Assembly: GCA_963753345.1 (NCBI GenBank) | Contig: CAVWBU010000024.1 | Span: 64,001 to 128,000 of the forward strand | DNA length: 64,000 nucleotides | Source: an uncultured Fibrobacterota bacterium | GTDB taxonomy: Bacteria > Fibrobacterota > Chitinivibrionia > Chitinivibrionales > FEN-1185 | Direction of reading: 5' to 3' | Shown: positions 1 to 64,000 of the stretch, piece after piece | Layout of the letters: each line of letters begins with the position of its first letter | Position numbering within the stretch: position 1 is the first letter of the stretch | Notes under the pieces: generated by a model | Seen by the model: only the letters and a program-made list of their open reading frames with translations | Database searches by the model: none | Told to the model about the DNA's origin: nothing | Made by a program: the position numbers and the translations under genes

Positions 1-174
1 CGCTCAAACCCATGGTATTTGGGGGTGTCAGGTGAAAGGGACGATCATGATTTAGCGGCATGTTCTTTTCGCAAGGCGATTAGCAGCGATGTTTAGGACG
101 TGGGCGCTGCTTTTCTTGAATAATATTTGAGACCTTTCATCCTTGAATTTTCGTTGTGAGAAGCCTTCGGGTAA

Positions 175-996
175 TCAAAGTTTCTTTAGATATTCTTTTT
201 GAGTTTTTGTCACGTAGTAATGTGATTCCCTCCAATCTTCTAGACTTTTATTGCATAGCGAGCCATCAGAGTAAAGCCGTCTTCTTTGGTCTAGGTGTGC
301 GCTACTAAAGCTAGAGGTAAATGCGGAAGCGTATTTGTTCTCCCGACAAAGAATTTCTCTTTGTCGTAGAATTTCTGGAATCGTGTCGCTTGATAAGACA
401 TATTCCAAATAGGCCCATATTTTAGGATTGGCAGGACAAATCTGATTTATCCAATATTCACGGCTATCTTCGCCAAGTTTTGCCTCAAAATCTATATCGC
501 GACAATATCGCCTTAGATTAAAGATGGCTTCATCTAATAAAGCTACGAAATTCAATTCAGGTGTGGTCCAGAAAGCAGAGAAAAAGGACGGGAAAGAAAT
601 TACCCCATATCGATCTACGTGCTGCTCTACAATATCATAAAAAGAGAACTCATGATTTCGATGAGAAAAAATGAGATCGATGTTGATGTTTAAAGTATTC
701 TTGACCTGATCTCTAAGTTTTCCAATGTCGTGAGAATGGTCTTTTATGGAAACATTGTCGTATAGCAATACCGACTTTAGATATTTTTCAAGAGCTTGAG
801 AAATGTGAAACAGTGCTTCCTCTTTTAAGCCCAGTCTTAGTAGATCGCGGCTAATGATGTAGTCGCGGTCTGCTGTTTCGACAAAACAAATCTGAATTTC
901 TTCATTTCTCTTAGCTCGAAAACAATATAGATATTGTGGATCGTCACTTTTATGCGGACATGAATCACAGAATTTACCTTGAACTTCTTGCCACAT
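175..996 (-). CDS. HEPN domain-containing protein
   Basis: ADRDYIISR...FHISQALEKYLK...HSHDIGKL matches the HEPN pattern (QA.EK.LK ... HDL); AT-rich DNA. Confidence 0.7.
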   Translation of the reverse strand: MWQEVQGKFCDSCPHKSDDPQYLYCFRAKRNEEIQICFVETADRDYIISRDLLRLGLKEEALFHISQALEKYLKSVLLYDNVSIKDHSHDIGKLRDQVKNTLNINIDLIFSHRNHEFSFYDIVEQHVDRYGVISFPSFFSAFWTTPELNFVALLDEAIFNLRRYCRDIDFEAKLGEDSREYWINQICPANPKIWAYLEYVLSSDTIPEILRQREILCRENKYASAFTSSFSSAHLDQRRRLYSDGSLCNKSLEDWRESHYYVTKTQKEYLKKL

Positions 997-1098
997 TTAT
1001 TGCCTCATTTTATGGTCGGTCATATCGTGAAAACAAAGAAGGAAGATAACGTAGAATCTTTCGGCGCATTTTCATATTCATGTTTCCCAGAAAGACGG

Positions 1099-1752
1099 TT
1101 ACAGGTCGCTATCGTAAACCGAGTCAAGGAGGCATGTACATCCATCATGTGCCGGATATTTAGGCCCGGTTCCTTTCTTGTACCTTCCTTCATTCTTCTT
1201 GCATATTTTGCAATGCGTGTCGGGATCGCTCAATGTCCATTCCCAGCCTGTTGCGTCTTCATCTTCCATAAGGTCATAGAAGAACTTTTCGCCAATGGCG
1301 GATGCGAACTTTGTATCCCTTTTCGTGGCCAATTCATCTGTCTTCTTACGATATTCCTCCCGCAATATTTCCTTTTGAGCTTTTTTGGATTTCTTTGTTG
1401 CGGGGTCATCTTTTCGGGATAAATTGTATTTTGACAATTCCAAGCATAAATTCTGATAGAGGATTTTCCGTTCGCTCTTAAATTCCAGATCGGAATTTCG
1501 AATTATGTCATTTCGTTCTTTTTCTTTGACTGCTGACCTTACATATTTGTTATCTATGCCATGAGTCAAACACCATTCCAGCTTCTCCGTGTTTAATTTT
1601 CGAGTAAGCCCATCGGAAATATGTAAATCCTCGCTTGTAATTTCCTTTTCATTTGGTTCCTGTGTTTTGGGTTTTAATTCAATACCCGGATCTTCAGGGA
1701 CAATTGCGGAATCAGATTTGAAGATTTTCAAAATACCGTCAACGAGTCCCAT
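1099..1752 (-). CDS. Hypothetical protein with C-terminal phage MuF/minor-head-like Cys/His motif
   Basis: C-terminus WEW..D..C..C...G......PAHDGCTC resembles the MuF P.HxxCRC motif; AT-rich. Confidence 0.5.
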   Translation of the reverse strand: MGLVDGILKIFKSDSAIVPEDPGIELKPKTQEPNEKEITSEDLHISDGLTRKLNTEKLEWCLTHGIDNKYVRSAVKEKERNDIIRNSDLEFKSERKILYQNLCLELSKYNLSRKDDPATKKSKKAQKEILREEYRKKTDELATKRDTKFASAIGEKFFYDLMEDEDATGWEWTLSDPDTHCKICKKNEGRYKKGTGPKYPAHDGCTCLLDSVYDSDL

Positions 1753-2273
1753 TTTATCATGTCCTTTTCGATTAACCCGTTTGGCCGCCCCGCCACGACT
1801 GCGGTCTATTTTTTAGAGTGCGCCATGGTCTTATTAATTCTATTTATATTCTTGGGCGGCGGTTAATAATATCATTGGTTAAAAATAATTGGCTTCAATT
1901 TCACGTTTCCCAGCACAATTCCCACCATTTACGCCCGCCAGAGTGCCGTTTTAAATTGTCTTTTGTCTTGTTATATATTCCTTTTTATTCATCGCCCAGG
2001 ATGGGCGATTTCTCGCCTTGCAAAAGAACAGGTATTATTCAGTAACCGGCATATTCAATATTTCCCTAAACTTCCAAACATATTATGCTGTCTTGCCATA
2101 ATGTCCACCATGTCAACTTCCCTTCGCTTGCCGATCCTGCAACCGCCCATGTCCACCCTTCAGAAACTAGATATTCCCTGTCCTCAAAAGCAAATCCCCC
2201 GTCCTCTTGGTCAAGCAATGTACCGTCCTCCCGAATGAAACAGAAACGCCGCGGCTCTCGGGACCGCGCCAAC

Positions 2274-2310
2274 AAAAAAGGAGGAGTGGTGCCAAACCCG
2301 CTCCTCCTTC
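2274..2310 (-). terminator. Intrinsic terminator of the 2333-4279 gene
   Basis: Minus strand AAGGAGGAGcgg..loop..ccaCTCCTCCTT followed by a T run. Confidence 0.7.
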
Positions 2311-2332
2311 CTTGCCGTCAGGATGCGTTCTC

Positions 2333-4279
2333 TTATTCCGTCAACGCCAGCTTCCTCTGAACGATGTAGGAACCCGCCTGGAATTTAAGGAAGTAGTATC
2401 CTACGGGCAGTTTCGCGCGGTCGAAGTTTACCGAATAGGAACCGGCGCCCTGCACGCCGCTCGCGAAGTGACTGACCAGTTTCCCTCGCATGTCGTAGAG
2501 AGCTATGGAAACGCTCGCGGCGGAGGCGAGATTGTACTTGATCCCCGACTTGGAAACCGACACCATGTTTGAACGAAGGGTCATTTCCTGCTGGAGCACG
2601 CCCGCGCCCGGCGTAAGGAACCAGCCGAGCGTGGTGGTCTGGCCGGCGACAATGGCAACAGCCAAGCCCGTGTCGGCAGCAAAGCCCGGCGCGCTGACCG
2701 AGAACTTGTAATTGCCCGCCGCAAGGCCGCTTAAGGAAGCAACGCCGCTGGCGTTCGTTGTCGCGCTCTGGCTCCCGCCCGAGGTCATCTGAATGGTTGC
2801 CCCGGAAATCGGAGCGCCGGTGGTTGTATTATACACGGTGGCGTTCAGGTTGCCCGTTGGCACCGCGACAGAAGCGTAGTACACCGCGCCGGCAAACTGA
2901 CGGGGAAAAAACGAGGCAGTCGCGCTTGTGAAGTCTGATCCGAGCACGGCCCAGCACTGGGTGTCGAAGGACAGATTTGCGTCCGAGAAAACATACGGGC
3001 CGCCCGCACCGGTCTGATATCCTACGCCTAGGTTGGCGGGCGCGAATATGGCGACGCCCAGCTTCTGCTGGACAGAGAGAACGCCGATTGAGGACAGGTC
3101 AACGGGAATTATCGTATAGCCGGTGCTCGCCATGGTAAGTCCGGTTGCCGTGCCGACTTTTACCCACAGTCCGTCCTGGAAATTGGCGGGGCTTGCGGCG
3201 CGGGGCCACGGCAGACCATTCGGATGGACCCATATTTCAAGGGTCACGCCGGTCGAACCCACAGGGTAGCCCGCCAGGCTGATCTGGCAGAGCTGAACGG
3301 GCTTCAAGGCCGTGATCTCGAACGTGATCCCGTTATAACCGTTGTTCGCGGCAAGGCCGGTCGACAGCATGCCTGAGCATACGAGCGGCGTCAGAAACCA
3401 ACCCACGGTCGTCGTTTGGCCCGAGGCGATGGCGACGGCCAAGCCGGTATCAGCCACAAAGCCGGGCGCAGTGACCTTGAATTTGTAATTGCCGGCCGGA
3501 AGGCCGGTAAAGGATGCAACGCCGCTGGCATTCGTTGTCGTTGTGTCAAGGCTCGCGCCGGAGGTTATCTGAACCGTTGCGCCGGAAATCGGAGCGTTGG
3601 TGCCTGAGTTATAAACAGCGGCGTTGAGGTTGCCGATGTTGATCGGGGCAAGGGTGTACGAAACAGCGCCCGCAAACTGGCGGGGGAAAAACGAGGGGGT
3701 CGCGGTTGTAAACGATGTTCCCTGCAGAGCCCAGCACTGAGTGTCGAAGGACAGATTCGTGTCCGCAATAGTGTACGGGCCGCCCACGCCGGTCTGGTAT
3801 CCCACGCCTACATTGGCGGGCGCGAATATGGCAACGCCCAGCTTCTGCTGGGCGGCGAGTGTGCCGATTGAAGACAGATCAACGGGAATTGCCGTATACC
3901 CGGTGCTCGCCATGGCAAGTCCTGTTGCCGTGCCGACCTTGACCCACAGGCCGTCCTGGAAATTGGCGGGACTTGCGGCGCGGGGCCACGGCAGACCATT
4001 CGGATGGACCCATATTTCAAGGGTTACGCCGGTCGCGCCCGCAGGGTACGCAGCCAGGCTGATCTGGCAGAGTTTAAGGGACTTGAGCGCCGTGATCTCG
4101 AACGTAATCCCGGTTTGACCGTTGTTCGCCGCAAGACCGGTTGACAACGAGTTTGCGCATTGCGCAAAGACAGCGCCGCCGACGGACGAGCTCATCAGAA
4201 CAATCGTGCACGCCGCCGCGGTCAAACAGGCCAGCCGCACCAACGCCCTTTCGGTTTTTCCAAAATAGGCGGAAGACAT
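2333..4279 (-). CDS. Secreted protein: two tandem copies of [beta-rich domain + carboxypeptidase-regulatory-like domain] and a T9SS-like C-terminal domain
   Basis: Signal-like N-terminus; GAPISGATV..TNASG repeats; C-terminus IALYDMRGKLV...LPVGYYFLK; AGGGGG RBS before ATG 4279. Confidence 0.75.
   Translation of the reverse strand: MSSAYFGKTERALVRLACLTAAACTIVLMSSSVGGAVFAQCANSLSTGLAANNGQTGITFEITALKSLKLCQISLAAYPAGATGVTLEIWVHPNGLPWPRAASPANFQDGLWVKVGTATGLAMASTGYTAIPVDLSSIGTLAAQQKLGVAIFAPANVGVGYQTGVGGPYTIADTNLSFDTQCWALQGTSFTTATPSFFPRQFAGAVSYTLAPINIGNLNAAVYNSGTNAPISGATVQITSGASLDTTTTNASGVASFTGLPAGNYKFKVTAPGFVADTGLAVAIASGQTTTVGWFLTPLVCSGMLSTGLAANNGYNGITFEITALKPVQLCQISLAGYPVGSTGVTLEIWVHPNGLPWPRAASPANFQDGLWVKVGTATGLTMASTGYTIIPVDLSSIGVLSVQQKLGVAIFAPANLGVGYQTGAGGPYVFSDANLSFDTQCWAVLGSDFTSATASFFPRQFAGAVYYASVAVPTGNLNATVYNTTTGAPISGATIQMTSGGSQSATTNASGVASLSGLAAGNYKFSVSAPGFAADTGLAVAIVAGQTTTLGWFLTPGAGVLQQEMTLRSNMVSVSKSGIKYNLASAASVSIALYDMRGKLVSHFASGVQGAGSYSVNFDRAKLPVGYYFLKFQAGSYIVQRKLALTE
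2610..4148. repeat. Intragenic tandem duplication, period ~777-780 bp
   Basis: 2610-3368 and 3387-4148 are near-identical in DNA; LEIWVHPNGLPWPRAASPANFQDGLWVKVG occurs twice. Confidence 0.95.
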
Positions 4280-4445
4280 ACACACCCCCTTTTAGGAGAG
4301 AGTTTGGATGATAGGGGAAGAGAATTGGGAAATGCTTGTACGATTATAAAAGACACTACGGGAATTTCACGTGATCGCTTGAACTCTCGGTTTACGTTCA
4401 TGTTGCCGGGCTTCCCCATTGCCTTTCGGGAAAGCAGACATAGTA

Positions 4446-4474
4446 ATTATAGACTCTTCCGCTGCTGCTGTCAA
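4446..4474 (-). promoter_or_regulatory. Consensus sigma70 promoter
   Basis: Minus strand TTGACA-N17-TATAAT exact, ~170 nt upstream of the 4279 start. Confidence 0.8.
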
Positions 4475-4560
4475 CCACAAAACGGCAAGGCTCGCGGCTT
4501 TGGATCGGGCATTTTGGTTTTGGGCGTAATATGATTCCACCGAAAAACGTGCAAGGAATG

Positions 4561-4682
4561 TTCAATCCCACAGCGAGCGGATTCCCCGGAGCTTACTCCG
4601 GGGTTAGCGAGCGACTATAAGTATGTTTTCTTTCCATAGGGATGGAAGATTCCCCGCAGCTTGCTGCGGGGTTCTTCAATCC
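4561..4682 (+). mobile_element. Non-autonomous IS200/IS605-like palindromic element (doublet)
   Basis: Hairpins CCCCGGAG-CTTA-CTCCGGGG and CCCCGCAG-CTTG-CTGCGGGG, ending TTCAA; TTCAATCC at both ends; related copy at 59283. Confidence 0.55.
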
Positions 4683-4754
4683 TGGTTGGCGCTTACTGAG
4701 ATTATTGTCAGCAAATACTTAATGAGGCTGGAACCACTTTACATTTCGTCCCCG

Positions 4755-5246
4755 TCACTTCCCTCTCAGCGCGTCAAGCGCCAGGCCCACGGCGCCATGC
4801 GCGTCGAACGCCTCTTTGTACAGCGACGCGTCGATGGGTTCGATTTTCTGCAGGTTCCAAGCGCCGGGCAGGTACACCACGGGCTTGGCGAGGTTGAGCG
4901 CAAGCCCGATTTCGCTTAAGGTCCCGAATTTTCCGGGGAAAGCGATGAGCACGTCGGAAGCGTTGACGACAAGCGCATTCCGCGCAATGCCCATGCCCGT
5001 CGGGATCACGATACGGACATAAGGGTTTGCCGCGCTCTTGTCTGTTCCCGGAATGATGCCCACCACGGTCCCGTTGTTTTCAAACGCGCCGCGGCTCGCA
5101 GCCTCCATCACGCCGCCGAGCCCTCCGCACACCAGGACCGCGTTGTTGTTGGCAATGTACTTGCCCACTTCGTAGGCCACGCTAAGCGTCGCTTCGGAGG
5201 CCTCTGCGCCGCCGATCACGCCGATGGCGGGATTCGTTCTTGACAT
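4755..5246 (-). CDS. TIGR00725/LOG-family Rossmann-fold protein
   Basis: CGGLGGVMEAASRGA, GMGIARN and GTLSEI motifs. Confidence 0.9.
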   Translation of the reverse strand: MSRTNPAIGVIGGAEASEATLSVAYEVGKYIANNNAVLVCGGLGGVMEAASRGAFENNGTVVGIIPGTDKSAANPYVRIVIPTGMGIARNALVVNASDVLIAFPGKFGTLSEIGLALNLAKPVVYLPGAWNLQKIEPIDASLYKEAFDAHGAVGLALDALRGK

Positions 5247-5249
5247 ACG

Positions 5250-5666
5250 CTATTCCCCTATGATTTTTATAAGGACCCGTTTCTTCCTTCGTCCGTCGAA
5301 CTCGCCGTAGAAGATCTGCTCCCAAGGGCCGAAATCCAGCTTTCCGTTGGTGATTGCGACAATCACCTCGCTTCCCATCACCTGGCGCTTGAGGTGCGCG
5401 TCGCCATTGTCTTCCGCGCCGTTGTGTCGGTAGCGGCTCACGGGTTCGTGCGGGGCGAGCCGCTCGAGCCAGTCGTCGAAGTCCTGGTGCAGACCCGGCT
5501 CGTCGTCATTGACAAACACGCTTGCCGTGATGTGCATGGCGTTTACGAGGCACAGTCCCTCACTAATCCCGCTTTCGGCAAGCGCGGTCTCCACCTGCGG
5601 CGTGATGTTGACAAACTCACGCCGGGTCTTCGTGCAGAACTCGAGGGTTTTTCTGTATGATTTCAT
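5250..5666 (-). CDS. yjbQ: YjbQ/UPF0047 family protein
   Basis: [10 protein letters not shown]...NGDAHLK...[13 protein letters not shown]. Confidence 0.9.
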
Positions 5667-5718
5667 ACCGATACATCTATTCTCGCTGCCCCCTCGCGGG
5701 GCTTGGGGGCATTTTTTC

Positions 5719-7062
5719 CTACAACCCTAATTTCGCAAGCCTCTGCTTGAGCTCGCTCCCCTTCTTTTCGTTGCCGGGCTTTGACAGAAGCGCAAACATG
5801 TTCTTCTTGTACGCTTCGACGCCGGGCTGGTCGAACGGATTGACGCGCAGGAGATAGCCGGACAGCGCGATCGCCTTTTCGAAAAAGTAAAACGCCTGAC
5901 CGAGCGTCTCCTCGGTCCGGTCCGCAAGCGTGATGGTGGCGCAGGGCACGTTTCCGTCAAGGTGGGCCAGCAGGGTCCCGCGATACGCCTCGGCGTTGAC
6001 GTCCTCGAAGTTCTTTCCCGCAAGATAATTGAGCTCGTCGCTGTCGTCGCCGAGTTTGGGCAGCGCCACGGACGTGTTGGTGCGGCCGAGCACGACAAAA
6101 GTCTCGAACACGTTGCGCAGGCCCTCCTGCATCCACTGGCCAAGAGAATGAAGGTCGGTGGTATAGTCCACGGAGGCGGGAAAAATACCGGTGAGGTTCT
6201 TCCCCTCGCTCTCGCCCGCAAGCTGCTTGAACCAGTCGCCCAAGTAATGGAGCTGCGGCGCGAACAGGGCCATCACCTCGGTGGTCCTGCCGCGGCGGAA
6301 CAAAATGTTTCTTGCCGCGGCATAGCGGCCCGCGATGTTTTTGTCAAGCGTCGATGCAGAGCAGAACCCCATGGCCTCCTTGGCGCCCGCAAGCAGCTTT
6401 GAAACATCGAGGCCGGCCATGGCGCAGGGGAAAAGGCCCACCGGGGTGAGCACCGAGAAGCGTCCGCCCACGTCCGAAGGAATGTCGAAGGTGGCGTAGT
6501 GTTCCTCGTTCGCAAGCTTGCGCAGCGCGCCTTTCGCCGGATCGGTGGTGGCCACGATGCGGCCCGCCGCGTCCTTCTTTCCATACCGTTTTTCCATCCA
6601 CTGCTTGATTATGCGGAACGCGATGCCCGGCTCGGTTGTGGTGCCGCTCTTGGATATCACGTTCACCGCAACATTCCTGTCCTTGACAAGTTCGAGAAGG
6701 TCGGTGATGTAATCGGAATTTATCTGATGCCCCGCAAAGATCACCCGGGGCTTGCGCAGGTCTTCAAACGACGGCGACACAAACTCGATTGCCGCCCTTG
6801 CGCCGAGGTACGACCCGCCGATGCCGATGCAGATGAGAACGTCGGTTTTCGGCCTGAGCGCGGCCGTCGTGTCGCGGACCTTCTTGACAACTGCCGCATC
6901 TATGGCCGCAGGCAGGTCGAGCCAGCCGAGAAAATCCCTGCCAGGGCCGTTCTTTTTTTCGAGCATGGTCTGCGCGGCCGCAAAGGAGTCGTTGTAGGCC
7001 GCCCATTCGTTCTCCTTTATCCAGTCGCCGAGGCATTTGTCGTCATAACTAATTTTCTGCAT
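5719..7062 (-). CDS. pgi: Glucose-6-phosphate isomerase
   Basis: [41 protein letters not shown]. Confidence 0.97.
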
Positions 7063-7100
7063 GATTCTATTCCTTTCCTATTTATTAATACCAAAAAGAT

Positions 7101-7519
7101 TGGGCGTTCCCCTCGCTTTCGCTCGGGTCGGTTCTCCTTCCGGTCTCGGCCGTTCGGCCTCGGGCCGCCACGGCCCTATGCCGCGAGTACGCGGCCGGGT
7201 CCGGGCGGCACCCCGCTATGGCGGGACCTCCAGTCGCCCCTAACGCGCGGCAGAGGAATTCTATTAAGTCAACTCCTTCTTCTCGCGCCAATCCAATTGA
7301 CCTCACCCCTATCCCCTCTCCTAATGGAGAGGGGCACGGACATGCTATGGCCCCTTCCAATTTTCGCTCGTGGGTGCCGCCGCAACAATGTATGGTCTTG
7401 CCGCTGCTTTATCAAGGCGGCTACCCAGGAGGGGGTAGCGGAAGACCGGCGCGCGATGGACGATGGGAAATAAATGAAAATAGCGCACCGGGCTGAAGCG
7501 AGGGGGAACCTTCCCCCAC
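7101..7519. repeat. Structured intergenic element, copy 1 (modules B + A)
   Basis: TGGGCGTTCCCC...GGGTCGG...TCCAGTCGCCCCTAACGCGCGGCA...GTGGGTGCC...ACCCAGGAGGGGGTAGCG...AGGGGGA-N4-TCCCCC, shared with other copies. Confidence 0.9.
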
Positions 7520-7544
7520 CAAATATTTATTGGCATATCCTGGT

Positions 7545-8930
7545 TTATAAATAAGTATGAACCGAACTCTTCTCCCGCTCCACAGGTTTCGATATTGTCA
7601 AGACAATCGCCCCGTTCTTGAACAGCGTCACCATGCCGGTGGACTCAGATACGGTGATCGACAGCGCCTTGGTGCAGGCGGTGATGCCCGCTGCAGCCGC
7701 GTGGCGCGAGCCGAACCCGCTCGGCAGCAGCTCCACTTCGGCCTGCGGCCGCAGATAGCTCCCCGCCGACAGCACGATGCCGTCGCCCGTGATGACGAAC
7801 GCGCCGTCGATGCTCGCGAATTCCTTGACCGTTTCGGCGAGCGCCGGGTCGATGATGTTCCGCTCGGCCTCGCTGTAGCCGCGGAACGGATTGATGATGA
7901 GCTGCGTAACGTACTTGTTGACCGTGTTGGTGTCGCCCAGAACGAAGATAGTCCCGAGCGGTTTGCCCTCGCGTCCCTCCACGGCGATCTCGCCCGCGAG
8001 CCCGAGCACGCGTTCGAGAACCTCGGGCATGATGTCGGGCGGCAGCAGCGCCGGCGAATTCGTGAAGAAGAATTCGTATTCGCTCGACACGTCGATCGCC
8101 ACGATGGTGTCGAACTGTCCCGCCTTGGAGTTTCCCGAAATGCAGACCACTTTGTCGCTGTTGTCAATAAGGTTGCGGGACAGGGCGAGCAGCATGCCGA
8201 TCCTCACCTGCCCCGTTCGCGACGCGGGATACGACGGCGCCTGGATGCACGCGGCGATCCTTTTATCGTCGGGGTCGAACCGCGACTTGTTGCTCGTCAC
8301 CACAATCACCTTGCCGCGGTTCTTGAGCACGTCGAGGAAATCGTTGTCGCGGACCGTGTCCGCGAACACCATGAGCGCGGTCGCCTTGATGTCCTTGGCG
8401 AGGTCGACGGCCGCGTTGAGCACGGGCTGCGGGCCCTTCTTCGCGCTTTTCGCCCCCTTGTCCTCGCCCGCGGTTCCGCCCTGCGCCGCTTCGAGTTCCC
8501 CAAAATCAACGGTCGTCGGATCGGTGCGTATCTTCTCCCGCACCAGATCGTTCTTGAAGAACGAGGCGACCTCCGACATGATCTGGAGGTGCTCGGAGCT
8601 GTCGGCCTTCTCGTTGGTGATGACCAGCACCAGAATGTACGCGAGCGCGCCCCGCGCCGCGTCGTACTTGATGCCTGCAGCGCTGCGGCCCACCGCGATG
8701 GCGAAATCGCCCTTGATGTCGGCGCGGAGATGCGGGATGGCGATTCCCTGGCCGATGAACGTCGAAGCGGCCTCTTCGCGCTTGAGGATCTCATCGACGA
8801 ACGCCTTCTGCCGCCGCGAGATCCGGAGCGCCTTGCACAGCTCATGCACCAGCTCGCGAATCGCCTCGACCTTCTCCGTCGACGCGAGATCGACCACTCG
8901 GGGAATCCTGAGGTAATTCTGGAACGACAT
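7545..8930 (-). CDS. PTS EIIA domain fused to DacZ/DisA_N-type diadenylate cyclase
   Basis: N-terminal REE..ST.IG.GIAIPH (EIIA); C-terminal EGREGK, IDGAFV, GSRHAAA, VSESTG (DAC). Confidence 0.88.
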   Translation of the reverse strand: MSFQNYLRIPRVVDLASTEKVEAIRELVHELCKALRISRRQKAFVDEILKREEAASTFIGQGIAIPHLRADIKGDFAIAVGRSAAGIKYDAARGALAYILVLVITNEKADSSEHLQIMSEVASFFKNDLVREKIRTDPTTVDFGELEAAQGGTAGEDKGAKSAKKGPQPVLNAAVDLAKDIKATALMVFADTVRDNDFLDVLKNRGKVIVVTSNKSRFDPDDKRIAACIQAPSYPASRTGQVRIGMLLALSRNLIDNSDKVVCISGNSKAGQFDTIVAIDVSSEYEFFFTNSPALLPPDIMPEVLERVLGLAGEIAVEGREGKPLGTIFVLGDTNTVNKYVTQLIINPFRGYSEAERNIIDPALAETVKEFASIDGAFVITGDGIVLSAGSYLRPQAEVELLPSGFGSRHAAAAGITACTKALSITVSESTGMVTLFKNGAIVLTISKPVEREKSSVHTYL

Positions 8931-8941
8931 ACTGATCCCTC

Positions 8942-10054
8942 CTATTCGGAAACCGCGGACGCGTAGTAGTCTACAATCGGCTGCTTCCTTGTTTTCACCG
9001 CATCGCCCCGCACCGACACGGCCTTGACATACCGCAATTGCTCCAGGCCCTTGGCCACGATCTGCTTCGGCGACAGGGAATCGAGGGTTTTAAGGTTCCG
9101 CTTCTGCGAGCGAAGGCGTGCAAGGACCGGCCCCACCGCCTGCGCCGCGGCCCCCGTGGTCATCGACGGCCGTTCCCTGAGAACGCTTGCCAGCACGTGC
9201 TCGGGAAGCAGCCGGTACAATGACTGCAGCGTGTCGCGCAATTGCGCGCAAACGGCCCGCATGGACGCCTGGTGGCCGGACATCTCGTCGCGGGCCGTCG
9301 CTTTGAAGTTTGCCTTGATGTCAACCATTTCCTTCACGCACAGGGGCGTCCCGAAATCAATGAAGACCTCGCCGCGCTTGATGCCGAGGCGCGTCTCGAG
9401 AATGAATTTCACAAACGCGATGATGTCGGCGCCGAAATAGAACGGTATGCCTACAAGCCTGGAAACAACATTGGACTGTTTCTTCCGCATCTCCTTGCCC
9501 TTGCGGAGCATTTCGAAATACGGCAGCTCGGGGAGGTGCTCATACGAGACCGCGCAGGGGAGCAGCAAAACTTTTTTGTCAGGGTTCCGCGCCTGCGCGA
9601 GGATCGCCGACATGAGGATGCCGCCTTTCATCTCCATGGTGCCGCCGCCGTAGCTCCGCCCGCCCTCCGGAAACACGAGAATCGGCTCGCCGTTCTCCAT
9701 CATGTTCACAACGTCAAGGCACAGCTGCCGCACATAGGATTTGCGGAACGCCATGTCCCTTCGCACGGAAAACGCGCCGAAAGCGCGGAACCGCTTTCCG
9801 AGGAAGGGGAAGCCGGTAAGGTTGTCGCCCGCCGCGATGCGCAGGTAAGGGACGCCGTTGTTATAGAGGAGCCAGCCGAGCAGAAAGTAATCGGTCTGGC
9901 TCCGATGCGTGGCAACGACCATCACCATGGAATCCTTGAGGGACTCCGGCTCATAGCCGTTCCGGTCAATGGTGATCCGCGTGAATGCCCGGCGGAAGAA
10001 CCACTCAAGGCCGTCCGTAATATTGTCAACCGCTTGTTCGTAGGGTTTCTTCAC
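8942..10054 (-). CDS. Glycerolipid acyltransferase (PlsB/PlsC family)
   Basis: HRSQTD, AAGDNL, GAFSVRR, FPEGGRS motifs. Confidence 0.88.
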   Translation of the reverse strand: MKKPYEQAVDNITDGLEWFFRRAFTRITIDRNGYEPESLKDSMVMVVATHRSQTDYFLLGWLLYNNGVPYLRIAAGDNLTGFPFLGKRFRAFGAFSVRRDMAFRKSYVRQLCLDVVNMMENGEPILVFPEGGRSYGGGTMEMKGGILMSAILAQARNPDKKVLLLPCAVSYEHLPELPYFEMLRKGKEMRKKQSNVVSRLVGIPFYFGADIIAFVKFILETRLGIKRGEVFIDFGTPLCVKEMVDIKANFKATARDEMSGHQASMRAVCAQLRDTLQSLYRLLPEHVLASVLRERPSMTTGAAAQAVGPVLARLRSQKRNLKTLDSLSPKQIVAKGLEQLRYVKAVSVRGDAVKTRKQPIVDYYASAVSE

Positions 10055-10114
10055 AGGAGATGGAAAATACCTTGTGAGGGAAAACCTTGCAAAGGCATTC
10101 CGCAGTCGCGGCCG

Positions 10115-11842
10115 TCAACCGGGCCCGTTGCCGGCTAGAGGTACCCTGTATCGCTCCGAATTGACGGACGGCGCGATTTCCCCGTCGTCAAAGCCGAAGG
10201 AAACCGTACACCGCCCGCGGTCCGGCTTTTCAAGGGGAATCACGGCCTCCACCGTTCTTGCCGCGTGCGCGCCGATGCTGTCGCGGGCCGACAGTTCCTG
10301 CGCAAGGACCGTGCTGTCTTTCCCGGCGTCTTCACGATGAAGAACGCAGACCAGCCGCACGGGCTCTCCATAGCTGTCGCGTGCAAAAGTCAACGGTGTG
10401 CCGCGATGGTTGACGATTTCCAGGGACACGCTCTCCCCGTCCTGCGCCGGGAGCCTGCGGCGCATGGTCTTCAGGGTGATCCGGATGTCCAGGTAGGACG
10501 CAAAATGCCTGATCGACACGTAGTTTATCTCTTTGCCCATCCTCGTGACCAATCGCGTGCAATGCCTGTTCCTGCCGTACTTGACAAGCGTGACATCGCG
10601 TCCCTGGATGCCGTCTTCCGCCCCGCGTATCTCGTATTCCGATTTCTTGTTCCCGCCGGGATAGAGCGCGATCCCCTGCATGCCGGAGTAGAACGAATAC
10701 AGCGGAGCCTCGCGGAGCTGGCTCTCAAACACCACGGGGCTTCCGCCCGCGACGCCGCGGATGTCCTGCGCCCACTGCTCTCGGCCGTGGTAGAAATCGA
10801 CGTTGTTGAAGGTGTTGACGGGAAGGATTGGAAAAGCAAGATAGGTCCTCAGAAAAAGGACGAACAAAAGCGGGGGAACAGACAGCCAATACAGAAGCAT
10901 CTTTCTTCTGCTGCCATAGTATGAACAGCCAAGGATGATGAGGGGCATCAGCGCAATCGACGTCCAATGGAATTGCACATAACCCTTAAGGGTCGCAAGG
11001 CAGAAAAACGCCAGCGTGCCGATTGCGATGAATTTGAGCGCCCGCTCAAAAGCGTCCTTGGTTTTATAAATGAATGGAACGAATACAAGGGCCGGGCCGA
11101 GCACAAGGGGCTGCACCCCGAGAAACTCGGTGAGAAAATCGATCCTAAAGCCGCTCGACCGCCCCACCAGATGATACTTGAACGAGACAAAGTCGTGGGT
11201 GTACTGCCACCAGAGGTGAGGGACAAACATGACAAGGGCGATGCCGGCCGCGAGCATGAACTTCCTGTTACGCAACAACGACAGATTAGACAGGACAACG
11301 AAAAGGATAAGAAGAATCGCATGATACTTGGCGTATAGCATCAGCCCGAGCACGAGTCCCATTGAAACGCCCGACGCATAATCATCCTTTTCAAGGAACC
11401 TCTTGTAGCAATAGAGAAATACCGCCGACAGCGCAACCAGCGGCGTATCCGGGAACACAATGAACGTGAGATAATTGAAGAGCGGCAGTGACAGAATTAT
11501 CAGGTACGGATAGAACTTCCTGTTGATTTTATCGCCGAGCAGCTTCAGGAGAAAAAAAAGCCCGATGCAGACGAGCGCCACATTTACAATCCGGACTCCG
11601 AGCTCGCCCGGAAACAGGCGGCATCCCAGAGCGATACACAGCGGGAGAAGAGGAGGATGATCGTAATATCCCCAATCCGCATGGGACGACAAATACCAAT
11701 AGTAACCTTCATCGCTCGTGAGCGTAGTGAGGGAGGCCTGGACGATGTTCAGAAGGAGATACAGGAGAACAAAAAGAAGCGGCAGCGACTGCGGCGGAAT
11801 TGCTTTGAGCGAAAAACCGGCGGGATTTCTTAACAAGCGCAC
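10115..11842 (-). CDS. GT-C glycosyltransferase (ArnT/PMT-like)
   Basis: DEGYYW..S...WGYYDHPPL, PDTPL, AKY; many transmembrane segments. Confidence 0.85.
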   Translation of the reverse strand: MRLLRNPAGFSLKAIPPQSLPLLFVLLYLLLNIVQASLTTLTSDEGYYWYLSSHADWGYYDHPPLLPLCIALGCRLFPGELGVRIVNVALVCIGLFFLLKLLGDKINRKFYPYLIILSLPLFNYLTFIVFPDTPLVALSAVFLYCYKRFLEKDDYASGVSMGLVLGLMLYAKYHAILLILFVVLSNLSLLRNRKFMLAAGIALVMFVPHLWWQYTHDFVSFKYHLVGRSSGFRIDFLTEFLGVQPLVLGPALVFVPFIYKTKDAFERALKFIAIGTLAFFCLATLKGYVQFHWTSIALMPLIILGCSYYGSRRKMLLYWLSVPPLLFVLFLRTYLAFPILPVNTFNNVDFYHGREQWAQDIRGVAGGSPVVFESQLREAPLYSFYSGMQGIALYPGGNKKSEYEIRGAEDGIQGRDVTLVKYGRNRHCTRLVTRMGKEINYVSIRHFASYLDIRITLKTMRRRLPAQDGESVSLEIVNHRGTPLTFARDSYGEPVRLVCVLHREDAGKDSTVLAQELSARDSIGAHAARTVEAVIPLEKPDRGRCTVSFGFDDGEIAPSVNSERYRVPLAGNGPG

Positions 11843-12063
11843 AAAAAAGCCCTCACGTCGTTTCTCTGCAAGTCAATCGAATATAATTCTTCGCCGCCCG
11901 GATTCTTGTAGGGAAACAGGGCGAAGGACCGTGTCGCGGACCGCTCGCGGCTGTTGAGTGGGCGCGGCCCGCGAGCTATATTCTACCCTTCGTTCATTGC
12001 CAGGGGATTTTTTTTCAATCCCGTACCGGTGCTCATCCACCCTTCACCCAAAAGGACCTCTTC

Positions 12064-12576
12064 ATGACGCAAGCATCCTCCCTCACCGCCTCAATCAAGA
12101 CCGAAAAAGGCGCCATCCGTCTCAATCTGTTTGCCGACAAGGCGCCGCTCACGGTCGCCAACTTCGTGAACCTCGCCAGGCGCGGGTTCTACAACAACCT
12201 TAGATTTCACCGCGTGATTGCCGACTTCATGATCCAGGGCGGGTGCCCCAAGGGCAACGGCACCGGCGGGCCCGGGTACAAGTTCCGGGATGAATTTGTC
12301 AAGGACCTGCGCCACGACAGGCCCGGCGTCCTTTCCATGGCCAATTCCGGACCCAACACCAACGGCAGCCAGTTTTTCATCACGCATGTGCCGACGCCCT
12401 GGCTCGACGACCATCACACCGTGTTCGGCGCGGTGACCGGCGAACAGGACATGGCGGTTGTCAACAGCATCAAGTCGGGAGACAGGATCGATGTGATTGA
12501 GATCGAGGGCAACGCGGAGGGGCTGCTCAAAGAGCAGAGGGAGGATGTGGAGAAGTGGAATAAAAAGCTGGGATAA
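12064..12576 (+). CDS. Cyclophilin-type peptidyl-prolyl isomerase
   Basis: [39 protein letters not shown]. Confidence 0.95.
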
Positions 12577-12586
12577 GGAAAAAAAC

Positions 12587-12833
12587 TGGGCGTTCCCCCG
12601 CTTCGCGGGGTCGGTTCTCCTTCCAGCTCGGCTGGTCAGCCTCGTTGCCGGTCCGCCCCTAGTCGCGTTCACGCTTCGCGCCCTCCGGGCCGCCTGCGGC
12701 GGTGGTCTCCGCGCCTTCGGCGCTCCGGCTCGGCGAGGGGTCGGCCGGCAATCCCGCATTGGCGGGACTTCCAGTCGCCCCTAACGCGCGGCAACAGAGC
12801 TCTTTTCCGTCAAGTTTCAATAATTGCGCCATC
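12587..12833. repeat. Structured intergenic element, copy 2 (module B only)
   Basis: First 80 nt identical to 14570-14649; contains CCAGTCGCCCCTAACGCGCGGCA; module A absent. Confidence 0.9.
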
Positions 12834-12941
12834 CGGAATTCTCACCAAATAATTCGGAATCACCCCTTCAACACCATCCGTCAACTGTCAACTATATTGA
12901 CTTCGCTCATTGGTGCCTCTTGTCAAGGCCGCATCAACCGG

Positions 12942-14395
12942 TCATTTCATCAACGAAATCATCTTTTCCTGATGTTCCTCGCCCGCTTTGAAGACGACCA
13001 GATATGCGCCTGCGGCAAGCTTGCCCCGTTGCATGCTCAATGAATAATTCCCGGCATCCTGATGCTTGTTGACAAGTTCGGATTGCAATTGGCCATTGAT
13101 ACTATACAGCCGCAGGGAGACATGCCCGGCTTGGGGAATTGAATAGGCGAACTTAACTAATGCGCATTTGCAACTGCTTACCTGCAAACCGGCATGCTTT
13201 GCGGTTGATGACGCTGAGATGGGTTGGGTCACAAGGGAAGGGGAAGTGCTATCGAACTGGGCGAAATAGGCCTGACCAAAACCCTGGCCTTCGCTGGCGA
13301 ACAACCCTCCGGCATATATCGTTGATCCCTTCACGGCGAGTGAATAGACACCGCCAGGTAAGTTCGGTTTCCAAGCTAAGACAGTCCCTGCTGTCCCATC
13401 CAAGGCTGCCATATCGGAGCGGGTCTGCCCGCCAATGCTGTCAAAGAGCCCCCCGCATATATCGTTGTCCCGCTCACAGCGATTGAATTGACAATGCAAT
13501 AACTGGCGGGATAGTAGAAATGCCGAAATGCATTCGGGTTCCAAGCCAATGCATTCCCTGTTGTCGCATCCAATGCAGCAATATAGTTGCGGTTCTGCCC
13601 GCCAATGTTGGTGAAGCGCCCTCCAGCATACACTGTTGTCCCGTTCACGGCGAGTGATTTGACCCAGTAGTCCGCATTTGGGTTCCAGCTCAATACATTA
13701 CCCGTTGTCGCCTCCAAGGCCGCGATATAGTTGCGGGTCTGCGCGCCAATGGTGTTGAAGGCTCCTCCTACGTATATCGTTGTCCCGCTCACCGCGAGTG
13801 AATAGACACCGTCGCTCGCATCCGGGTTCCATGCCAGGGCATTCCCTGTTGTCGCATCCAATGCTCCTATGTTTTTACGGCTCTGGCCGCCAATGCTGTC
13901 GAACAAGCCTCCTACATATACGGTAGTCCCGCTCACGGCAATAGACAAGACATCGCTTATTAAATTGCCGTTCGCATTCGGGTTCCAGCTCGTTGCATTC
14001 CCTGTTGTCACATCCAGTGCGGCGATATGGTTGCGTCTTTGCCCGTCGATGATGGTGAAATCCCCTCCAGCATATACTGTTGTCCCGCTCACAGTGAGTG
14101 TTTGGACACCGCTGTTTGCATTCGGATTCCAGGCCGTGGGTTCCCCCGTTGTCGCATCCAAGGCTGCGATATTGTTGCGAACCACACTGTGAATGGTGTC
14201 GAAGACCCTGTCGAAGACCCCGCCGATACATGGCCCAACCCGAGTAAAATTCCCTCCAATGTAAACTTTGTCCCCGGCGGGCGCAATCGCAGAGACCGGG
14301 CCATTGGTGACCCATGTGTTCTGGTTGCACGTGTCCGACGGCAAGGCCTGCAGGAGCGCTGCGAGGGAAATGATAATAAGAGCCATCTTTTTCAT
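12942..14395 (-). CDS. Secreted beta-propeller-repeat protein with T9SS-like C-terminal domain; frameshift near 13450
   Basis: Repeats R..IAALDATTG....WNPNA...V.SLAVSGTT.Y.GG.F; AAGGAGG RBS before MKKMAL; frame change at a C6 run joins ORFs 13376-14518 and 12942-13544. Confidence 0.75.
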
Positions 14396-14569
14396 AGCGT
14401 CCTCCTTGCAGATGATTTTAGCAAATCGTCGCTTTCCGCATTTGACCATTCCTTCCCTATTCAATAATATACAGTATATACCTTTTTGTCCACGGCAATA
14501 CAACACCCTGCCGAACAAAGCGGTTTCTGCCAGAAAACACCCCTCGCAGCAATGAAGAAGAAAAGAAAT

Positions 14570-14937
14570 TGGGCGTTCCCCCGCTTCGCGGGGTCGGTTC
14601 TCCTTCCAGCTCGGCTGGTCAGCCTCGTTGCCGGTCCGCCCCTAGTCGCCTTCGGCGAGGGGTCGGCCGGCAATGTGCTCCGGCACACTTCCAGTCGCCC
14701 CTAACGCGCGGCAGAGGAAATTTCTTCAGTCAATTGTTATTTCTTGCGCCAGCCGAAATTTTCAAGGAGCAAATCATTGTTTTCTTCTTGAACTTCTCAA
14801 CTACTCTCCGTGGGTGCCCCCACACCAAGGTATGATTCCACAGCTATCTTTTCTTGGGGGCCACCCAGGAAGGGGTAGCGCAGGACACCGCAGGCCGAAG
14901 GCCGAGGAGGCCGGAGCTAGGGGGATACCTCCCCCGC
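14570..14937. repeat. Structured intergenic element, copy 3 (modules B + A)
   Basis: Same conserved blocks and order as copy 1. Confidence 0.9.
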
Positions 14938-15094
14938 AGAGCAGCTTTTCTCCACTTTCTAATTGAAACTCTTACATTGTCAAAATCCCTCCCCATCCAG
15001 CTTTTGACATTCAATAATGTATATTCCTAAGATTGTAGCATCTGCCTCTTATCTGCAAACATGTCGACGTAAAGGTCCCGGGAAAGGGAACCCC

Positions 15095-16405
15095 ATGAAG
15101 GACATAAACATAGGCCTGGTCGGCGCGGGAGTTGTGGGCGGCGGGGTGGTTAAGATGCTGTCCCAGAAGGCGGCCTATTTCCGCGAAAGCCTGGGTCTTC
15201 CGCTTGTCCTTAAGCGGATCGCAGACAAGGCCGCCAACCGCTTCACGGAGCTGCCGGTGGGCACTGCGGTGTGCACCGAAAATGCCGATGATATCCTGAA
15301 CGACAAAGACATTCAGATTGTGATCGAGCTGGTCGGTGGGACCGCCTTTGCACGGTCTCTCATCACCTCGGCGGTCTCGAAGGGCAAGCACGTGATCACC
15401 GCGAACAAGGCGCTTATCGCGGAATGCGGCCCGGAACTTTTCCAGCTTGCCGAAAAGAACAACGTGTCCATACTCTTCGAAGCCGCGGTGGGCGGCGGCA
15501 TGCCCGTGATAAAGACCATCCGCGAGGCCCTGCTTGCCAACGAGATCACCATGGTGAAGACCATCATCAACGGCACCTGCAATTACATCCTTACGCAGAT
15601 GGCCGACAAGGGCCTTCTGTTCGACACCGCGCTCAAGAAGGCGCAGAAGGCCGGCTTTGCCGAGGCCGACCCGACGCTCGACATCGGCGGCGGCGACAGC
15701 GGCCACAAGGTGGCCATCATGGCCTCGCTCATCCACGGCGGGTATGTTCCCCTTAACAAAGTGTACATCGAGGGCATCACCAATATTTCCAAGGAAGACA
15801 TCACCTTTGCCCAGGACCTGGGATACTGCATAAAACTGCTCGGCATCATCCGGAAGACCCAGGGCGACGACCGCGTTGATGTGCGCGTGCACCCGGCGAT
15901 GCTCCATCGCAAGCACATCCTGGCCTCGGTGGGCGACGTGTTCAACGCGGTCCTCCTCGAGGGAAACGCGGTGGGCGCCACGCTCCTGTACGGCCGCGGC
16001 GCGGGCGAACTGCCCACGGCCTCAGCCGTGGTGAGCGACATCGTGGACGTTGCGAGGAACATCTCGTCCGGCGCGCCGAAGCGCATCCCCATGAGCTACT
16101 ACCGTCTTGACAACGAGATAAAAGTGAAGCCCATCGGCGAAGTGGTGTCCCGGTACTACCTGTGCTTCTGGGTGTCCGACAAGCCGAAAGTCCTGGCGTC
16201 CATAGCGGCCGTGCTCGGCAATTATTCCATCTCGATCGCCTCGGTGCTCCAGAAGGAGTCCACCGAGGAAAGCTGTGTGCCCGTCATCTTTCTCACCCAC
16301 AAGGCGGTGGAGAAGAACATGCGCGACGCGCTCAAGGAAATCGAGACCATGGAGTTCATCAAGAAGCCGACGCACGTGATAAGGATAACGGGGCAGACGT
16401 ATTAG
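15095..16405 (+). CDS. hom: Homoserine dehydrogenase with C-terminal ACT domain
   Basis: G.GVVG, HVITANK, FEAAVGGGMP, NGTCNYIL, GFAEADP, GRGAG. Confidence 0.96.
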   Translation: MKDINIGLVGAGVVGGGVVKMLSQKAAYFRESLGLPLVLKRIADKAANRFTELPVGTAVCTENADDILNDKDIQIVIELVGGTAFARSLITSAVSKGKHVITANKALIAECGPELFQLAEKNNVSILFEAAVGGGMPVIKTIREALLANEITMVKTIINGTCNYILTQMADKGLLFDTALKKAQKAGFAEADPTLDIGGGDSGHKVAIMASLIHGGYVPLNKVYIEGITNISKEDITFAQDLGYCIKLLGIIRKTQGDDRVDVRVHPAMLHRKHILASVGDVFNAVLLEGNAVGATLLYGRGAGELPTASAVVSDIVDVARNISSGAPKRIPMSYYRLDNEIKVKPIGEVVSRYYLCFWVSDKPKVLASIAAVLGNYSISIASVLQKESTEESCVPVIFLTHKAVEKNMRDALKEIETMEFIKKPTHVIRITGQTY

Positions 16406-16413
16406 GATTTTTG

Positions 16414-16508
16414 CGCCTCACCCTTTCCCCCCCACCCCCTCTTCCCCTCTCCACTCGTGGAGAGGGGAAGAGGGGGTGGCCGACAGGCCGGGGAGATGAG
16501 GTGAGGCG
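16414..16508. repeat. REP-like palindrome (CCCCTCTCC/GGAGAGGGG type)
   Basis: Perfect 23-bp inverted repeat 16432-16454/16457-16479 inside outer stem CGCCTCACC/GGTGAGGCG; short relative at 7301-7334. Confidence 0.8.
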
Positions 16509-16549
16509 AACGAAAAAGCAAATTTCACTATTAACCAGAATTTGTCATC

Positions 16550-17896
16550 ATGAATAAACCACATCTTCGTCCCTTCGGCAAAAGCGACAAAACCTACCCC
16601 ATCACCGACATCAGATACCGCAGCGACGACGGCCGCACGCTCGAGGTTGACAATTGCATCGCTCCCATGGACGCAAGAAAAGCGTCCGCGCTGCGCGCAC
16701 TGTTTGACACAAGGCTCATGTCGCGCAAGCCCCTTGACAGAAGCGGCGTATGGCGCTACCGGGAGTTTTTGCCCGCGTTCAAACCGTATGGCGGCGTGGT
16801 TACCATGGAAGAAGGCAACACTACGATTTTCGACATGCCGAAATGCGCGGCGTTCTGCGGCATTGATTCTCTTTTTGCAAAGCACCAGGGGCTCAACCCG
16901 ACCGGCTCGTTCAAGGACAACGGCATGACCACCGCTGTCACCATGGCAAAAAAGCTCGGCGCGACCATGGTGGCGTGCGCGTCAACCGGCAACACCTCGG
17001 CCTCCATGGCCGCGTACGCGGCGCGCGCGGGCATGAAGAGCATCGTCTTTATCCCGGACGGCCAGATCGCGTACGGCAAGCTGTCGCAGTCGCTCGACTA
17101 CGGCGCGCTTACCATCCAGATCGCGGGCGATTTCGACAAGGCAATGGAGATCGTGGAAAGCCTGTGCAACCGCGGAAAAATTTATCTGCTCAATTCGATC
17201 AACCCGTTCCGCATCGAGGGACAGAAGACAATCATGATCGAAATGCTCCACCAGCTTTCGTGGAAAGCGCCGGACTGGGTGATTGTTCCGGGAGGGAACC
17301 TGGGCAACTCCAGTTCGTTCGGGAAGGCGTTTGACGAAATGGTGCGGGCGAAGTTCATCAAGAAGGCCCCGAGGATCGCGGTGATCCAGGCGCAGGGCGC
17401 CAACCCGCTGTACAACAGCTTCGTGTCGGGCGACAGAACGCTGCATCCGGTTCACGCCGACACACGGGCGACCGCCATCAAGATAGGAAATCCTGTAAGC
17501 TTCGACAAGGCGGTGTTCGCGGTGGATTCCACCAAAGGCACGGTGGAACAGGTTGACGAACAGGAAATCGCTGCGGCCAAGTCCTTTATCGGCAGGGACG
17601 GCGTGGGGTCCGAGCCCGCCTCGGCCACCACGGTGGCGGGCTGCAGGAAACTTGTCGGAAAGGGAATTGTCGGGAACTCCGACAGCGTGGTGTGCATCCT
17701 CACCGGCCATCTTCTCAAGGACCCGGACTATACCGTTGAATTCCACAGGGACGAACTGTATCTTGACGCGCAGCGAAACACAACATTGTCCGGCACCAAG
17801 CGTATTTCCACCGGCGGGTTGCATAATAAACCGGTGAAGCTTCCCGCGGATGAGAATGAGATTATAAAGTATATAGATTCGTGGGCGAAGAAATAA
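16550..17896 (+). CDS. thrC: Threonine synthase
   Basis: NPTGSFKD, CASTGNTSAS, NSINPFRIEGQKT, PGGNLGN; follows hom. Confidence 0.95.
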   Translation: MNKPHLRPFGKSDKTYPITDIRYRSDDGRTLEVDNCIAPMDARKASALRALFDTRLMSRKPLDRSGVWRYREFLPAFKPYGGVVTMEEGNTTIFDMPKCAAFCGIDSLFAKHQGLNPTGSFKDNGMTTAVTMAKKLGATMVACASTGNTSASMAAYAARAGMKSIVFIPDGQIAYGKLSQSLDYGALTIQIAGDFDKAMEIVESLCNRGKIYLLNSINPFRIEGQKTIMIEMLHQLSWKAPDWVIVPGGNLGNSSSFGKAFDEMVRAKFIKKAPRIAVIQAQGANPLYNSFVSGDRTLHPVHADTRATAIKIGNPVSFDKAVFAVDSTKGTVEQVDEQEIAAAKSFIGRDGVGSEPASATTVAGCRKLVGKGIVGNSDSVVCILTGHLLKDPDYTVEFHRDELYLDAQRNTTLSGTKRISTGGLHNKPVKLPADENEIIKYIDSWAKK

Positions 17897-17910
17897 TAAT
17901 AGTGTTCTTG

Positions 17911-18394
17911 GTGGGGGAAGTGTCCCCCTAGGGTGCGGCTTCCGTCGCCTCCTTGATAAATGCAAAACCAGAAAATCCGGAGGCGACGGCGATCCGCACC
18001 CATACCCCCTCGTGGGTAGCCCCCAAGAAAGCTGATTTGCAAGAAAGAAACATCGGCTGCGGGGGCACCGAGAAAGAGAGTTGAATAGTTGAGAAGTTGA
18101 GGAGTTGAAGAAGATCAAAACAAATTGGTGATCTTTTCTTCGAGAATTCAAGCTGGCGCAGAAAAAGGACGTGGCTGAATATATTTCATCCTGCCGCGCG
18201 TTAGGCAGGACTGGAAAAATGGTCCCGCTGATGCGGGATGCGCCCTGACCGCGGCCGGAGGGCCTTTGTGGCAGGCAGCCCGAGGCCGAAGGCCGACGAC
18301 CCTTGTGACCCTTGGAAATCCCTGGCGAGGGAGAAGCACCCGAAGGGGTGGACCGGAAGGAGGGCCGACCCGAGCGTGGCGAGGGGAACGCCCA
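17911..18394. repeat. Structured intergenic element, copy 4 (inverted relative to copies 1-3)
   Basis: GTGGGGGAAGTGTCCCCC...TACCCCCTC...CTGCCGCGCGTTAGG...ACTGGA...CCGACCC...GGGGAACGCCCA. Confidence 0.9.
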
Positions 18395-18424
18395 TCTCTA
18401 TTTGAAAAGGAAAAAGGATTAACG

Positions 18425-19616
18425 ATGAAATATATAATATTAGTAGGCGACGGCATGGCCGACTTCCCCATCCCCGAGCTTGACAACCGCACACCGCTCG
18501 AATACGCCAGGACCCCGAACATGGACGCAGTGGCGAAGGCGGGCCGCGTGGGGCTCGTAAAAACCGTTCCCGACGGTGTCCCGCCGGGCAGCGACGTGGC
18601 CAACATGTCGCTTATGGGATACGACCCCGTGAAGTACTATTCCGGCCGCGCACCTATCGAGGCGGCGAGCATGGGAATCGCGCTTGACAAAACCGACGTG
18701 GCGTTCCGCTGCAACCTGGTGACGCTCAAGTGCGGGCTCATGGAAGACTATTCCTCGGGCCACATTGAGACGCCGGACGCACACGAAATAATTGCTGCTT
18801 TACAGAAGGAACTCGGCGCTCCGGCCGTGACATTCCATCCCGGCGTGAGCTACCGTCACCTCACCGTGATTTCTCATTTCCCGGATGGCAAGCTCGACTG
18901 CACGCCGCCGCACGATATTTCCGGAAAGGCCTACGGGGAACACCTTCCCTCGGGGTGCGGCCAGGATATTGTCCGGCGCCTCATGGAGGATGCCCGGCCC
19001 GTGCTTGCCTCCTCGCCCGTCAACAAACGGCGCGAAGCGCAGGGAAAAAAGCCCGCCACCGACATCTGGCTGTGGGGCCAGGGAAAGGCCGTGTGTGCTG
19101 CCCACGATGAAGGAACGGTTCGCGATTTCCGGGTCCGTGGTTTCGGCGGTGGACCTTGTGCGCGGCCTTGGCGTGCTGGCGGGACTCAACGTGCGCATCG
19201 TCCCGGGCGCCACCGGCTACCTCGGCACCAACTACGCCGGCAAGGTCGCGGCCGCCCGCGAGGCCCTTGCGAAAGAGGACTTCGCGTTCGTGCACGTGGA
19301 GGCGCCCGACGAGACCTCGCACGAGGGCGACCGCGAAAAGAAACTGCAGGCCATCGAGGAGTTCGACAAAAACGTCGTGGGCGAGGTGCTCAAATTCCGC
19401 GAAACATTCCCCGATCTCCGGATCATGGTGCTCCCGGACCACGCCACGCCCCTGTCGCTCAAAACCCATCACGCCGCGCCGGTTCCGTTTGCCGTGTGCG
19501 GAAAAGGCGTTGATCCGGACGGCAGTCTTGCGTATTGCGAAAAAGCCGCGGTTGGGAAAAAGATGTATACGGGAGTGACGCTGTTTGAGACGTTTATAAA
19601 AGGCAAATTTGAATAA
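18425..19616 (+). CDS. apgM: Cofactor-independent phosphoglycerate mutase, ApgM type (proposed homoserine kinase family); frameshift near 19091
   Basis: GDGMAD, TPLE.ARTPNMD, PPGSDVAN, HVEAPDE.SH.G, LPDHATP; halves joined across a GTGTGTG run. Confidence 0.88.
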
Positions 19617-19634
19617 TAATAATACAATATTTTT

Positions 19635-20040
19635 GTGGGGGAAGTATCCCCCTCGCTCCGGCCGTCTCCGGCGTCCTCCGCTACCCCCTCCTGGGTGACC
19701 CCCAAGTAGGAGTAGTTGCAAGAATCAAGCACCTGTGTGGGGGCACCCACGGAGAGCAGTGAAATAGTTGAGAAGGCGAGACAGTAGAGAAGCTACAAGA
19801 TAAAACGTTGTTTTACTCCCTGGGGAATCCGGCTGGCGCAAAAAGATTGTTCTTGACAGAATGGATTCCTTCTGCCGCGCGTTAGGGGCGACTGGAGGTC
19901 CCGCCATAGCGGGATGCTGCCTGACCACGGCCCGAAGGGCCCTCGTGGCAGGCGGCCCGAGGCCGAAGGCCGAGACCGGAAGAAGAACCGACCCTTTGTA
20001 GAGCCGCATAGCAGTGCGGCTCTACAAAGGGGAACGCCCA
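19635..20040. repeat. Structured intergenic element, copy 5 (same orientation as copy 4)
   Basis: Same blocks; terminal stem carries GTAGAGCCGCA-N6-TGCGGCTCTAC. Confidence 0.9.
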
Positions 20041-20067
20041 CCTAAATGCATAATTGAAGAATTAATT

Positions 20068-21513
20068 ATGTTTGCACGATTCATCGAAAAAGCCCTCACC
20101 TTCCTCATCGACATCGTCGCCTTCAACGTTGCGTTTGCAACGGCATTCTGGATCCGGTACAAGAGCAATTTCTTTCCCGAAAGCTTCAACGCCGACATCG
20201 AGTTTTCGTCGTATATCCTATTGTCAATTACCGTCGCGGGCTGCTGGGCGGCGCTGTTTTTTGTTACCGGCCTGTACCGCGACTGGTACAAAGAGTCGCG
20301 GCTCGACGAGTTCTTCGTGGTCGTGCGCACCATTCTCATCGGCATCTTTCTCTTGTTTCTCATAACGAGCGCATCGCAGATCATCGATTTCGCGACCAGC
20401 GGCAATTTCGAACAGGTCTTTACAAGAACGAAGTTCGCTGTGCTGATCACCTATGCCGTGTGCCTCGTTTTCTTCACCACCGCAGACCGCTTCATCATGC
20501 ACAGCCTTCTGTCGTTCCTGTTTGTGCGCGGCATCGGCGTGAGCAAGGTGCTCATCATCGGCGCGCAGGAACCCGGCGCGCAGCTGCTCGACGAGCTGAA
20601 GCATTATCCCCAGCTCGGATACCAGGTGAAGGGCTTTGTCGACGACAACGGCAGGCTCACTGGCACGCAATGCGGCGGCCTTCCCGTGCTCGGCACCTAT
20701 TCCGACATTCCCGCTCTTGTCAAGAGAGACCGGGTGACCGGCCTCATCATTTCCCACGTGTCCGGTTCGGCAAACGAAATTCTCAAGATCGTCAACTACT
20801 GCGGCGAGCTCCGGCTCACCATTTCCATGGTGCCGTCGCTTATGGACGTAATCTCGGGACACCTCAAGACCCACCAGATCTTCGGCGTGCCGCTCATGAT
20901 CCTTCTCCAGGACCACATGCCCGCGTGGGAGGCGCAGATCAAGCGCATCACCGACATTGTCGTTTCGCTGCTCGTGTTGGCGCTCGGCGCGCCGGTCTGG
21001 CTGGCCGTTGCCGCGGTGATACGCCTCACCTCACCGGGCCCCGCCATTTACAACCAGGAACGCGTGGGCCAGAACGGCAAGCCCTTCATCATGCACAAGT
21101 TCCGCTCCATGTACCAGGACGCCGAAAAGCGCACCGGTCCCATGTGGGCAAAGGAAAAGGACCCCCGCATCACGCCCATGGGGCGTTTTATCCGGAAGAC
21201 AAGGCTTGACGAAATACCCCAGTTTTTCAACGTGCTGGTGGGCGAAATGAGCCTCGTGGGCCCGCGGCCGGAGCGGGCGTTTTTCATCCAGCAGCTCAAG
21301 CAGGAGATCCCCTGGTACGTCCGCCGCATCAAGATGAAGCCGGGCATCACGGGCTGGGCGCAGGTGAAACACAAGTACGATGCGTCAATCGAGGATGTCA
21401 AGCAGAAAGTGATGTACGACCTGTACTATTTCGAAAACATGTCCCTCATGCTCGACCTCAAAATAATGCTGCACACCATTCTGGTGGTGTTCACGGGCAA
21501 AGGGGCGCATTGA
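20068..21513 (+). CDS. Polyprenyl-phosphate sugar phosphotransferase (WcaJ/WbaP family)
   Basis: KFRSM, DPRIT.MGRFIRKTRLDEIPQ, MSLVGPRPE, KPGITGWAQV. Confidence 0.95.
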   Translation: MFARFIEKALTFLIDIVAFNVAFATAFWIRYKSNFFPESFNADIEFSSYILLSITVAGCWAALFFVTGLYRDWYKESRLDEFFVVVRTILIGIFLLFLITSASQIIDFATSGNFEQVFTRTKFAVLITYAVCLVFFTTADRFIMHSLLSFLFVRGIGVSKVLIIGAQEPGAQLLDELKHYPQLGYQVKGFVDDNGRLTGTQCGGLPVLGTYSDIPALVKRDRVTGLIISHVSGSANEILKIVNYCGELRLTISMVPSLMDVISGHLKTHQIFGVPLMILLQDHMPAWEAQIKRITDIVVSLLVLALGAPVWLAVAAVIRLTSPGPAIYNQERVGQNGKPFIMHKFRSMYQDAEKRTGPMWAKEKDPRITPMGRFIRKTRLDEIPQFFNVLVGEMSLVGPRPERAFFIQQLKQEIPWYVRRIKMKPGITGWAQVKHKYDASIEDVKQKVMYDLYYFENMSLMLDLKIMLHTILVVFTGKGAH

Positions 21514-21518
21514 AGAAG

Positions 21519-21623
21519 GTTGGAGCGTTGGTGCGTTAGAGTGTTGGAGCATTGGGAAATAATAATGTGTATATTTCATAGCTTCACAATCGCTCGAACG
21601 CTCCAACGCTCTAACTCTCCAAC
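21519..21623. repeat. Inverted pair of 8-mer tandem arrays
   Basis: About four GTTGGAGC units, an AT-rich spacer, then about four CGCTCCAA units. Confidence 0.75.
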
Positions 21624-21647
21624 GGGCAACGTTATAAGGAACAATCT

Positions 21648-22064
21648 ATGAGCTCCCTCTACCGTTTCGGCGTCTCGCTCGAAAAGAGCCTTATCGATGA
21701 TTTCGACAGGCACATCGGCGGCAGGAACTACCGGAACCGGTCCGAGGCCATCCGCGACCTTATCCGCGAGGACCTTGTCAAAAAGCAATGGCTCTGCGGC
21801 AACGAGGTTGCGGGAGCGGTGGTCATGAGCTACGACCACCACAAGCGCGAGCTTGTCAACAAGCTCATGGACATCCAGCACGATTTCCAGAAGATCATCA
21901 TCTCGAGCCAGCACGTGCACATCGACCACCACAACTGCATGGAGATCGTTGCCGTCAAGGGCAAGGCGCGGGACGTGGAAAAGCTGACAAGCCTTTTAAA
22001 AGCGCAGAAGGGCGTGAAACATGTCGCGCTGTCGATGAGCACCACGGGAGAGGGACTGGAGTAA
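21648..22064 (+). CDS. nikR: Nickel-responsive repressor NikR
   Basis: RFGVSL ribbon, NRSEAIRDLIR, YDHH, QHD, HVHIDHHNCMEI. Confidence 0.95.
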   Translation: MSSLYRFGVSLEKSLIDDFDRHIGGRNYRNRSEAIRDLIREDLVKKQWLCGNEVAGAVVMSYDHHKRELVNKLMDIQHDFQKIIISSQHVHIDHHNCMEIVAVKGKARDVEKLTSLLKAQKGVKHVALSMSTTGEGLE

Positions 22065-22093
22065 AATTGCCGGGCCAAAAAACGGCCTCATTC

Positions 22094-22636
22094 CTAAACT
22101 TTCTTTCCCATTTCATGCGCTTGATTCATGGCTTCGCTTTTCTTGATCTCTCCAATGTTCCAGGCGCCGATTCCATAGATAATACCCTTTTCTTTTGCTC
22201 CGTCAAGGCAGGAGGTGAATGCCCTGAATCCTTCCAGCGTTCGTTCCATTGCCCGTTTATTGGTGTCGGCGGCAGTGACAATGAAATGGAAATCCTTGTT
22301 GCTGATTTCGGTATAGCGCGAACAACACCTGTCGATCAGTGTCTTCATCTGCCCGCACATGGTATAGAAATAAACGGGCGTGGCCATCACCATCACATCG
22401 GCCGCAACCATTTTCTCCAAGACTTCGGCCATGTCGTCTTTCTGTGGACACGGCTTTTTCCCTTTGAGACAGGCGCCGCACCCTGTACAGTAATTGATTT
22501 TCCTGTCTTTCAAAAAAATCTTTTCGGCATGATTACCGGCCTCCTGCGCTCCCCTTATTAATTGGTCGCACAGCAGGTCGGAATTCCCGCCCCTTCGCGG
22601 GCTGGAACTCAGAACCACTACTTTTTTGCCGCTCAT
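22094..22636 (-). CDS. Flavodoxin-family (iron-sulfur flavoprotein-like) protein
   Basis: SSSPRRGGNS, CxxCxxC...C..KDD, ATPVYFY. Confidence 0.88.
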   Translation of the reverse strand: MSGKKVVVLSSSPRRGGNSDLLCDQLIRGAQEAGNHAEKIFLKDRKINYCTGCGACLKGKKPCPQKDDMAEVLEKMVAADVMVMATPVYFYTMCGQMKTLIDRCCSRYTEISNKDFHFIVTAADTNKRAMERTLEGFRAFTSCLDGAKEKGIIYGIGAWNIGEIKKSEAMNQAHEMGKKV

Positions 22637-23556
22637 AGCGTTATCTCCCGAATCTGAAGCGATGATAGATTGATTTTTCCCAGTCCAAACTCGTACGCCA
22701 TTCTGGTCGTTCGAACCTCTTCACCTTTGATGCCGAGGAGATTAGCACCATACACATCCATAGCGACCCGGTCCACACCGGCGAACACTTTCTGCGGTGC
22801 GACCATTTTTCCGGGACCCTGCGGCCCATTCGTCGTGATCATTTGTGTGCCGTCGAAAATACACAGATCCGGCTTTCGTAAAAGATTTATATCTGCGATG
22901 CATTGTGAGAGGAACTCGACATCGTCGTAGGAGCCGCTTGTCCCTGATGATCCGGCGTGGAAAAAGCGGTTGGTGCTGCGGGACGTTGCACCCATCATGT
23001 TCTTCATGGTGCCGGTAAACCGGACCCCATTGTGATTTTTGGCAATCGGCATGTTGATGAGCACATCGCAATTCAGCAATCCTTTCGCGATTTCGGCTTT
23101 CTTGAGCGACCGGCCTTGCGGAATGGAAACATTTACCAATTCATCTCCGCGAAATCGGATGACCTTCGCCTCATCATGGGATTTCTCGGTGCGCGCGCTG
23201 CGGCTCCAGTAGGAGTCATCGAGGCTTTTGAAAACCCAGATTTCCCTGGCGCCGGCATCCAGGCACATGCGGATTACCGCCAGGGCAATCTCCGGGTTCA
23301 CGTAACTTCCCGGATACTTCCAGGGAGAATTGATTAACAGGCCCACGCTCGATTGTTTCGATACGAACTTGGGCATTCCGCCGAGGATTTCAACGGCCTT
23401 AATCGTGTTCCCGAAGTAATCCGTACCCTTTACCGCCGCGATGTCGACATTGACATCAGCGAACGCCAATCCCATTGTACCGCTTCCCAGGATCGTTGAT
23501 GCGCCCAGTAACGCGCCGCTTTTTATAAACGAGCGGCGACTGATTGATTCACTCAT
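22633..23556 (-). CDS. DUF362 domain protein with Tat signal
   Basis: SRRSFIK; INMPIAKNH....TGTMKNMMG; DRVAMD. Confidence 0.82.
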   Translation of the reverse strand: MSESISRRSFIKSGALLGASTILGSGTMGLAFADVNVDIAAVKGTDYFGNTIKAVEILGGMPKFVSKQSSVGLLINSPWKYPGSYVNPEIALAVIRMCLDAGAREIWVFKSLDDSYWSRSARTEKSHDEAKVIRFRGDELVNVSIPQGRSLKKAEIAKGLLNCDVLINMPIAKNHNGVRFTGTMKNMMGATSRSTNRFFHAGSSGTSGSYDDVEFLSQCIADINLLRKPDLCIFDGTQMITTNGPQGPGKMVAPQKVFAGVDRVAMDVYGANLLGIKGEEVRTTRMAYEFGLGKINLSSLQIREITL

Positions 23557-23583
23557 GTGGATTCCCCTTTCTCCAATACCATT

Positions 23584-24588
<1,005 letters not shown>

Positions 24589-24891
24589 CTATTAAATCAG
24601 CAGCAAGGACGAGATGTACCTCATGATACCAAAATAAGCAAGGCAATGCTTGGAGGACAAATACAAAAGGCGGGATTTCAGATACAATTTTACTATGCTG
24701 CCCTTGCGGCAGGCGCACCGACATTTCCCGGAATTGAAAAAATCTTGGATCAACCATGTTCAGTATTGTCAAAACATTTATTTTAATGGACAAAGGACAG
24801 TGAGAATCCGTTAGCAAGGTGACAAAATGAACAAACTCTCACAGGGTAATTTACGCAGCCACGGTAAGCATGGGAGCAGGGTGTTAAGTAC

Positions 24892-25718
24892 ATGAACAAA
24901 TCGTCATCCGTCAATACGACAATGCCCGTCCTCTTCCTCGGCCACGGCAGCCCCACCAACGCGATCGAGGACAACGAATTTTCGCGCGGCTGGCACAGGA
25001 TCGCGCAGACATTCTCTCGGCCCAAAGCCATTCTTTGCATTTCCGCGCATTGGGAAACGTGGGGCGCAATGGTAACGGCAATGGAAAAACCCCGCACCAT
25101 CCACGATTTCGGCGGGTTTCCAAGGGAGCTTTACGAAGTGCAATACCCTGCTCCGGGCAGCCCGGCACTTGCGGGTGAAGTCAAAAGGTTGTTGAACAAG
25201 AATGGGCTTATGCTCGATCATGAATGGGGCCTTGATCACGGCTGCTGGAGCGTTATTTCGCGCATGTATCCTGACGCCGGTATTCCCGTGGTGCAACTGA
25301 GTCTGGACACGTCGCGGCCCGCGCAGGAGCACTACAAAATCGCGCACGGAGCTGGCACCGCTCAGGTCACAAGGCGTGCTCATTGTCGGGAGCGGAAACA
25401 TGGTGCATAATCTCAGGCTGGTTGAGTTCACGCAGAGACACCATGAGCGACTTCAACAAGCCCTTCGGACTCGATTGGGCCATTGAGGCAAATGAGATTT
25501 TCGAGAAGTTGATTAATGATAATCTTCACAACAAACTGATCAATTACCAGTCCCTTGGAAAATCCGTTCGGCTCGCCGTTCCCACGCCGGAACACTACCT
25601 GCCGATGCTGTATGCGCTTGCGCTGAAGGAAAAAGGGGAATCGGTCGCCTTCTTTAACGACGTGCCGGTGGCGGGTTCGCTCACCATGACGTCGTTTGTG
25701 ACAACAACGACGGATTAG
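24892..25718 (+). CDS. ygiD: DODA-type extradiol dioxygenase (YgiD/LigB family); frameshifted
   Basis: GHGSP, ISAHW, TIHDFGGFP, GLDHG; GSGNMVHNL out of frame near 25390; PTPEHYLP in the second ORF. Confidence 0.85.
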
Positions 25719-25739
25719 CTTCCCGAAATCGCCGGCCGG

Positions 25740-26451
25740 TTATTTCTCTATCGACCCGCTGATGGATATTTCCGGTTTGTCAGGATGGTCGGTGGTGATC
25801 ACGAACTGTCCGGCAATGCGCTCCTTCACCGCGGGCGCGGCGAGTTCGAGCCCAAACACCCGGTAGCCGTCGGGCCGCGTGGCGCCGGCGGTCCATTTGA
25901 ACGGGATCGGCAGCGGGAGATTCGTCTGCCAGAGGGTCGCGGTCGGCGATGATGTTCCGGAGGTCAACCCCACGGCGGTGACGTGGAGGTCTTTCTTTGC
26001 GCATGCGAACACGATCGATCGGGGCTTATGCTGCTGGAGCGTTATGTATAGTTCCGACACCTCGATGATCGGCTTTATCGCGGCGGTGATGGTGAGCTGC
26101 ATCGAGCCGTTGTTCGCGGCATTGGACTTGACGGTAATGTACTTTGACAAGGGGCCGGCGTGGAAACCGGCAAGGTTGACCGTGGCGAGGATCACGCTGG
26201 ATTTTCCCGGCAAAACCAGGGTGTCGAACTTGACCACCGTGCATCCGCAGCCCGGGCGGACGTTTTCGATTTCAAGCGGCGCGTCGCCGGTGTTTTTGAT
26301 GGTGAACTGCGCATGGAGCTGGTCGGTTTTTCCTTCGAAAACGGTGCCGCAGTCAACGGAAGACTTGTCGGCTTCTATCGTGGGACCGGCAAAAGCGCAG
26401 GAGAGTGAAATGACAATGACATGAAGAAACCAGGCGGGAAATACGAAACAT
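25740..26451 (-). CDS. DUF1573-domain secreted protein; probable 1-nt indel near 26425
   Basis: Frame upstream of 26237 reads FTIKNTGDAPLEIENVRPGCGCT; ATG 26451 with GAGG RBS is one base out of frame. Confidence 0.75.
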
Positions 26452-26661
26452 TGAGACCTCAGCTTTCATGTGGTTCCACGCAAGCGTTCGACCGACCGGA
26501 CGAACCAGCGCGTCTTGGTTTTCAGGCCCCTCCGGTTCCGGTTTGGGTTCCCTCCAAAATACAACGGACAAGAAAAGAGAATCTCAACATTCTTGCAGCG
26601 CACTAAAGGAACAGCATATATTCCCCATCAACGATCCGAATCTCTGGAGCACGACGTCGTC

Positions 26662-29577
<2,916 letters not shown>

Positions 29578-29833
29578 TCGCAGTGTAAACGGGTTCAAGG
29601 GAGTGCTCGAGGCGTTCAGGATTCCCTTAAGTGAAGTGAACTAATGATGAAGGCTGGACATTGATTGATTTTTTGAACGGGCTGCGGTGGTTTTTTCTAT
29701 CGCAGCCATTATATTTTACGTCACCGCGCTCCCGTGATCGCGGCAGACACGGACGTCAAGGTTTTTTCATGCCTGAGAATAATCCAGCATGCCAAGACGT
29801 AATCCGGGTTCACGAGGGGGAAGTCCCGTAACC

Positions 29834-30136
29834 ATGACAATCTTTCGACATCAAAGCCTTTTCCGCATTTTTTCCGTCGTCGTCATCGCCGAGATGATTG
29901 CGATCGGCGGAATAATTGCGCCTCTGCACCATCACGACGATTTAAAGGACCACGACGATTGCCAGCTCTGCCTCGTTTCGCATCAGCCGGCCACCGATTC
30001 CCCTATTGTCCAGATCGCTCCGTCCGTCGCCGTAATCATCGATTATTATTCCGTGCCAAAGTCTCTTGTAAGACAATATGCTCAGTCATTCTTCTCCTCC
30101 CGCGCCCCGCCTTCCCTGCTCTGTTCCATCAGCTGA
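29834..30136 (+). CDS. DUF2946-like leader protein (hydrophobic segment, HHH, CxxC, C-terminal RAPP)
   Basis: LHHHDDLKDHDDCQLC...SSRAPPSL; paralog at 41784-42098. Confidence 0.75.
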   Translation: MTIFRHQSLFRIFSVVVIAEMIAIGGIIAPLHHHDDLKDHDDCQLCLVSHQPATDSPIVQIAPSVAVIIDYYSVPKSLVRQYAQSFFSSRAPPSLLCSIS

Positions 30137-30233
30137 TTCTTATTGGCAAGCGCCATCCGGTCGTTTGAATGTTTGTGCCGTGACGACCGAGCAGTGCGTC
30201 TTCTTTAGCAACAACAGATCCAGGGAGTTCACC

Positions 30234-31292
30234 ATGATTGAAAAAACATCTCGTGTAACGGCGCTTATCATTGCATCATTGCTGTCCTATGCCTGCGGAG
30301 GCGTCACCAATCCCGATATTTCCGCCATCGGCCAGGTGATCGGGAAATATACCAATGATACCTCCTCCGCGTTTTCCAAGAAGCCGACGCTTGAGCTCGG
30401 CGAAGTCGAGCTTATGCTTGACGCCGCGCTCAATCCCTATTTGACCGGCGCGTTCGTGTTGTCGCTCGGAACAAAGTCCATTGAGATCGAAGAGGCATAT
30501 GCCTCGGTGATCCGGGGATTGCCGCTCAATCTCGGCCTAAAGGCGGGGAAATACAGGTTGGGCTTTGGAAGGCTCAACCCGGCGCATCCGCATGCATATC
30601 CGTTCATCAGCACGCCGCATGTCATGGATCCGGGCATTGCCAAGCTGCTTCCGGGCGATGAGAGCTTTAATGACGTGGCGGTGCAGGCGTCGACATTGAT
30701 ACCCGTTGTCGGGAGCTGGGCCATTTCCATTTCCGGCGACCTGCTGCAGGGAGACTCGTTTCATCCCGACACCGTCACCGCAAATTTTGGCGGGCTCGGC
30801 AGGATTGTCAATTCATTCGTGATCGCGGACATGGTTCCTTCGGAGATCGGTTTTTCCCTGACGCAGGGAACGAACGATCCCCGGCAGGGAACAAAAACGC
30901 TTGTCGCCGGCGCCGATGTAAAGACAAAACTTGCGCTGTCTCCTGTTGTCAATGCAATCGTGCAGGGCGAATTGCTCTATAAGAATGCCGGCCACAGGGA
31001 TTCTCTCGGCATCTTCAGCACCGAAAATCGCATGGGATTCTATGCATTCACCGATTTCCGGTTCCAGGCCCATTACAATGCCGGTATTTTGTACGAGCAA
31101 TATCAGTCGCCAAACAATGCGGCCCAAACGGATCGCGGCATAAAACCCTTTGTGGGATTTGCCGTTCTTGAAGAAAGCACCCTTGTACGGTTGGCCTACG
31201 AGTACTTCATGCCTCAGTCGGAAAAGGCGTCGAGCACCGTGGAGCTGCAATTCCTTTTCAGCATGGGACCGCACAAGGCGCACCTGTTTTGA
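30234..31292 (+). CDS. Outer-membrane beta-barrel protein associated with metal ABC transporters
   Basis: NPDISAIG, E.EL...A.LNPY, IEEAY, FGRLN..HPH, C-terminal MGPHKAHLF. Confidence 0.75.
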   Translation: MIEKTSRVTALIIASLLSYACGGVTNPDISAIGQVIGKYTNDTSSAFSKKPTLELGEVELMLDAALNPYLTGAFVLSLGTKSIEIEEAYASVIRGLPLNLGLKAGKYRLGFGRLNPAHPHAYPFISTPHVMDPGIAKLLPGDESFNDVAVQASTLIPVVGSWAISISGDLLQGDSFHPDTVTANFGGLGRIVNSFVIADMVPSEIGFSLTQGTNDPRQGTKTLVAGADVKTKLALSPVVNAIVQGELLYKNAGHRDSLGIFSTENRMGFYAFTDFRFQAHYNAGILYEQYQSPNNAAQTDRGIKPFVGFAVLEESTLVRLAYEYFMPQSEKASSTVELQFLFSMGPHKAHLF

Positions 31293-31373
31293 CCAGGATT
31301 TTCAGGATTGGAAAGATTGCCCGGATCAAAAAAGGGAAGAAGACTTTTGATGATTAACAAAGGAGAACAAACC

Positions 31374-32282
31374 ATGGGAGCGCAATTAAGGATTGTGTAT
31401 GCAGGGATCCTCGTTTTGTTTCTATTGGCGACAGCGCCGACATCGGCGGCGATACGCATCGTGGCCGCGCTGCCGGATCTGGGTTCGATTGCGTCGTACA
31501 TCGGCGGCGACAACGTGGAAGTCTCGGCGATCGCCAAGGCGTCGTCCAACCCCCATTCTGTTGAGGTCTTCCCCTCGTACATGGCCAAAGTCTCGAAAGC
31601 GTCGGTATACCTGAAATGCGGACTAGGGCTTGACCAGTGGTCTGATGCGATCATCGACGGATCGCGAAATAACAAGATCATAACCGTGGATTGTTCAAAT
31701 GGAATTTCCGTTCTTGAGAAACCCACAGGCAAGGTCGATGCGTCTCTGGGAGACGTGCACCCCTTCGGCAATCCGCATTACTGGCTCAATCCGGAAAACG
31801 GCATCATCATCGCTCAAAACATTTTGGCGGAACTCCAGAAGATCGATCCGGCAAACGCCGCTGTGTATTCCGCACATTTCGAACAGTTCAAAAAGGAATG
31901 TCTTGACAAGACAGAAGCATGGAAGACAAGGCTGAAATTGCTCAACGGAGCAAAGATCATAACCTATCATTCTTCCTGGGCGTATTGGGCCGACGCTTTC
32001 GGATTTTCAATCGTTGCCAAGGTGGAACCGTACCCGGGCATACCGCCGACCGGCATTCACCTTGCCGATCTTGTCGGCGTCATCAAAAAGGAAAACGTCG
32101 CCTTCGTCATTCAGGAACCCTATTTTTCCGACGACGCCCCGCGTTTTCTCAATCGTCAAACAGGCGTCAAGGTGTTCAAATGCGCGCCGTCGTGTTCCGA
32201 TGTCACGCCATCGTCCTACTTTGATCATTTCGAAGGAATCACCAATCAATTGACCACCGCAGCCGGAGGAAAACAGCCATGA
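31374..32282 (+). CDS. Metal ABC transporter substrate-binding protein (ZnuA/TroA cluster)
   Basis: NPHSVE, GDVHPFGNPHYWL, TYHSSW, EPYPGIPPT. Confidence 0.9.
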   Translation: MGAQLRIVYAGILVLFLLATAPTSAAIRIVAALPDLGSIASYIGGDNVEVSAIAKASSNPHSVEVFPSYMAKVSKASVYLKCGLGLDQWSDAIIDGSRNNKIITVDCSNGISVLEKPTGKVDASLGDVHPFGNPHYWLNPENGIIIAQNILAELQKIDPANAAVYSAHFEQFKKECLDKTEAWKTRLKLLNGAKIITYHSSWAYWADAFGFSIVAKVEPYPGIPPTGIHLADLVGVIKKENVAFVIQEPYFSDDAPRFLNRQTGVKVFKCAPSCSDVTPSSYFDHFEGITNQLTTAAGGKQP

Positions 32283-33121
32283 TGCTTTTTCACTATTCTT
32301 TTATGCTCCCCGCGCTTGCGGTCTGCCTTGTTCTTGCCGGGGTCCATACGTATTTCGGGTACCATATTGTCCAGCGCGGCGTGATTTTTGTGGACCTTGC
32401 GCTCGCACAGATCGCCGCTCTCGGCGCAAGCGTGGCTATCCTTGTGGGCTGGGGAGAAAATGCGCCGTTCCTTAACTTCTGCGTCAGCCTCGCATTCACG
32501 CTGGGAGGAGCCGTGCTGTTTGCGTTCCTACGGAAGGGCCAGGACAAGGCGCCCATGGAAGCGCTTATCGGCATTGCCTATGCCGGCGCAATTGCGATTT
32601 CCCTGCTCGTGCTGGAGAAATCCGCCACCGGCACGGAACATATCAAAGAGATGCTGGTGGGCACCATTCTGACGGTTTCATGGCGCGAAGTTCTTCAACT
32701 CGGCGCCATCGTTCTCGTGGTGGCAATCATTCATTGGCTGGCAAGAAAAAAACTGTTTATGATTTCCGAAGATCCGGACAAAGCGGCGCAGAACCGTCTG
32801 CGTCTCTGGTGGTGGGACATCGTCTTTTACGCGACCTTCGGCGTGGTGGTCACCTCCTCGGTCAAAGTTGCCGGCGTACTTCTGATTTTTTCACTGTTGA
32901 TCATTCCCGCGGTGAGCGCGATGATCAGCACCTCGGGAACAATTAAACGGGTGGTGTTCGGCTGGGTTTTCGGCCTGGTCGGCTGCGTTCTCGGGTTGGA
33001 GGCTTCGCTCCGGGGGGATTTCGCGGCCGGCCCGGCGATAATCGCAACTTTGCTGGGGCTTCTGTTGCTATGCGCCGCGGCAGGACCCGCATTGAAGATT
33101 GTTCGGGCGGCAAGGAAATAG
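32279..33121 (+). CDS. Metal ABC transporter permease (ZnuB/ABC-3 type)
   Basis: RGVIFVDLALAQIAALG, EALIGI.Y, VK.AGVLLIFS.LIIPA. Confidence 0.9.
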   Translation: MMLFHYSFMLPALAVCLVLAGVHTYFGYHIVQRGVIFVDLALAQIAALGASVAILVGWGENAPFLNFCVSLAFTLGGAVLFAFLRKGQDKAPMEALIGIAYAGAIAISLLVLEKSATGTEHIKEMLVGTILTVSWREVLQLGAIVLVVAIIHWLARKKLFMISEDPDKAAQNRLRLWWWDIVFYATFGVVVTSSVKVAGVLLIFSLLIIPAVSAMISTSGTIKRVVFGWVFGLVGCVLGLEASLRGDFAAGPAIIATLLGLLLLCAAAGPALKIVRAARK

Positions 33122-33213
33122 GAATCCGCGGCACTTTTGCGTTCGTCAAGGCCTTCGACCGTTTCGTATCGGATGCATGAATGCCGCAACGATGATTCTG
33201 ATGCATTGCACCG

Positions 33214-34107
33214 TCAATCGATACCGTATTCGCCCTCGTTGATCCGTGCCCCTTCAGAGGCGCCGAAATTGGTGTCCCGGTACGCCACGGATACCGCGGA
33301 TTGATACACGTCAACGATCATGTACCCCGACCCGGGGAATCTGTCGATTGCCACCCAGTTCGGCAGGAGACGGACGTTGGTGAAAAACGGGATATTGTTA
33401 CGGAAGCCTGACCAGCGGGAATGAAGGTGGCCGGAAAAATACGCAAGGACGTTGTGATCGTCAAGGAGCCGGAACAGCTCGATTGAATTGAGAACGGCAT
33501 ACAGCGGCGTCTCGGGATGAAACGGATAATGTGAAAAAACCATGAGCGGCGTTTCCTTCGGGATGAAGGCGAGCATCTTCCTGAGCCACAGCTTCCTGGA
33601 TACCCCCACGGTAACCCACGGTTTCGTGTCGTTCGACAGATCGAGAAATATCAGCCCCACGTTCCTGTGGATCACAAGGTAATTTCCACGGTTCTCTCCG
33701 AACAGCGTGTAGTAGTTGTTCTTTCCCGCTTCGCCCACCGCCGTGATATCGTGGTTGCCGATAACCGGATAATACGGCTTTTCGAGTTTGTCAAAGTGCT
33801 CCTTCACCGATTTCATGATGGTGATGTTGCCGTGGTTCGTAAGGTCGCCTGCCACCACCGCGAATTCCCATTGCGGCACATCGTTCTTCCATTCGTTGAT
33901 GACTTTCGTCAGCATGACGCCGTCTTTTTCATCTCCCCGGTAATGGACGTCGTTGCTGAAAATGAAACGGAACCTGCGCTCGGAGCGCCGTTGGGAGATG
34001 CCCGGCGACGAGCAGCCCGGCAGAAAAGGCAGCGCAAGGGCCGACGCGGCAACCCGCACAAACCGGCGCCGCGGCATGGCGCCGCAGAAAATCTTGTTTT
34101 CGCCCAT
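33214..34107 (-). CDS. Calcineurin-like metallophosphoesterase, probable Tat lipoprotein
   Basis: RRRFV...LPGC; DVH, GDL, GNHD, HYP, GHLH motifs. Confidence 0.85.
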   Translation of the reverse strand: MGENKIFCGAMPRRRFVRVAASALALPFLPGCSSPGISQRRSERRFRFIFSNDVHYRGDEKDGVMLTKVINEWKNDVPQWEFAVVAGDLTNHGNITIMKSVKEHFDKLEKPYYPVIGNHDITAVGEAGKNNYYTLFGENRGNYLVIHRNVGLIFLDLSNDTKPWVTVGVSRKLWLRKMLAFIPKETPLMVFSHYPFHPETPLYAVLNSIELFRLLDDHNVLAYFSGHLHSRWSGFRNNIPFFTNVRLLPNWVAIDRFPGSGYMIVDVYQSAVSVAYRDTNFGASEGARINEGEYGID

Positions 34108-34354
34108 GAGATTGCGTTTCCTGTTCTCCCCGCCCACCCATCCAGGATTTCACCCCATGAGAGTATAAGAATTTTTCTGATGTTTTTCAAGCTAAAAATC
34201 CGAAACTTCCATGCTGTGGACTTACCGGTGGTAAATGGTTCGCATCTTGCATATCACTCAAGGCGGTAAACAACGGGCAGTATGAATTGCAGTCCTATCG
34301 GAGCATAGGGGAAGGGGCGGTCCGATGCATCGCATTGACTTCCACTAAAAAACC

Positions 34355-35299
34355 CTACTGCGGCACATGGGCTTTGCGCCAATTGCGGACGTTGGCGAGA
34401 CCGACGACCGCCGCAGGGCTGCCGTTTCTTGATCCCTGCGTGAAAAACCCCTCCGCCTCGTCGATGCGCTGCCGATCAAAGGCGATGCTGCCGGCAAGCA
34501 CGGCCATGTCCGCAAAGTTCGGGAAACGCTTCATGCCGTCACGGCAGGTCTCAAGCGCCACCAGCTGATTGCCGGATTGCTGCTGAAGCAATGCGATGCG
34601 ATAGAGGGTCCATTGTTTAGTTTTGTCAAGATCAAAGGCCATGGTGAGATAAGAAATGGAGCGGGGAATATCGCCCGCCTTTTCGTACAAGTCGGCAAGA
34701 AGCAGATAGACATATAAGGTGTTCTTTCCGTTCGGCGGGAATGATTCGAGCCATTTGATTGCCTCGTCCGCATCCCCCATGTCGCGATACATTTCCCCAA
34801 GAGCGATGTAGGCCTCCTCCACCTGTGGATACAGTCTGATTATGTTTTCAAAGGCTGCCACAGCCTTGGCAATTGCACCTACCCGGCGCAGCGTGGCTGC
34901 CTGGATCAGAAGCGCTTTCTGGTGAGTCGGGTCCAGTTTGAGCGTGCGTTGTATCGATGCAAGGCATCGGCCGAGGTCGTTGAGCTGGTAATAGCACACG
35001 GCAAGGTTGAAATTGGCCTTAAAAAAATTCGGTGCATTCTGGATGCATGCGCGATAGTAAACGACCGCTTCCGCAAGGCTGTCGAGCTGGAAATACGCGT
35101 TGGCCATATTGTAGTAGCACAGGGCTGGCGTCTCGCCTTCGCCGGCGGCCTTGCGAAAAAGCTTTATTGCCTGAAGGAAATTCCCGGCATTGTAGGCCTC
35201 ATCGGCCTGGGAAAGCGAGGTCGTGGCGGCGACAGGCATTGCCGCTGCAATGAGCATCAGGATGAAGAAAATCGTTTTTTTCATGACAGGCAAAGTCAC
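34355..35299 (-). CDS. Periplasmic TPR protein
   Basis: Signal peptide followed by multiple TPR repeats. Confidence 0.85.
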   Translation of the reverse strand: MTLPVMKKTIFFILMLIAAAMPVAATTSLSQADEAYNAGNFLQAIKLFRKAAGEGETPALCYYNMANAYFQLDSLAEAVVYYRACIQNAPNFFKANFNLAVCYYQLNDLGRCLASIQRTLKLDPTHQKALLIQAATLRRVGAIAKAVAAFENIIRLYPQVEEAYIALGEMYRDMGDADEAIKWLESFPPNGKNTLYVYLLLADLYEKAGDIPRSISYLTMAFDLDKTKQWTLYRIALLQQQSGNQLVALETCRDGMKRFPNFADMAVLAGSIAFDRQRIDEAEGFFTQGSRNGSPAAVVGLANVRNWRKAHVPQ

Positions 35300-35934
35300 T
35301 GATCAAGATTGAAGTGGATTACTTGACGGAACCGCTGGTTGACCGGAATCCCCTTGTTTCGTGCCGGTTTGAAGCGCCATAGCGCCACTCCCCGCTTGAC
35401 TTCTGCGGTGAACAAGGGCGATGACGATTTTGTGACCTGGATATCGGTTATTTTTCCCTCATGGGTTACAACGAATTCCACTTCGACCGTGCCTTTGATC
35501 CCCTGCTCGGCCGCGCGATCGGGATACGGGATGGGCGGCGTGTACTCCGGCGATGCGTCCTGGTCGACTTGGCCCTGCTCAAACACTTCGGCGGAAAGTT
35601 CCTGCTTTTGCAGCGCCACACCCGTTCCACCTTCCCCCGAAGCGTCAACGGTCAGGTCCGGCGCGAAACGCATGTTCATCTGTTTCTCAAGGGACCTTCC
35701 CTGGTTCGTCGGCGTTTGTACTTGGCGGATGCGCTGCTGCACCAGCTTTTTCTCCTCAGGAGGCTTGCGGACGATGTCCAATGCCGAAATCCTGCGCGGC
35801 TGCTGCTTGTCCGACTTGGAACCAAGACCCACTGCGGCATGCAGCAGCGAAACTCCGGTGAACAGAACAAAACTCACCACGACGGCAAGCGCCAGACGCC
35901 CGATCCACAGTGACCAATAGGAAACAATATTCAT
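35296..35934 (-). CDS. tonB: TonB-family energy transducer
   Basis: N-terminal TM; YP.RA.EQGI.G.VEVEFVV..EG, WRFKPA. Confidence 0.9.
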   Translation of the reverse strand: MNIVSYWSLWIGRLALAVVVSFVLFTGVSLLHAAVGLGSKSDKQQPRRISALDIVRKPPEEKKLVQQRIRQVQTPTNQGRSLEKQMNMRFAPDLTVDASGEGGTGVALQKQELSAEVFEQGQVDQDASPEYTPPIPYPDRAAEQGIKGTVEVEFVVTHEGKITDIQVTKSSSPLFTAEVKRGVALWRFKPARNKGIPVNQRFRQVIHFNLDQ

Positions 35935-35940
35935 GTGGCA

Positions 35941-36978
35941 TCAGTCCTTGCTTGCCGCGATTGATATCTTCTGCACACCCGCAAGAGTGCATTGGTCGAT
36001 TACCTCGACCGTCCTGCCGACCGATCCGTCCCGGTCAGACACGATAACCACCGAAATATCGGGCTGTTTGCCGACCTCCTGCTCCACAAGCGTGCGAACG
36101 CGTTCGACCGTGGTCTGGCGGCCGTAAATGTGCACCGTGCCTTCACGGGTGATTCCGATAAGTATCGCCTTCTGCCCGGCAGGACGTGCACTCTGCGCCT
36201 TGGGCTTTGAAACGTCCACGCCGGTTTCCACATACAGGTTAGCAGTGACCACGAAGAAGATCAATAAAATCATGATCGTGTCGACAAACGGCGCAAGGTT
36301 GATTTCAGGGTTCTGGTGTTCCTCCTGGAACGGGTTGTTGATGGGACGCATCGATCCTCCTTTGGAAGGTTCGGCCTTTGCCTCTGGACGGCCGCGCAGA
36401 AGTTTACTTAATAGTATGTCCCGGTCTTCGCGAAGGCCGGCAATAAGCTTTTCTTTTGCGGTATTGAGATAATTCAGGAACAAAAGCGACGACACGGCCA
36501 CTGCCAGACCGGTCAGCGTGGCCTCGAGCGCCATGGAAATACCGTTGGCCATGATTGTCGGATTGCCGAAACCGAACTCGCCGATAATGGCGAACATGCT
36601 GTTCATACCGGTGATGGTACCCAGCAGGCCCAAAAGAGGCGCCATAACGATGCAGGCGGTGATGGTAGAAAAACCGCGGTCGAGCCGGGGCTTTATTTGG
36701 ATCAAGAGCTCGTCGAAGGTGCGTTCAACCTGCTCAGGTTTGATTCCCGGCCTCAGGAGCCGGTTGACAAAAACGTCAAAGGCGGAGTAGCCTGTGCGCG
36801 TCGTCGGTCCCGCCTCTTGCGTCACCAGTATGGCGTGAACCCGTGTGCGCGCCTTGCGCAGCTGTGCAAAGCGGATCAGCTTTCCGAATACGATGTGCCA
36901 GACCACGACCGACACGGCAAAGATCGGAAACAGCACCCATCCGCCTTCATAAAAGAGCTTCAAAAACGGTGTGAACAC
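35941..36978 (-). CDS. ExbB and ExbD in one reading frame (ExbD has its own start at 36351)
   Basis: APLLGLLGTITGM (ExbB) then INLAPFVDTIMILLIFFVVT (ExbD); AAAGGAGG before the internal ATG. Confidence 0.85.
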   Translation of the reverse strand: MFTPFLKLFYEGGWVLFPIFAVSVVVWHIVFGKLIRFAQLRKARTRVHAILVTQEAGPTTRTGYSAFDVFVNRLLRPGIKPEQVERTFDELLIQIKPRLDRGFSTITACIVMAPLLGLLGTITGMNSMFAIIGEFGFGNPTIMANGISMALEATLTGLAVAVSSLLFLNYLNTAKEKLIAGLREDRDILLSKLLRGRPEAKAEPSKGGSMRPINNPFQEEHQNPEINLAPFVDTIMILLIFFVVTANLYVETGVDVSKPKAQSARPAGQKAILIGITREGTVHIYGRQTTVERVRTLVEQEVGKQPDISVVIVSDRDGSVGRTVEVIDQCTLAGVQKISIAASKD

Positions 36979-36981
36979 TTC

Positions 36982-38448
36982 TTATTCCTTAGGATAGACG
37001 GCATCGAGTATGGCAATCGTGTCATTCTCCAGGTCCGCCATGAGACGGTCCTTGGCGGAACGAAGCAAGTCATGGATAAAAAGTACAGGAATGGCAATGG
37101 CCAGACCGGTTTTCGCCGTAATAAGAGCCTCGGATATTCCACCTGCAAGAAACTTTGGGTCCCCGGTTCCATAGTGGGTGACCTCAGCGAACAGCGTGAT
37201 CATGCCGCTTATGGTTCCCAAAAGTCCAAGAAGCGGAGCTGCGCCCGCGATGACCGCCAGCGTATTGAGATTGCGGCGCAAGGGAGGGGTCTCTAGCGAC
37301 AGAATTTCGTACACGGCTCGTTCACCTGTCTGCCTGCCTCGGCTTTGTCGTTCAAGGCCGGCCTGAACTATGCGGGCAATTACCCCCTTCTTGCATGATT
37401 GCGCCCAAGCCAAAGCGGCGGCATAGTCTTTCTCATTAAGGAACTTCATTGCGGTGGCATATTGGCGCTTGAGCAGACGACCGCGCCCTGCATATTGAAG
37501 GATTTTGCCGATCGTCAGGTAAAGCACCCAGAAGGGAAGCATGAGCAGGGGAATCATTACCCAGCCGCCCTTGGCGAACGATTCGTACAACGCAAGCCAC
37601 GTAGATTGGCTTTTTCCGGCAATCAGCAAGCGGGCCTGGTCATTCTGCATCACCTCCATGAGCACATTTCCGGAAATGCGGCCGGTCGAAAGCCATTTAG
37701 GGAACTGTTCTGTCAATTTTGCCGCAAGCTGGGGCGCCGCGATCTTTTCCACGGAATACCGTTCAGCGCCCAGCCTGCCTGTTTGGCGCAGATAAAAGCA
37801 CGTTCCCGCGGCCGAGTCGATGCCGTAGCCGAATACGTTGCCGAAACGCGAAATTGTCAGTTGTTTCGGCCCGCCTTCTTCGGGGAGGACCACCGCCCTG
37901 GTGAGCATTATGGAATCGCCGCGGCCGTACCATGCCAGCCGGTAATTGACAAAGTCTCCAAAGGCCGCGGCGAGCGAATGATGTTCGTCTAGGGACGCCC
38001 GGATCTTTTCGAGCTCGGCGCGGCGGATCTCCTTGTCGAGCGGAAAGACCTCAAGGAGGCCGTCCGCTTCTTTCTGAAAAATGTCCTTGATCTGGTTTTG
38101 CAGGTATGTCCACTCATCCTTTTTCGCTTCGAGGTTTTTGACTTCATCCGCGAGCGACTGTTCGCGGCTGAGTTCTTCTTCCTTGATCCGCGCGAGTTCC
38201 GTCTCCATGCGGTCTTGCTGTTCGTGCAGCTTGTCGAACTGGTCCTTGTTTGCCTCTTTCATTTCCACGGCCTGCTGCTTGACCGAGTATTCCTTTGTAA
38301 TGAGCTCCTGCAGGCTGTCGCGCGCCTTGTCGAGGGAGTTCTGGAGTTCCTTGCGTTCCGCTTCCTTCATCGCCTGGATCTTTTCGGCCTTGCCGGCAAA
38401 AGATACCGTGACCGTAAGGAAAAGAATTGCGAAAAGTATCTTTTTCAT
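36982..38448 (-). CDS. Long MotA/TolQ/ExbB protein (TtpC-like)
   Basis: Signal, coiled coil, then APLLGLLGTISGMI, GGISEALIT. Confidence 0.88.
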   Translation of the reverse strand: MKKILFAILFLTVTVSFAGKAEKIQAMKEAERKELQNSLDKARDSLQELITKEYSVKQQAVEMKEANKDQFDKLHEQQDRMETELARIKEEELSREQSLADEVKNLEAKKDEWTYLQNQIKDIFQKEADGLLEVFPLDKEIRRAELEKIRASLDEHHSLAAAFGDFVNYRLAWYGRGDSIMLTRAVVLPEEGGPKQLTISRFGNVFGYGIDSAAGTCFYLRQTGRLGAERYSVEKIAAPQLAAKLTEQFPKWLSTGRISGNVLMEVMQNDQARLLIAGKSQSTWLALYESFAKGGWVMIPLLMLPFWVLYLTIGKILQYAGRGRLLKRQYATAMKFLNEKDYAAALAWAQSCKKGVIARIVQAGLERQSRGRQTGERAVYEILSLETPPLRRNLNTLAVIAGAAPLLGLLGTISGMITLFAEVTHYGTGDPKFLAGGISEALITAKTGLAIAIPVLFIHDLLRSAKDRLMADLENDTIAILDAVYPKE

Positions 38449-39273
38449 TTTGCGCCCCCTTGTCCCGCGTCGACGCCAAGAGGGAGATTTACAAACGCTG
38501 GCAGTGATTTTCCTTCCCGGATGTTAACCGCCTGAAGGATCATCATGGCGGTGCCCGGCGAATTCAGGTTCTTCCAGTGAGGAGCGCCGTCGTTTCCCCA
38601 TCCTGTGAAAACGGCGCATTTCTCCCCCTTGGTGTCAACTACCGCCTCGAAGATGGTCCCGATGCGCAAGACGGTAAACCATGCCTGGAATGTCGGGCGT
38701 CGGCGAGCTTTCCTGCGAAACCTGGATGCCGGAGCTGGCTTCGTCGAGCTTGTTAAGGATCTGCACCAGCCGCGTACAGCCTTCGACAATGTCGACCGAT
38801 TTGGTGGCCAGGTCATTGATAAGAAGGGAAAGGCCGGAGAGCGTGGGCGCCATGATAAGCGGCGGAAGCCTCTTTACCGCCGGAGTAACGTTGTTGCAAA
38901 AGGAGATCAGTTTCTGGCGGAACTCGTCCTGCGACAGCTCGATCTCATGGCGTTGCGCAAGCACGCCGCTGATCCGGGCTGCGAGCGCCTCATTGGCTCG
39001 CGACTGGACGGTGGTCTCGGACTTCAAAGTATCAAGCTGACTCTGTGTCTGGGCCAGATGCTGGGAAGTGCGTGCACGGTAAGCATCGAAGTCTTGTTTG
39101 TCCTTTTCCATTTCCTGGCCTACTCGCTCGGCGTCTACCTGCGATTGTATGAGTTCCTTTCGCAGCCGCGCGATTTCATCATCGATCGACGGGGGCGCGA
39201 CCTGGGCCGCGACTGCAAAGGCGCAGAACGCCAATGCCGCCGAGAATTTCACCGAGCGAACCATCTTTTTCAT
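38445..39273 (-). CDS. DUF3450-like periplasmic coiled-coil protein; frameshift near 38665
   Basis: Signal plus coiled coil; LRIG motif in the second frame; sits before the long ExbB. Confidence 0.65.
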
Positions 39274-39382
39274 GTGCTTAGTCTCCATTCAGAAAAATCT
39301 TTTTGCAATTCGCACGATTGCCGGAATTGGGATGAAGGGCCTGCGGTTTTTCGCGGGCAGGCCCTTCACCACACGTATAGAA

Positions 39383-41520
39383 TTATGTCTTCAAACGCAG
39401 TCCAACATACAATTGCCTTCCACGCAATGGCCCCCAAATATGCGAGGTATTGAAATTGCCTTGAGCATCCCAATAGTGAGGATCGTCGCGGGCTGACCCT
39501 GTCTGGGTGTAGTTGAGCAGATTCTCGGCTCCCGCATACAGGTCCAGCGCCTTAAGCAGCTTCCAACTCGCTTTCATGTTGACCACGAAAAAACCTGGTG
39601 CCTGAGTGAGTTTGGGATCGCTTGCTACGCCGTTTTCAAAAACATTGTATTGATTTGCATAGCCGTACGGCGTCAGGTCTCGCGGCGCGGTCCAGGCCAC
39701 GTCTCCGGAAAGTGAAGCAGGTCCATAATTCATTTCGACGCGTCCGTTGACTTCGGTTTCCATGGCCGCCACCAGTTCTACTGCTTTGTATTGATCGGGA
39801 ATCTGCTGGTGTTCGACGCCTATGCCTAGCTTAAGCCATGACCATGGAAGAAAAGAGGCTTCGGCATCCACATCCAAAAACGGAAGCTGGATACTATCAT
39901 TTCGCAAGATGGGACGGGGTAAAGTCGAATCGTTGTCAACATATTCCAGATTAGAGACCTCGGTGAAATAACTGCCGACGGTTACGTTCCATTGCGACTT
40001 ATCGAAAGAAAGCGAGCCGCCGACTCCTTCGGCACTCTCCAGCTTATGAACGCCAATGTCGAAGCCGTTATCCAACAGGCCATGATCAAGTTCAAAGAAA
40101 GTGAGGGGCGCGCGCCAGCCCAAACCCGCAGACAGACGTCCCGTAAGGCCTTCGATAAACTCCCAACGCAGGCTCGCCCTCGGCGCGGCTATGAAATTGT
40201 CGATTTTTTCGCCGGGCTTATTGATCCAATTAACCTCAATATCATCCAGGCGCAGCGCCAGGGACAGGTCGCGCTGATGTCCGAAGTTCCACACGTCCTG
40301 CAAGTAACCGCCTCCGAAAGTTGCGTTATAAGAATCCGGAGTAATTCCAAGGACTTGGTAATAGTAGATGGGATTGCGACGCCATTCTTCTCGATGTTTC
40401 CGTCAATGCCCAGCGTAAGGGTGTTGGCCCAGGCGGTTGCCTGCCAGCGTAAGTCCCCCACAAAGTTATTGTCAGAATTGTTGTAATCCGCGCCGCCCTC
40501 ATATTCGGACACCTGCGATTGGCTGGCCATGCCCGCCCGCAACTGCCAAGTGCCCAGGTGCGGCGAATCCCACGTTAGCGTGCCCGCAGCCTTCGTCTCG
40601 AGTTGTTTGGACCCATTCAATAATATCCTGATTGGATTGCCTATAAAGGTATTTCGCACTACATTCCCTCCTACGTAGAGCGGAATCGAATCCGACGGCC
40701 CGACAGCCGCGCCCATGTGATTGGATGTCATCGCCGCGCCGAAAACCTCCGAATAGCTGTGCATGTACCGCAGATTCCACGACCAGTTTTCGCCAATAAG
40801 ACCGTTCAGTCTCAACAAGGCGCTTTCGTCGTTGAGAGACGGAGACTCCGAAACGCCATTGCCGTCGGCATCCCATTGTCCTTCATAAAAGTGATGCGCA
40901 GCAACGAGAATGCCGAGTTTCCCGCTGTCTACCACCGCCGTTCCTGAGAACGAAAGATGATTCCAATCATTATTGCCTATAGCGGCGTCGGCAGTGATGG
41001 AATTACGGATAGGGTCACGAAAACGAACATCCATGGCACCACCCATGGCGCCTGGAGCCAGGAGAGAAGCGCCAGGCCCGCGCGAGATATCAATGTCCGT
41101 GACTCCGGCCGTGGTGAGCGCGTCAACGCCGTAGAAACTCGTTACGGGAGTGTAAATCGGAAGGCCGTCGACAAGAACGGTTGTATGATTTGCGCCCAGG
41201 CCATTGATCTGAATTTGCTTGAAACCGCATGAACTGCATCCCGTCAGGACGCAGACGCCCGGTTCGGACGTCACCGCTTGAGTAAAATCATCCGCATTTT
41301 TGAGAAAGATGGCCTCGGGCGTAACAATGTTGGTTGGCTGGATTGCATTTGACAAAGCGCCCAGGCGGTCCAACCGGGCTTCGTTGAGCCTTTGGGTCGT
41401 GACGGTCATCGTGTCGAGCAAGTGTATTTTTTGCAAAGAGGAATCCACGTTGGTTTGCGCCTGTGCAAAACATGCAAAAGTAAAAAGAACGGTCACCACG
41501 AACAAAAACGATTTACGCAT
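39383..41520 (-). CDS. TonB-dependent receptor with CxxC in the plug; several frameshifts
   Basis: PGV..LTGCSSCG..IQINGLG..HT.VLVDG.P, DISRGPGA, ENLLNY, WGPLRGRQLYVGLR; start may be 41601. Confidence 0.85.
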
Positions 41521-41783
41521 GGGATTATTTGAAATAACAATTCCTGAAAACCCGCGTACGTATTGTAGTTGATATATCAATAATTCCAAATTGAATTTCA
41601 TATGCCTCCCGAGTCGCATGGTTAAACACATTGCTTTAAGGAATAAGCGCTGAAAGCCCGGGAGAGTTCGGCCTATTTATTTAGATGCTCCGTCTGAATT
41701 ATATATGCGTTGTGCGTAGATAATTTAGACTTGGAGTATCTTATTTGCCTCCCTGGCTGGTCAGCAAATAAAGGCGAAGTGTT

Positions 41784-42098
41784 TTAAGAAACCGAGATCA
41801 AAGCGGGAGGTGCGCGGCTATCAAAAGAGGACAAAATGCCGGGAATGCAATAGTGGACTACGTGGCGAGGCAATTCGACGATGTAATCGGCGACCGTTGG
41901 AAGAGAAAAAACCACTTCAGCCACAGGGGCGTTGTTCTGCATGGTGCAGAAGACGCAATCATCATGGTCCAGACCGTCACTATGGTGGTGGGCAGGTAGG
42001 GCAATGCCCAAAAAGAAGCAGATATATAGCGAGAAGAAAATCTTTAAAAAAAGATTTTTTTGTATAGCTTGAAAAAGGAAAAGCGGTTTATCGCGCAT
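41784..42098 (-). CDS. DUF2946-like leader protein (hydrophobic segment, HHH, CxxC, C-terminal RAPP)
   Basis: AHHHSDGLDHDDCVFC...DSRAPPAL. Confidence 0.75.
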   Translation of the reverse strand: MRDKPLFLFQAIQKNLFLKIFFSLYICFFLGIALPAHHHSDGLDHDDCVFCTMQNNAPVAEVVFSLPTVADYIVELPRHVVHYCIPGILSSFDSRAPPALISVS

Positions 42099-42281
42099 AA
42101 TAAGCTATCGAACTACGTATTGGAAACGCGTTTATTGACGATCTTTTTCCGGTTCGTCCCTCCGAATATTTCAAAGAACAAGAAAAGCCAAATCGATCAA
42201 TCAATCGATATTTTCACTTTTCTCCAAAGTGTGTCAAGAACAACAAGAAATCCATCGCTACGAGACCAGGACAGGTATTTA

Positions 42282-44507
42282 TCAAAACTTGGTCGTCAGG
42301 CTCAGCCGAAAGCTGAGCGGCTCTGACGGATGGATTTCAAAGTCGTTGACGCCCGCGGCAGGCTCTCCTTTGAGGCGGGTCGCATAGTAATATTCCATAT
42401 CATTGACTTGCGCGTTAAAGATATTTAATACGTCAAGCGTGAGCCGCACATTGCGATTGAAATCGTAGGCAATTTGGCCGTTAAAGAGCGTAGAAGCCGT
42501 TGACCGCTCGCTGTTGTCCTGAACAAGCGCCCGAGGGCCAAAGTAGCGCATAAAAAGGCTTGCCGAAAACGGACCAAGCCTATGAATAGAAGCGCCGGCC
42601 GACACGGCCGTCTCAATGGCTTCCGGTACATATTGTCCATCCGTATCGGGGTTAATAAAACGGGCCTGAGAATACGCCACGTCGAGGTCAAAGAGCAGCC
42701 AGGGCAACGGCTGCCAGCGTTCGCTCCACTCGACACCCATCCGGCGGGACGGCGCCGAGGGGTCGGTGGTTCCTTCGTCTGCGTCCCATACCAGTTCGGA
42801 GCTGAAATCCTGAAGCCACAGGGCGAGAGAATTTTGCAATCCGGGGATGACATCGTTGCGTCCGCCGATTTCAAATCCTCGCGACCGCACAAGAAGTGTC
42901 ACTTTGTCAACGGAATCGCCGGACTTCTCATTTATGGTTGCGGTGGCGCCGCGGACATCGTTTGAGTGATACCCGTCCCCGTAATTGGCATACAACTCGG
43001 TTTTTGCCCATGGCCCCAAAACAACCGTTACCTTGGGGAGAAGCATGCTCGCTTCCGCACTCCCGGAGTTTACCGTGTAGTCTGAACGCACATCGGCATT
43101 AAGATATACCCCTCTCAGCCCGAGCATAACCTTTATCCAGGGCGTAAGCCGGCTGTCCAGATCAACCCACGGTTCAATTTTTGTTTCCACGACGCTGTCC
43201 ACGCCCCAGGATTCGAGCACACGGCGGTGATCGGTGTGCAGCAGTCCCACCGGATCAATCAGATCGCAACGCGCGTCGAGGCCTGCCCGGAATTTTTCCT
43301 GGAGGCCAAGCAACGAGAATTCCCGCTGCCAATTGTCCGATGTTCCAAAGAACCATCTGTTGTCTTTCTGGTTCATCTGATCCCCGTTCACCGTGTCGTC
43401 AAGAAAGTAGGTGAAATTTGAGAAAAGATTCATGTAGTACTGGACAACGTATGCGTTGGCAGAAAGCACGCCGCCTCCGAGCTGTCCTTTCCAGGAGGTT
43501 GAAAGGCTGTAGCGGTGAGACGTGCCGCCGTCGCTGGAGTCCTCGGTGCCCCAGATGCTGATGAGGCCTTCGGTCACGGCCCGCTGCGGGATATGGTTGG
43601 TGGCATTCCATTCACCGGAATAACCCATTGCCTCTATGTCAAAGGTTCCATCGCCGAGCTGGCGCGACCAGCGCAACATGCCGTTAAACTTGTTGAAGTC
43701 CTGGGGAACAACAAACGGTCCATCCTGGTGCATCGCCTCCAATCCGAGAAGAAGTTTGCCGCCGGCCAGATCGGTGGATGCGGCGGCAAGGGAACGGTAG
43801 TAGCCATAGGAGCCGATCGTTGCAGTCACAAAAGGGTGGGCAAGCTGCTTGTCATAGAAAATGTTGATCGCTCCCGCGGAAGAGAAATCGCCCTCTGCCG
43901 CGTTGTAGGTTCCCTTGAAATAGTCGGCATGATCGATAAGTTCCGGAATAACGAAATTGAGATCGTCGTAGCCCTGACCGTGGCCTTGCGTTGGCAGGTT
44001 GACCGGTACGCCATCGACCGAAGTTGCAAAGTCGGTCCCATGGTCGAGGTTGAAACCGCGCAACAGAAACTGATTTGCCTTGCCTGCGCCGCTGTGCTGG
44101 GTGACGATGAGTCCGGGAACAAGTTCTTCAACTTCGCCGGGCCGAAGGATCGGACGGTCTTCCAGAAGCTGACTGGTGTAGGACCCGCTGCTGGCGGCTT
44201 CGGTGGTTCCTGTTTTGTTCTGATAATGCCCGAGCACATTTATCGGTGCGAGTTCCGTTATTCCTGTCTTCGTTTTCGCGGCCTTGGCCGTCTGGGCGTT
44301 GGAATCGGTTGCCGCCTTGGCGCTGTCATTGGAAACCGCAACTGCCGAATCGCTTTCCACCGGAACCGGTATCTCGTCGGGATGAGGAACCTCGGCATGG
44401 GATAAGCCTGCAAGAAACAGTACCGCGAGGATAAAACGATGAGCCTGCGAGAATAGAAATCCGGGGCGACCATCCGCTAAACGCACTAAACAAGCTCTCT
44501 TTGTCAT
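42282..44507 (-). CDS. TonB-dependent receptor, probably for nickel
   Basis: PGLIVTQHSGAGKANQF.LRGFNLDHGTDF plug, terminal F; divergent from nikM with NikR-type boxes between. Confidence 0.9.
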   Translation of the reverse strand: MTKRACLVRLADGRPGFLFSQAHRFILAVLFLAGLSHAEVPHPDEIPVPVESDSAVAVSNDSAKAATDSNAQTAKAAKTKTGITELAPINVLGHYQNKTGTTEAASSGSYTSQLLEDRPILRPGEVEELVPGLIVTQHSGAGKANQFLLRGFNLDHGTDFATSVDGVPVNLPTQGHGQGYDDLNFVIPELIDHADYFKGTYNAAEGDFSSAGAINIFYDKQLAHPFVTATIGSYGYYRSLAAASTDLAGGKLLLGLEAMHQDGPFVVPQDFNKFNGMLRWSRQLGDGTFDIEAMGYSGEWNATNHIPQRAVTEGLISIWGTEDSSDGGTSHRYSLSTSWKGQLGGGVLSANAYVVQYYMNLFSNFTYFLDDTVNGDQMNQKDNRWFFGTSDNWQREFSLLGLQEKFRAGLDARCDLIDPVGLLHTDHRRVLESWGVDSVVETKIEPWVDLDSRLTPWIKVMLGLRGVYLNADVRSDYTVNSGSAEASMLLPKVTVVLGPWAKTELYANYGDGYHSNDVRGATATINEKSGDSVDKVTLLVRSRGFEIGGRNDVIPGLQNSLALWLQDFSSELVWDADEGTTDPSAPSRRMGVEWSERWQPLPWLLFDLDVAYSQARFINPDTDGQYVPEAIETAVSAGASIHRLGPFSASLFMRYFGPRALVQDNSERSTASTLFNGQIAYDFNRNVRLTLDVLNIFNAQVNDMEYYYATRLKGEPAAGVNDFEIHPSEPLSFRLSLTTKF

Positions 44508-44623
44508 CGACGCCCCTTTCTGTGAGCTACTGCACATTGGATAGTTTAGCCGTAGGCCGCAGTTGTCTTTCGTAACCATGATTCTCTATGCTGATCAAAC
44601 ATAACTGCTAACGCCTTACCGTG

Positions 44624-44682
44624 GTAGCATGAATATACCTTTTGTGCTACGAATGATAGCATAAAAATGTTTTTCATGCCAC
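44624..44682. promoter_or_regulatory. Two tandem NikR-type operators
   Basis: GTAGCA-N15-TGCTAC (44624-44650) and ATAGCA-N15-TGCCAC (44656-44682). Confidence 0.7.
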
Positions 44683-44719
44683 TATATCCATCCACTATTT
44701 TTCTGGTCAAGGAGTCCTC

Positions 44720-45409
44720 ATGCACATTCCCGACGGCTATCTCGGCCCCATCACCTGCGGCATCGGCTACGCCGCCATGGCGCCGATATGGGTCCTTGCC
44801 TCGCGCCGCGTGAAAAAGACGCTGGCGGCCAAGCAAGTCCCGCTGCTCGCCATCGGCGCCGCGTTCTCGTTTGTCATCATGATGTTCAACATCCCGATTC
44901 CGGGTGGCACAACCGGGCACGCCGTGGGCGCCGTACTTGTGGCCATACTGCTCGGCCCGTGGGCGGCCTGCATTGCCGTGAGCGTGGCGCTCGTGATACA
45001 GGCCCTCCTCTTCGGCGACGGGGGCATCACCGCCCTGGGCGCAAACTGCTTCAACATGGCGTTTGTTCTGCCGTTCGCGGGGTATTTGGTCTACAGATTG
45101 ATAAGTGGTAACAGCCCGGTTAAATCGGTTCGAAGGGTTGTTGCGGCGGGGATTGCCGGATACGCTGGACTTGTTATCGCCTCCCTGTGCGCGGGCGTCG
45201 AATTCGGCTTGCAGCCGCTGCTTCATCATACAGCTTCCGGCCAAGCGCTGTATTGTCCCTACGGACTGAAAGTCGCGATCACTTCCATGGTGGGCGGGCA
45301 CGCGCTCGTATTCGGTTGGGTAGAGCTTGCGGTAACGGCGCTGGTTGTCAAATTCCTTCAAGCGCAGGATCCTTCGCTGCTCGGGCGGGAAACCACGGCG
45401 CCATCATGA
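44720..45409 (+). CDS. nikM: ECF Ni/Co transporter S component (NikM/CbiM)
   Basis: N-terminal MHIPDGYL, GGTTGH, QALLFGDGGITALGAN. Confidence 0.93.
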   Translation: MHIPDGYLGPITCGIGYAAMAPIWVLASRRVKKTLAAKQVPLLAIGAAFSFVIMMFNIPIPGGTTGHAVGAVLVAILLGPWAACIAVSVALVIQALLFGDGGITALGANCFNMAFVLPFAGYLVYRLISGNSPVKSVRRVVAAGIAGYAGLVIASLCAGVEFGLQPLLHHTASGQALYCPYGLKVAITSMVGGHALVFGWVELAVTALVVKFLQAQDPSLLGRETTAPS

Positions 45410-45747
45410 AGACAACGACAAAACTGTGGATCGGACTCGGCGTTCTCGCCGTCCTTTCCCCAATAGGCCTTTACTTGCCGGAAAAATTCAAGGCGGGATC
45501 GGCATGGGGAGAGTGGGGCGCGAAGGAAATGCAGGGACTGGTCGGATACATCCCCAGTGGACTGGGGAAACTCGGCAAGCTGTGGAATGCCCCCTTGCCC
45601 GATTATGCCTTTAAAGGGTGGGAGAACCTCGGCTTGAGGCATTTGAGCCTTGCATATATCGTCTCGGCGGTTGTCGGCATCGGATTGTGTGTCGGCCTTG
45701 CATTTCTGCTCGGGAAACTGCTTTCCAAAAAGGAAAACGGGCGATGA
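45406..45747 (+). CDS. NikN-like (PDGLE-type) accessory membrane protein
   Basis: LSPIG, AWGEW, APLPDY; two TM segments; ATGA overlaps on both sides. Confidence 0.8.
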   Translation: MKTTTKLWIGLGVLAVLSPIGLYLPEKFKAGSAWGEWGAKEMQGLVGYIPSGLGKLGKLWNAPLPDYAFKGWENLGLRHLSLAYIVSAVVGIGLCVGLAFLLGKLLSKKENGR

Positions 45748-46592
45748 GCGGAAAGAAGACCGGCGGATTTCTGGAGCGAACCATTCTGGGCGCGGTTTCC
45801 GTGCTCAAGGAGACCGTGTCGGCGGAGGGCGTTGCCGGCCGCAAAGGATTTCTTCAGGACCGCGATCCCCGCTTTAAGCTCCTCGGCACGATCCTGTTGC
45901 TGGCAACGGTCCTGATGTCGAAAAGCGTCGCCGAACTGTCGGCAGTCTATTGTGCCGTGCTCATTCTGACCGGGGTTTCATCAATAGGACTCCTGCTGTT
46001 TCTCGAGCGCACGCTCCTGTTTGTCCCGATATTCTCACTCTTTATCGTAGTGCCGGCGATCTTTGATGTCGTGACGCCCGGCGAGCCGCTCGCCTCTTTC
46101 AGGTTGTTGGGATGGAACCTTGCGATCACGAGACAAGGGGTTGACTCCGCAATCATTTTCTTTATGCGGGTGCTCGATTCGGTTTCCATCGCGGTGTTGC
46201 TCGTGCTCACCACACGTCAGCACGTTCTTCTCAAAACACTGCGCATATTCCGCGTGCCGCAGGTGTTCGTCATGACCATGAGCATGAGCTTCCGATACAT
46301 CTTTCTGCTTCTCGATATCATCCAGAGAATGTTCATTGCGATCAAGAGCCGCGTCGGGTTTGTATCGTCATCCAAAGAAGGCCGCAGGGTGGTTACCTCC
46401 ACCATGGCGGGTCTGTGGCTACGCTCGTACCGGTTGCAGTCGCAGGTGTACGATGCCATGGTATCGAGGGGATACTCGGGCGAGGCGTATGTCCTTGACG
46501 AATTCAAAGCAACAGCCGGAGATTTTGCCTTTTCCGCTTTGGCGCTCTGCGCGCTGATAGGAACACTATGGCTCAACAGATATTTTCGCTGA
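45744..46592 (+). CDS. nikQ: ECF transporter T component (NikQ/CbiQ)
   Basis: LQ.RDPRFKL, FRYIFLL, KSR, AM.SRGY. Confidence 0.9.
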   Translation: MSGKKTGGFLERTILGAVSVLKETVSAEGVAGRKGFLQDRDPRFKLLGTILLLATVLMSKSVAELSAVYCAVLILTGVSSIGLLLFLERTLLFVPIFSLFIVVPAIFDVVTPGEPLASFRLLGWNLAITRQGVDSAIIFFMRVLDSVSIAVLLVLTTRQHVLLKTLRIFRVPQVFVMTMSMSFRYIFLLLDIIQRMFIAIKSRVGFVSSSKEGRRVVTSTMAGLWLRSYRLQSQVYDAMVSRGYSGEAYVLDEFKATAGDFAFSALALCALIGTLWLNRYFR

Positions 46593-47422
46593 CAGGCGTC
46601 GGGTATTCGTACCCGGGAAGCATTCCGGCCCTCAGGGACATATCCCTCTCCGTCAACGCAGGTGACCGCGTTGCGATCATCGGCGCAAACGGCACGGGAA
46701 AGTCAACCCTCCTCACCCTGCTGGACGCATTGATTTTTGCAGGCAAAGGGACCGTGTTTGCCTTCGGCAGGGAGCTTTCCGAAAAATCAATGCGCGACGC
46801 CGCGGCACAGCGCAACTTCCGGCGGCGCGTCGGGTTCGTGTTTCAGAACCCCGAGGTCCAGCTCTTCTGCCCCACGGTGCGGGAAGATATTGTATTCGGG
46901 CCTCTACAGCTTGGCGTCGATCACGATGAAATCCGCCGCAGGCTCGATGCAATCGCCGGAATCATGAGGATCACCCACCTTCTTGACCGTTCGCCGCACC
47001 AGCTTTCCATCGGCGAAAAGAAAAAGGCGGCCATTGCTTCGGTGCTGGTCATGGAGCCCGAGGTGCTGCTTCTCGACGAGCCCACGGCCGGGCTCGATCC
47101 CCAGACCATGCGCGACATCATCGACGTGCTCCAGCAGGCGCATGCGGCCGGAAAAACAATCGTTATGGCGACGCACGACCTGCACATCGTGGAAGAGATC
47201 GCCGACGTGGTCCACGTGTTCGGCGCGGAAAAAACCGTTATACGCAGCGGCACGGCAGAGGAAATCCTGACCGATGCCGAATTTTTGCAGGCAAACAACC
47301 TCGTGCACGTGCATGTGCACCGCCACCTTGGCATCACGCACTCACATCCTCACGATCACGCGCATGATAGTGAACATGCGCATCCTCATGCTGACAAACG
47401 CGACATCAGCGGCTTCAGGTAG
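46568..47422 (+). CDS. nikO: ECF transporter ATPase (NikO/CbiO) with His-rich tail
   Basis: GANGTGKST, FQNP, LS.GEKK, LLDEPT, THD. Confidence 0.92.
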   Translation: MAQQIFSLTGVGYSYPGSIPALRDISLSVNAGDRVAIIGANGTGKSTLLTLLDALIFAGKGTVFAFGRELSEKSMRDAAAQRNFRRRVGFVFQNPEVQLFCPTVREDIVFGPLQLGVDHDEIRRRLDAIAGIMRITHLLDRSPHQLSIGEKKKAAIASVLVMEPEVLLLDEPTAGLDPQTMRDIIDVLQQAHAAGKTIVMATHDLHIVEEIADVVHVFGAEKTVIRSGTAEEILTDAEFLQANNLVHVHVHRHLGITHSHPHDHAHDSEHAHPHADKRDISGFR

Positions 47423-47465
47423 GAAGCAAGGCTTTGCGGTCTCGAGCGCGCGGCGGGGCAGGCGG

Positions 47466-47500
47466 AAAAAGAAACCGCCCCGGGTTTCCCCGGGGCGGCC
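47466..47500 (-). terminator. Intrinsic terminator
   Basis: Minus strand CCGCCCCGGG-GAAA-CCCGGGGCGG then TTTCTTTTT. Confidence 0.8.
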
Positions 47501-47538
47501 ATGACACAAACCCCATAGTCGAACAAAAGCGACGGCAA

Positions 47539-47967
47539 TTACTTTGCAGGTTCAGCGGCAGGAGCGGCTGCAGGAGCGGCTTCCGTCTTTTCTGCTTTCT
47601 TCGCTTTTTCGGCTTTGGGTGCTGCAGCGGCTGCAACAGCTATCTTTTCGGCGACTTTCTTTCCGTCAACCATCTTGCAGGTAACCGTCACTTTTGAGTC
47701 TGCTTTGATGTCGCCAAGGGTAATTGTTTCTTTTCCGCTTGTGATCTTGGCATCGGTGGCAACGGACAGGGTGTCGTCTTTCTTTCCAACTTTTACAATG
47801 ATTGTGTTCGCGACTGCGTCGGCGGATACAAACATTCCCTTGATCGCGGCGGGTGCTGCCTCTTTCTTCGCACCTTTGGCCGGCGCGGCCTTAGGAGCAG
47901 CGGCTTCCTGAGCAAGCACAAGGCTTGTGCAGGCGAGGGCGAGGACAAGAATCTTGGTGAGCTTCAT
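47539..47967 (-). CDS. Small secreted Ala/Lys-rich protein with an OB-fold-like core
   Basis: AAGGAG RBS, signal peptide MKLTKILVLALA, core G....D....TI.V...TL.DIK....VTV. Confidence 0.75.
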   Translation of the reverse strand: MKLTKILVLALACTSLVLAQEAAAPKAAPAKGAKKEAAPAAIKGMFVSADAVANTIIVKVGKKDDTLSVATDAKITSGKETITLGDIKADSKVTVTCKMVDGKKVAEKIAVAAAAAPKAEKAKKAEKTEAAPAAAPAAEPAK

Positions 47968-48060
47968 ACGGCACTCCTTTATGTGATGGTGAAAGGTTGA
48001 TTGATATGGGGTTTGATTGTTTAAGACATTCCTAGTTTCAGAGACAACGCAGATACTGAC

Positions 48061-48076
48061 GCAAACCACTTGCCAA
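48061..48076 (-). promoter_or_regulatory. Sigma54 -24/-12 promoter
   Basis: Minus strand TTGGCAAGTGGTTTGC (GG-N10-GC), ~95 nt upstream of 47967. Confidence 0.8.
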
Positions 48077-48183
48077 AATAGGCCGCTTCTGTTGGAAACC
48101 GGCCAGCTTGTTATGATTCAAAACATTACGACCATTTTGAGATTCAGATTAAGGAAAGGGGCAACAGCCAGGTTAAGCGCATA

Positions 48184-48223
48184 ACATACGATTTGGTGTG
48201 TTTACATACACGAAATTGTATGT
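48184..48223. promoter_or_regulatory. Candidate upstream activator site
   Basis: Inverted repeat ACATACGATTTGGTGT-N8-ACACGAAATTGTATGT (14 of 16 match), ~110 nt upstream of the sigma54 site. Confidence 0.55.
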
Positions 48224-48294
48224 CGGGGTATAGGACTTGGGGATGCCGGTTGCACGAAAAACAAGGCAGGAAGCAGCGGGGATTCCGGAAAGGG

Positions 48295-49656
48295 TCAGCC
48301 TGTGAACTGCTGCCCCTCCTTGAGCCCGAATTTCTCCGCGCGGTACTGGAAGGTGCGGTAGGTCATTCCGAGAAGCTTCGCTGCATCAGCCATCACCCCG
48401 CCCGACTGCTTGAGCGCCTGGGCCAGCATGTTCTTTTCCCACTCCTCAAACACGATTCCCTCTCTCGGAAGGTCCAGGGCGGTGGAAATCGCGGAAACGG
48501 ACCTGGCTACGCGCAGTTCGACCGGCAGGTCGTCCACCGTGATCCGGTCGCTGCTTGACAAAACAGTAATCCGCTCCATCACCGCCTCGAGCTCGCGCAC
48601 GTTCCCCGGCCACGAATATTCCCGGAGGAGTTTCATCGCCGCATCGTCCACCGTCTTCGGCCTGCCCGAGCGGCTGAGGAAGAACCGGAGAAGGGCCTCG
48701 AGGTCTTCGCCCCGTTCGCGCAGCGGCGGGATGGAAATCGGGATGATGTTGAGCCGGTAATAGAGGTCGTCGCGGAATGTTCCCTGCTTTATCGCCTCTT
48801 CGAGGTTTTTGTTGGTGGCGGCGATGATGCGGAGGTCGACCGGGATGCTCTTCGTGCCGCCCACGCGCCTGATTTCCTTTTCCTGGAACACGCGCAGGAG
48901 TTTCGCCTGCGTCGACAGCGACATGTCGCCGACTTCGTCGAGGAACAGGGTGCTGCCCGAAGCGGATTCTATGAGCCCCACATGCAAGTTCTGCGCACCG
49001 GTAAACGAGCCTCTTTCGTGGCCGAACAGCTCGGATTCGAGCAGGGTCTCGGTGAACGCCGCACAGTTGATGCTCTGCATGGGCTTGCGGCCGCGGCCGC
49101 TCTGGTAATGGATGAGCCGCGCGATCCGTTCCTTGCCCGTGCCGGACTCGCCGCGGATCAGCACCGTGGAGTCGCTCTGCGCGACTTTCTTGACAATATC
49201 CAGTACGTTCCTCATCACCTCCGACACCGCCACCAGACCTTCCGTCTGCTGTTTCGTAAGTTCGTCGCGCAGTTTCTGACTTTCGAGGCGGGCGGTGTAG
49301 GTTTCCGCGGCAAGGTCCACCACCTCCCGCAGGACCTGGCTCTGCAGCGGCTTGCTGAGATAATGGTATGCGCCCAGCTGTTTGGCCTTTTGTTTTATTT
49401 CGGGAGATCCGTGGGCGGTTATCATGACGACCTTTGGAGGCAGAGGAAGCCTGGCGACTTCCTCGACCAGCACAAAACCGCTCTTCCCTTCCATCTTGAG
49501 GTCGGTAAGAATGACATCGGGCCCAAATTCCGAAAGCTGCACGAGCGCACTGTCCACATTGTGCGCCTCCACGACCAGATGTCCCGCCGACCGCAGGATA
49601 CTTGCCATGATGTTCCGCTGCGCGGCCTCGTCGTCAACGATGAGTACTCGTGCCAT
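48295..49656 (-). CDS. NtrC-family sigma54-dependent response regulator
   Basis: REC domain, GESGTGKE, ESELFGHERGSFTGA, FLDE, WPGNVREL, HTH. Confidence 0.95.
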   Translation of the reverse strand: MARVLIVDDEAAQRNIMASILRSAGHLVVEAHNVDSALVQLSEFGPDVILTDLKMEGKSGFVLVEEVARLPLPPKVVMITAHGSPEIKQKAKQLGAYHYLSKPLQSQVLREVVDLAAETYTARLESQKLRDELTKQQTEGLVAVSEVMRNVLDIVKKVAQSDSTVLIRGESGTGKERIARLIHYQSGRGRKPMQSINCAAFTETLLESELFGHERGSFTGAQNLHVGLIESASGSTLFLDEVGDMSLSTQAKLLRVFQEKEIRRVGGTKSIPVDLRIIAATNKNLEEAIKQGTFRDDLYYRLNIIPISIPPLRERGEDLEALLRFFLSRSGRPKTVDDAAMKLLREYSWPGNVRELEAVMERITVLSSSDRITVDDLPVELRVARSVSAISTALDLPREGIVFEEWEKNMLAQALKQSGGVMADAAKLLGMTYRTFQYRAEKFGLKEGQQFTG

Positions 49657-49667
49657 GCTGTGATCCT

Positions 49668-51122
49668 CTACGATGCCTCGGCGGCCTCGGCCGGGACGGC
49701 ATCTTCTACTTTGTCAATCGGCAGCACGATGTCGAACTGCGCGCCGCCGCCCGAATGGTTGCTGGCGTGTATCGTGCCGCCGTGTTCCTCGACAATTCTG
49801 CGAGCGAGTGCGAGCCCGAGCCCTGTTCCGCCCGGCCGCTTGCTGAAGTACGGTTCGAAAATGCGTTCGAGGTTTTCCGGTGCGATCCCCTGCCCGTTGT
49901 CGACGACTCTTATGAGCATGCTGCGGTTTGGGGTGGGCTCCGCGACAAGCGATATCGTGCCTCCCTCGGGAACCGCCTCGATGGCATTGAGGAGCAGGTT
50001 GAGGAACACGAGCCGCATCTGTTCGATATCGGCATTGATGGTCTGCGATGTGTCGCCGGAATATTCCATGGAAACGCGCTTCGCGAGAAGCTGCTGCTTG
50101 ATAAGCATCTGCAGCTGATCGAACAGTTCGGACAAGGGGAATTCGGTCTTCTTGAGCCGCGAAGGTCTGCCGATGGTGAGGAACTCGCTTACCATCTTGT
50201 TAAGCTGCTGAACCTCCGCCTTGAGCGCCGTTATCAGCTCCAGGTAGGACCCCCGCCGGCCTTCTTCCTCCGGAAGGTATTCGTCGCTGAGATGATCGGC
50301 CGTGAGATTGATAAGATTGAGGGGGTTCCGTATTTCGTGGGCGAGGTTTGAGGCCATTTCGGCAAGGATCGCATGACGCTCAAGATCGCGCAGCTTATCC
50401 TCCAGAAGCTTCTGCATGCTCAGCTTCTGCGTCATGGCGTTGAAGGATTTGGTGAGGCGCCCGATCTCATCGCGCCCCTTGTGCGGGAGCCGCACCGACA
50501 GGTCGCCCGACGCCACGTGCTCTGCCGCGCTGGAAAGCTGCCGCAGGGGCTTGCTGAGGCGATACAGTACGAAGAACGAAACAAAGAACATGATGAACAG
50601 CGCTATCGATGCTATGATGAGGGTCCGTATGTTCAGTTGACGGGCAAGAATCCCGAAATCGTTGACGACGATGGACGTCTCGAGCATGCCGATCACCTTG
50701 TTGTCGCGGATGATGGGGACCTGGACGAAATCGTAGCGCACCGGCGTTCCGCCGGAATCCTCGGCGCCGTATTGCGCACGTACGATAATTTCCTTGCCGG
50801 ATAGAAGACTGCTCTGCTGCCCCACTTTCTTCGGGTTGGTGCTCGCCACGATCTTTTGCGTGCTTCCCACTACCGAAACTTCACGGACGCGACTGTCGCT
50901 TTTCATCTCTTCGATGAACCGCTCCAGCGCCTCAAAGTCGCGGCCCTTTCTGGTGGCAAGTTTCTGCGTCGAATAGTGCACCGTATGGACTATGTCCTGA
51001 ATGTCGCTTTCGAACTGCCGGATGATGTGGCGCTCGAACTGTATTGTAAAGAACAGCATGAGCGCAACGACAATGACGAAAAACGGCGCAAAGACAAGAA
51101 AAAGCTTGGTTTGAAAACTCAT
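49668..51122 (-). CDS. Sensor histidine kinase with HAMP domain
   Basis: Two TM segments, DEIG.L, AHEIRNPL, NLLLNA, DNG.GI, GTGLGL. Confidence 0.95.
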   Translation of the reverse strand: MSFQTKLFLVFAPFFVIVVALMLFFTIQFERHIIRQFESDIQDIVHTVHYSTQKLATRKGRDFEALERFIEEMKSDSRVREVSVVGSTQKIVASTNPKKVGQQSSLLSGKEIIVRAQYGAEDSGGTPVRYDFVQVPIIRDNKVIGMLETSIVVNDFGILARQLNIRTLIIASIALFIMFFVSFFVLYRLSKPLRQLSSAAEHVASGDLSVRLPHKGRDEIGRLTKSFNAMTQKLSMQKLLEDKLRDLERHAILAEMASNLAHEIRNPLNLINLTADHLSDEYLPEEEGRRGSYLELITALKAEVQQLNKMVSEFLTIGRPSRLKKTEFPLSELFDQLQMLIKQQLLAKRVSMEYSGDTSQTINADIEQMRLVFLNLLLNAIEAVPEGGTISLVAEPTPNRSMLIRVVDNGQGIAPENLERIFEPYFSKRPGGTGLGLALARRIVEEHGGTIHASNHSGGGAQFDIVLPIDKVEDAVPAEAAEAS

Positions 51123-51309
51123 AGTGATGAACTGTTGGTTTGTGGCGGTTCCGAACCTTCAGTAAAATAGTACCTCATAGCGTGCCGGTAGCAACAATTT
51201 GTATGGCCGACAATCCCCTATCTGCGGCCTCCGTTTTTCCACCGGCAGCATTCGGCTCCTTTTCGCCGAATTCTGTGCCCGTATTCGAATTATGTATTTT
51301 GAGTGAGAC

Positions 51310-52836
51310 ATGAAAAACATGCATGATGCCGAAGCGCTTGTCAGAGTGACCATCTTCGACGGCGCAAAGAAGACAGTGCTTGCCCGCAAGGGCGGCTCAC
51401 TTCTTGACATATTGCGGAAAGCCGGCGCATCGTTCTTTACCGTATGCGGGGGAAAAGGCATTTGCAGAAAATGCGCCGTAACCGTACGAGGCACAGGACG
51501 GAGATTGGCCTGCCGCCACACAGTCACGCGCGACCTGGAAGTCGTCGTGCCGCCGCGCGCCAAGGCGCTCATCCTCGAATCGGGGAAAGACCTGCAGGCG
51601 GTACGCCGCAAGCGGCCAAGGCCGTACAATTCACGCTCGCGTCCGAAAAGATCGTATGGCCTTGCCATCGACATCGGCACGACGACGGTGGTGGTTTATC
51701 TCGAGGACCTGGCGGCAGGAATATCAGCCGGTGTTGAATCGTTTGTCAATCCACAAAGCGCATACGGCCATGATGTGATTAGCAGGATTCATCACTGCAT
51801 GGAACGCAGAGGCGGGCTTAGGGAGCTTCGTGATTGCCTTATCGCAGGAATAAATGAATCCATCGGCGCGCTGTGCCGCAGAGCGGGCGTGCAATGCAAA
51901 GACATCCGCCGGGCGGCAGTTGCGGGCAATCCCACAATGCTCCACCTTTTTTTGGGGATAAACCCGGTTTCCATCGCACATGCGCCTTACCAACCGGTCT
52001 TCACGGCTTCACAAAAAATAACCGGCAGGCTGAGCGGCCTTCAGATGAACGAAACCGGCGTCGTTTGCATCCTTCCGGGCGTATCGGGGTACGTGGGTGC
52101 CGACATAACGGCAGGCGTCGCATCCACGCCGATACTTGACAGCAGGGAGTATTCGCTGTACCTTGACATAGGAACAAACGGCGAAATCGCCGTTGGCAAT
52201 AAAAACAGACTCTGGTGCTGCGCCGCCGCGGCGGGTCCGGCATTCGAAGGCGCGTCGCTTGCATGCGGCATGGGGGGAATCGAAGGGGCATTGTGCTCAT
52301 TTCATAACGGGAAGTACGACACCATCGGCGATGCGCCGCTCGCGGGGATATGCGGGTCCGGCATCGTCGACATCGCCGCGGTATTGCTTGACAAAGGAAT
52401 AATTGACGCGAGCGGATACATGAAAGCGCGGTTCGTCGTCGAAAGAGGCGCCCGGACGGCCACGGGACGCTCCATCGCGGTTACGCCGGCCGACATCAGG
52501 GAGATCCAGCTTGCCAAAGCGGCAATTCAGGCCGGCATAAGAATCCTGCTCAAAACCGCGGGCCTCCGCATTGAAGACGTGGAACATCTGTATCTGGCCG
52601 GCGCGTTCGGCTCCTTCATGAACGTGAAAAACGCAGCGGCAATCGGCTTGATTCCAGGGGAACTAAAAGGCAGGGTGATTTCACTGGGCAACGCTGCCGG
52701 CACCGGCGCGCGCAATGCCGTACAGTCAAGCAGCTTCAGGGTGCGCGTTGAGAGAATCGCGGCCATGGCACGGTATATCGAGTTGTCGGGCCGGAAGGAT
52801 TTCAACGAGGAATTCGTTGCTACCATGGGATTCTGA
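51310..52836 (+). CDS. ASKHA-domain 2Fe-2S protein (RACo/DUF4445, corrinoid activator family)
   Basis: CGGKGICRKC...RLAC, DIGTTT, DIGTNGE, AGPAFEG, GICGSG, LAGAFG. Confidence 0.9.
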   Translation: MKNMHDAEALVRVTIFDGAKKTVLARKGGSLLDILRKAGASFFTVCGGKGICRKCAVTVRGTGRRLACRHTVTRDLEVVVPPRAKALILESGKDLQAVRRKRPRPYNSRSRPKRSYGLAIDIGTTTVVVYLEDLAAGISAGVESFVNPQSAYGHDVISRIHHCMERRGGLRELRDCLIAGINESIGALCRRAGVQCKDIRRAAVAGNPTMLHLFLGINPVSIAHAPYQPVFTASQKITGRLSGLQMNETGVVCILPGVSGYVGADITAGVASTPILDSREYSLYLDIGTNGEIAVGNKNRLWCCAAAAGPAFEGASLACGMGGIEGALCSFHNGKYDTIGDAPLAGICGSGIVDIAAVLLDKGIIDASGYMKARFVVERGARTATGRSIAVTPADIREIQLAKAAIQAGIRILLKTAGLRIEDVEHLYLAGAFGSFMNVKNAAAIGLIPGELKGRVISLGNAAGTGARNAVQSSSFRVRVERIAAMARYIELSGRKDFNEEFVATMGF

Positions 52837-52967
52837 GCGCGAGTCCCCGGGAGTAATGACCGCCCCGCGGCACGCCCCGAGAAAATTCACCAATCTGCAA
52901 TCAGCGGCAACGTATTTTTTATAGAGAAATCCGGGTCTCAACGGAAAACAAAGAGGGATTTGACAAC

Positions 52968-53933
52968 ATGCGCATCCTATCGGGGATCCAGCCTTCGGGA
53001 ACGCTTCACATCGGCAACTTTCTCGGCATGATCCAGCCCATGGTGCAATCGCAGGAAGAAAATGAGCTGTTTTGCTTTCTTGCCAACCTGCACAGTCTCA
53101 CGTCGGTGTTTGATCCGAAACAGCTTCAGACATACACCAACGAAGCGATTATCGACCTGCTCGCGCTCGGTATTAGTCCCGACAAGTCGGTATTCTGGGT
53201 CCAGTCCGATGTTCCCGAGGTGACCGAACTCACCTGGTATCTTAACAACGTGACGCCCATGGGGCTCCTTGAACGCTGCCATTCCTACAAAGACAAGGTT
53301 GCGAAAGGCCTTCCTGCCAGCAACGGTCTGTTCTCGTATCCGGTGCTCATGGCCGCCGACATCCTCATGTATCAGACGAATGTCGTTCCCGTCGGAAAAG
53401 ACCAGAAACAGCACGTTGAAGTTGCCCGCGATATTGCCATAAAATTCAACCAGACCTACGGCAACGTGTTCACGGTGCCGGAGCCGAGGATCCGCGAAGA
53501 GGTGGCCGTGATCCCCGGCATCGACGGCCAGAAAATGTCGAAGTCCTACGGCAACACCATCGACATCTTTGCTCCGGAAAATCAACTCAAGAAGAGGATC
53601 ATGAGCATTGTCACCGACCCCACGCCGCTCGAACAGCCCAAGGATCCGGACAGGAGCGTGGTGTTCGCCGTGTACAAGCTCTTTGCAGGACGGGAAAAAA
53701 CATCGGCAATGGAACAGCGGCTTCGAAACGGCGGGTACGGATACGGGGACGCCAAAAAGGAATTATTCTCAGTCCTCTGGGAATATTTTCTGCCCTTCAG
53801 GCAAAAACGCGAACAGCTGGCCGCCAATCGCGACTATGTTGACGAGGTGCGAAAGACCGGTGCCCGCAAGGCCCGCGCCGCCGGAACACCGACGCTCGAT
53901 GCGGTGAGAAAACTGGTGGGAACGGCGCAATAG
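52968..53933 (+). CDS. trpS: Tryptophanyl-tRNA synthetase
   Basis: HIGN, YPVLMAADIL, PVGKDQKQH, KMSKS. Confidence 0.97.
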   Translation: MRILSGIQPSGTLHIGNFLGMIQPMVQSQEENELFCFLANLHSLTSVFDPKQLQTYTNEAIIDLLALGISPDKSVFWVQSDVPEVTELTWYLNNVTPMGLLERCHSYKDKVAKGLPASNGLFSYPVLMAADILMYQTNVVPVGKDQKQHVEVARDIAIKFNQTYGNVFTVPEPRIREEVAVIPGIDGQKMSKSYGNTIDIFAPENQLKKRIMSIVTDPTPLEQPKDPDRSVVFAVYKLFAGREKTSAMEQRLRNGGYGYGDAKKELFSVLWEYFLPFRQKREQLAANRDYVDEVRKTGARKARAAGTPTLDAVRKLVGTAQ

Positions 53934-53996
53934 CAGGGTCGGCAGGAAACCTGCCGGAACGGACATTCGTGCCTTCGGGTTTCCTCGAGCCAGGCA

Positions 53997-55292
53997 TCAC
54001 ATCATTCTTCCAACCTTGAGCGCCGTTTCCTGCACGCCGAAATTCATTTCCGGCTGAATAAATTCCATTCCCTTGCGGACCAGCGGCACATAGACCAGCA
54101 TGCTTGACTTGAGAGATAGGGATAAGTCCTTCAGCATGGGAAGAACCCGCTTTTTTGCCTGGCTTATGTCGCCGAGAATAACAGGCACCGCGTCAAACGC
54201 CTCCATTGCGTCAAGGGTGACGGGGTAGAATGAAGATTTCTGCGAAACGTCCTGGGACTGTTGCGGTTCCTTCTGGTTCGTGGTGAGCAGCTTGGAAAGA
54301 AGGAGAAACAGCTGCGGATTCGCCTTGAACGCGGGTACCCAGAAGAAAAATTTCTGCTGTTCCATGGGTGGCAGCACGGCGCGCGGTGCATTGACAAAAC
54401 GAATGAAATCCGCAACCGACTCAAGCCGCACCGGGGCTGCCGAAACGTCAAACCGCCAGAATGGAATCCAGAGATCGGCTTTGGAACCGCCGTTCCACAC
54501 GACATAGTCCGCCCGTTCGAGCCCGTTCCTGGTTGCGCTCCATGCGCGGCCGCAGGTGGCGCATACGACAACAAGACTGTCATGTTCGGCGCTGCAATCC
54601 CCTCCGCATTCGGGGCACAGGGTGGAGATGAATGCCGGACCGGCCGGCCGCGAATCAGCCTCCGTATTTATTGGATCGCTCATCGTCCCCACTTCCGCTC
54701 CGGAAATCCCGTCAAACAAAACATTGTTTCTCAGGAAGTACGGTGCATACAGCAGATTCACCGCCTCACCGACAAGCGCGGTCTTCAAGACGGGAAAAGC
54801 GCGGTCCTGCACTCCCGGAGAGAGGAATCCCGAAACAGCCTCGGACTGCATGGAGACGAAAAGATGCGTTTCAACAGAACGAGAAGGAATGAGTCTGTTC
54901 TTGAGAGAATCGAACCCGTAATCAAGCCGGACAAAAACCCCTGGGGTTGACGGCTCAACGAACCTCATTTTCACGGTCTGCGACCGTATGCCGAGCGTCT
55001 GGGGAAGAAGAGAATTGTTCGCGGCGATAAGACTGTGGTCAATGATTCTGTGGGAAGTGCCGCCGAGAGAAAGCGAATATTCGGTCCCCTTGAACCACCA
55101 GTAGGGCATGTAGAAAAAATCGTGCGCTTCCGGAAGACTGCTGGCAAGATACAGCGAACCATGGTCCTGGAAAGCAATGAACAGCTTGACGCGGCAATAA
55201 GGACACGTAAAGAGCCTGTCGGTTTCGGACAGGCTCACCGCCGCGCCGCACTGCGGGCACTGATGCTCCAGGATGCTGTTAGAGGCGTTCAC
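53997..55292 (-). CDS. Hypothetical protein with zinc-ribbon motifs
   Basis: CPQCG..CPYC, CPECG..CATC, Y.PYW and W.PFW; likely GTG start overlapping the SPFH gene. Confidence 0.7.
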   Translation of the reverse strand: MNASNSILEHQCPQCGAAVSLSETDRLFTCPYCRVKLFIAFQDHGSLYLASSLPEAHDFFYMPYWWFKGTEYSLSLGGTSHRIIDHSLIAANNSLLPQTLGIRSQTVKMRFVEPSTPGVFVRLDYGFDSLKNRLIPSRSVETHLFVSMQSEAVSGFLSPGVQDRAFPVLKTALVGEAVNLLYAPYFLRNNVLFDGISGAEVGTMSDPINTEADSRPAGPAFISTLCPECGGDCSAEHDSLVVVCATCGRAWSATRNGLERADYVVWNGGSKADLWIPFWRFDVSAAPVRLESVADFIRFVNAPRAVLPPMEQQKFFFWVPAFKANPQLFLLLSKLLTTNQKEPQQSQDVSQKSSFYPVTLDAMEAFDAVPVILGDISQAKKRVLPMLKDLSLSLKSSMLVYVPLVRKGMEFIQPEMNFGVQETALKVGRMM

Positions 55293-56394
55293 CGCACTTG
55301 TTGCAGAATATTGCGTTGAAAAGGTTGTCAAACCCGCAGTGGTTGCAATGTTTGCTCGGGGCCTGCGGAGTAACCTGCTGGCCGCATTGCGGGCAGAACT
55401 TGGCAAACGGGGCCAGGTTCTTGCCGCACTTGACACACTGGGAAAATACCAGAAGCTGGTGGCCGCAATAAAGGCAGAACTGGGCTTCGGCCGGGATCTG
55501 CTGCCCGCAATCCGGGCACTTCTGGGTCGCCTGCGCCGCCGCCGGGTCTTGCGGGGAGAGCTGTCTGGACAACATGGCGGGCATCATGAGCCCGAATCCC
55601 ATTCCCATGCCGTTGCCGCTGCCGGGATTCTGAGAGGCTTTCTCGATTGCCATTGCGGATTTCATTTTCATGAGGTCATTGAGATTGCTAAAAAGTCCGA
55701 GCTTGCTCCTGTCATCAATCGCCTGCTGAACTTCCAACGGCGGCGTGATTGCATTGATGAAAAGATTTGGAAGCTCAAGACCGAAATGGGCAAAATCCTC
55801 CTGTAATTGTTTCTTGAGCCCTTCCGCAACCTCATCGTACTTGCCGGGCAGGTTGAACATGGTGTCAAGATGTTCCCCGAGATAGTCATTGAACCTCGAC
55901 ACAATAACGCTGCTCATGTAATCGGAAAGATCATCCGTTGAAAAACTTCCCACGGTTCCGGTAAGCGAATTGATGAATAGGAGCGGCTGTACGATTCGAA
56001 CATTGAACTGGCCGTGGGCGCGCAGGCGGATGAGCCCCAGCTGCGAGTCCTTGAAGGCGACCGGGTCCTTTGTACCCCACTTCTGGTTTATAAACGTTTT
56101 CATGTTGAGTATGTAAACTTCGGCGCGCAAGGGGCTGGTAAGGCCCCAGGGAATGCTCATGATTTTGTTGAGTATCGGGATATTTGCGGTCTGAAGCGTG
56201 TGCCTTCCGGGTCCGAACACGTGGATGGCTTTACCGTTGTAGAAGAATGCGCCCACCTGACTTTCGCGGATGACCAGTTGCGCGCCATACTTGATCTCTC
56301 CCGACCCGATTTCCGGAATTCGCTGCACGAATCGGTCGCCGGTCTGGTCAAGCCATTCTATGACCTCCAGAAAAATCACGTTATTTGTGCCCAT
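55279..56394 (-). CDS. SPFH-domain (YdjI-like) protein with C-terminal zinc ribbons
   Basis: G.QLVIRESQ, FGPGRHTL.T.NIP, KWGT..P, repeated CxxCG. Confidence 0.88.
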   Translation of the reverse strand: MGTNNVIFLEVIEWLDQTGDRFVQRIPEIGSGEIKYGAQLVIRESQVGAFFYNGKAIHVFGPGRHTLQTANIPILNKIMSIPWGLTSPLRAEVYILNMKTFINQKWGTKDPVAFKDSQLGLIRLRAHGQFNVRIVQPLLFINSLTGTVGSFSTDDLSDYMSSVIVSRFNDYLGEHLDTMFNLPGKYDEVAEGLKKQLQEDFAHFGLELPNLFINAITPPLEVQQAIDDRSKLGLFSNLNDLMKMKSAMAIEKASQNPGSGNGMGMGFGLMMPAMLSRQLSPQDPAAAQATQKCPDCGQQIPAEAQFCLYCGHQLLVFSQCVKCGKNLAPFAKFCPQCGQQVTPQAPSKHCNHCGFDNLFNAIFCNKCGERL

Positions 56395-56470
56395 GAGATG
56401 CCCTTTTCTGTAACAGGTTCACCTGCAAGTGCGAAAAATCGACAGAACCACGGCCTCTTGTATATTCACC

Positions 56471-57394
56471 TCAATCCGGTTTATTGATAGCTCGCATCAG
56501 GAATTTGTGATTGAGCCAGACATATAACCGGAAGATAAGGAACAGAAGCAGAAGCACCACTACAACAGCGATCACAATAACTATAATACGGTGTTTTGCG
56601 GGTCCTGTCGACTGTTTTGTTGATTTTCCTGTGGCGGGCGCATTGGCCTGTCCGGTAGAAATCGACGGTGAAGTACCAGCCGACTGGGTTAAAGAACCGG
56701 TGTCCCTGCGCACCGACGCTGCCAGTGTTTCGGCCGCATGCGTTGCTGCAAGAGGTTTCTCGGAAAGCAGCGAGATCTGTTCCACTCCCGGAATGGAGAG
56801 CGTGTCCTCATTAAATTCACCCTCATTCTTCCACTTGTTCGAATACAGGCTTTTCTGTCCGAGTCTCACCAGAAAGGGCGTAGGCGTCTCGTTTGAGAGT
56901 TTATGGAAACAATCCCATATGTCAATTTTTGAAACGACCACGCCCACGCACCTTTTCTTCGAAAGGACAGGCACGGTCCAAACCAGGTAATACCTGCCGT
57001 TGTCCTCGACAACACCCTGATATGGTTTCTTGTTCTTTACCGTGGCGGCATACCATTCCGCATCACCCACCTTGCGGTTTACCGCCTTCTTGGGAACCTC
57101 TCCGCGAATTACTTCGCTTACGATCTTCCCCCGCTGATTGATTTTTGCAAGGTATGAACATGGCTGGTGTTTTTTCAAGAAAGCAACAAACACGCCGCTT
57201 GTGGATTTTGAACGCATGTTTTTATGCGCGGTGCTTGCCGCAAGTTTGCCGAAATCCTTCTTGAGGGAGGCAAAGTATTGGTTGAAAGAATCCTGCAGAG
57301 ACCCGGAAAACGACGGCGTGAAAAAGCACATCAACAGAACGGCACTCAGGATCCTCAGACTCGATTTTTTACGGACGCATTGAACCACAGCCAT
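56471..57394 (-). CDS. Exported, membrane-anchored hypothetical protein (Cache-like segment)
   Basis: Signal, EWY......PY, VPV.....VGVV, C-terminal TM. Confidence 0.6.
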   Translation of the reverse strand: MAVVQCVRKKSSLRILSAVLLMCFFTPSFSGSLQDSFNQYFASLKKDFGKLAASTAHKNMRSKSTSGVFVAFLKKHQPCSYLAKINQRGKIVSEVIRGEVPKKAVNRKVGDAEWYAATVKNKKPYQGVVEDNGRYYLVWTVPVLSKKRCVGVVVSKIDIWDCFHKLSNETPTPFLVRLGQKSLYSNKWKNEGEFNEDTLSIPGVEQISLLSEKPLAATHAAETLAASVRRDTGSLTQSAGTSPSISTGQANAPATGKSTKQSTGPAKHRIIVIVIAVVVVLLLLFLIFRLYVWLNHKFLMRAINKPD

Positions 57395-57653
57395 GCTCTC
57401 CTCCTTGGGGGCTAGAGGAACCATCGCTCAACAAATTATAAATAGTTAATGGAAGGAAATGATGGGAAATAAATTTTATGCAAGAGTAAACAACTGCAGC
57501 CAAGGGCTTTGGTTCATACCCGAAGTGAGCGGTTTCCAATCATTTCTTGGGCTGGTAATTAGTTGAAAGCCCTCGAGGGAACCCTCAAGGGCAAATGCCG
57601 AACCTGCTGATGAGGCGGTCCTTGACAAGTACACGACGGTTCGATTCCATTTG

Positions 57654-58925
57654 CTACAAGCCTGCGCTTCTCGGGGTTCCGTATTGCAGGGTTGCGGTCG
57701 AAGGAAACAGCTGACTTATAAGTGTCTGGGCCGTCTTCCAATTTCTACCATAATTATTATATGTGGGGTCGGCCGTGAGCGTGTCAAGTACAATGGATTT
57801 CTTACCTGAGCCGAGGTTGGGCCATTCCTGGGTGTTGCTGCCGCCTGCAAAGGCCACCCAGTCCAGAACCGTATCGCCTGCGGCCCTGGAGCGAAGGCTG
57901 AGCCAGTTGCCTGTGGAAGTAAGGTCCAAAGCAGATGAGACGGAACTGTAGGTATCAACCCACGGCAGGCTTCTTCTGCCGACCACAAAAAAACCCTGGG
58001 GCTGGATGGAAACAATCCCGAATGCCCGGCAAGTTCCATCAATCTCAATAATAAGTGAATCATTATAGGTCACATTCAGGGGGTTATAGATTTCTATGTA
58101 TTCAGAATCGTTCGCGTTATACATGATTTCGGAAATAATAAGACGGCCGGTTTCAAAGGCTATTGTCTTGGCACTTCCAACATTTCCAGATACAACCGTC
58201 ACAGCAGGAATTTGGGCCGTTACCGACACAGACGCGCCGGTTGTGACCCGGTAGAAACTGGTTGAAACACTTGTGTCCCGCAACACTGAGAATGTAAGCC
58301 ACATGGCGGAACGATATACAACCCCGCCGGCCGTATCCGTGCCTTCCAGCACAAGCGAATCAGAGGTGCTGTCCGGTATATTGTCGATGCTCAGAAACAT
58401 TTTTGTTGATCTGTCGTCACAGGTGGACATTCCCGCAAACGTGGCACATATCCGGTTTACGTTGGTCGGAATATTCGACAAGTCGATGTATATTGAGCCC
58501 CGAACTGGAACCAACTTGAAATCCATGGTCTTCTTTTCCGTTGGGGAAATATCCACGATCTGGGAAACACTAGTATGGATAATGACGTTGTCCTTAGTCT
58601 TTGTGAAGACTTCAAACATGCGCTTCTTTCCGGCAGGAATATTGTCTACCAATGTGGAGACATATGGATCAGAAGGACTGAATTTTGCTGACTCGAGAAT
58701 TGTGTCCATATCGCTTGCGGTAATTCTAACCACCAGACTGTCCCACGTGGTGGCTTGCGCCTCTTGCGTTTTTGCCAGGACATTCTCGGTTTGTGGTTTC
58801 ACGACCGAAGCCCAGAGCTCGGCACTTCCTGCCTTCCGGCTTGCAAGACCGGAAGGATTGTTGGCGCATGATGTCAGCATGATCGCCAAACTTGCTGCGA
58901 CTGCAACTGCAAACTGTTTCTTCAT
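57654..58925 (-). CDS. Lipoprotein with lamin-tail-like domain
   Basis: Lipobox LTSC; LIISEIMY....EYIEIYNP; C-terminal GTP. Confidence 0.75.
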   Translation of the reverse strand: MKKQFAVAVAASLAIMLTSCANNPSGLASRKAGSAELWASVVKPQTENVLAKTQEAQATTWDSLVVRITASDMDTILESAKFSPSDPYVSTLVDNIPAGKKRMFEVFTKTKDNVIIHTSVSQIVDISPTEKKTMDFKLVPVRGSIYIDLSNIPTNVNRICATFAGMSTCDDRSTKMFLSIDNIPDSTSDSLVLEGTDTAGGVVYRSAMWLTFSVLRDTSVSTSFYRVTTGASVSVTAQIPAVTVVSGNVGSAKTIAFETGRLIISEIMYNANDSEYIEIYNPLNVTYNDSLIIEIDGTCRAFGIVSIQPQGFFVVGRRSLPWVDTYSSVSSALDLTSTGNWLSLRSRAAGDTVLDWVAFAGGSNTQEWPNLGSGKKSIVLDTLTADPTYNNYGRNWKTAQTLISQLFPSTATLQYGTPRSAGL

Positions 58926-59282
58926 GTTGCACACTCCCTTTATTTGTGGTAATGGTTTGGGCTGGGAAGGATACGGATGAAGGAATATGCAGGTCGTGTG
59001 CCAATTATCCGATAGAACTGTAAGGTATTGTGGTATCGCGGATTACATTCTGCAACATGCAAATGGAAATCTTCAACCTGGTTGCGCTGCTGCAACCCAT
59101 TCTTGGGCAGCGACGCGAAAAGGATATAATTTTGCAATCCGTTCTTGCTGACTGACACTATCCATTTCAACAAAGCAACCGGTGTGCTTGGAGGTGGCAG
59201 ATGGATCAATTGTCGCGGGGGTACAAAAAAACGGGCTGGATAAATATGCAGATTGATCGAGTCAGAGATCTATTCCAATTCT

Positions 59283-59334
59283 TGAATCCCATAGCGAGCG
59301 CATTCCTCGAAGCTTGCTGCGGGGTTCTTCAATC
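59283..59334 (+). mobile_element. Collapsed single-hairpin copy of the 4561-4682 element
   Basis: AATCCCA.AGCGAGCG.ATTCC joined to AGCTTGCTGCGGGGTTCTTCAATC. Confidence 0.55.
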
Positions 59335-59401
59335 GTTAAATGTCAAGATTGTTTGACTCGATTTCGGGGAAAGGGGCATTCTGACGCTTCGGCGATACCC
59401 T

Positions 59402-59447
59402 AAAGAAAAAGATGCGACGATAGAGGTTTTACAACCCCTTCGTCGTC
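59402..59447 (-). terminator. Probable intrinsic terminator
   Basis: Minus strand CGACGA..GGTT/AACC..TCGTCG stem then TCTTTTTCTTT. Confidence 0.5.
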
Positions 59448-59470
59448 TTGCTGAATCCCGATGGTTGCTT

Positions 59471-60712
59471 CTATTTCGACTTGGCAGGCGTGGTCTGGGC
59501 CGGAAGTTTCTTGGGCTCGGGTTTCACGGGCGCGGCAGGGGATTTCTGCGCAGGAGCCTTCCCGGGTCCGCCGCCGTCCGGACAACCGTCATCGTCCTGA
59601 TAGCCATCTATGTCCTCGGGCGTGTTCGGGCATTTGTCAAGTTTGTCCGGAATTCCGTCGCCATCGTTGTCGTTATCCGGGCAACCGTCCTCATCCTGGA
59701 ACCCGTCAAAATCCTCGGGCTCGTTCGGACACATGTCCTGCGCGTCGAAAATGCCGTCGTTGTCGTTGTCGAAATCAGGACAGCCGTCCTCGTCCTGAAA
59801 TCCATCCTTGTCTTCGGGAACATCGGGGCATTGATCCACGTCGTCGGGAATGCCGTCGCCGTCGGAATCGATGCGCACCTTGTTAAGCGCAACGTCACTC
59901 ATGGGCCCGATGTCCGAACCGCCCTTTCCCAGGCCCGCAAGCGGGAACCCTTTTCCCCCAAAACTTTCGAATGAAAATCCGACTATGCCTATGGAAGGAA
60001 GCCCGGGGTCCTTCGAGACGTTGGTCTCATTGATTACTGCGAACGGACTGCAAGCCAGCCTGTTTGCATAGAAATCGTTGTAGATGATGCGCGACCTTCT
60101 CGAATCTTCGTTGACGTAGATGCCGTATTGCTGATTGTGGAACAGAATGGTGTTCTCGACAAGCACTTCGCTCTTGTTGGCCAGCATGATGCCGCAGTAC
60201 CTGTTTTCACCGATAAAATTGTGGTCGATTGAGGTGCGTTGCCCATTGGTGATCAACTCGCAGAATATGCCCGTCCATTGGTTTGACTGGATGATGTTGT
60301 TCTTGATTTCAGGGAGCGACACAAGGCAGTGGACGCCGGTCCTGTTGTTGCGGATAATGTTGTGTTCGATGGTTGGATTCGTGTTTTTGCAGATAATGCC
60401 GGTGCTGCCGCGTTCGATGGTGAAGTTCCTGATAAGGGAGCGGTTTGCTCCTTCCACCACCGGCCTGCCGCCGCTTCCCTGCAGCACCGTCTTCTCGACG
60501 TCCTCACCCACCAGAGCCACGTTGTCTTTCATCACGATGTGCTCGCGGTAGGTGCCGTTCTGAACATACACCGTGTCGCCGTCTTCCGCTTCGTCAAGTG
60601 CCTTCTGGACCGACCGCGCGTCTCTCGGGACCACGATCTTCTTCGGGGCCGCCCACGAATTGACGGACACAACGACAAGCGCAAGCAGCGCGGCCATCAC
60701 AATCGCCTTCAT
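59471..60712 (-). CDS. Secreted right-handed beta-helix protein with thrombospondin type 3 (Ca-binding) repeats
   Basis: SVQKAL..A..GDTVYV.NGTY.E; N-rich beta-helix repeats; D.DGDGIPD..D.CP..PED.DGFQDEDGCPD repeats. Confidence 0.85.
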   Translation of the reverse strand: MKAIVMAALLALVVVSVNSWAAPKKIVVPRDARSVQKALDEAEDGDTVYVQNGTYREHIVMKDNVALVGEDVEKTVLQGSGGRPVVEGANRSLIRNFTIERGSTGIICKNTNPTIEHNIIRNNRTGVHCLVSLPEIKNNIIQSNQWTGIFCELITNGQRTSIDHNFIGENRYCGIMLANKSEVLVENTILFHNQQYGIYVNEDSRRSRIIYNDFYANRLACSPFAVINETNVSKDPGLPSIGIVGFSFESFGGKGFPLAGLGKGGSDIGPMSDVALNKVRIDSDGDGIPDDVDQCPDVPEDKDGFQDEDGCPDFDNDNDGIFDAQDMCPNEPEDFDGFQDEDGCPDNDNDGDGIPDKLDKCPNTPEDIDGYQDDDGCPDGGGPGKAPAQKSPAAPVKPEPKKLPAQTTPAKSK

Positions 60713-60811
60713 AACACCCCCTGAACCTTTCTTTCGACACCGTTCTTGTGGTCTTGTATCATAAACTACGTCTTCTCTTGACCCACACACAAGGGCAAGC
60801 ATCTCGCTTCC

Positions 60812-63205
60812 CTACTTCTTGTCTATCTGCTGGAGTTCTTTTTTCTTCTTTTCGATTTCCTCGTTGATCTTATCCTCTTTCTTCTTCTGGTCCTCAATCT
60901 GCCGCACCTGACCGCCCGACTTCAGCAGGCTCGTCGCCTTCGCTATCGCATATTCCGCGTCCGATATCACCTGGTCCTTCCGCATGAAAAACTTCTTGTG
61001 CGACTGCGCCAGCAACGTATAGTTGAAAAAGTCCCGGTTCTCCTTTGCAAACTTGTCGTACTCCGACTTGAACGCTCCGCGCTCCTCGATCGACTTGTCC
61101 GTCGGCTTCCGCAGCGCGTTCTTCTTCACCTTCTCCGCCGTCGGCGCAAACTCGGAAGTCGTCTGACCAAACTTCTGCGTTCGTGCCTGAAGGTCCGCCT
61201 CCGTCACGTACTTCACCGTCTTCGTCATGTCCAGGCATTTCTCCAGCGCATCTATCGCATCCTGATACTTCTTCTGCAGCATCAGCCCGTACCCCTTCAG
61301 CAAATACGCCTCCGGCACCAGCGGCGATTCCGGGTGCGCCGCGATCAGCCGATCCACCGTCTGCAAACACACCGCAGGCTGGTTCACCTTGATCCACGAC
61401 CACGCCGTCCCCAACAGCGCCTCGTCCCCGTAGCTCGACCCCTCCGGCACCCGCTTGTACGCCTCCACCGCGTTCCGCAGCTCCACCTGCTCGTAATACG
61501 CATGTCCAAGCTTCACGTTCGCCGCGTCCTGCAACAGCTGCGTCGCAGGATCCTGCGTCGTGTCCGCTATGATGCTCTTCAGGTTCCCTACCGCCGCCTC
61601 CATCTTCTTGTTCTCGATGTTGATGATCGCCAGCGTGTACTGCCCGTACAAATACGACGGCGACCCCGCCTTGATCCGGCTCAACAGCTGCTCCGCAGCA
61701 TTGTAGTTCTTCCGCAAAAAGTGTATCTCACCAGCCACATAGTCCGCGTCGGGACGTATGTCGCTCTCCCCGTACAAATTCGTTATAAACGCGTGGTTCT
61801 TCAGTGCGTCCTCGTATTTCCCCTCACGGTAGTCGATCGTCTCAAGACCATACAGGTACTTCGACCGCATGTCCGACGTCGTGTATTCCTCCAGCGCGCT
61901 CTTGAACACCGCCCGCGCCGTCTCGTTCATGTACAATCGCTTGTAGCTGTCTCCCATGTAATACGCAGCCTTGTCGTTCAAATAAAAGTTCGGGTACAAC
62001 GACACCACCTTCCCGAACGCAAATGCCGCCTCCCAGTATTTCCCCGCCAGATACAGCCGCATCGCCTCGTTGTACGCGTCCATCGGCGCCAATATCAGCT
62101 GATCGTACAGCCGCTTCGACTCCCGCTGCTCACGCGTCGGACCAAAATCCGTCGACAACCGGTGCATCATCGTCAGCCCCCGCTCGTCCTCCTGGCCCGC
62201 TATCGGCAGCGCGTACCCTATGTGAACATCGTAGTTCAGGTAGTTGATCATCTCCGGCAACGGATATATAAAATTGAAATTGAACCCAACGTACGGTATG
62301 TTGTTGTTCGCCCAACCCGCCTTCAACCACACCTGCGGTATAAACTGCCACTTCACATGCGCGCTCAGCCGAAACGCCTTCTTCAACTCATACGCCTTCG
62401 TCACGTCCGGCGTCGCGTTCGTCCACACCGTGTCCGCCTTCAATATCCCCGCATACAAATCTGACAGCGCGTTGTCCACCACCCCCTCAAAATCAATCAC
62501 CAGCTTGTCGTTCAACCCCGAGTACCTCACCCCGGCGCGAACCCGCGTCACCCCCACCTGATCCAGCGTCGCTCCCGTGTCGTGCCATATCGGTATCGAT
62601 GGCACCACGTCCTGCAAGTTAAGGCTGAAACCAAGGTCCCCGTAACGAAAATGATCCATCGGATTGACGTACACCCCGAGGTCCAATCCCACCGCAAGCT
62701 GCTGGCTCATCCCAAACTTGCTCTCATAACGCAACTTCGCGTTCGCCCCAGCGATAAACCACGGCAATATCCGCCACGAATAATGCCCCACAAACCAGTT
62801 GTCCCCAAAATTCGCCTCGCCAAGGTCACGAATCGTGTTCGTCGCATCATTAAAGTCGATCGTCGTCCGGTCGATCGTCGATCCCGTACCTATCCACGAC
62901 AACCCGATCGTGTGATTCAACCGGATCGGCACCAAAAACGACATCTCCTGGTACCCCAGCGGCGTCGTCGATCCTGCCTCGTCCATCTCCCACCGGTAAA
63001 AACCACCCTCCAACCGATACTGGTTCACTCGGTACAACAACGCCGGGTTCACCAGACCCGACGAAAAATCGCTCAAATCCTCAATGAAATCCGCCTGGAA
63101 AAACGGCGCGTCGTAACCACCCGTCTGACCCTGCGCTCTCCCGCAGTATGTCAGCATCATCCCCACACACACCATCCACAGCATCCTCGTTATCTTCGTT
63201 TCCAC
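60812..63205 (-). CDS. Outer-membrane protein: PorV-like barrel N-terminus with TPR/coiled-coil C-terminus
   Basis: Signal, NPALL motif, amphipathic beta strands, then TPR repeats. Confidence 0.65.
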   Translation of the reverse strand: METKITRMLWMVCVGMMLTYCGRAQGQTGGYDAPFFQADFIEDLSDFSSGLVNPALLYRVNQYRLEGGFYRWEMDEAGSTTPLGYQEMSFLVPIRLNHTIGLSWIGTGSTIDRTTIDFNDATNTIRDLGEANFGDNWFVGHYSWRILPWFIAGANAKLRYESKFGMSQQLAVGLDLGVYVNPMDHFRYGDLGFSLNLQDVVPSIPIWHDTGATLDQVGVTRVRAGVRYSGLNDKLVIDFEGVVDNALSDLYAGILKADTVWTNATPDVTKAYELKKAFRLSAHVKWQFIPQVWLKAGWANNNIPYVGFNFNFIYPLPEMINYLNYDVHIGYALPIAGQEDERGLTMMHRLSTDFGPTREQRESKRLYDQLILAPMDAYNEAMRLYLAGKYWEAAFAFGKVVSLYPNFYLNDKAAYYMGDSYKRLYMNETARAVFKSALEEYTTSDMRSKYLYGLETIDYREGKYEDALKNHAFITNLYGESDIRPDADYVAGEIHFLRKNYNAAEQLLSRIKAGSPSYLYGQYTLAIINIENKKMEAAVGNLKSIIADTTQDPATQLLQDAANVKLGHAYYEQVELRNAVEAYKRVPEGSSYGDEALLGTAWSWIKVNQPAVCLQTVDRLIAAHPESPLVPEAYLLKGYGLMLQKKYQDAIDALEKCLDMTKTVKYVTEADLQARTQKFGQTTSEFAPTAEKVKKNALRKPTDKSIEERGAFKSEYDKFAKENRDFFNYTLLAQSHKKFFMRKDQVISDAEYAIAKATSLLKSGGQVRQIEDQKKKEDKINEEIEKKKKELQQIDKK

Positions 63206-63562
63206 AGCCTACCTCGCATGTCTTTGTTCGGTTGAAACCATGAAACCGGGCGCTTCCCGGCTGACCCGGTATGAATAGTCGTGTCTTGGTTGAAAAAGGT
63301 TCAATCAAACATCAATCCGGATTTCCTGACGCAGCGGAATCTCGTTCGCCGATACCGGCGCCAAGCCGTCATCGGTTCCGTATCGCGGTATCACATGGCG
63401 TCAGGGGGCTGTCGCCATATCAATGCCGACATCGGCAAAAAAGTTTGACGGGTTTTCAGTCGAATGTATATTATTATGCAAAGTCGGCTCCCACGAAAGG
63501 GCTGAACAAATACCACCAAACAAAAATGCGCGACCGCGCTGAAAAAGAAGAGAACCCTTCCT

Positions 63563-64000
63563 ATGGCAAAAAAAACCGCAAGAAAACCGCTCCCCGGCAG
63601 GAAAACGAAAGCATCCTCCTCGGTCGCTGCTGTTGCCCCGGAACAAAAAACAGCGGAAGATGCTCTGCATTTCAGGGTTGAATTTGAAAAACTCATCACC
63701 TCCATTTCCACCAATTTTATCAACCTTGCACCGGAGCAGATCGACAACGGCGTTACCGTGGCGCTCGGGCTGCTGGGAGAATTCACCAAAACCGACAGAA
63801 GTTATGTTCTCTTGTTTGACAAGAGCGGCGAGAACCTGGAGCGCACACATGAATGGTGCGCCATCGGCATTGAATCGCAGAGCGAGCAGTACCGCACCAT
63901 GAGCGCTTCGGCGCTTCCCTGGCTCGTAGGAAAACTCCGGATGCAGCAGACGGCCTACTTTACCGACGTTGACGATTTGCCTTCCGAAGCAAAGGCGGAA
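63563..64000 (+). CDS. GAF-domain signalling protein, truncated by the window end
   Basis: Open frame MAKKTARK...FEKLITSISTNFINL...DRSYVLLF...THEWCA.GI. Confidence 0.8.
   Translation, partial: MAKKTARKPLPGRKTKASSSVAAVAPEQKTAEDALHFRVEFEKLITSISTNFINLAPEQIDNGVTVALGLLGEFTKTDRSYVLLFDKSGENLERTHEWCAIGIESQSEQYRTMSASALPWLVGKLRMQQTAYFTDVDDLPSEAKAE

Follow-up and report, generated by a model that had tools for sequence, protein, structure and literature searches.

A lineage-specific family of modular, structure-selected intergenic elements in an uncultured Fibrobacterota genome

The intergenic DNA of an uncultured member of the phylum Fibrobacterota (lineage Chitinivibrionales/Fibrobacterota) carries a lineage-specific family of modular, structure-selected interspersed elements, whose two units, A and B, stand alone or combined in a mosaic reminiscent of BIMEs and BOX elements. 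In this organism's own MAG (4.5 Mb, 94%-complete), 503 nhmmer matches merge into 486 elements that together occupy 141.6 kb, or 3.1% of the genome, an abundance far above chance. The elements comprise 181 A+B, 187 B-only and 93 A-only copies and 25 fragments, and 480 of the 486 are intergenic, with no overlap of called genes. The A-to-B strand is under selection for its single-stranded fold, and every resident copy is itself under selection. It is quite possible, if somewhat short of an even chance, that the units are transcribed and that the RNA works in cis as self-contained punctuation of gene boundaries.

The starting point was a 64 kb stretch of this genome (the window, 64,000 nucleotides), in which an initial annotation had described five copies of a two-module element. 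A five-copy nhmmer profile returns five matches in the window and no others, at the same places (Table 1), and the conserved blocks described as keeping a fixed order are visible in the alignment of the copies. The copies indeed lack a convincing open reading frame and an adjacent transposase. Their description as filling 'housekeeping intergenic regions' was right as to intergenic, but housekeeping is too narrow a label because the family fills intergenic DNA across the genome. Similarly, both modules are real, but they are separable units with different phyletic ranges rather than an obligate pair.

Table 1. Copies of the element and their parts in the 64 kb window.
Feature	Position	Strand	Evidence or detail
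Copy 1, full A+B	7092..7529	-	nhmmer profile positions 2-412, E 6.5e-109; CM R1 89.0 bits
Copy 1 parts	module A ~7366-7519; B core 7104-7246	-	
Copy 2, module B only	12578..12954	-	nhmmer profile positions 127-412, E 1.2e-58; CM R1 74.2 bits
Copy 2 parts	B core 12590-12787; conserved upstream box to ~12836	-	
Copy 3, full A+B	14561..14946	-	nhmmer profile positions 3-412, E 2.7e-109; CM R1 108.5 bits
Copy 3 parts	module A ~14806-14937; B core 14573-14707	-	
Copy 4, full A+B	17903..18404	+	nhmmer profile positions 4-413, E 5e-101; CM R1 50.3 bits
Copy 4 parts	module A 17911 to ~18075; B core 18198-18391	+	
Copy 4 spacer, tandem 8-nt units of AGTTGAGA type, nearly without C	18079..18117	+	sequence
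Copy 4 optional mini-hairpin insert (CACCCGAAGGGGTG type) inside B core	18297..18352	+	alignment
Copy 5, full A+B	19626..20048	+	nhmmer profile positions 3-411, E 1.6e-104; CM R1 116.9 bits
Copy 5 parts	module A 19635 to ~19756; B core 19879-20037	+	

Copy 1 lies between a dacZ-like gene and pgi, 38 nt from the pgi start, and its site is also filled in a sister MAG (locus L034). Copy 2, in which helix P4 carries a long insertion, is convergent with a PPIase gene, with 10 nt between the element 3' end and the PPIase stop; the same site in the sister MAG holds a full A+B element (L034 553-1014). Copy 3 faces the divergent hom gene. Copy 4 separates thrC from a thrB-like gene, with the thrC stop 14 nt before it and the next ATG 30 nt after it, and the orthologous gap in congeners G003 and G005 is 85-86 nt long and empty. 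Copy 5 follows the stop of the thrB-like gene by 18 nt and precedes the start of an EPS sugar transferase gene by 27 nt; the corresponding site has an element in G002 and G004, module B alone in G005 and nothing in G003. The gene distances first reported for copies 1, 4 and 5 agree with these values (14-18 nt after the stop for copies 4 and 5, 27-38 nt before the start). The co-orientation of module B with the genes, reported alongside them, stands as a tendency but fails as a rule, as copies 2 and 3 demonstrate.

The core of module B is a 135-position domain of 37 base pairs in about eight helices, within a unit of 135-250 nt. P1 closes a junction; within it are a stem that is irregular and rich in purines (P2/P2c/P2b), the three hairpins P3-P5, and P6, a hairpin of hypervariable sequence. 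Purine-rich junction strands (GACUGGA, CCGGAAGGAG) are conserved. The predicted closing of module B by GCGTT/AACGC was correct, and this pairing becomes GCGCC/GGCGC in 36-38 of 122 copies. In CM alignments, whose fitting to the model inflates the percentage paired, 90.2% of cells are paired in the own-genome cores (n=122) versus 78.1% after shuffling (0 of 500 shuffles reach the observed value), and 89.9% versus 78.1% in 84 cores from other species and metagenomes (78 distinct). Double-sided changes affect 28 of the 37 pairs in the first set and 24 in the second, and slid controls of both sets leave 34-49% of cells paired (37-49% for the own-genome cores). Covariation thus gives strong support to a conserved secondary structure of module B, and the earlier idea of a dispersed structure-selected element is borne out by genuine covariation in both core alignments. 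The compensatory swap noticed in module A, CCCCC/GGGGG versus CCGCC/GGCGG, likewise extends genome-wide (among 207 distinct A modules, 153 have C-G and 49 have G-C at this pair).

The mismatches reveal which strand is selected. Mismatch cells in P1 are U-G in 16 cases versus C-A in one, and across all B pairs there are 111 GU/UG versus 57 AC/CA cells and 138 GA/AG versus 57 CT/TC cells. These G-U intermediates and G-A mismatches indicate that it is the A-to-B strand, in single-stranded form, on which selection acts. The chemical nature of that strand is less obvious from the predicted loops, whose types are unusual for a structured RNA: C(GNA)G triloops are the commonest class (169 of 855 predicted hairpin loops), and 405 predicted tetraloops include 59 GNRA and no UNCG. 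Since C(GNA)G forms a hyperstable mini-hairpin in DNA, folding as single-stranded DNA is possible.

Module B also varies by insertion and exchange. The mini-hairpin insert of about 29 nt seen in copy 4 is found in other copies after P5, inside P4 or before P6, and 74 of the 90 hairpins of this type in the genome are located within or next to elements. Variants of P1 are spread over several P3/P4 backgrounds, a pattern suggestive of recombination. Module A is a unit of about 150 nt with three helices. Between A and B lie a C-poor spacer with 8-nt tandem units, a repeat type that recurs 5' of B in many copies, and then a conserved box that is found ahead of the B core in A+B and B-only copies alike. 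The box holds TTGAC...TAGATTT; among 45 B-only copies, 33 keep TTGAC and 30 keep TGGCGC. Downstream, a T-rich tail begins about 3 nt past the conserved ...CGCCCA end of B, with T in 80% of copies at +3, 43% at +4 and 52-77% across most of the ten positions that follow. The termini of B match imperfectly over 7-8 nt (TTGGCG at the start, CGCCCAA at the end).

The two modules differ in phyletic range. Module B is confined to one genus, where it is present in four of five other species; its signature is present in just two named genomes, one MAG from the Chitinivibrionales and one from an uncultured member of the Fibrobacterota, and congener G003 is without the family altogether. Among 81 genomes of the order Chitinivibrionales, 29 carry an A-like module in multiple copies, and 17 of its 27 predicted pairs covary across families; these A-like loci of other families have no relevant Rfam match at E<=1. 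Between the sister species, all 32 mapped sites are filled in both, with module content differing at about a dozen. Same-site copies in the two species (19/27 usable pairs) diverge by 6.1% at columns at least 95% conserved in the family versus 28-32% at variable columns; in 69 flanking genes, the first, second and third codon positions diverge by 4.8%, 3.5% and 18.0%.

The placement of the elements is consistent with a role at gene boundaries. Where an element end faces a gene 3' end, the stop codon lies a median of 16-21 nt away, and distances to gene starts are 78-120 nt. Between tandem genes, A+B copies favor the sense orientation (60 versus 20 antisense, p 9e-6), as do A-only copies (21 versus 4, p 9e-4); B-only copies have no orientation bias there (22 versus 15, p 0.32). 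We suggest that the folded domains, standing just past stop codons, might end, insulate or protect the flanking transcripts. Module B could share a transcript with its upstream neighbor or be transcribed from the conserved box that precedes it, with a 3' end at the T-rich tail. Simple scans of the elements, however, bring out no consistent sigma-70 promoter or canonical terminator (counts below). Moreover, were B to end in a full terminator, the hom-thrC-thrB operon would be interrupted, as the next start codon is just 27-38 nt away. Copies antisense to both neighbors are as conserved as sense copies (B 97.8% versus 98.5%, A 98.8% versus 99.1%; p 0.41-0.45), so co-transcription with flanking genes is not the whole story. 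The family may have been amplified by some copy-and-recombine route, with copies now kept by the host. A bolder form of this reading, which we hold to be doubtful, would make module B an undescribed class of large structured RNA with about 370 individually selected copies per genome that, with the older, order-wide module A, forms a genome-wide punctuation system; each self-contained unit would then be able to begin, terminate or insulate transcripts where genes meet, or to load a dedicated protein.

We consider it rather unlikely that the units are instead non-autonomous mobile DNA (REPIN-, PATE- or MITE-like), with a single-stranded DNA fold recognized by a trans-acting enzyme (for instance a transposase, HUH or other) that the assembly lacks or that goes unrecognized in it. 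Conservation would then reflect the needs of mobilization and frequent conversion between copies. Selection of structure on one strand only and the prevalence of C(GNA)G triloops would fit such a scheme, as would the differences among congeners, from the empty thrC-thrB site to the family-free G003, and the reassortment of modules and P1 variants. The elements also lack long terminal inverted repeats, and no target-site duplication was seen (longest word common to the flanks 4.31, versus 4.18 in shuffled pairings, for 140 elements), although a 2-bp duplication would escape this comparison. In these respects, and in their strand-specific single-strand structure, they resemble IS200/IS605-derived PATEs and IS91 elements, and their folded units bear comparison with omega/reRNA, of which omegaRNA is a structured scaffold some 150 nt long found at one end. 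The enzymes expected of such systems are another matter. PF01797 (Y1 transposase/RAYT/TnpA), which a control search detected in 6 of 14 reference genomes, is absent from the family's own 94%-complete genome, as is PF07282 (TnpB); no reverse transcriptase was found there, and neither was an autonomous partner. That genome does encode one IS91-family Y2 (HUH) transposase, but nhmmer, even at E<=10, detects no similarity to the modules at the ends of the Y2 element, with six copies and their surroundings covered. The Y2 element has no B core as a neighbor, and Y2 is missing from all 17 genomes (0/8, 0/2 and 0/7) of the three genera with the most A-like copies.

Distribution and decay bear on the same question. 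The orientation of A-only (39 versus 38) and B-only (76 versus 70) copies is independent of GC skew, unlike that of PATE and IS91 elements. The occupancy of all 32 sites in both sisters, and invariant columns that evolve about five times more slowly than variable ones, are unlike decaying dead copies. Contigs of four metagenome runs contain no allele that skips exactly one element, which is weak evidence as contigs break in repeats. The initial annotation had proposed looking in the genome and its relatives for further copies, empty sites and a linked nuclease, reverse transcriptase or HUH gene; the first two were found, the empty sites in G003 and G005, and no linked transposase was. Four specific assignments lack support on these grounds: an IS91-family derivative (no end similarity, no co-distribution with Y2), an IS200/IS605 PATE or omegaRNA (no PF01797 or PF07282 in the genome), a DDE-type MITE (no target-site duplication in 140 elements, with the same 2-bp caveat), and REP/REPIN in the strict sense (no PF01797, and multi-helix units of about 150 nt for A and 135-250 nt for B).

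We consider it distinctly unlikely that module B represents a small-RNA gene present in many copies, each having a promoter of its own in the box and its own 3' end in the T-rich tail. B would then be an RNP scaffold, a protein sponge or a ribozyme-like RNA, and A a separate, older 3'-UTR element often found upstream of it. The retention of the box in B-only copies, the tail and the differing ranges of A and B are consistent with this model, as are the orientation-independent conservation of B, the unbiased B-only copies, and the combination of purine-rich junction strands with covarying helices, which is typical of protein- or ligand-binding RNAs. On the other hand, the box contains no sigma-70 consensus promoter, although that consensus may not be this phylum's. 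A sigma-70 scan of the elements gave 11 sites versus 5.0 +/- 2.3 expected, which do not recur at any single position of the element, and a canonical terminator scan gave 15 versus 15.4 expected, none at element ends. Some 370 copies of a single small-RNA gene would be unprecedented, and in apparent operons many B units stop 27-38 nt short of a start codon in the same orientation. The family resembles Rfam orphan motifs in its unpaired conserved blocks between covarying helices, narrow phyletic range and unassigned function, but its hundreds of copies per genome and mosaic modularity set it apart from single-copy riboswitches and sRNAs.

The chance that the family is the Flavo-1 RNA motif, which module B had been thought to resemble, or another described Rfam family is close to nil: cmscan of the whole window against Rfam 15 gave no match at gathering thresholds and, over 7000-20200 at E<=5, no Flavo-1 match and only two sub-threshold chance matches (MIR2109, snaR-A) touching an element, and the host is not a member of the Bacteroidetes, where, in Flavobacteria, Flavo-1 occurs.

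Close parallels to the family are found among other interspersed repeats. Published work describes REP/BIME units and REPINs as high-copy (>100), strictly extragenic, near gene 3' ends and long-persisting, with single-strand folding and mosaic combination of REP/BIME units (PMC2817692, PMC3116915, PMC8049555). To that extent the present family is alike in copy number, extragenic position near gene 3' ends, single-strand folds, mosaics and persistence, and in the broad sense of high-copy, extragenic, modular folded units it is REP/BIME-like. REP/BIME sequences affect mRNA stability and termination. REPs are palindromes of about 20-40 nt; unlike them, module B is a 135-position multi-helix fold with conserved unpaired junction strands, and the family has no RAYT and no inverted doublets. 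BOX of Streptococcus pneumoniae (modular, boxA-boxB-boxC), ERIC/IRU and Correia elements are also intergenic, in hundreds of copies with stable predicted folds, and are co-transcribed with their neighbors. They are shorter than the present elements, Correia having terminal inverted repeats and a TA duplication; no sequence relationship to them was found, and we know of no covarying fold of about eight helices or per-copy selection described for them.

Bacterial interspersed repeats are usually short palindromes of debated function. In contrast, the family described here makes up 3% of a genome and combines a riboswitch-sized fold with clear covariation, a structured motif so far unrecorded and from a little-studied uncultured phylum. 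Short-read contigs break at every copy of the repeat, and such breakage matters for the binning and annotation of these MAGs. Selection can be measured per copy between sister species, and a family-free congener and empty orthologous sites provide natural controls, so that the long-standing question of parasite or host tool is directly testable. If the bolder form of the punctuation reading is true, this bacterium would have domesticated a structured repeat as a general architecture of gene expression, rather than harboring junk or a simple palindrome.

The five copies of a two-module intergenic element that the initial annotation had placed in the window are confirmed by the sequence itself, by alignment and by a search with a profile built from the five, and the window holds exactly those five and no others. 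The same profile has 503 matches in the whole host genome, a MAG of 4,516,072 bases in 55 contigs (55.9% G+C, rated 94% complete). When colinear matches are merged, 486 elements are obtained, which occupy 141,593 bases, or 3.1% of the genome, and comprise 181 copies with both modules (A+B; median 436 nt, range 322-689), 187 with B only, 93 with A only and 25 fragments. The element is thus a real, very abundant and modular family, and the window is an average-density stretch of it.

Coordinates of the five window copies (from element profile matches) and components of module A in element order
Feature	Window position	Strand	Sequence	Remark
Copy 1	7092-7529	-		5-copy profile match
Copy 2, B only	12578-12954	-		5-copy profile match
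Copy 3	14561-14946	-		5-copy profile match
Copy 4	17903-18404	+		5-copy profile match
Copy 5	19626-20048	+		5-copy profile match
Module A hairpin H1			GGGGGA-N4-TCCCCC	nearly invariant
Module A helix H2				with variable hairpin
Module A block			TACCCCCTCC	between H2 and H3
Module A helix H3			TGGGTG.CCCCC / GGGGG.CACCCA	

Ordinary genes flank the window copies: pgi, a PTS-IIA/diadenylate-cyclase fusion, an acyltransferase, a PMT-family glycosyltransferase, a PPIase, hom, thrC, an apgM-type 'proposed homoserine kinase' and an EPS priming transferase. The apgM-type gene (18425-19616) is read as two overlapping frames, 18425-19513 and 18885-19616, with a 1-nt shift near 19090; both halves lie in a single frame in four congeners, and the split is due to a misassembly or to a recent frameshift. 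Between hom and thrC, at 16416-16506, there is a near-perfect palindrome of about 24 bp, GC- and pyrimidine-rich, which scores below threshold in Rfam as miRNA-like hairpins; the hom-thrC gaps of four congeners carry sequences unrelated to it.

In element orientation, module A is preceded by an A-rich run and then a T-rich run. Among 207 distinct copies, the inner pair of its helix H3 is C-G 153 times and G-C 49 times. The spacer from A to B is nearly C-free and contains tandem 8-nt units of the AGTTGAGA type, and the B core is directly preceded by a conserved box (GAATTCCGATTGGCGCGAGAAAAAGTAATTGACTGAATAGATTTCCTCT) in A+B and B-only copies alike. The core starts with GCGTT and ends with AACGC. 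Helix P1 closes a junction that holds an irregular stem (P2, P2c, P2b), hairpins P3, P4 and P5, and a hypervariable hairpin P6; the stem has purine-rich internal loops, with GACUGGA opposite CCGGAAGGAG. Module B finishes with CGCCCA, followed by a T-rich tract. A mini-hairpin of about 29 nt (CACCCGAAGGGGTG type) interrupts the B core at varying places and, in one case, H1 of a congener; 74 of the 90 such mini-hairpins in the genome lie within or beside elements, 61 in element orientation and 13 opposite to it. Some B ends in the host genome (e.g. C49:33145 and C16:241302) have an inverted piece of module A (…GCGGTGCCCCCACCA…) directly downstream, and at some sites two B units stand head to head (C47:26193-26693), so that the mosaics include inverted junctions.

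We described the B core with a covariance model of 135 positions and 37 pairs, because P2, P4 and P6 fall out of register between subfamilies in MAFFT alignments. Searched against the window and 20 other genome stretches, 460 kb in all, the model found 122 full-length cores. Standard pairs fill 90.2% of their pair cells, compared with 78.1% in shuffles (reached by 0 of 500) and 37-49% when the partner is slid by 1-3 columns, figures that come from alignments fitted to the model and from copies that form subfamilies, so that the cells are non-independent events. Both sides change in 28 of the 37 pairs, with a covariation score of 0.285 (shuffles, 0.113; slid controls, 0.068 or less). P1 switches between U-A (72-77 copies) and C-G (36-38), P2c between U-A (69) and C-G (43), and P2b between G-C (107) and A-U (11), while P3, P4 and P6 each show several pair types. 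Another 84 cores, 78 of them distinct, come from a sister MAG, from three congeners and from a few contigs of metagenomes, and behave in the same way, with 89.9% paired vs 78.1% in shuffles, 24 of 37 pairs changing on both sides and a score of 0.260 vs 0.100. Several different P3/P4 backgrounds carry P1 in its C-G form, which requires repeated compensation or recombination between subfamilies.

The intermediates of these changes are not strand-symmetric. P1 has 16 U-G cells and one C-A cell in the host's own cores, and 18 U-G cells in the cores from other species. Over all B-core pairs there are 111 GU/UG cells vs 57 AC/CA, 21 of the latter from one doubtful pair, and purine-purine G-A/A-G mismatches outnumber C-T/T-C mismatches by 138 to 57. 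The excess of U-G and of G-A indicates that selection acts on the A-to-B strand in single-stranded form; the element has a multi-helix single-strand fold of defined polarity with strong covariation. Minimum-energy folds of 200 distinct B cores contain 855 predicted hairpin loops, of which 285 are triloops, 169 of them C(GNA)G; among the predicted tetraloops, GNRA accounts for 59 of 405 and UNCG for none. The C(GNA)G loop closes hyperstable DNA mini-hairpins, and the same loops also occur in RNA.

Placement was analyzed against 3062 genes called by a crude codon-usage caller, whose 76% coverage means that some genes are missed. Of 486 elements, 480 do not overlap any called gene by more than 60 nt. 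Whichever end of the element faces the 3' end of a gene lies a median of 16-21 nt from the stop codon, and ends that face gene starts lie 78-120 nt away; the element is confined to intergenic DNA beside gene ends. Where a gene lies within 250 nt on each side of the element, copies between tandem genes are biased to the sense orientation when they contain module A (A+B, 60 sense vs 20 antisense, p 9e-6; A only, 21 vs 4, p 9e-4), and B-only copies are at 22 vs 15 (p 0.32). There is no bias with respect to GC skew, or replication strand, for A-only (39 vs 38) or B-only copies (76 vs 70); A+B copies stand at 86 vs 47, and the genes themselves are 57% concordant with skew. No RNA runs covering window positions 16500-21500 are listed. 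In four public metagenome DNA runs, contigs matching window positions 6500-21500 break at the elements, with joints that link different copies, and no clean empty-site allele is seen in these broken contigs. Summed depth over the elements in the same runs (windows 7001-7501, 14516-15016, 18023-18523 and 19526-20026) is 10-50x that of flanking genes. Contigs end at element borders, and the repeats fragment short-read assemblies of this lineage.

The sister MAG, a close relative of the host, allows copies to be compared at the same site. Across 69 flanking genes, codon positions 1, 2 and 3 are 95.2%, 96.5% and 82.0% identical. Its fetched contigs carry 57 element regions. For 32 of them the interval between mapped flanks could be located in the host genome, and an element occupies all 32 there too. 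Content differs at about 12 of these sites (A vs B, full vs one module, inverted B pairs, or an insertion of 1.3-1.8 kb). Same-site copies were aligned pairwise, an hmmalign-based comparison having overstated divergence, and 19 of 27 pairs were usable. In family columns that are at least 95% conserved, 6.1% of aligned sites differ (101/1654); the figure rises to 15.5% in columns of 90-95% conservation, 18.4% at 80-90%, 28.4% at 60-80% and 32.3% below 60%, and is 27.1% at non-consensus insert positions. The invariant blocks of each resident copy are therefore held about as tightly as codon positions 1 and 2. In the minimum-energy folds of 16 orthologous cores, 36 double changes at paired positions preserve pairing and 19 disrupt it; of the single changes, 31 preserve it and 74 disrupt it. 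Selection acts on each element copy, with helices drifting while the invariant blocks are held.

Full elements occur in four of the five other species of the genus (40 relatives searched), and the element is absent from G003, a congener rated 99% complete. The thrC-thrB gap is empty (85-86 nt) in G003 and in a second congener, G005, and holds A+B in the host, G004 and G002; at the thrB-eps gap, three species carry A+B, G005 carries B only, and G003 is empty (99 nt). Compared by eye rather than by formal alignment, the intergenic DNA of the empty gaps has no evident similarity between the two species or to the filled sites, so that no target site can be read from it. In G002, the thrC-thrB element (stretch L056, ~10150-11510) contains an IS5/IS1182-like IS directly after H1, with a CTAG duplication and inverted ends of the CAGGGTGTTGAAA type; the CTAG within ...CCCCCTAGGGTG... 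may turn the elements into targets for IS.

Beyond the genus the two modules part company. The B signature TGCCGCGCGTTAGG-N2-5-GACTGGA, scanned in one genome per prokaryote species, matched 34 stretches, 33 in one Chitinivibrionales MAG and one in an uncultured Fibrobacterota MAG, and matched no viral contigs. Matches to a degenerate B pattern in metagenomes are mostly chance: among the 80 loci listed, 17 have a real B core. Multi-copy elements with the H1 hairpin, the H2 stem round a hairpin that varies freely, and the block CCGCTACCCCCTC also occur elsewhere in the order, in other families and even in genomes that are AT-rich; one such A-like copy, used as the query of a BLAST-type search, matched 29 of 81 genomes of the order, and both sides change in 17 of 27 predicted pairs across families. 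An order-wide A and a genus-confined B indicate that A is old and B a genus-level addition. In two AT-rich relatives from another family, G030 and G025 (L184-L188, L191), tandem 6-nt NTCAAA units precede the A-like element, unlike the AGTTGAGA-type units of the host genome, which come after module A; these short tandem units seem to belong to the A/B system.

The element matches no described RNA family. Module B had been likened to the Flavo-1 motif of Bacteroidetes, an identity that we reject, as we do any other Rfam family: Rfam 15 gives no match in the window at gathering thresholds and no Flavo-1 match at E<=5 over 7000-20200, where two chance-level matches alone touch an element, and the host is, from the B-signature matches, a member of the Fibrobacterota, not a Bacteroidete. 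A-like loci from other families have nothing relevant in Rfam, and literature searches on repeats of Chitinivibrionia and on intergenic repetitive elements of Fibrobacterota found no such element.

Invariant columns are as intact in copies antisense to both neighbours as in sense copies (B, 97.8% vs 98.5%; A, 98.8% vs 99.1%; p 0.41-0.45), so the constraint is independent of the direction of flanking transcription. This orientation-independent conservation, with the loop types, keeps two other explanations alive. One, which we consider rather unlikely, is that the element is a non-autonomous mobile element recognised as ssDNA by a putative enzyme. No target-site duplication is detectable at the elements, and searches of the host genome (94% complete) for a Y1 transposase, TnpB or reverse transcriptase gave none. 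The genome has a single IS91-family Y2 transposase gene (G000:C26:285763-286341; L178 3724-5157; Zn_Tnp_IS91 + Y2_Tnp, 477 aa), adjoined by a DDE transposase (L178 1728-3275) similar to that of the IS in G002, and a single IS110-family transposase gene (G000:C16:260558-260989); neither has a B core next to it. The length of the IS91-like element is about 2.1 kb. Within the genus, its Y2 protein tracks our element loosely, being present in the host, in six full copies in G002, in pieces in G004 and as a fragment in G005, and absent from G001 and G003. The ends of the IS91-like element have no profile similarity to the modules at E<=10, and nhmmer puts the short words that they share with the element (GTGGGGGAAG near one, CCTAACGC/GTTAGGCGCGG near the other) at chance level. 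Of 81 genomes across the order, 36 have Y2, yet it is in 0/8, 0/2 and 0/7 of those in the three genera richest in A-like copies. Given the lack of end similarity and adjacency and this absence, we reject Y2 as a partner despite its promising within-genus distribution. IS110, single-copy and without an adjoining element, is likewise rejected, as is a paralogous gene of about 25 copies next to some elements, which is a GH2 glycosidase; that family (L017 2519-5410 and some 25 paralogous places) is spread over many contigs at ~65-75% nucleotide identity. The other explanation, that module B is a multi-copy small-RNA gene with its own putative promoter, appears to us less probable still, and a scan of the elements for sigma-70 promoter and terminator consensus gave nothing consistent.

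We tentatively favour a role at the RNA level, because module A shows a sense bias, the elements sit just after stop codons, their unpaired purine strands are conserved, they have a T-rich tail, and copies have been kept across a divergence of 18% at third codon positions. As self-contained units at gene boundaries, the elements would terminate transcripts, insulate them or protect them.

Follow-up and report, generated by a model that had tools for sequence, protein, structure and literature searches.

Two converging operons with genes for metal uptake, found in a 64,000-nucleotide stretch of an uncultured Fibrobacterota genome (the window), are each headed by a small open reading frame, and the question is what these two leaders do. 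The original prediction took them for metal-sensing arrest peptides related to CruR, with zinc- or nickel-type targets. That both reading frames are real and conserved is clear (Table 1), and it is very probable that they are regulatory arrest leaders. The complete reading, in which both act in cis as arrest peptides of the CruR kind, are members of a His-cluster subfamily, detect zinc and together make up one small regulon, is evenly poised between being right and wrong.

Table 1. Features of the two leader-headed units (positions in the window)
Feature	Position	Strand	Remarks
Putative promoter element, unit 1	29778..29801	+	AATAA-N14-ACGTA type
Leader 1	29834..30136	+	100 aa; TM helix 6-31, HHHxDxxxHxDCxxC, 43-residue linker, RAPP, 7-codon tail
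Anti-Shine-Dalgarno stretch, leader 1	30111..30118	+	second Pro codon and next codons
Porin Shine-Dalgarno	30221..30227	+	
Porin	30234..31292	+	16-stranded, outer-membrane; family without Pfam model
ZnuA-family binding protein	31308..32282	+	three His ligands; Pfam PF01297
ZnuB/AztB-type permease	32279..33121	+	Pfam ABC-3, NCBIfam AztB
TPR protein	34355..35299	-	conserved final gene of unit 2
TonB	35296..35934	-	
ExbB-ExbD fusion	35941..36978	-	also fused in relatives
ExbB	36982..38448	-	long N-terminal domain
DUF3450 protein	38445..39288	-	frameshifted here; one gene in relatives
TonB-dependent receptor	39383..41601	-	Pfam plug and barrel; invariant CSSC in plug (alignment of 7)
Predicted leader 2 mRNA hairpin	41605..41810	-	Pro-Pro-Ala codons (41804-41810) onto receptor Shine-Dalgarno (41605-41611)
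Leader 2	41784..42098	-	104 aa; TM segment, HHHxDxxxHxDCxxC, 43-residue linker, RAPP, 6-codon tail
Probable promoter element, unit 2	42114..42136	-	15 nt 5' of leader 2 ATG

The layout of the leaders is as predicted: two frames of about 100 codons with a hydrophobic segment, a His/Cys motif and SRAPP shortly before the stop, in converging orientation and each followed by an outer-membrane uptake gene, the porin 97 nt and the TonB-dependent receptor 182 nt downstream. The motif HHHxDxxDHDDCxxC is present in both leaders, but it does not describe the family, in which HxHxDxxxHxxCxxC is conserved and the exact form occurs in 7 of 150 relatives. The 19-residue hydropathy of the N-terminal segment, 2.3 in both leaders and at least 1.6 in 124 of 129 cases, is that of an export signal or transmembrane helix. 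A DNA pattern of the whole layout matches two places in the window, i.e. the two leaders, and none in 100 shuffles; of 723 R[AG]PP words in the six frames of the genome, 8 have a stop close by and a CxxC upstream, and only the two leaders among these combine the hydrophobic segment with the His cluster. The 43-residue spacing and the layout are kept in 15 of 18 leaders of relatives (spacing 42 once, 44 once, one leader broken), while the linker diverges, and two leader copies are found in all five other genomes of the genus. The stall motif is RAPP in 110 of 143 relatives, RSPP in 19, RGPP in 13 and RDPP in one. A relative is also present in rumen strains of Fibrobacter. The search for loci by DNA pattern recognises only spacing 43, i.e. 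about 67 of the 150 relatives.

Proteins of this layout might also be membrane-anchored metal chaperones, or arrest peptides monitoring export or disulfide state, in operons governed by Fur/Zur-family repressors. AlphaFold predicts the His/Cys loop confidently as a folded unit (pLDDT 93-96) and the linker as unstructured, a Fur-family gene lies directly 5' of the leader at two loci (G018, L055) and two genes 5' at a third (G033), and RAPP peptides are known also to monitor Sec/YidC and to precede thioredoxin-like genes (PMC12992588). Such a role is nevertheless very unlikely, as the CxxC-RAPP distance is fixed while the unstructured linker diverges freely, the stall codons are conserved at the nucleotide level, the leader is always first in its unit and is duplicated along with it, and ordinary proteins strongly avoid RAPP words (PMC12992588). 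Foldseek found no match in the PDB for the leader model.

Both leaders are the first genes of their operons, with an upstream element of their own and a long gap to the next gene. The element is equidistant from the two leaders and precedes 25 of 111 leaders; it is also found before groES, dxs and other genes, and with housekeeping genes preceded by it too it was rejected as a metal-regulator box. No convincing Fur/Zur-like palindrome is seen 5' of the two leaders, and no Rfam family was found in the window. In the related genome G005, where unit 2 does not adjoin the upstream receptor gene, the element is retained, and for that reason the main reading does not place leader 2 inside the Ni/Co receptor unit that lies upstream.

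The leaders fall just short of the DUF2946 family (PF11162) named in the original prediction, scoring 21.1 and 21.3 bits against a cut-off of 23.7, over profile positions 51-117 only. A match at E<=0.1 is obtained for 21 of 24 close relatives, and in two the domain is given by precomputed annotation. The prototype, CruR (Bp2923) of Bordetella pertussis, depends on CxxC, on RAPP and on a distance between the two of 45 plus or minus 2, its semi-conserved upstream Cys being dispensable (Roy et al. 2022, PMC9426467), and its arrest has been shown in vitro (PMC12992588). Like CruR, the leaders are first genes of uptake operons with an outer-membrane transporter and have an export signal, CxxC, RAPP near the C-terminus, a C-rich 3' end and a long intergenic region; their spacing of 43 compares with CruR's 45 and lies within the 43-45 range of the 105 canonical proteins scored. 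Unlike CruR, which is 145 aa long, they have about 100 aa, carry an HxHxDxxxH cluster straight after the helix, do without the N-terminal half of the Pfam model, semi-conserved Cys included, stand before porin-znuA-znuB and a CSSC-plug receptor instead of copper genes, have stall codons predicted to pair with the next Shine-Dalgarno, and belong to Fibrobacterota and other phyla. The extra His cluster that had been predicted is indeed a distinguishing trait, present in 123 of 142 His-type proteins and in none of the 105 canonical copper-linked DUF2946 proteins sampled; conversely, the upstream Cys (VCSxxG) occurs in 0 of 149 His-type and in 120 of 120 canonical proteins, the latter all from one betaproteobacterial clade. 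A profile-profile comparison of the His-type proteins with the sampled canonical clade shows weak similarity (probability 41%). Judged by these sequence traits, the leaders are part of a His-cluster subfamily that stands apart from the sampled copper-linked clade. Pfam match, motif spacing, position and conservation support their assignment as CruR-like arrest leaders.

That the leaders sense metal is highly probable, if a shade less so than their regulatory role, and zinc is the probable main signal. In unit 1, the porin model (AlphaFold pLDDT 88) is matched by porins in Foldseek and has invariant residues H118, H120, H347, H350, E59, E87 and E246 in an alignment of 22, while the top PDB match of the binding protein is a zinc-uptake ZnuA, the His ligands being read from alignment columns. 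There is no ATPase gene in the unit. Of 48 leaders from GTDB genomes, 30 stand before a His-lined porin (with znuA in 28 cases), 13 before a TonB receptor and 5 before other genes; 54 leaders from metagenomes, all followed by 600 nt or more of sequence, give 34 porins, 14 receptors, one znuA and five without any of these. Among the 13 receptors, 4 have ZnuD as their top NCBIfam model, and three His ligands are present in all 27 leader-linked binding proteins. The first and second downstream ORFs (n=91) yield 21 ZnuA matches and no copper family. By comparison, a PCuAC-like gene, recognised by sequence, stands behind 2 of 3 canonical DUF2946 loci, a small control because 151 gammaproteobacterial genomes gave only those 3. 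Leaders up to 95% identical head both operon types, with 48 cross-type pairs at 60% identity or more, and from this sequence likeness the two units would likely read one signal.

The receptor of unit 2 belongs to an uncharacterised CSSC family, and zinc is its putative cargo. The gene is broken by single-base insertions in this assembly and whole in three related genomes (G002, G004, G005); assembly error is likelier than a pseudogene, because isolated single-base insertions of the same kind are found in katG and the DUF3450 gene. Next to unit 2 lies a Ni/Co module (receptor 42282-44579 and cbiMNQO), which has no such leader, carries its own NikR-like operators and is on a separate contig from the leader 2 operon in G005. 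Nickel was rejected as the lead signal on account of these operators, so that of the zinc- or nickel-type targets predicted, the zinc type is supported for leader 1 and most relatives and nickel is not. Against the zinc reading speak the range of the ZnuA family, whose members may transport Mn, Fe, Ni or Co, the good binding of Cu(I) by CxxC, the heme-copper oxidase of the genome and a separate fur-znuACB operon that has no leader. It is conceivable, though unlikely, that the leaders sense another metal which their targets import. This might be copper, the signal of CruR, or else Mn, Co or Ni: CruR holds copper through CxxC and zinc has only a moderate effect on it (PMC9426467), the genome encodes a heme-copper oxidase (COX1) and a NiFe hydrogenase, nikR and cbiMNQO and, in relatives, Nramp genes are nearby, one leader heads a DUF1007 and NicO pair, and the receptor behind leader 2 has an invariant CSSC in its plug. 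Against this stand the copper-free downstream ORFs set beside the PCuAC-like genes of the canonical control loci, the three-His binding proteins, the ZnuD-like receptors and the separate operators of the Ni/Co module.

The pairing of stall codons with the ribosome-binding site of the next gene, a point absent from the original prediction, bears on how zinc sensing by the leaders would be turned into control. In a predicted fold of leader 1 the anti-Shine-Dalgarno stretch pairs with the porin Shine-Dalgarno, and codons 83-100 are identical in 54 of 54 nt to those of the ortholog in G001, as against 65 of 96 in the linker. Shuffled sequences fold as well as the leader 1 region does (z -0.6), and in a 5-sequence consensus the Shine-Dalgarno pairs with another pyrimidine stretch, upstream of RAPP. 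The leader 2 hairpin is stronger, with z -2.5 and 57 pairs (95.6% paired), of which 6 are changed on both sides among 6 sequences. Masking the codons of the RAPP region lowers the predicted cost of opening the ribosome-binding site from 11.4 to 5.9 and from 11.3 to 7.2 kcal/mol at the two loci. Across homologs, a drop of at least 2 kcal follows masking of the native window at 31 of 60 loci and of a control window at 17 of 60, pairing to the stall window is 0.36 and falls to 0.17 upon synonymous recoding (native higher in 34 of 48 loci), and the first Pro codon is CCU in 37 of 59 loci, against 9.5 expected. In G004 the stall-region codons are kept though the stop codon has moved. In simple folds the switch is not general: of 51 loci, 10 show the Shine-Dalgarno paired to the stall window at p>0.5, and just 4 show a loss of Shine-Dalgarno pairing greater than 0.2 upon masking. 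No consensus structure was obtained for 8 porin-type loci. The predicted pairing signal across homologs is moderate, and because the loci share ancestry, P values over loci are overstated.

The same sensor could also act through Rho, as in CruR, with the stalled ribosome hiding a C-rich rut site and Rho stopping transcription intergenically once metal has released that ribosome, and the Shine-Dalgarno pairing would then be a by-product of C-rich codons. At RAPP itself C exceeds G in all 51 loci, and over the 60 nt that precede it in 49 of them, a skew absent from the downstream genes; a synonymous C-minus-G excess is seen in 53 of 59 non-redundant loci, a rho gene is present in the genome, and the intergenic gaps are of the order of CruR's 162 nt (PMC9426467). 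An unstructured rut site would, however, not need the long, conserved leader 2 hairpin with its two-sided changes, and masking lowers the opening cost in both loci. Rho as the output is for these reasons rather improbable, and on the predicted folds occlusion of the ribosome-binding site is reasonably likely to be the main one. Both outputs, which could operate together, would give control of the same sign. No intrinsic terminator is found on the coding strand between leader and target at either locus.

With occlusion as the output, the N-terminal helix of the translated leader would, from its sequence and model, anchor the peptide, and the ribosome would stall on RAPP when the first Pro occupies the P site, as in ApdA, ApdP and CruR. 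The stalled ribosome would cover the codons which in the predicted folds pair with the next Shine-Dalgarno, and the porin-ZnuA-ZnuB and receptor-ExbBD-TonB units would be translated. Plentiful zinc, by analogy with CruR, would bind the site of three to four His, Asp and two Cys, 43 residues upstream and only just clear of the tunnel or translocon; its folding would pull the chain free, termination would follow, the hairpin would close and uptake would be shut off.

The stall motif RAP/P is shared with ApdA, ApdP and the SecM-type RAPP/RAGP arrest peptides (PMC10951233), which differ from the leaders in lacking a metal site and in serving to monitor protein export; in the SecM type a pulling force releases the arrest and translation of the next gene is controlled (PMC9973294), as proposed here. 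CutF of Rhodobacter capsulatus (Ozturk et al. 2023, PMC9973294; bioRxiv 10.1101/2025.02.05.636593) is likewise an exported leader; its Cys metal site precedes a Pro-rich stall motif by about 45 residues, and its output is translational, through a stem-loop hiding the next Shine-Dalgarno. It has CxxxC instead of the His cluster with CxxC, and it stalls upon copper binding to turn on a detoxifying oxidase, whereas the leaders head importers, and metal should therefore release their stall. Two further small first genes of zinc-related, Zur-controlled operons, DUF2607 (Vibrio ZrgD), which resembles leader 2 in its features (score 0.93), and Caulobacter CC2720 (DUF2946), which heads an efflux operon, unlike the uptake units here, are compared by description only, no arrest-peptide role being described for either in the portions of the sources used (PMC9817125, PMC4176598).

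The zinc-type targets would fit an extension of the mechanism beyond copper, though the idea itself is not new: members for metals other than copper were deduced earlier by Ozturk et al. 2023 (PMC9973294), who list His-rich, probably Ni/Co-type clusters. No riboswitch has been described for Cu or Zn (Roy et al., PMC9426467), and the leaders, if the proposal is true, would be the protein counterpart of the missing zinc riboswitch. Should they answer zinc, they would constitute a Zur-independent switch at the level of translation across many little-studied phyla, and the leader would be a marker assigning zinc uptake to uncharacterised porin and TonB receptor families. To our knowledge, post-transcriptional metal sensing by arrest peptides has been shown only for copper (CruR, CutF). 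It is tentatively proposed, at somewhat less than even confidence, that His-cluster RAPP leaders are a widespread dedicated zinc sensor, in which the stall codons serve as an anti-Shine-Dalgarno, gating a portable regulon (an undescribed His-lined zinc porin, ZnuA/B and the CSSC-plug TonB receptor) copied as a cassette between operons, and that the membrane-anchored nascent peptide reads zinc possibly in the periplasm. Both leader loci are short and portable.

The original prediction of two ORFs, each with a hydrophobic segment, the His/Cys motif and SRAPP, is borne out by both translations. The two leaders are real and conserved, and their best reading is as a pair of CruR-like switches of translation, of zinc type, that belong to a single metal island. 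The pattern of the full layout matches the window only at the two leaders and finds nothing in 100 shuffles; genome-wide (4.5-Mb assembly), 723 R[AG]PP words yield 8 candidate ORF ends, and only the two leaders also have the hydrophobic segment and the His cluster. Leaders 1 and 2 are old paralogs that share 24% identity in a 24-sequence alignment. In the predicted leader structure residues 6-31 form a helix, the His/Cys loop is modelled with confidence and the linker is extended.

Features of the metal island and neighbouring genes in the window
Feature	Position	Strand	Remarks
Leader 1	29834-30136	+	100 aa; hydrophobic segment, HHHxDxxDHDDCxxC, SRAPP 7 codons before stop
Leader 2	41784-42098	-	104 aa; hydrophobic segment, HHHxDxxDHDDCxxC, SRAPP 6 codons before stop
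Unit 1 porin	30234-31292	+	352 aa
porin-znuA-znuB	30234-33121	+	no ATPase gene
Unit 2 TonB-dependent receptor	39383-41601	-	CSSC in the plug
Element before leader 1	29778-29801	+	AATAA-N13/14-ACGTA
Element before leader 2	42114-42136	-	AATAA-N13/14-ACGTA
Tandem palindromes	44624-44682		GTAGCA-N15-TGCTAC; second copy degenerate
nikR	21648-22064
Dioxygenase gene	24892-25718		split-looking
Further gene	18266-19616		split-looking

Relatives of the leaders are found in 11 of 41 genomes (7/7 within the family), with two copies in each of five other genomes of the genus, and a wider profile detects them in 47 of the 151 genomes that represent the phylum. The distance from CxxC to R[AG]PP in 18 distinct leaders is 43 residues in 15, 42 in one and 44 in one, the remaining one being broken; CruR requires RAPP, CxxC and a spacing of 45 plus or minus 2 (PMC9426467). 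A profile search returned 947 clusters at E<=0.001, of which the best 150 were taken and one 3269-aa repeat protein removed. Both motifs are present in 143 of these 149 best relatives, a count that is partly circular because the search profile favours the leader layout, with a spacing of 41-46 (exactly 43 in 84). Their conserved core reads P-x-H-H-H-x-D-x3-H-x-D-C-x2-C. A second strongly hydrophobic stretch, absent from both window leaders, lies in the CxxC-RAPP linker of 56 of 129 relatives (P0027-P0174) and, by inserting into the membrane, could exert a pulling force on the stalled peptide.

The two leader proteins score 21.1 and 21.3 bits against DUF2946 (cut-off 23.7), the match being confined to the C-terminal half of the model. 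As a control, canonical DUF2946 was represented by 3 loci, drawn from 151 gammaproteobacterial genomes, and by 120 homologs of one of these loci, all of a single clade; two of the 3 loci, judged by reading the sequence, head a PCuAC-like gene. The CxxC-RAPP spacing of that clade (43-45) is common to the window's subfamily, whereas within this single-clade comparison the His cluster occurs in 123/142 members of the subfamily versus 0/105 scored canonical ones, and VCSxxG in 0/149 versus 120/120. Profile-profile similarity is limited to the CxxC-RAPP stretch (probability 41%, E 3e-4). These contrasts suggest that the leaders form a subfamily separate from the canonical clade, though CruR-like in its working. 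A broken, frameshifted leader stands ahead of an intact porin-znuA-znuB unit in G018 (L032:561-790), and in another relative, G006 (L036:5025-5333), an intact leader is followed by a glycosyltransferase-like fragment alone; decay or rearrangement is possible in both.

In unit 1 the leader is followed, after a 97-nt gap, by a 352-aa protein, a ZnuA-family binding protein and a ZnuB-type permease. The 352-aa protein matches no Pfam or NCBIfam model, but AlphaFold, run on a 22-sequence alignment, predicts a 16-stranded barrel (pLDDT 88) whose PDB matches are porins. The invariant residues of its family are four His and three Glu, with His pairs as HxH in loop 3 and GxHxxH at the extreme C-terminus, and the family almost always precedes znuA; it is a candidate zinc-selective porin. 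The ATPase gene is likewise missing from the units of G001, G003, G005, G007 and G033. A separate fur-family gene with znuA, znuC and znuB, without a leader, is located on contig C31 of the window's genome, and the unit may borrow its ZnuC.

Unit 2 comprises the leader, a 182-nt gap, and genes for a TonB-dependent receptor, DUF3450, ExbB, ExbB-ExbD, TonB and a TPR protein. The CSSC of the receptor, invariant within its family, occupies a plug position used by other receptors for ligand binding; no close solved relative was found. The genes for the receptor and DUF3450, frameshifted here, are whole in G002, G004 and G005. Compared with relatives, katG, the DUF3450 gene and the receptor gene are split or cut short by single-base insertions (about 26418, 29427, 38667, 40368, 40387 and 40589); as these are isolated and hit katG as well, they are probably assembly errors, and the split look of the dioxygenase gene and of the gene at 18266-19616 is probably of this kind too.

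The original prediction assigned Zn/Ni-type targets to the leaders. With an exact DNA pattern limited to spacing 43, GTDB yielded 48 distinct leaders; the genomes that hold them, mostly metagenome bins of which some may be mis-binned, are titled as Fibrobacterota, Nitrospirota, Eisenbacteria, Krumholzibacteriia, Gammaproteobacteria, Deltaproteobacteria, Acidobacteriota, Bacteroidota, Spirochaetota, Pirellulaceae and others. Downstream lies a porin in 30 (28 with znuA), a TonB receptor first in 13, and neither in 5. Pfam was run on 91 ORFs in the first or second position downstream, with duplicates of a single locus excluded, and matched ZnuA 21 times and copper families never. For 4 of the 13 leader-linked receptors the best NCBIfam model is ZnuD, always below the cut-off, and the copper receptor model is not among their listed matches. 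Metagenomes gave 88 loci, reduced to 75 distinct leader matches (one with an internal stop); the 54 that have 600 nt or more of downstream sequence precede a porin (34), a receptor (14), znuA (1) or none of these (5). His fills three ligand columns in 27/27 aligned leader-linked binding proteins, which is the ZnuA pattern, but common to TroA-type Mn/Zn proteins.

Leader 2 relatives at 54-65% identity head porin operons, and 48 cross-type leader pairs (porin versus receptor operon) are at least 60% identical, with a maximum of 95% (L062, L076). Leaders thus appear to move between the two operon types, and the presence of near-identical leaders before both argues that units 1 and 2 read the same signal. 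The locus adds paired paralogous leaders on converging units and evidence that copies of the leader pass, as a cassette, between porin-znuA operons and those with a CSSC receptor. Locus L083 has two leaders within 5 kb (5001-5185, 9806-9990) in tandem, the receptor unit preceding the porin unit, and in G133 (C149:1210-2224) a distance of 500 nt separates two matches to the leader.

In the lowest-energy folds of both loci the Pro-Pro region pairs with the Shine-Dalgarno sequence of the next gene. Codons 83-100 of leader 1 are identical to those of the G001 ortholog (54/54 nt; linker 65/96), and the unit 2 stall codons and intergenic region are kept despite a replaced leader (G005) and a moved stop codon (G004). 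A 57-pair hairpin is common to six unit 2 sequences, and 6 of its pairs have changes on both sides, exceeding all 500 shuffles, but the structure was derived from the same six related sequences; within its Shine-Dalgarno helix one pair is compensated and there is one mismatch. Without the ribosome-covered codons the start region becomes cheaper to open, from 11.4 to 5.9 (unit 1) and from 11.3 to 7.2 kcal/mol (unit 2), and a drop of at least 2 kcal occurs in 31/60 non-redundant loci versus 17/60 for a control window. Mean pairing with the stall window is 0.36, versus 0.17 after synonymous recoding; the native value is the higher one in 34 of the 48 loci whose length allowed folding. Speaking against a general RNA switch, Shine-Dalgarno-stall window pairing exceeds p = 0.5 in only 10/51 loci and pairing-probability relief exceeds 0.2 in 4/51, no consensus fold was found for 8 porin-type loci, and leader 1 has z = -0.6 and a consensus fold with a different partner strand. 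The first Pro codon is CCU in 37/59 loci versus 9.5 expected (5 of 64 loci with too few background codons were dropped), and such C-rich codon bias also fits a Rho site; CruR acts through Rho and is copper-specific (PMC9426467), and a rho gene is present in the genome, as are COX1 and NiFe hydrogenase genes. Ribosome-binding-site and Rho outputs would both give the logic expected of importers, on when stalled and off with metal.

The mechanism class is already known and its extension beyond copper anticipated. The 29 clusters of 5,334 CutF-like proteins, not all copper-specific, of Ozturk et al. 2023 (PMC9973294), with His-only ones beside HupE/UreJ, may already include the present subfamily or znuA neighbours. 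RAPP uORFs often precede TonB receptor genes, and arrest has been shown for CruR (Fujiwara et al. 2025, PMC12992588); the main text of that paper does not mention zinc or ZnuA. Roy et al. 2022 (PMC9426467) state that no Cu or Zn riboswitch had been described, and the first half of a metallostasis review (PMC11672702) mentions neither CruR nor CutF (see also Morici et al. 2024, PMC10951233; a CutF preprint, 10.1101/2025.02.05.636593; a Caulobacter Zur paper, PMC4176598). The literature searched, which leaves most subscription papers outside, yielded no paper testing a zinc-responsive RAPP leader; zinc sensing by an arrest peptide is putative, though easily tested. In computed features alone, leader 2 has a look-alike in DUF2607 (Vibrio zrgD), which heads the Zur-regulated zrg zinc-uptake operon (PMC9817125) and could be one more arrest leader that has gone unrecognised, here in a tractable organism.

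The region upstream of leader 2 holds a second receptor, of Ni/Co type, and divergent cbiMNQO, with the palindromes between them. These occur in 5 of 8 loci and, from the shape of the operator, we take them to be likely NikR operators. The Ni/Co module lacks a RAPP leader, and in G005 it is not linked to unit 2; the locus thus offers a clean contrast between a NikR-type module and its leader-headed neighbour. The AATAA-N13/14-ACGTA element precedes 25 of 111 leaders, as well as groES, dxs and antitoxin genes (G000 C36:15504, C15:166949, C21:203654); because housekeeping genes are included, it is probably a lineage promoter, a candidate consensus for this branch of the Fibrobacterota that is unlike sigma-70. 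At several leader loci the ATG is only 11-15 nt after the element, which would make nearly leaderless mRNAs. Fur-family genes lie directly upstream of a leader, on the same strand, at L031:7812-8521, L055:740-1480 and L033:5901-7961 (the last with an Nramp gene), where transcriptional and translational control may be stacked.
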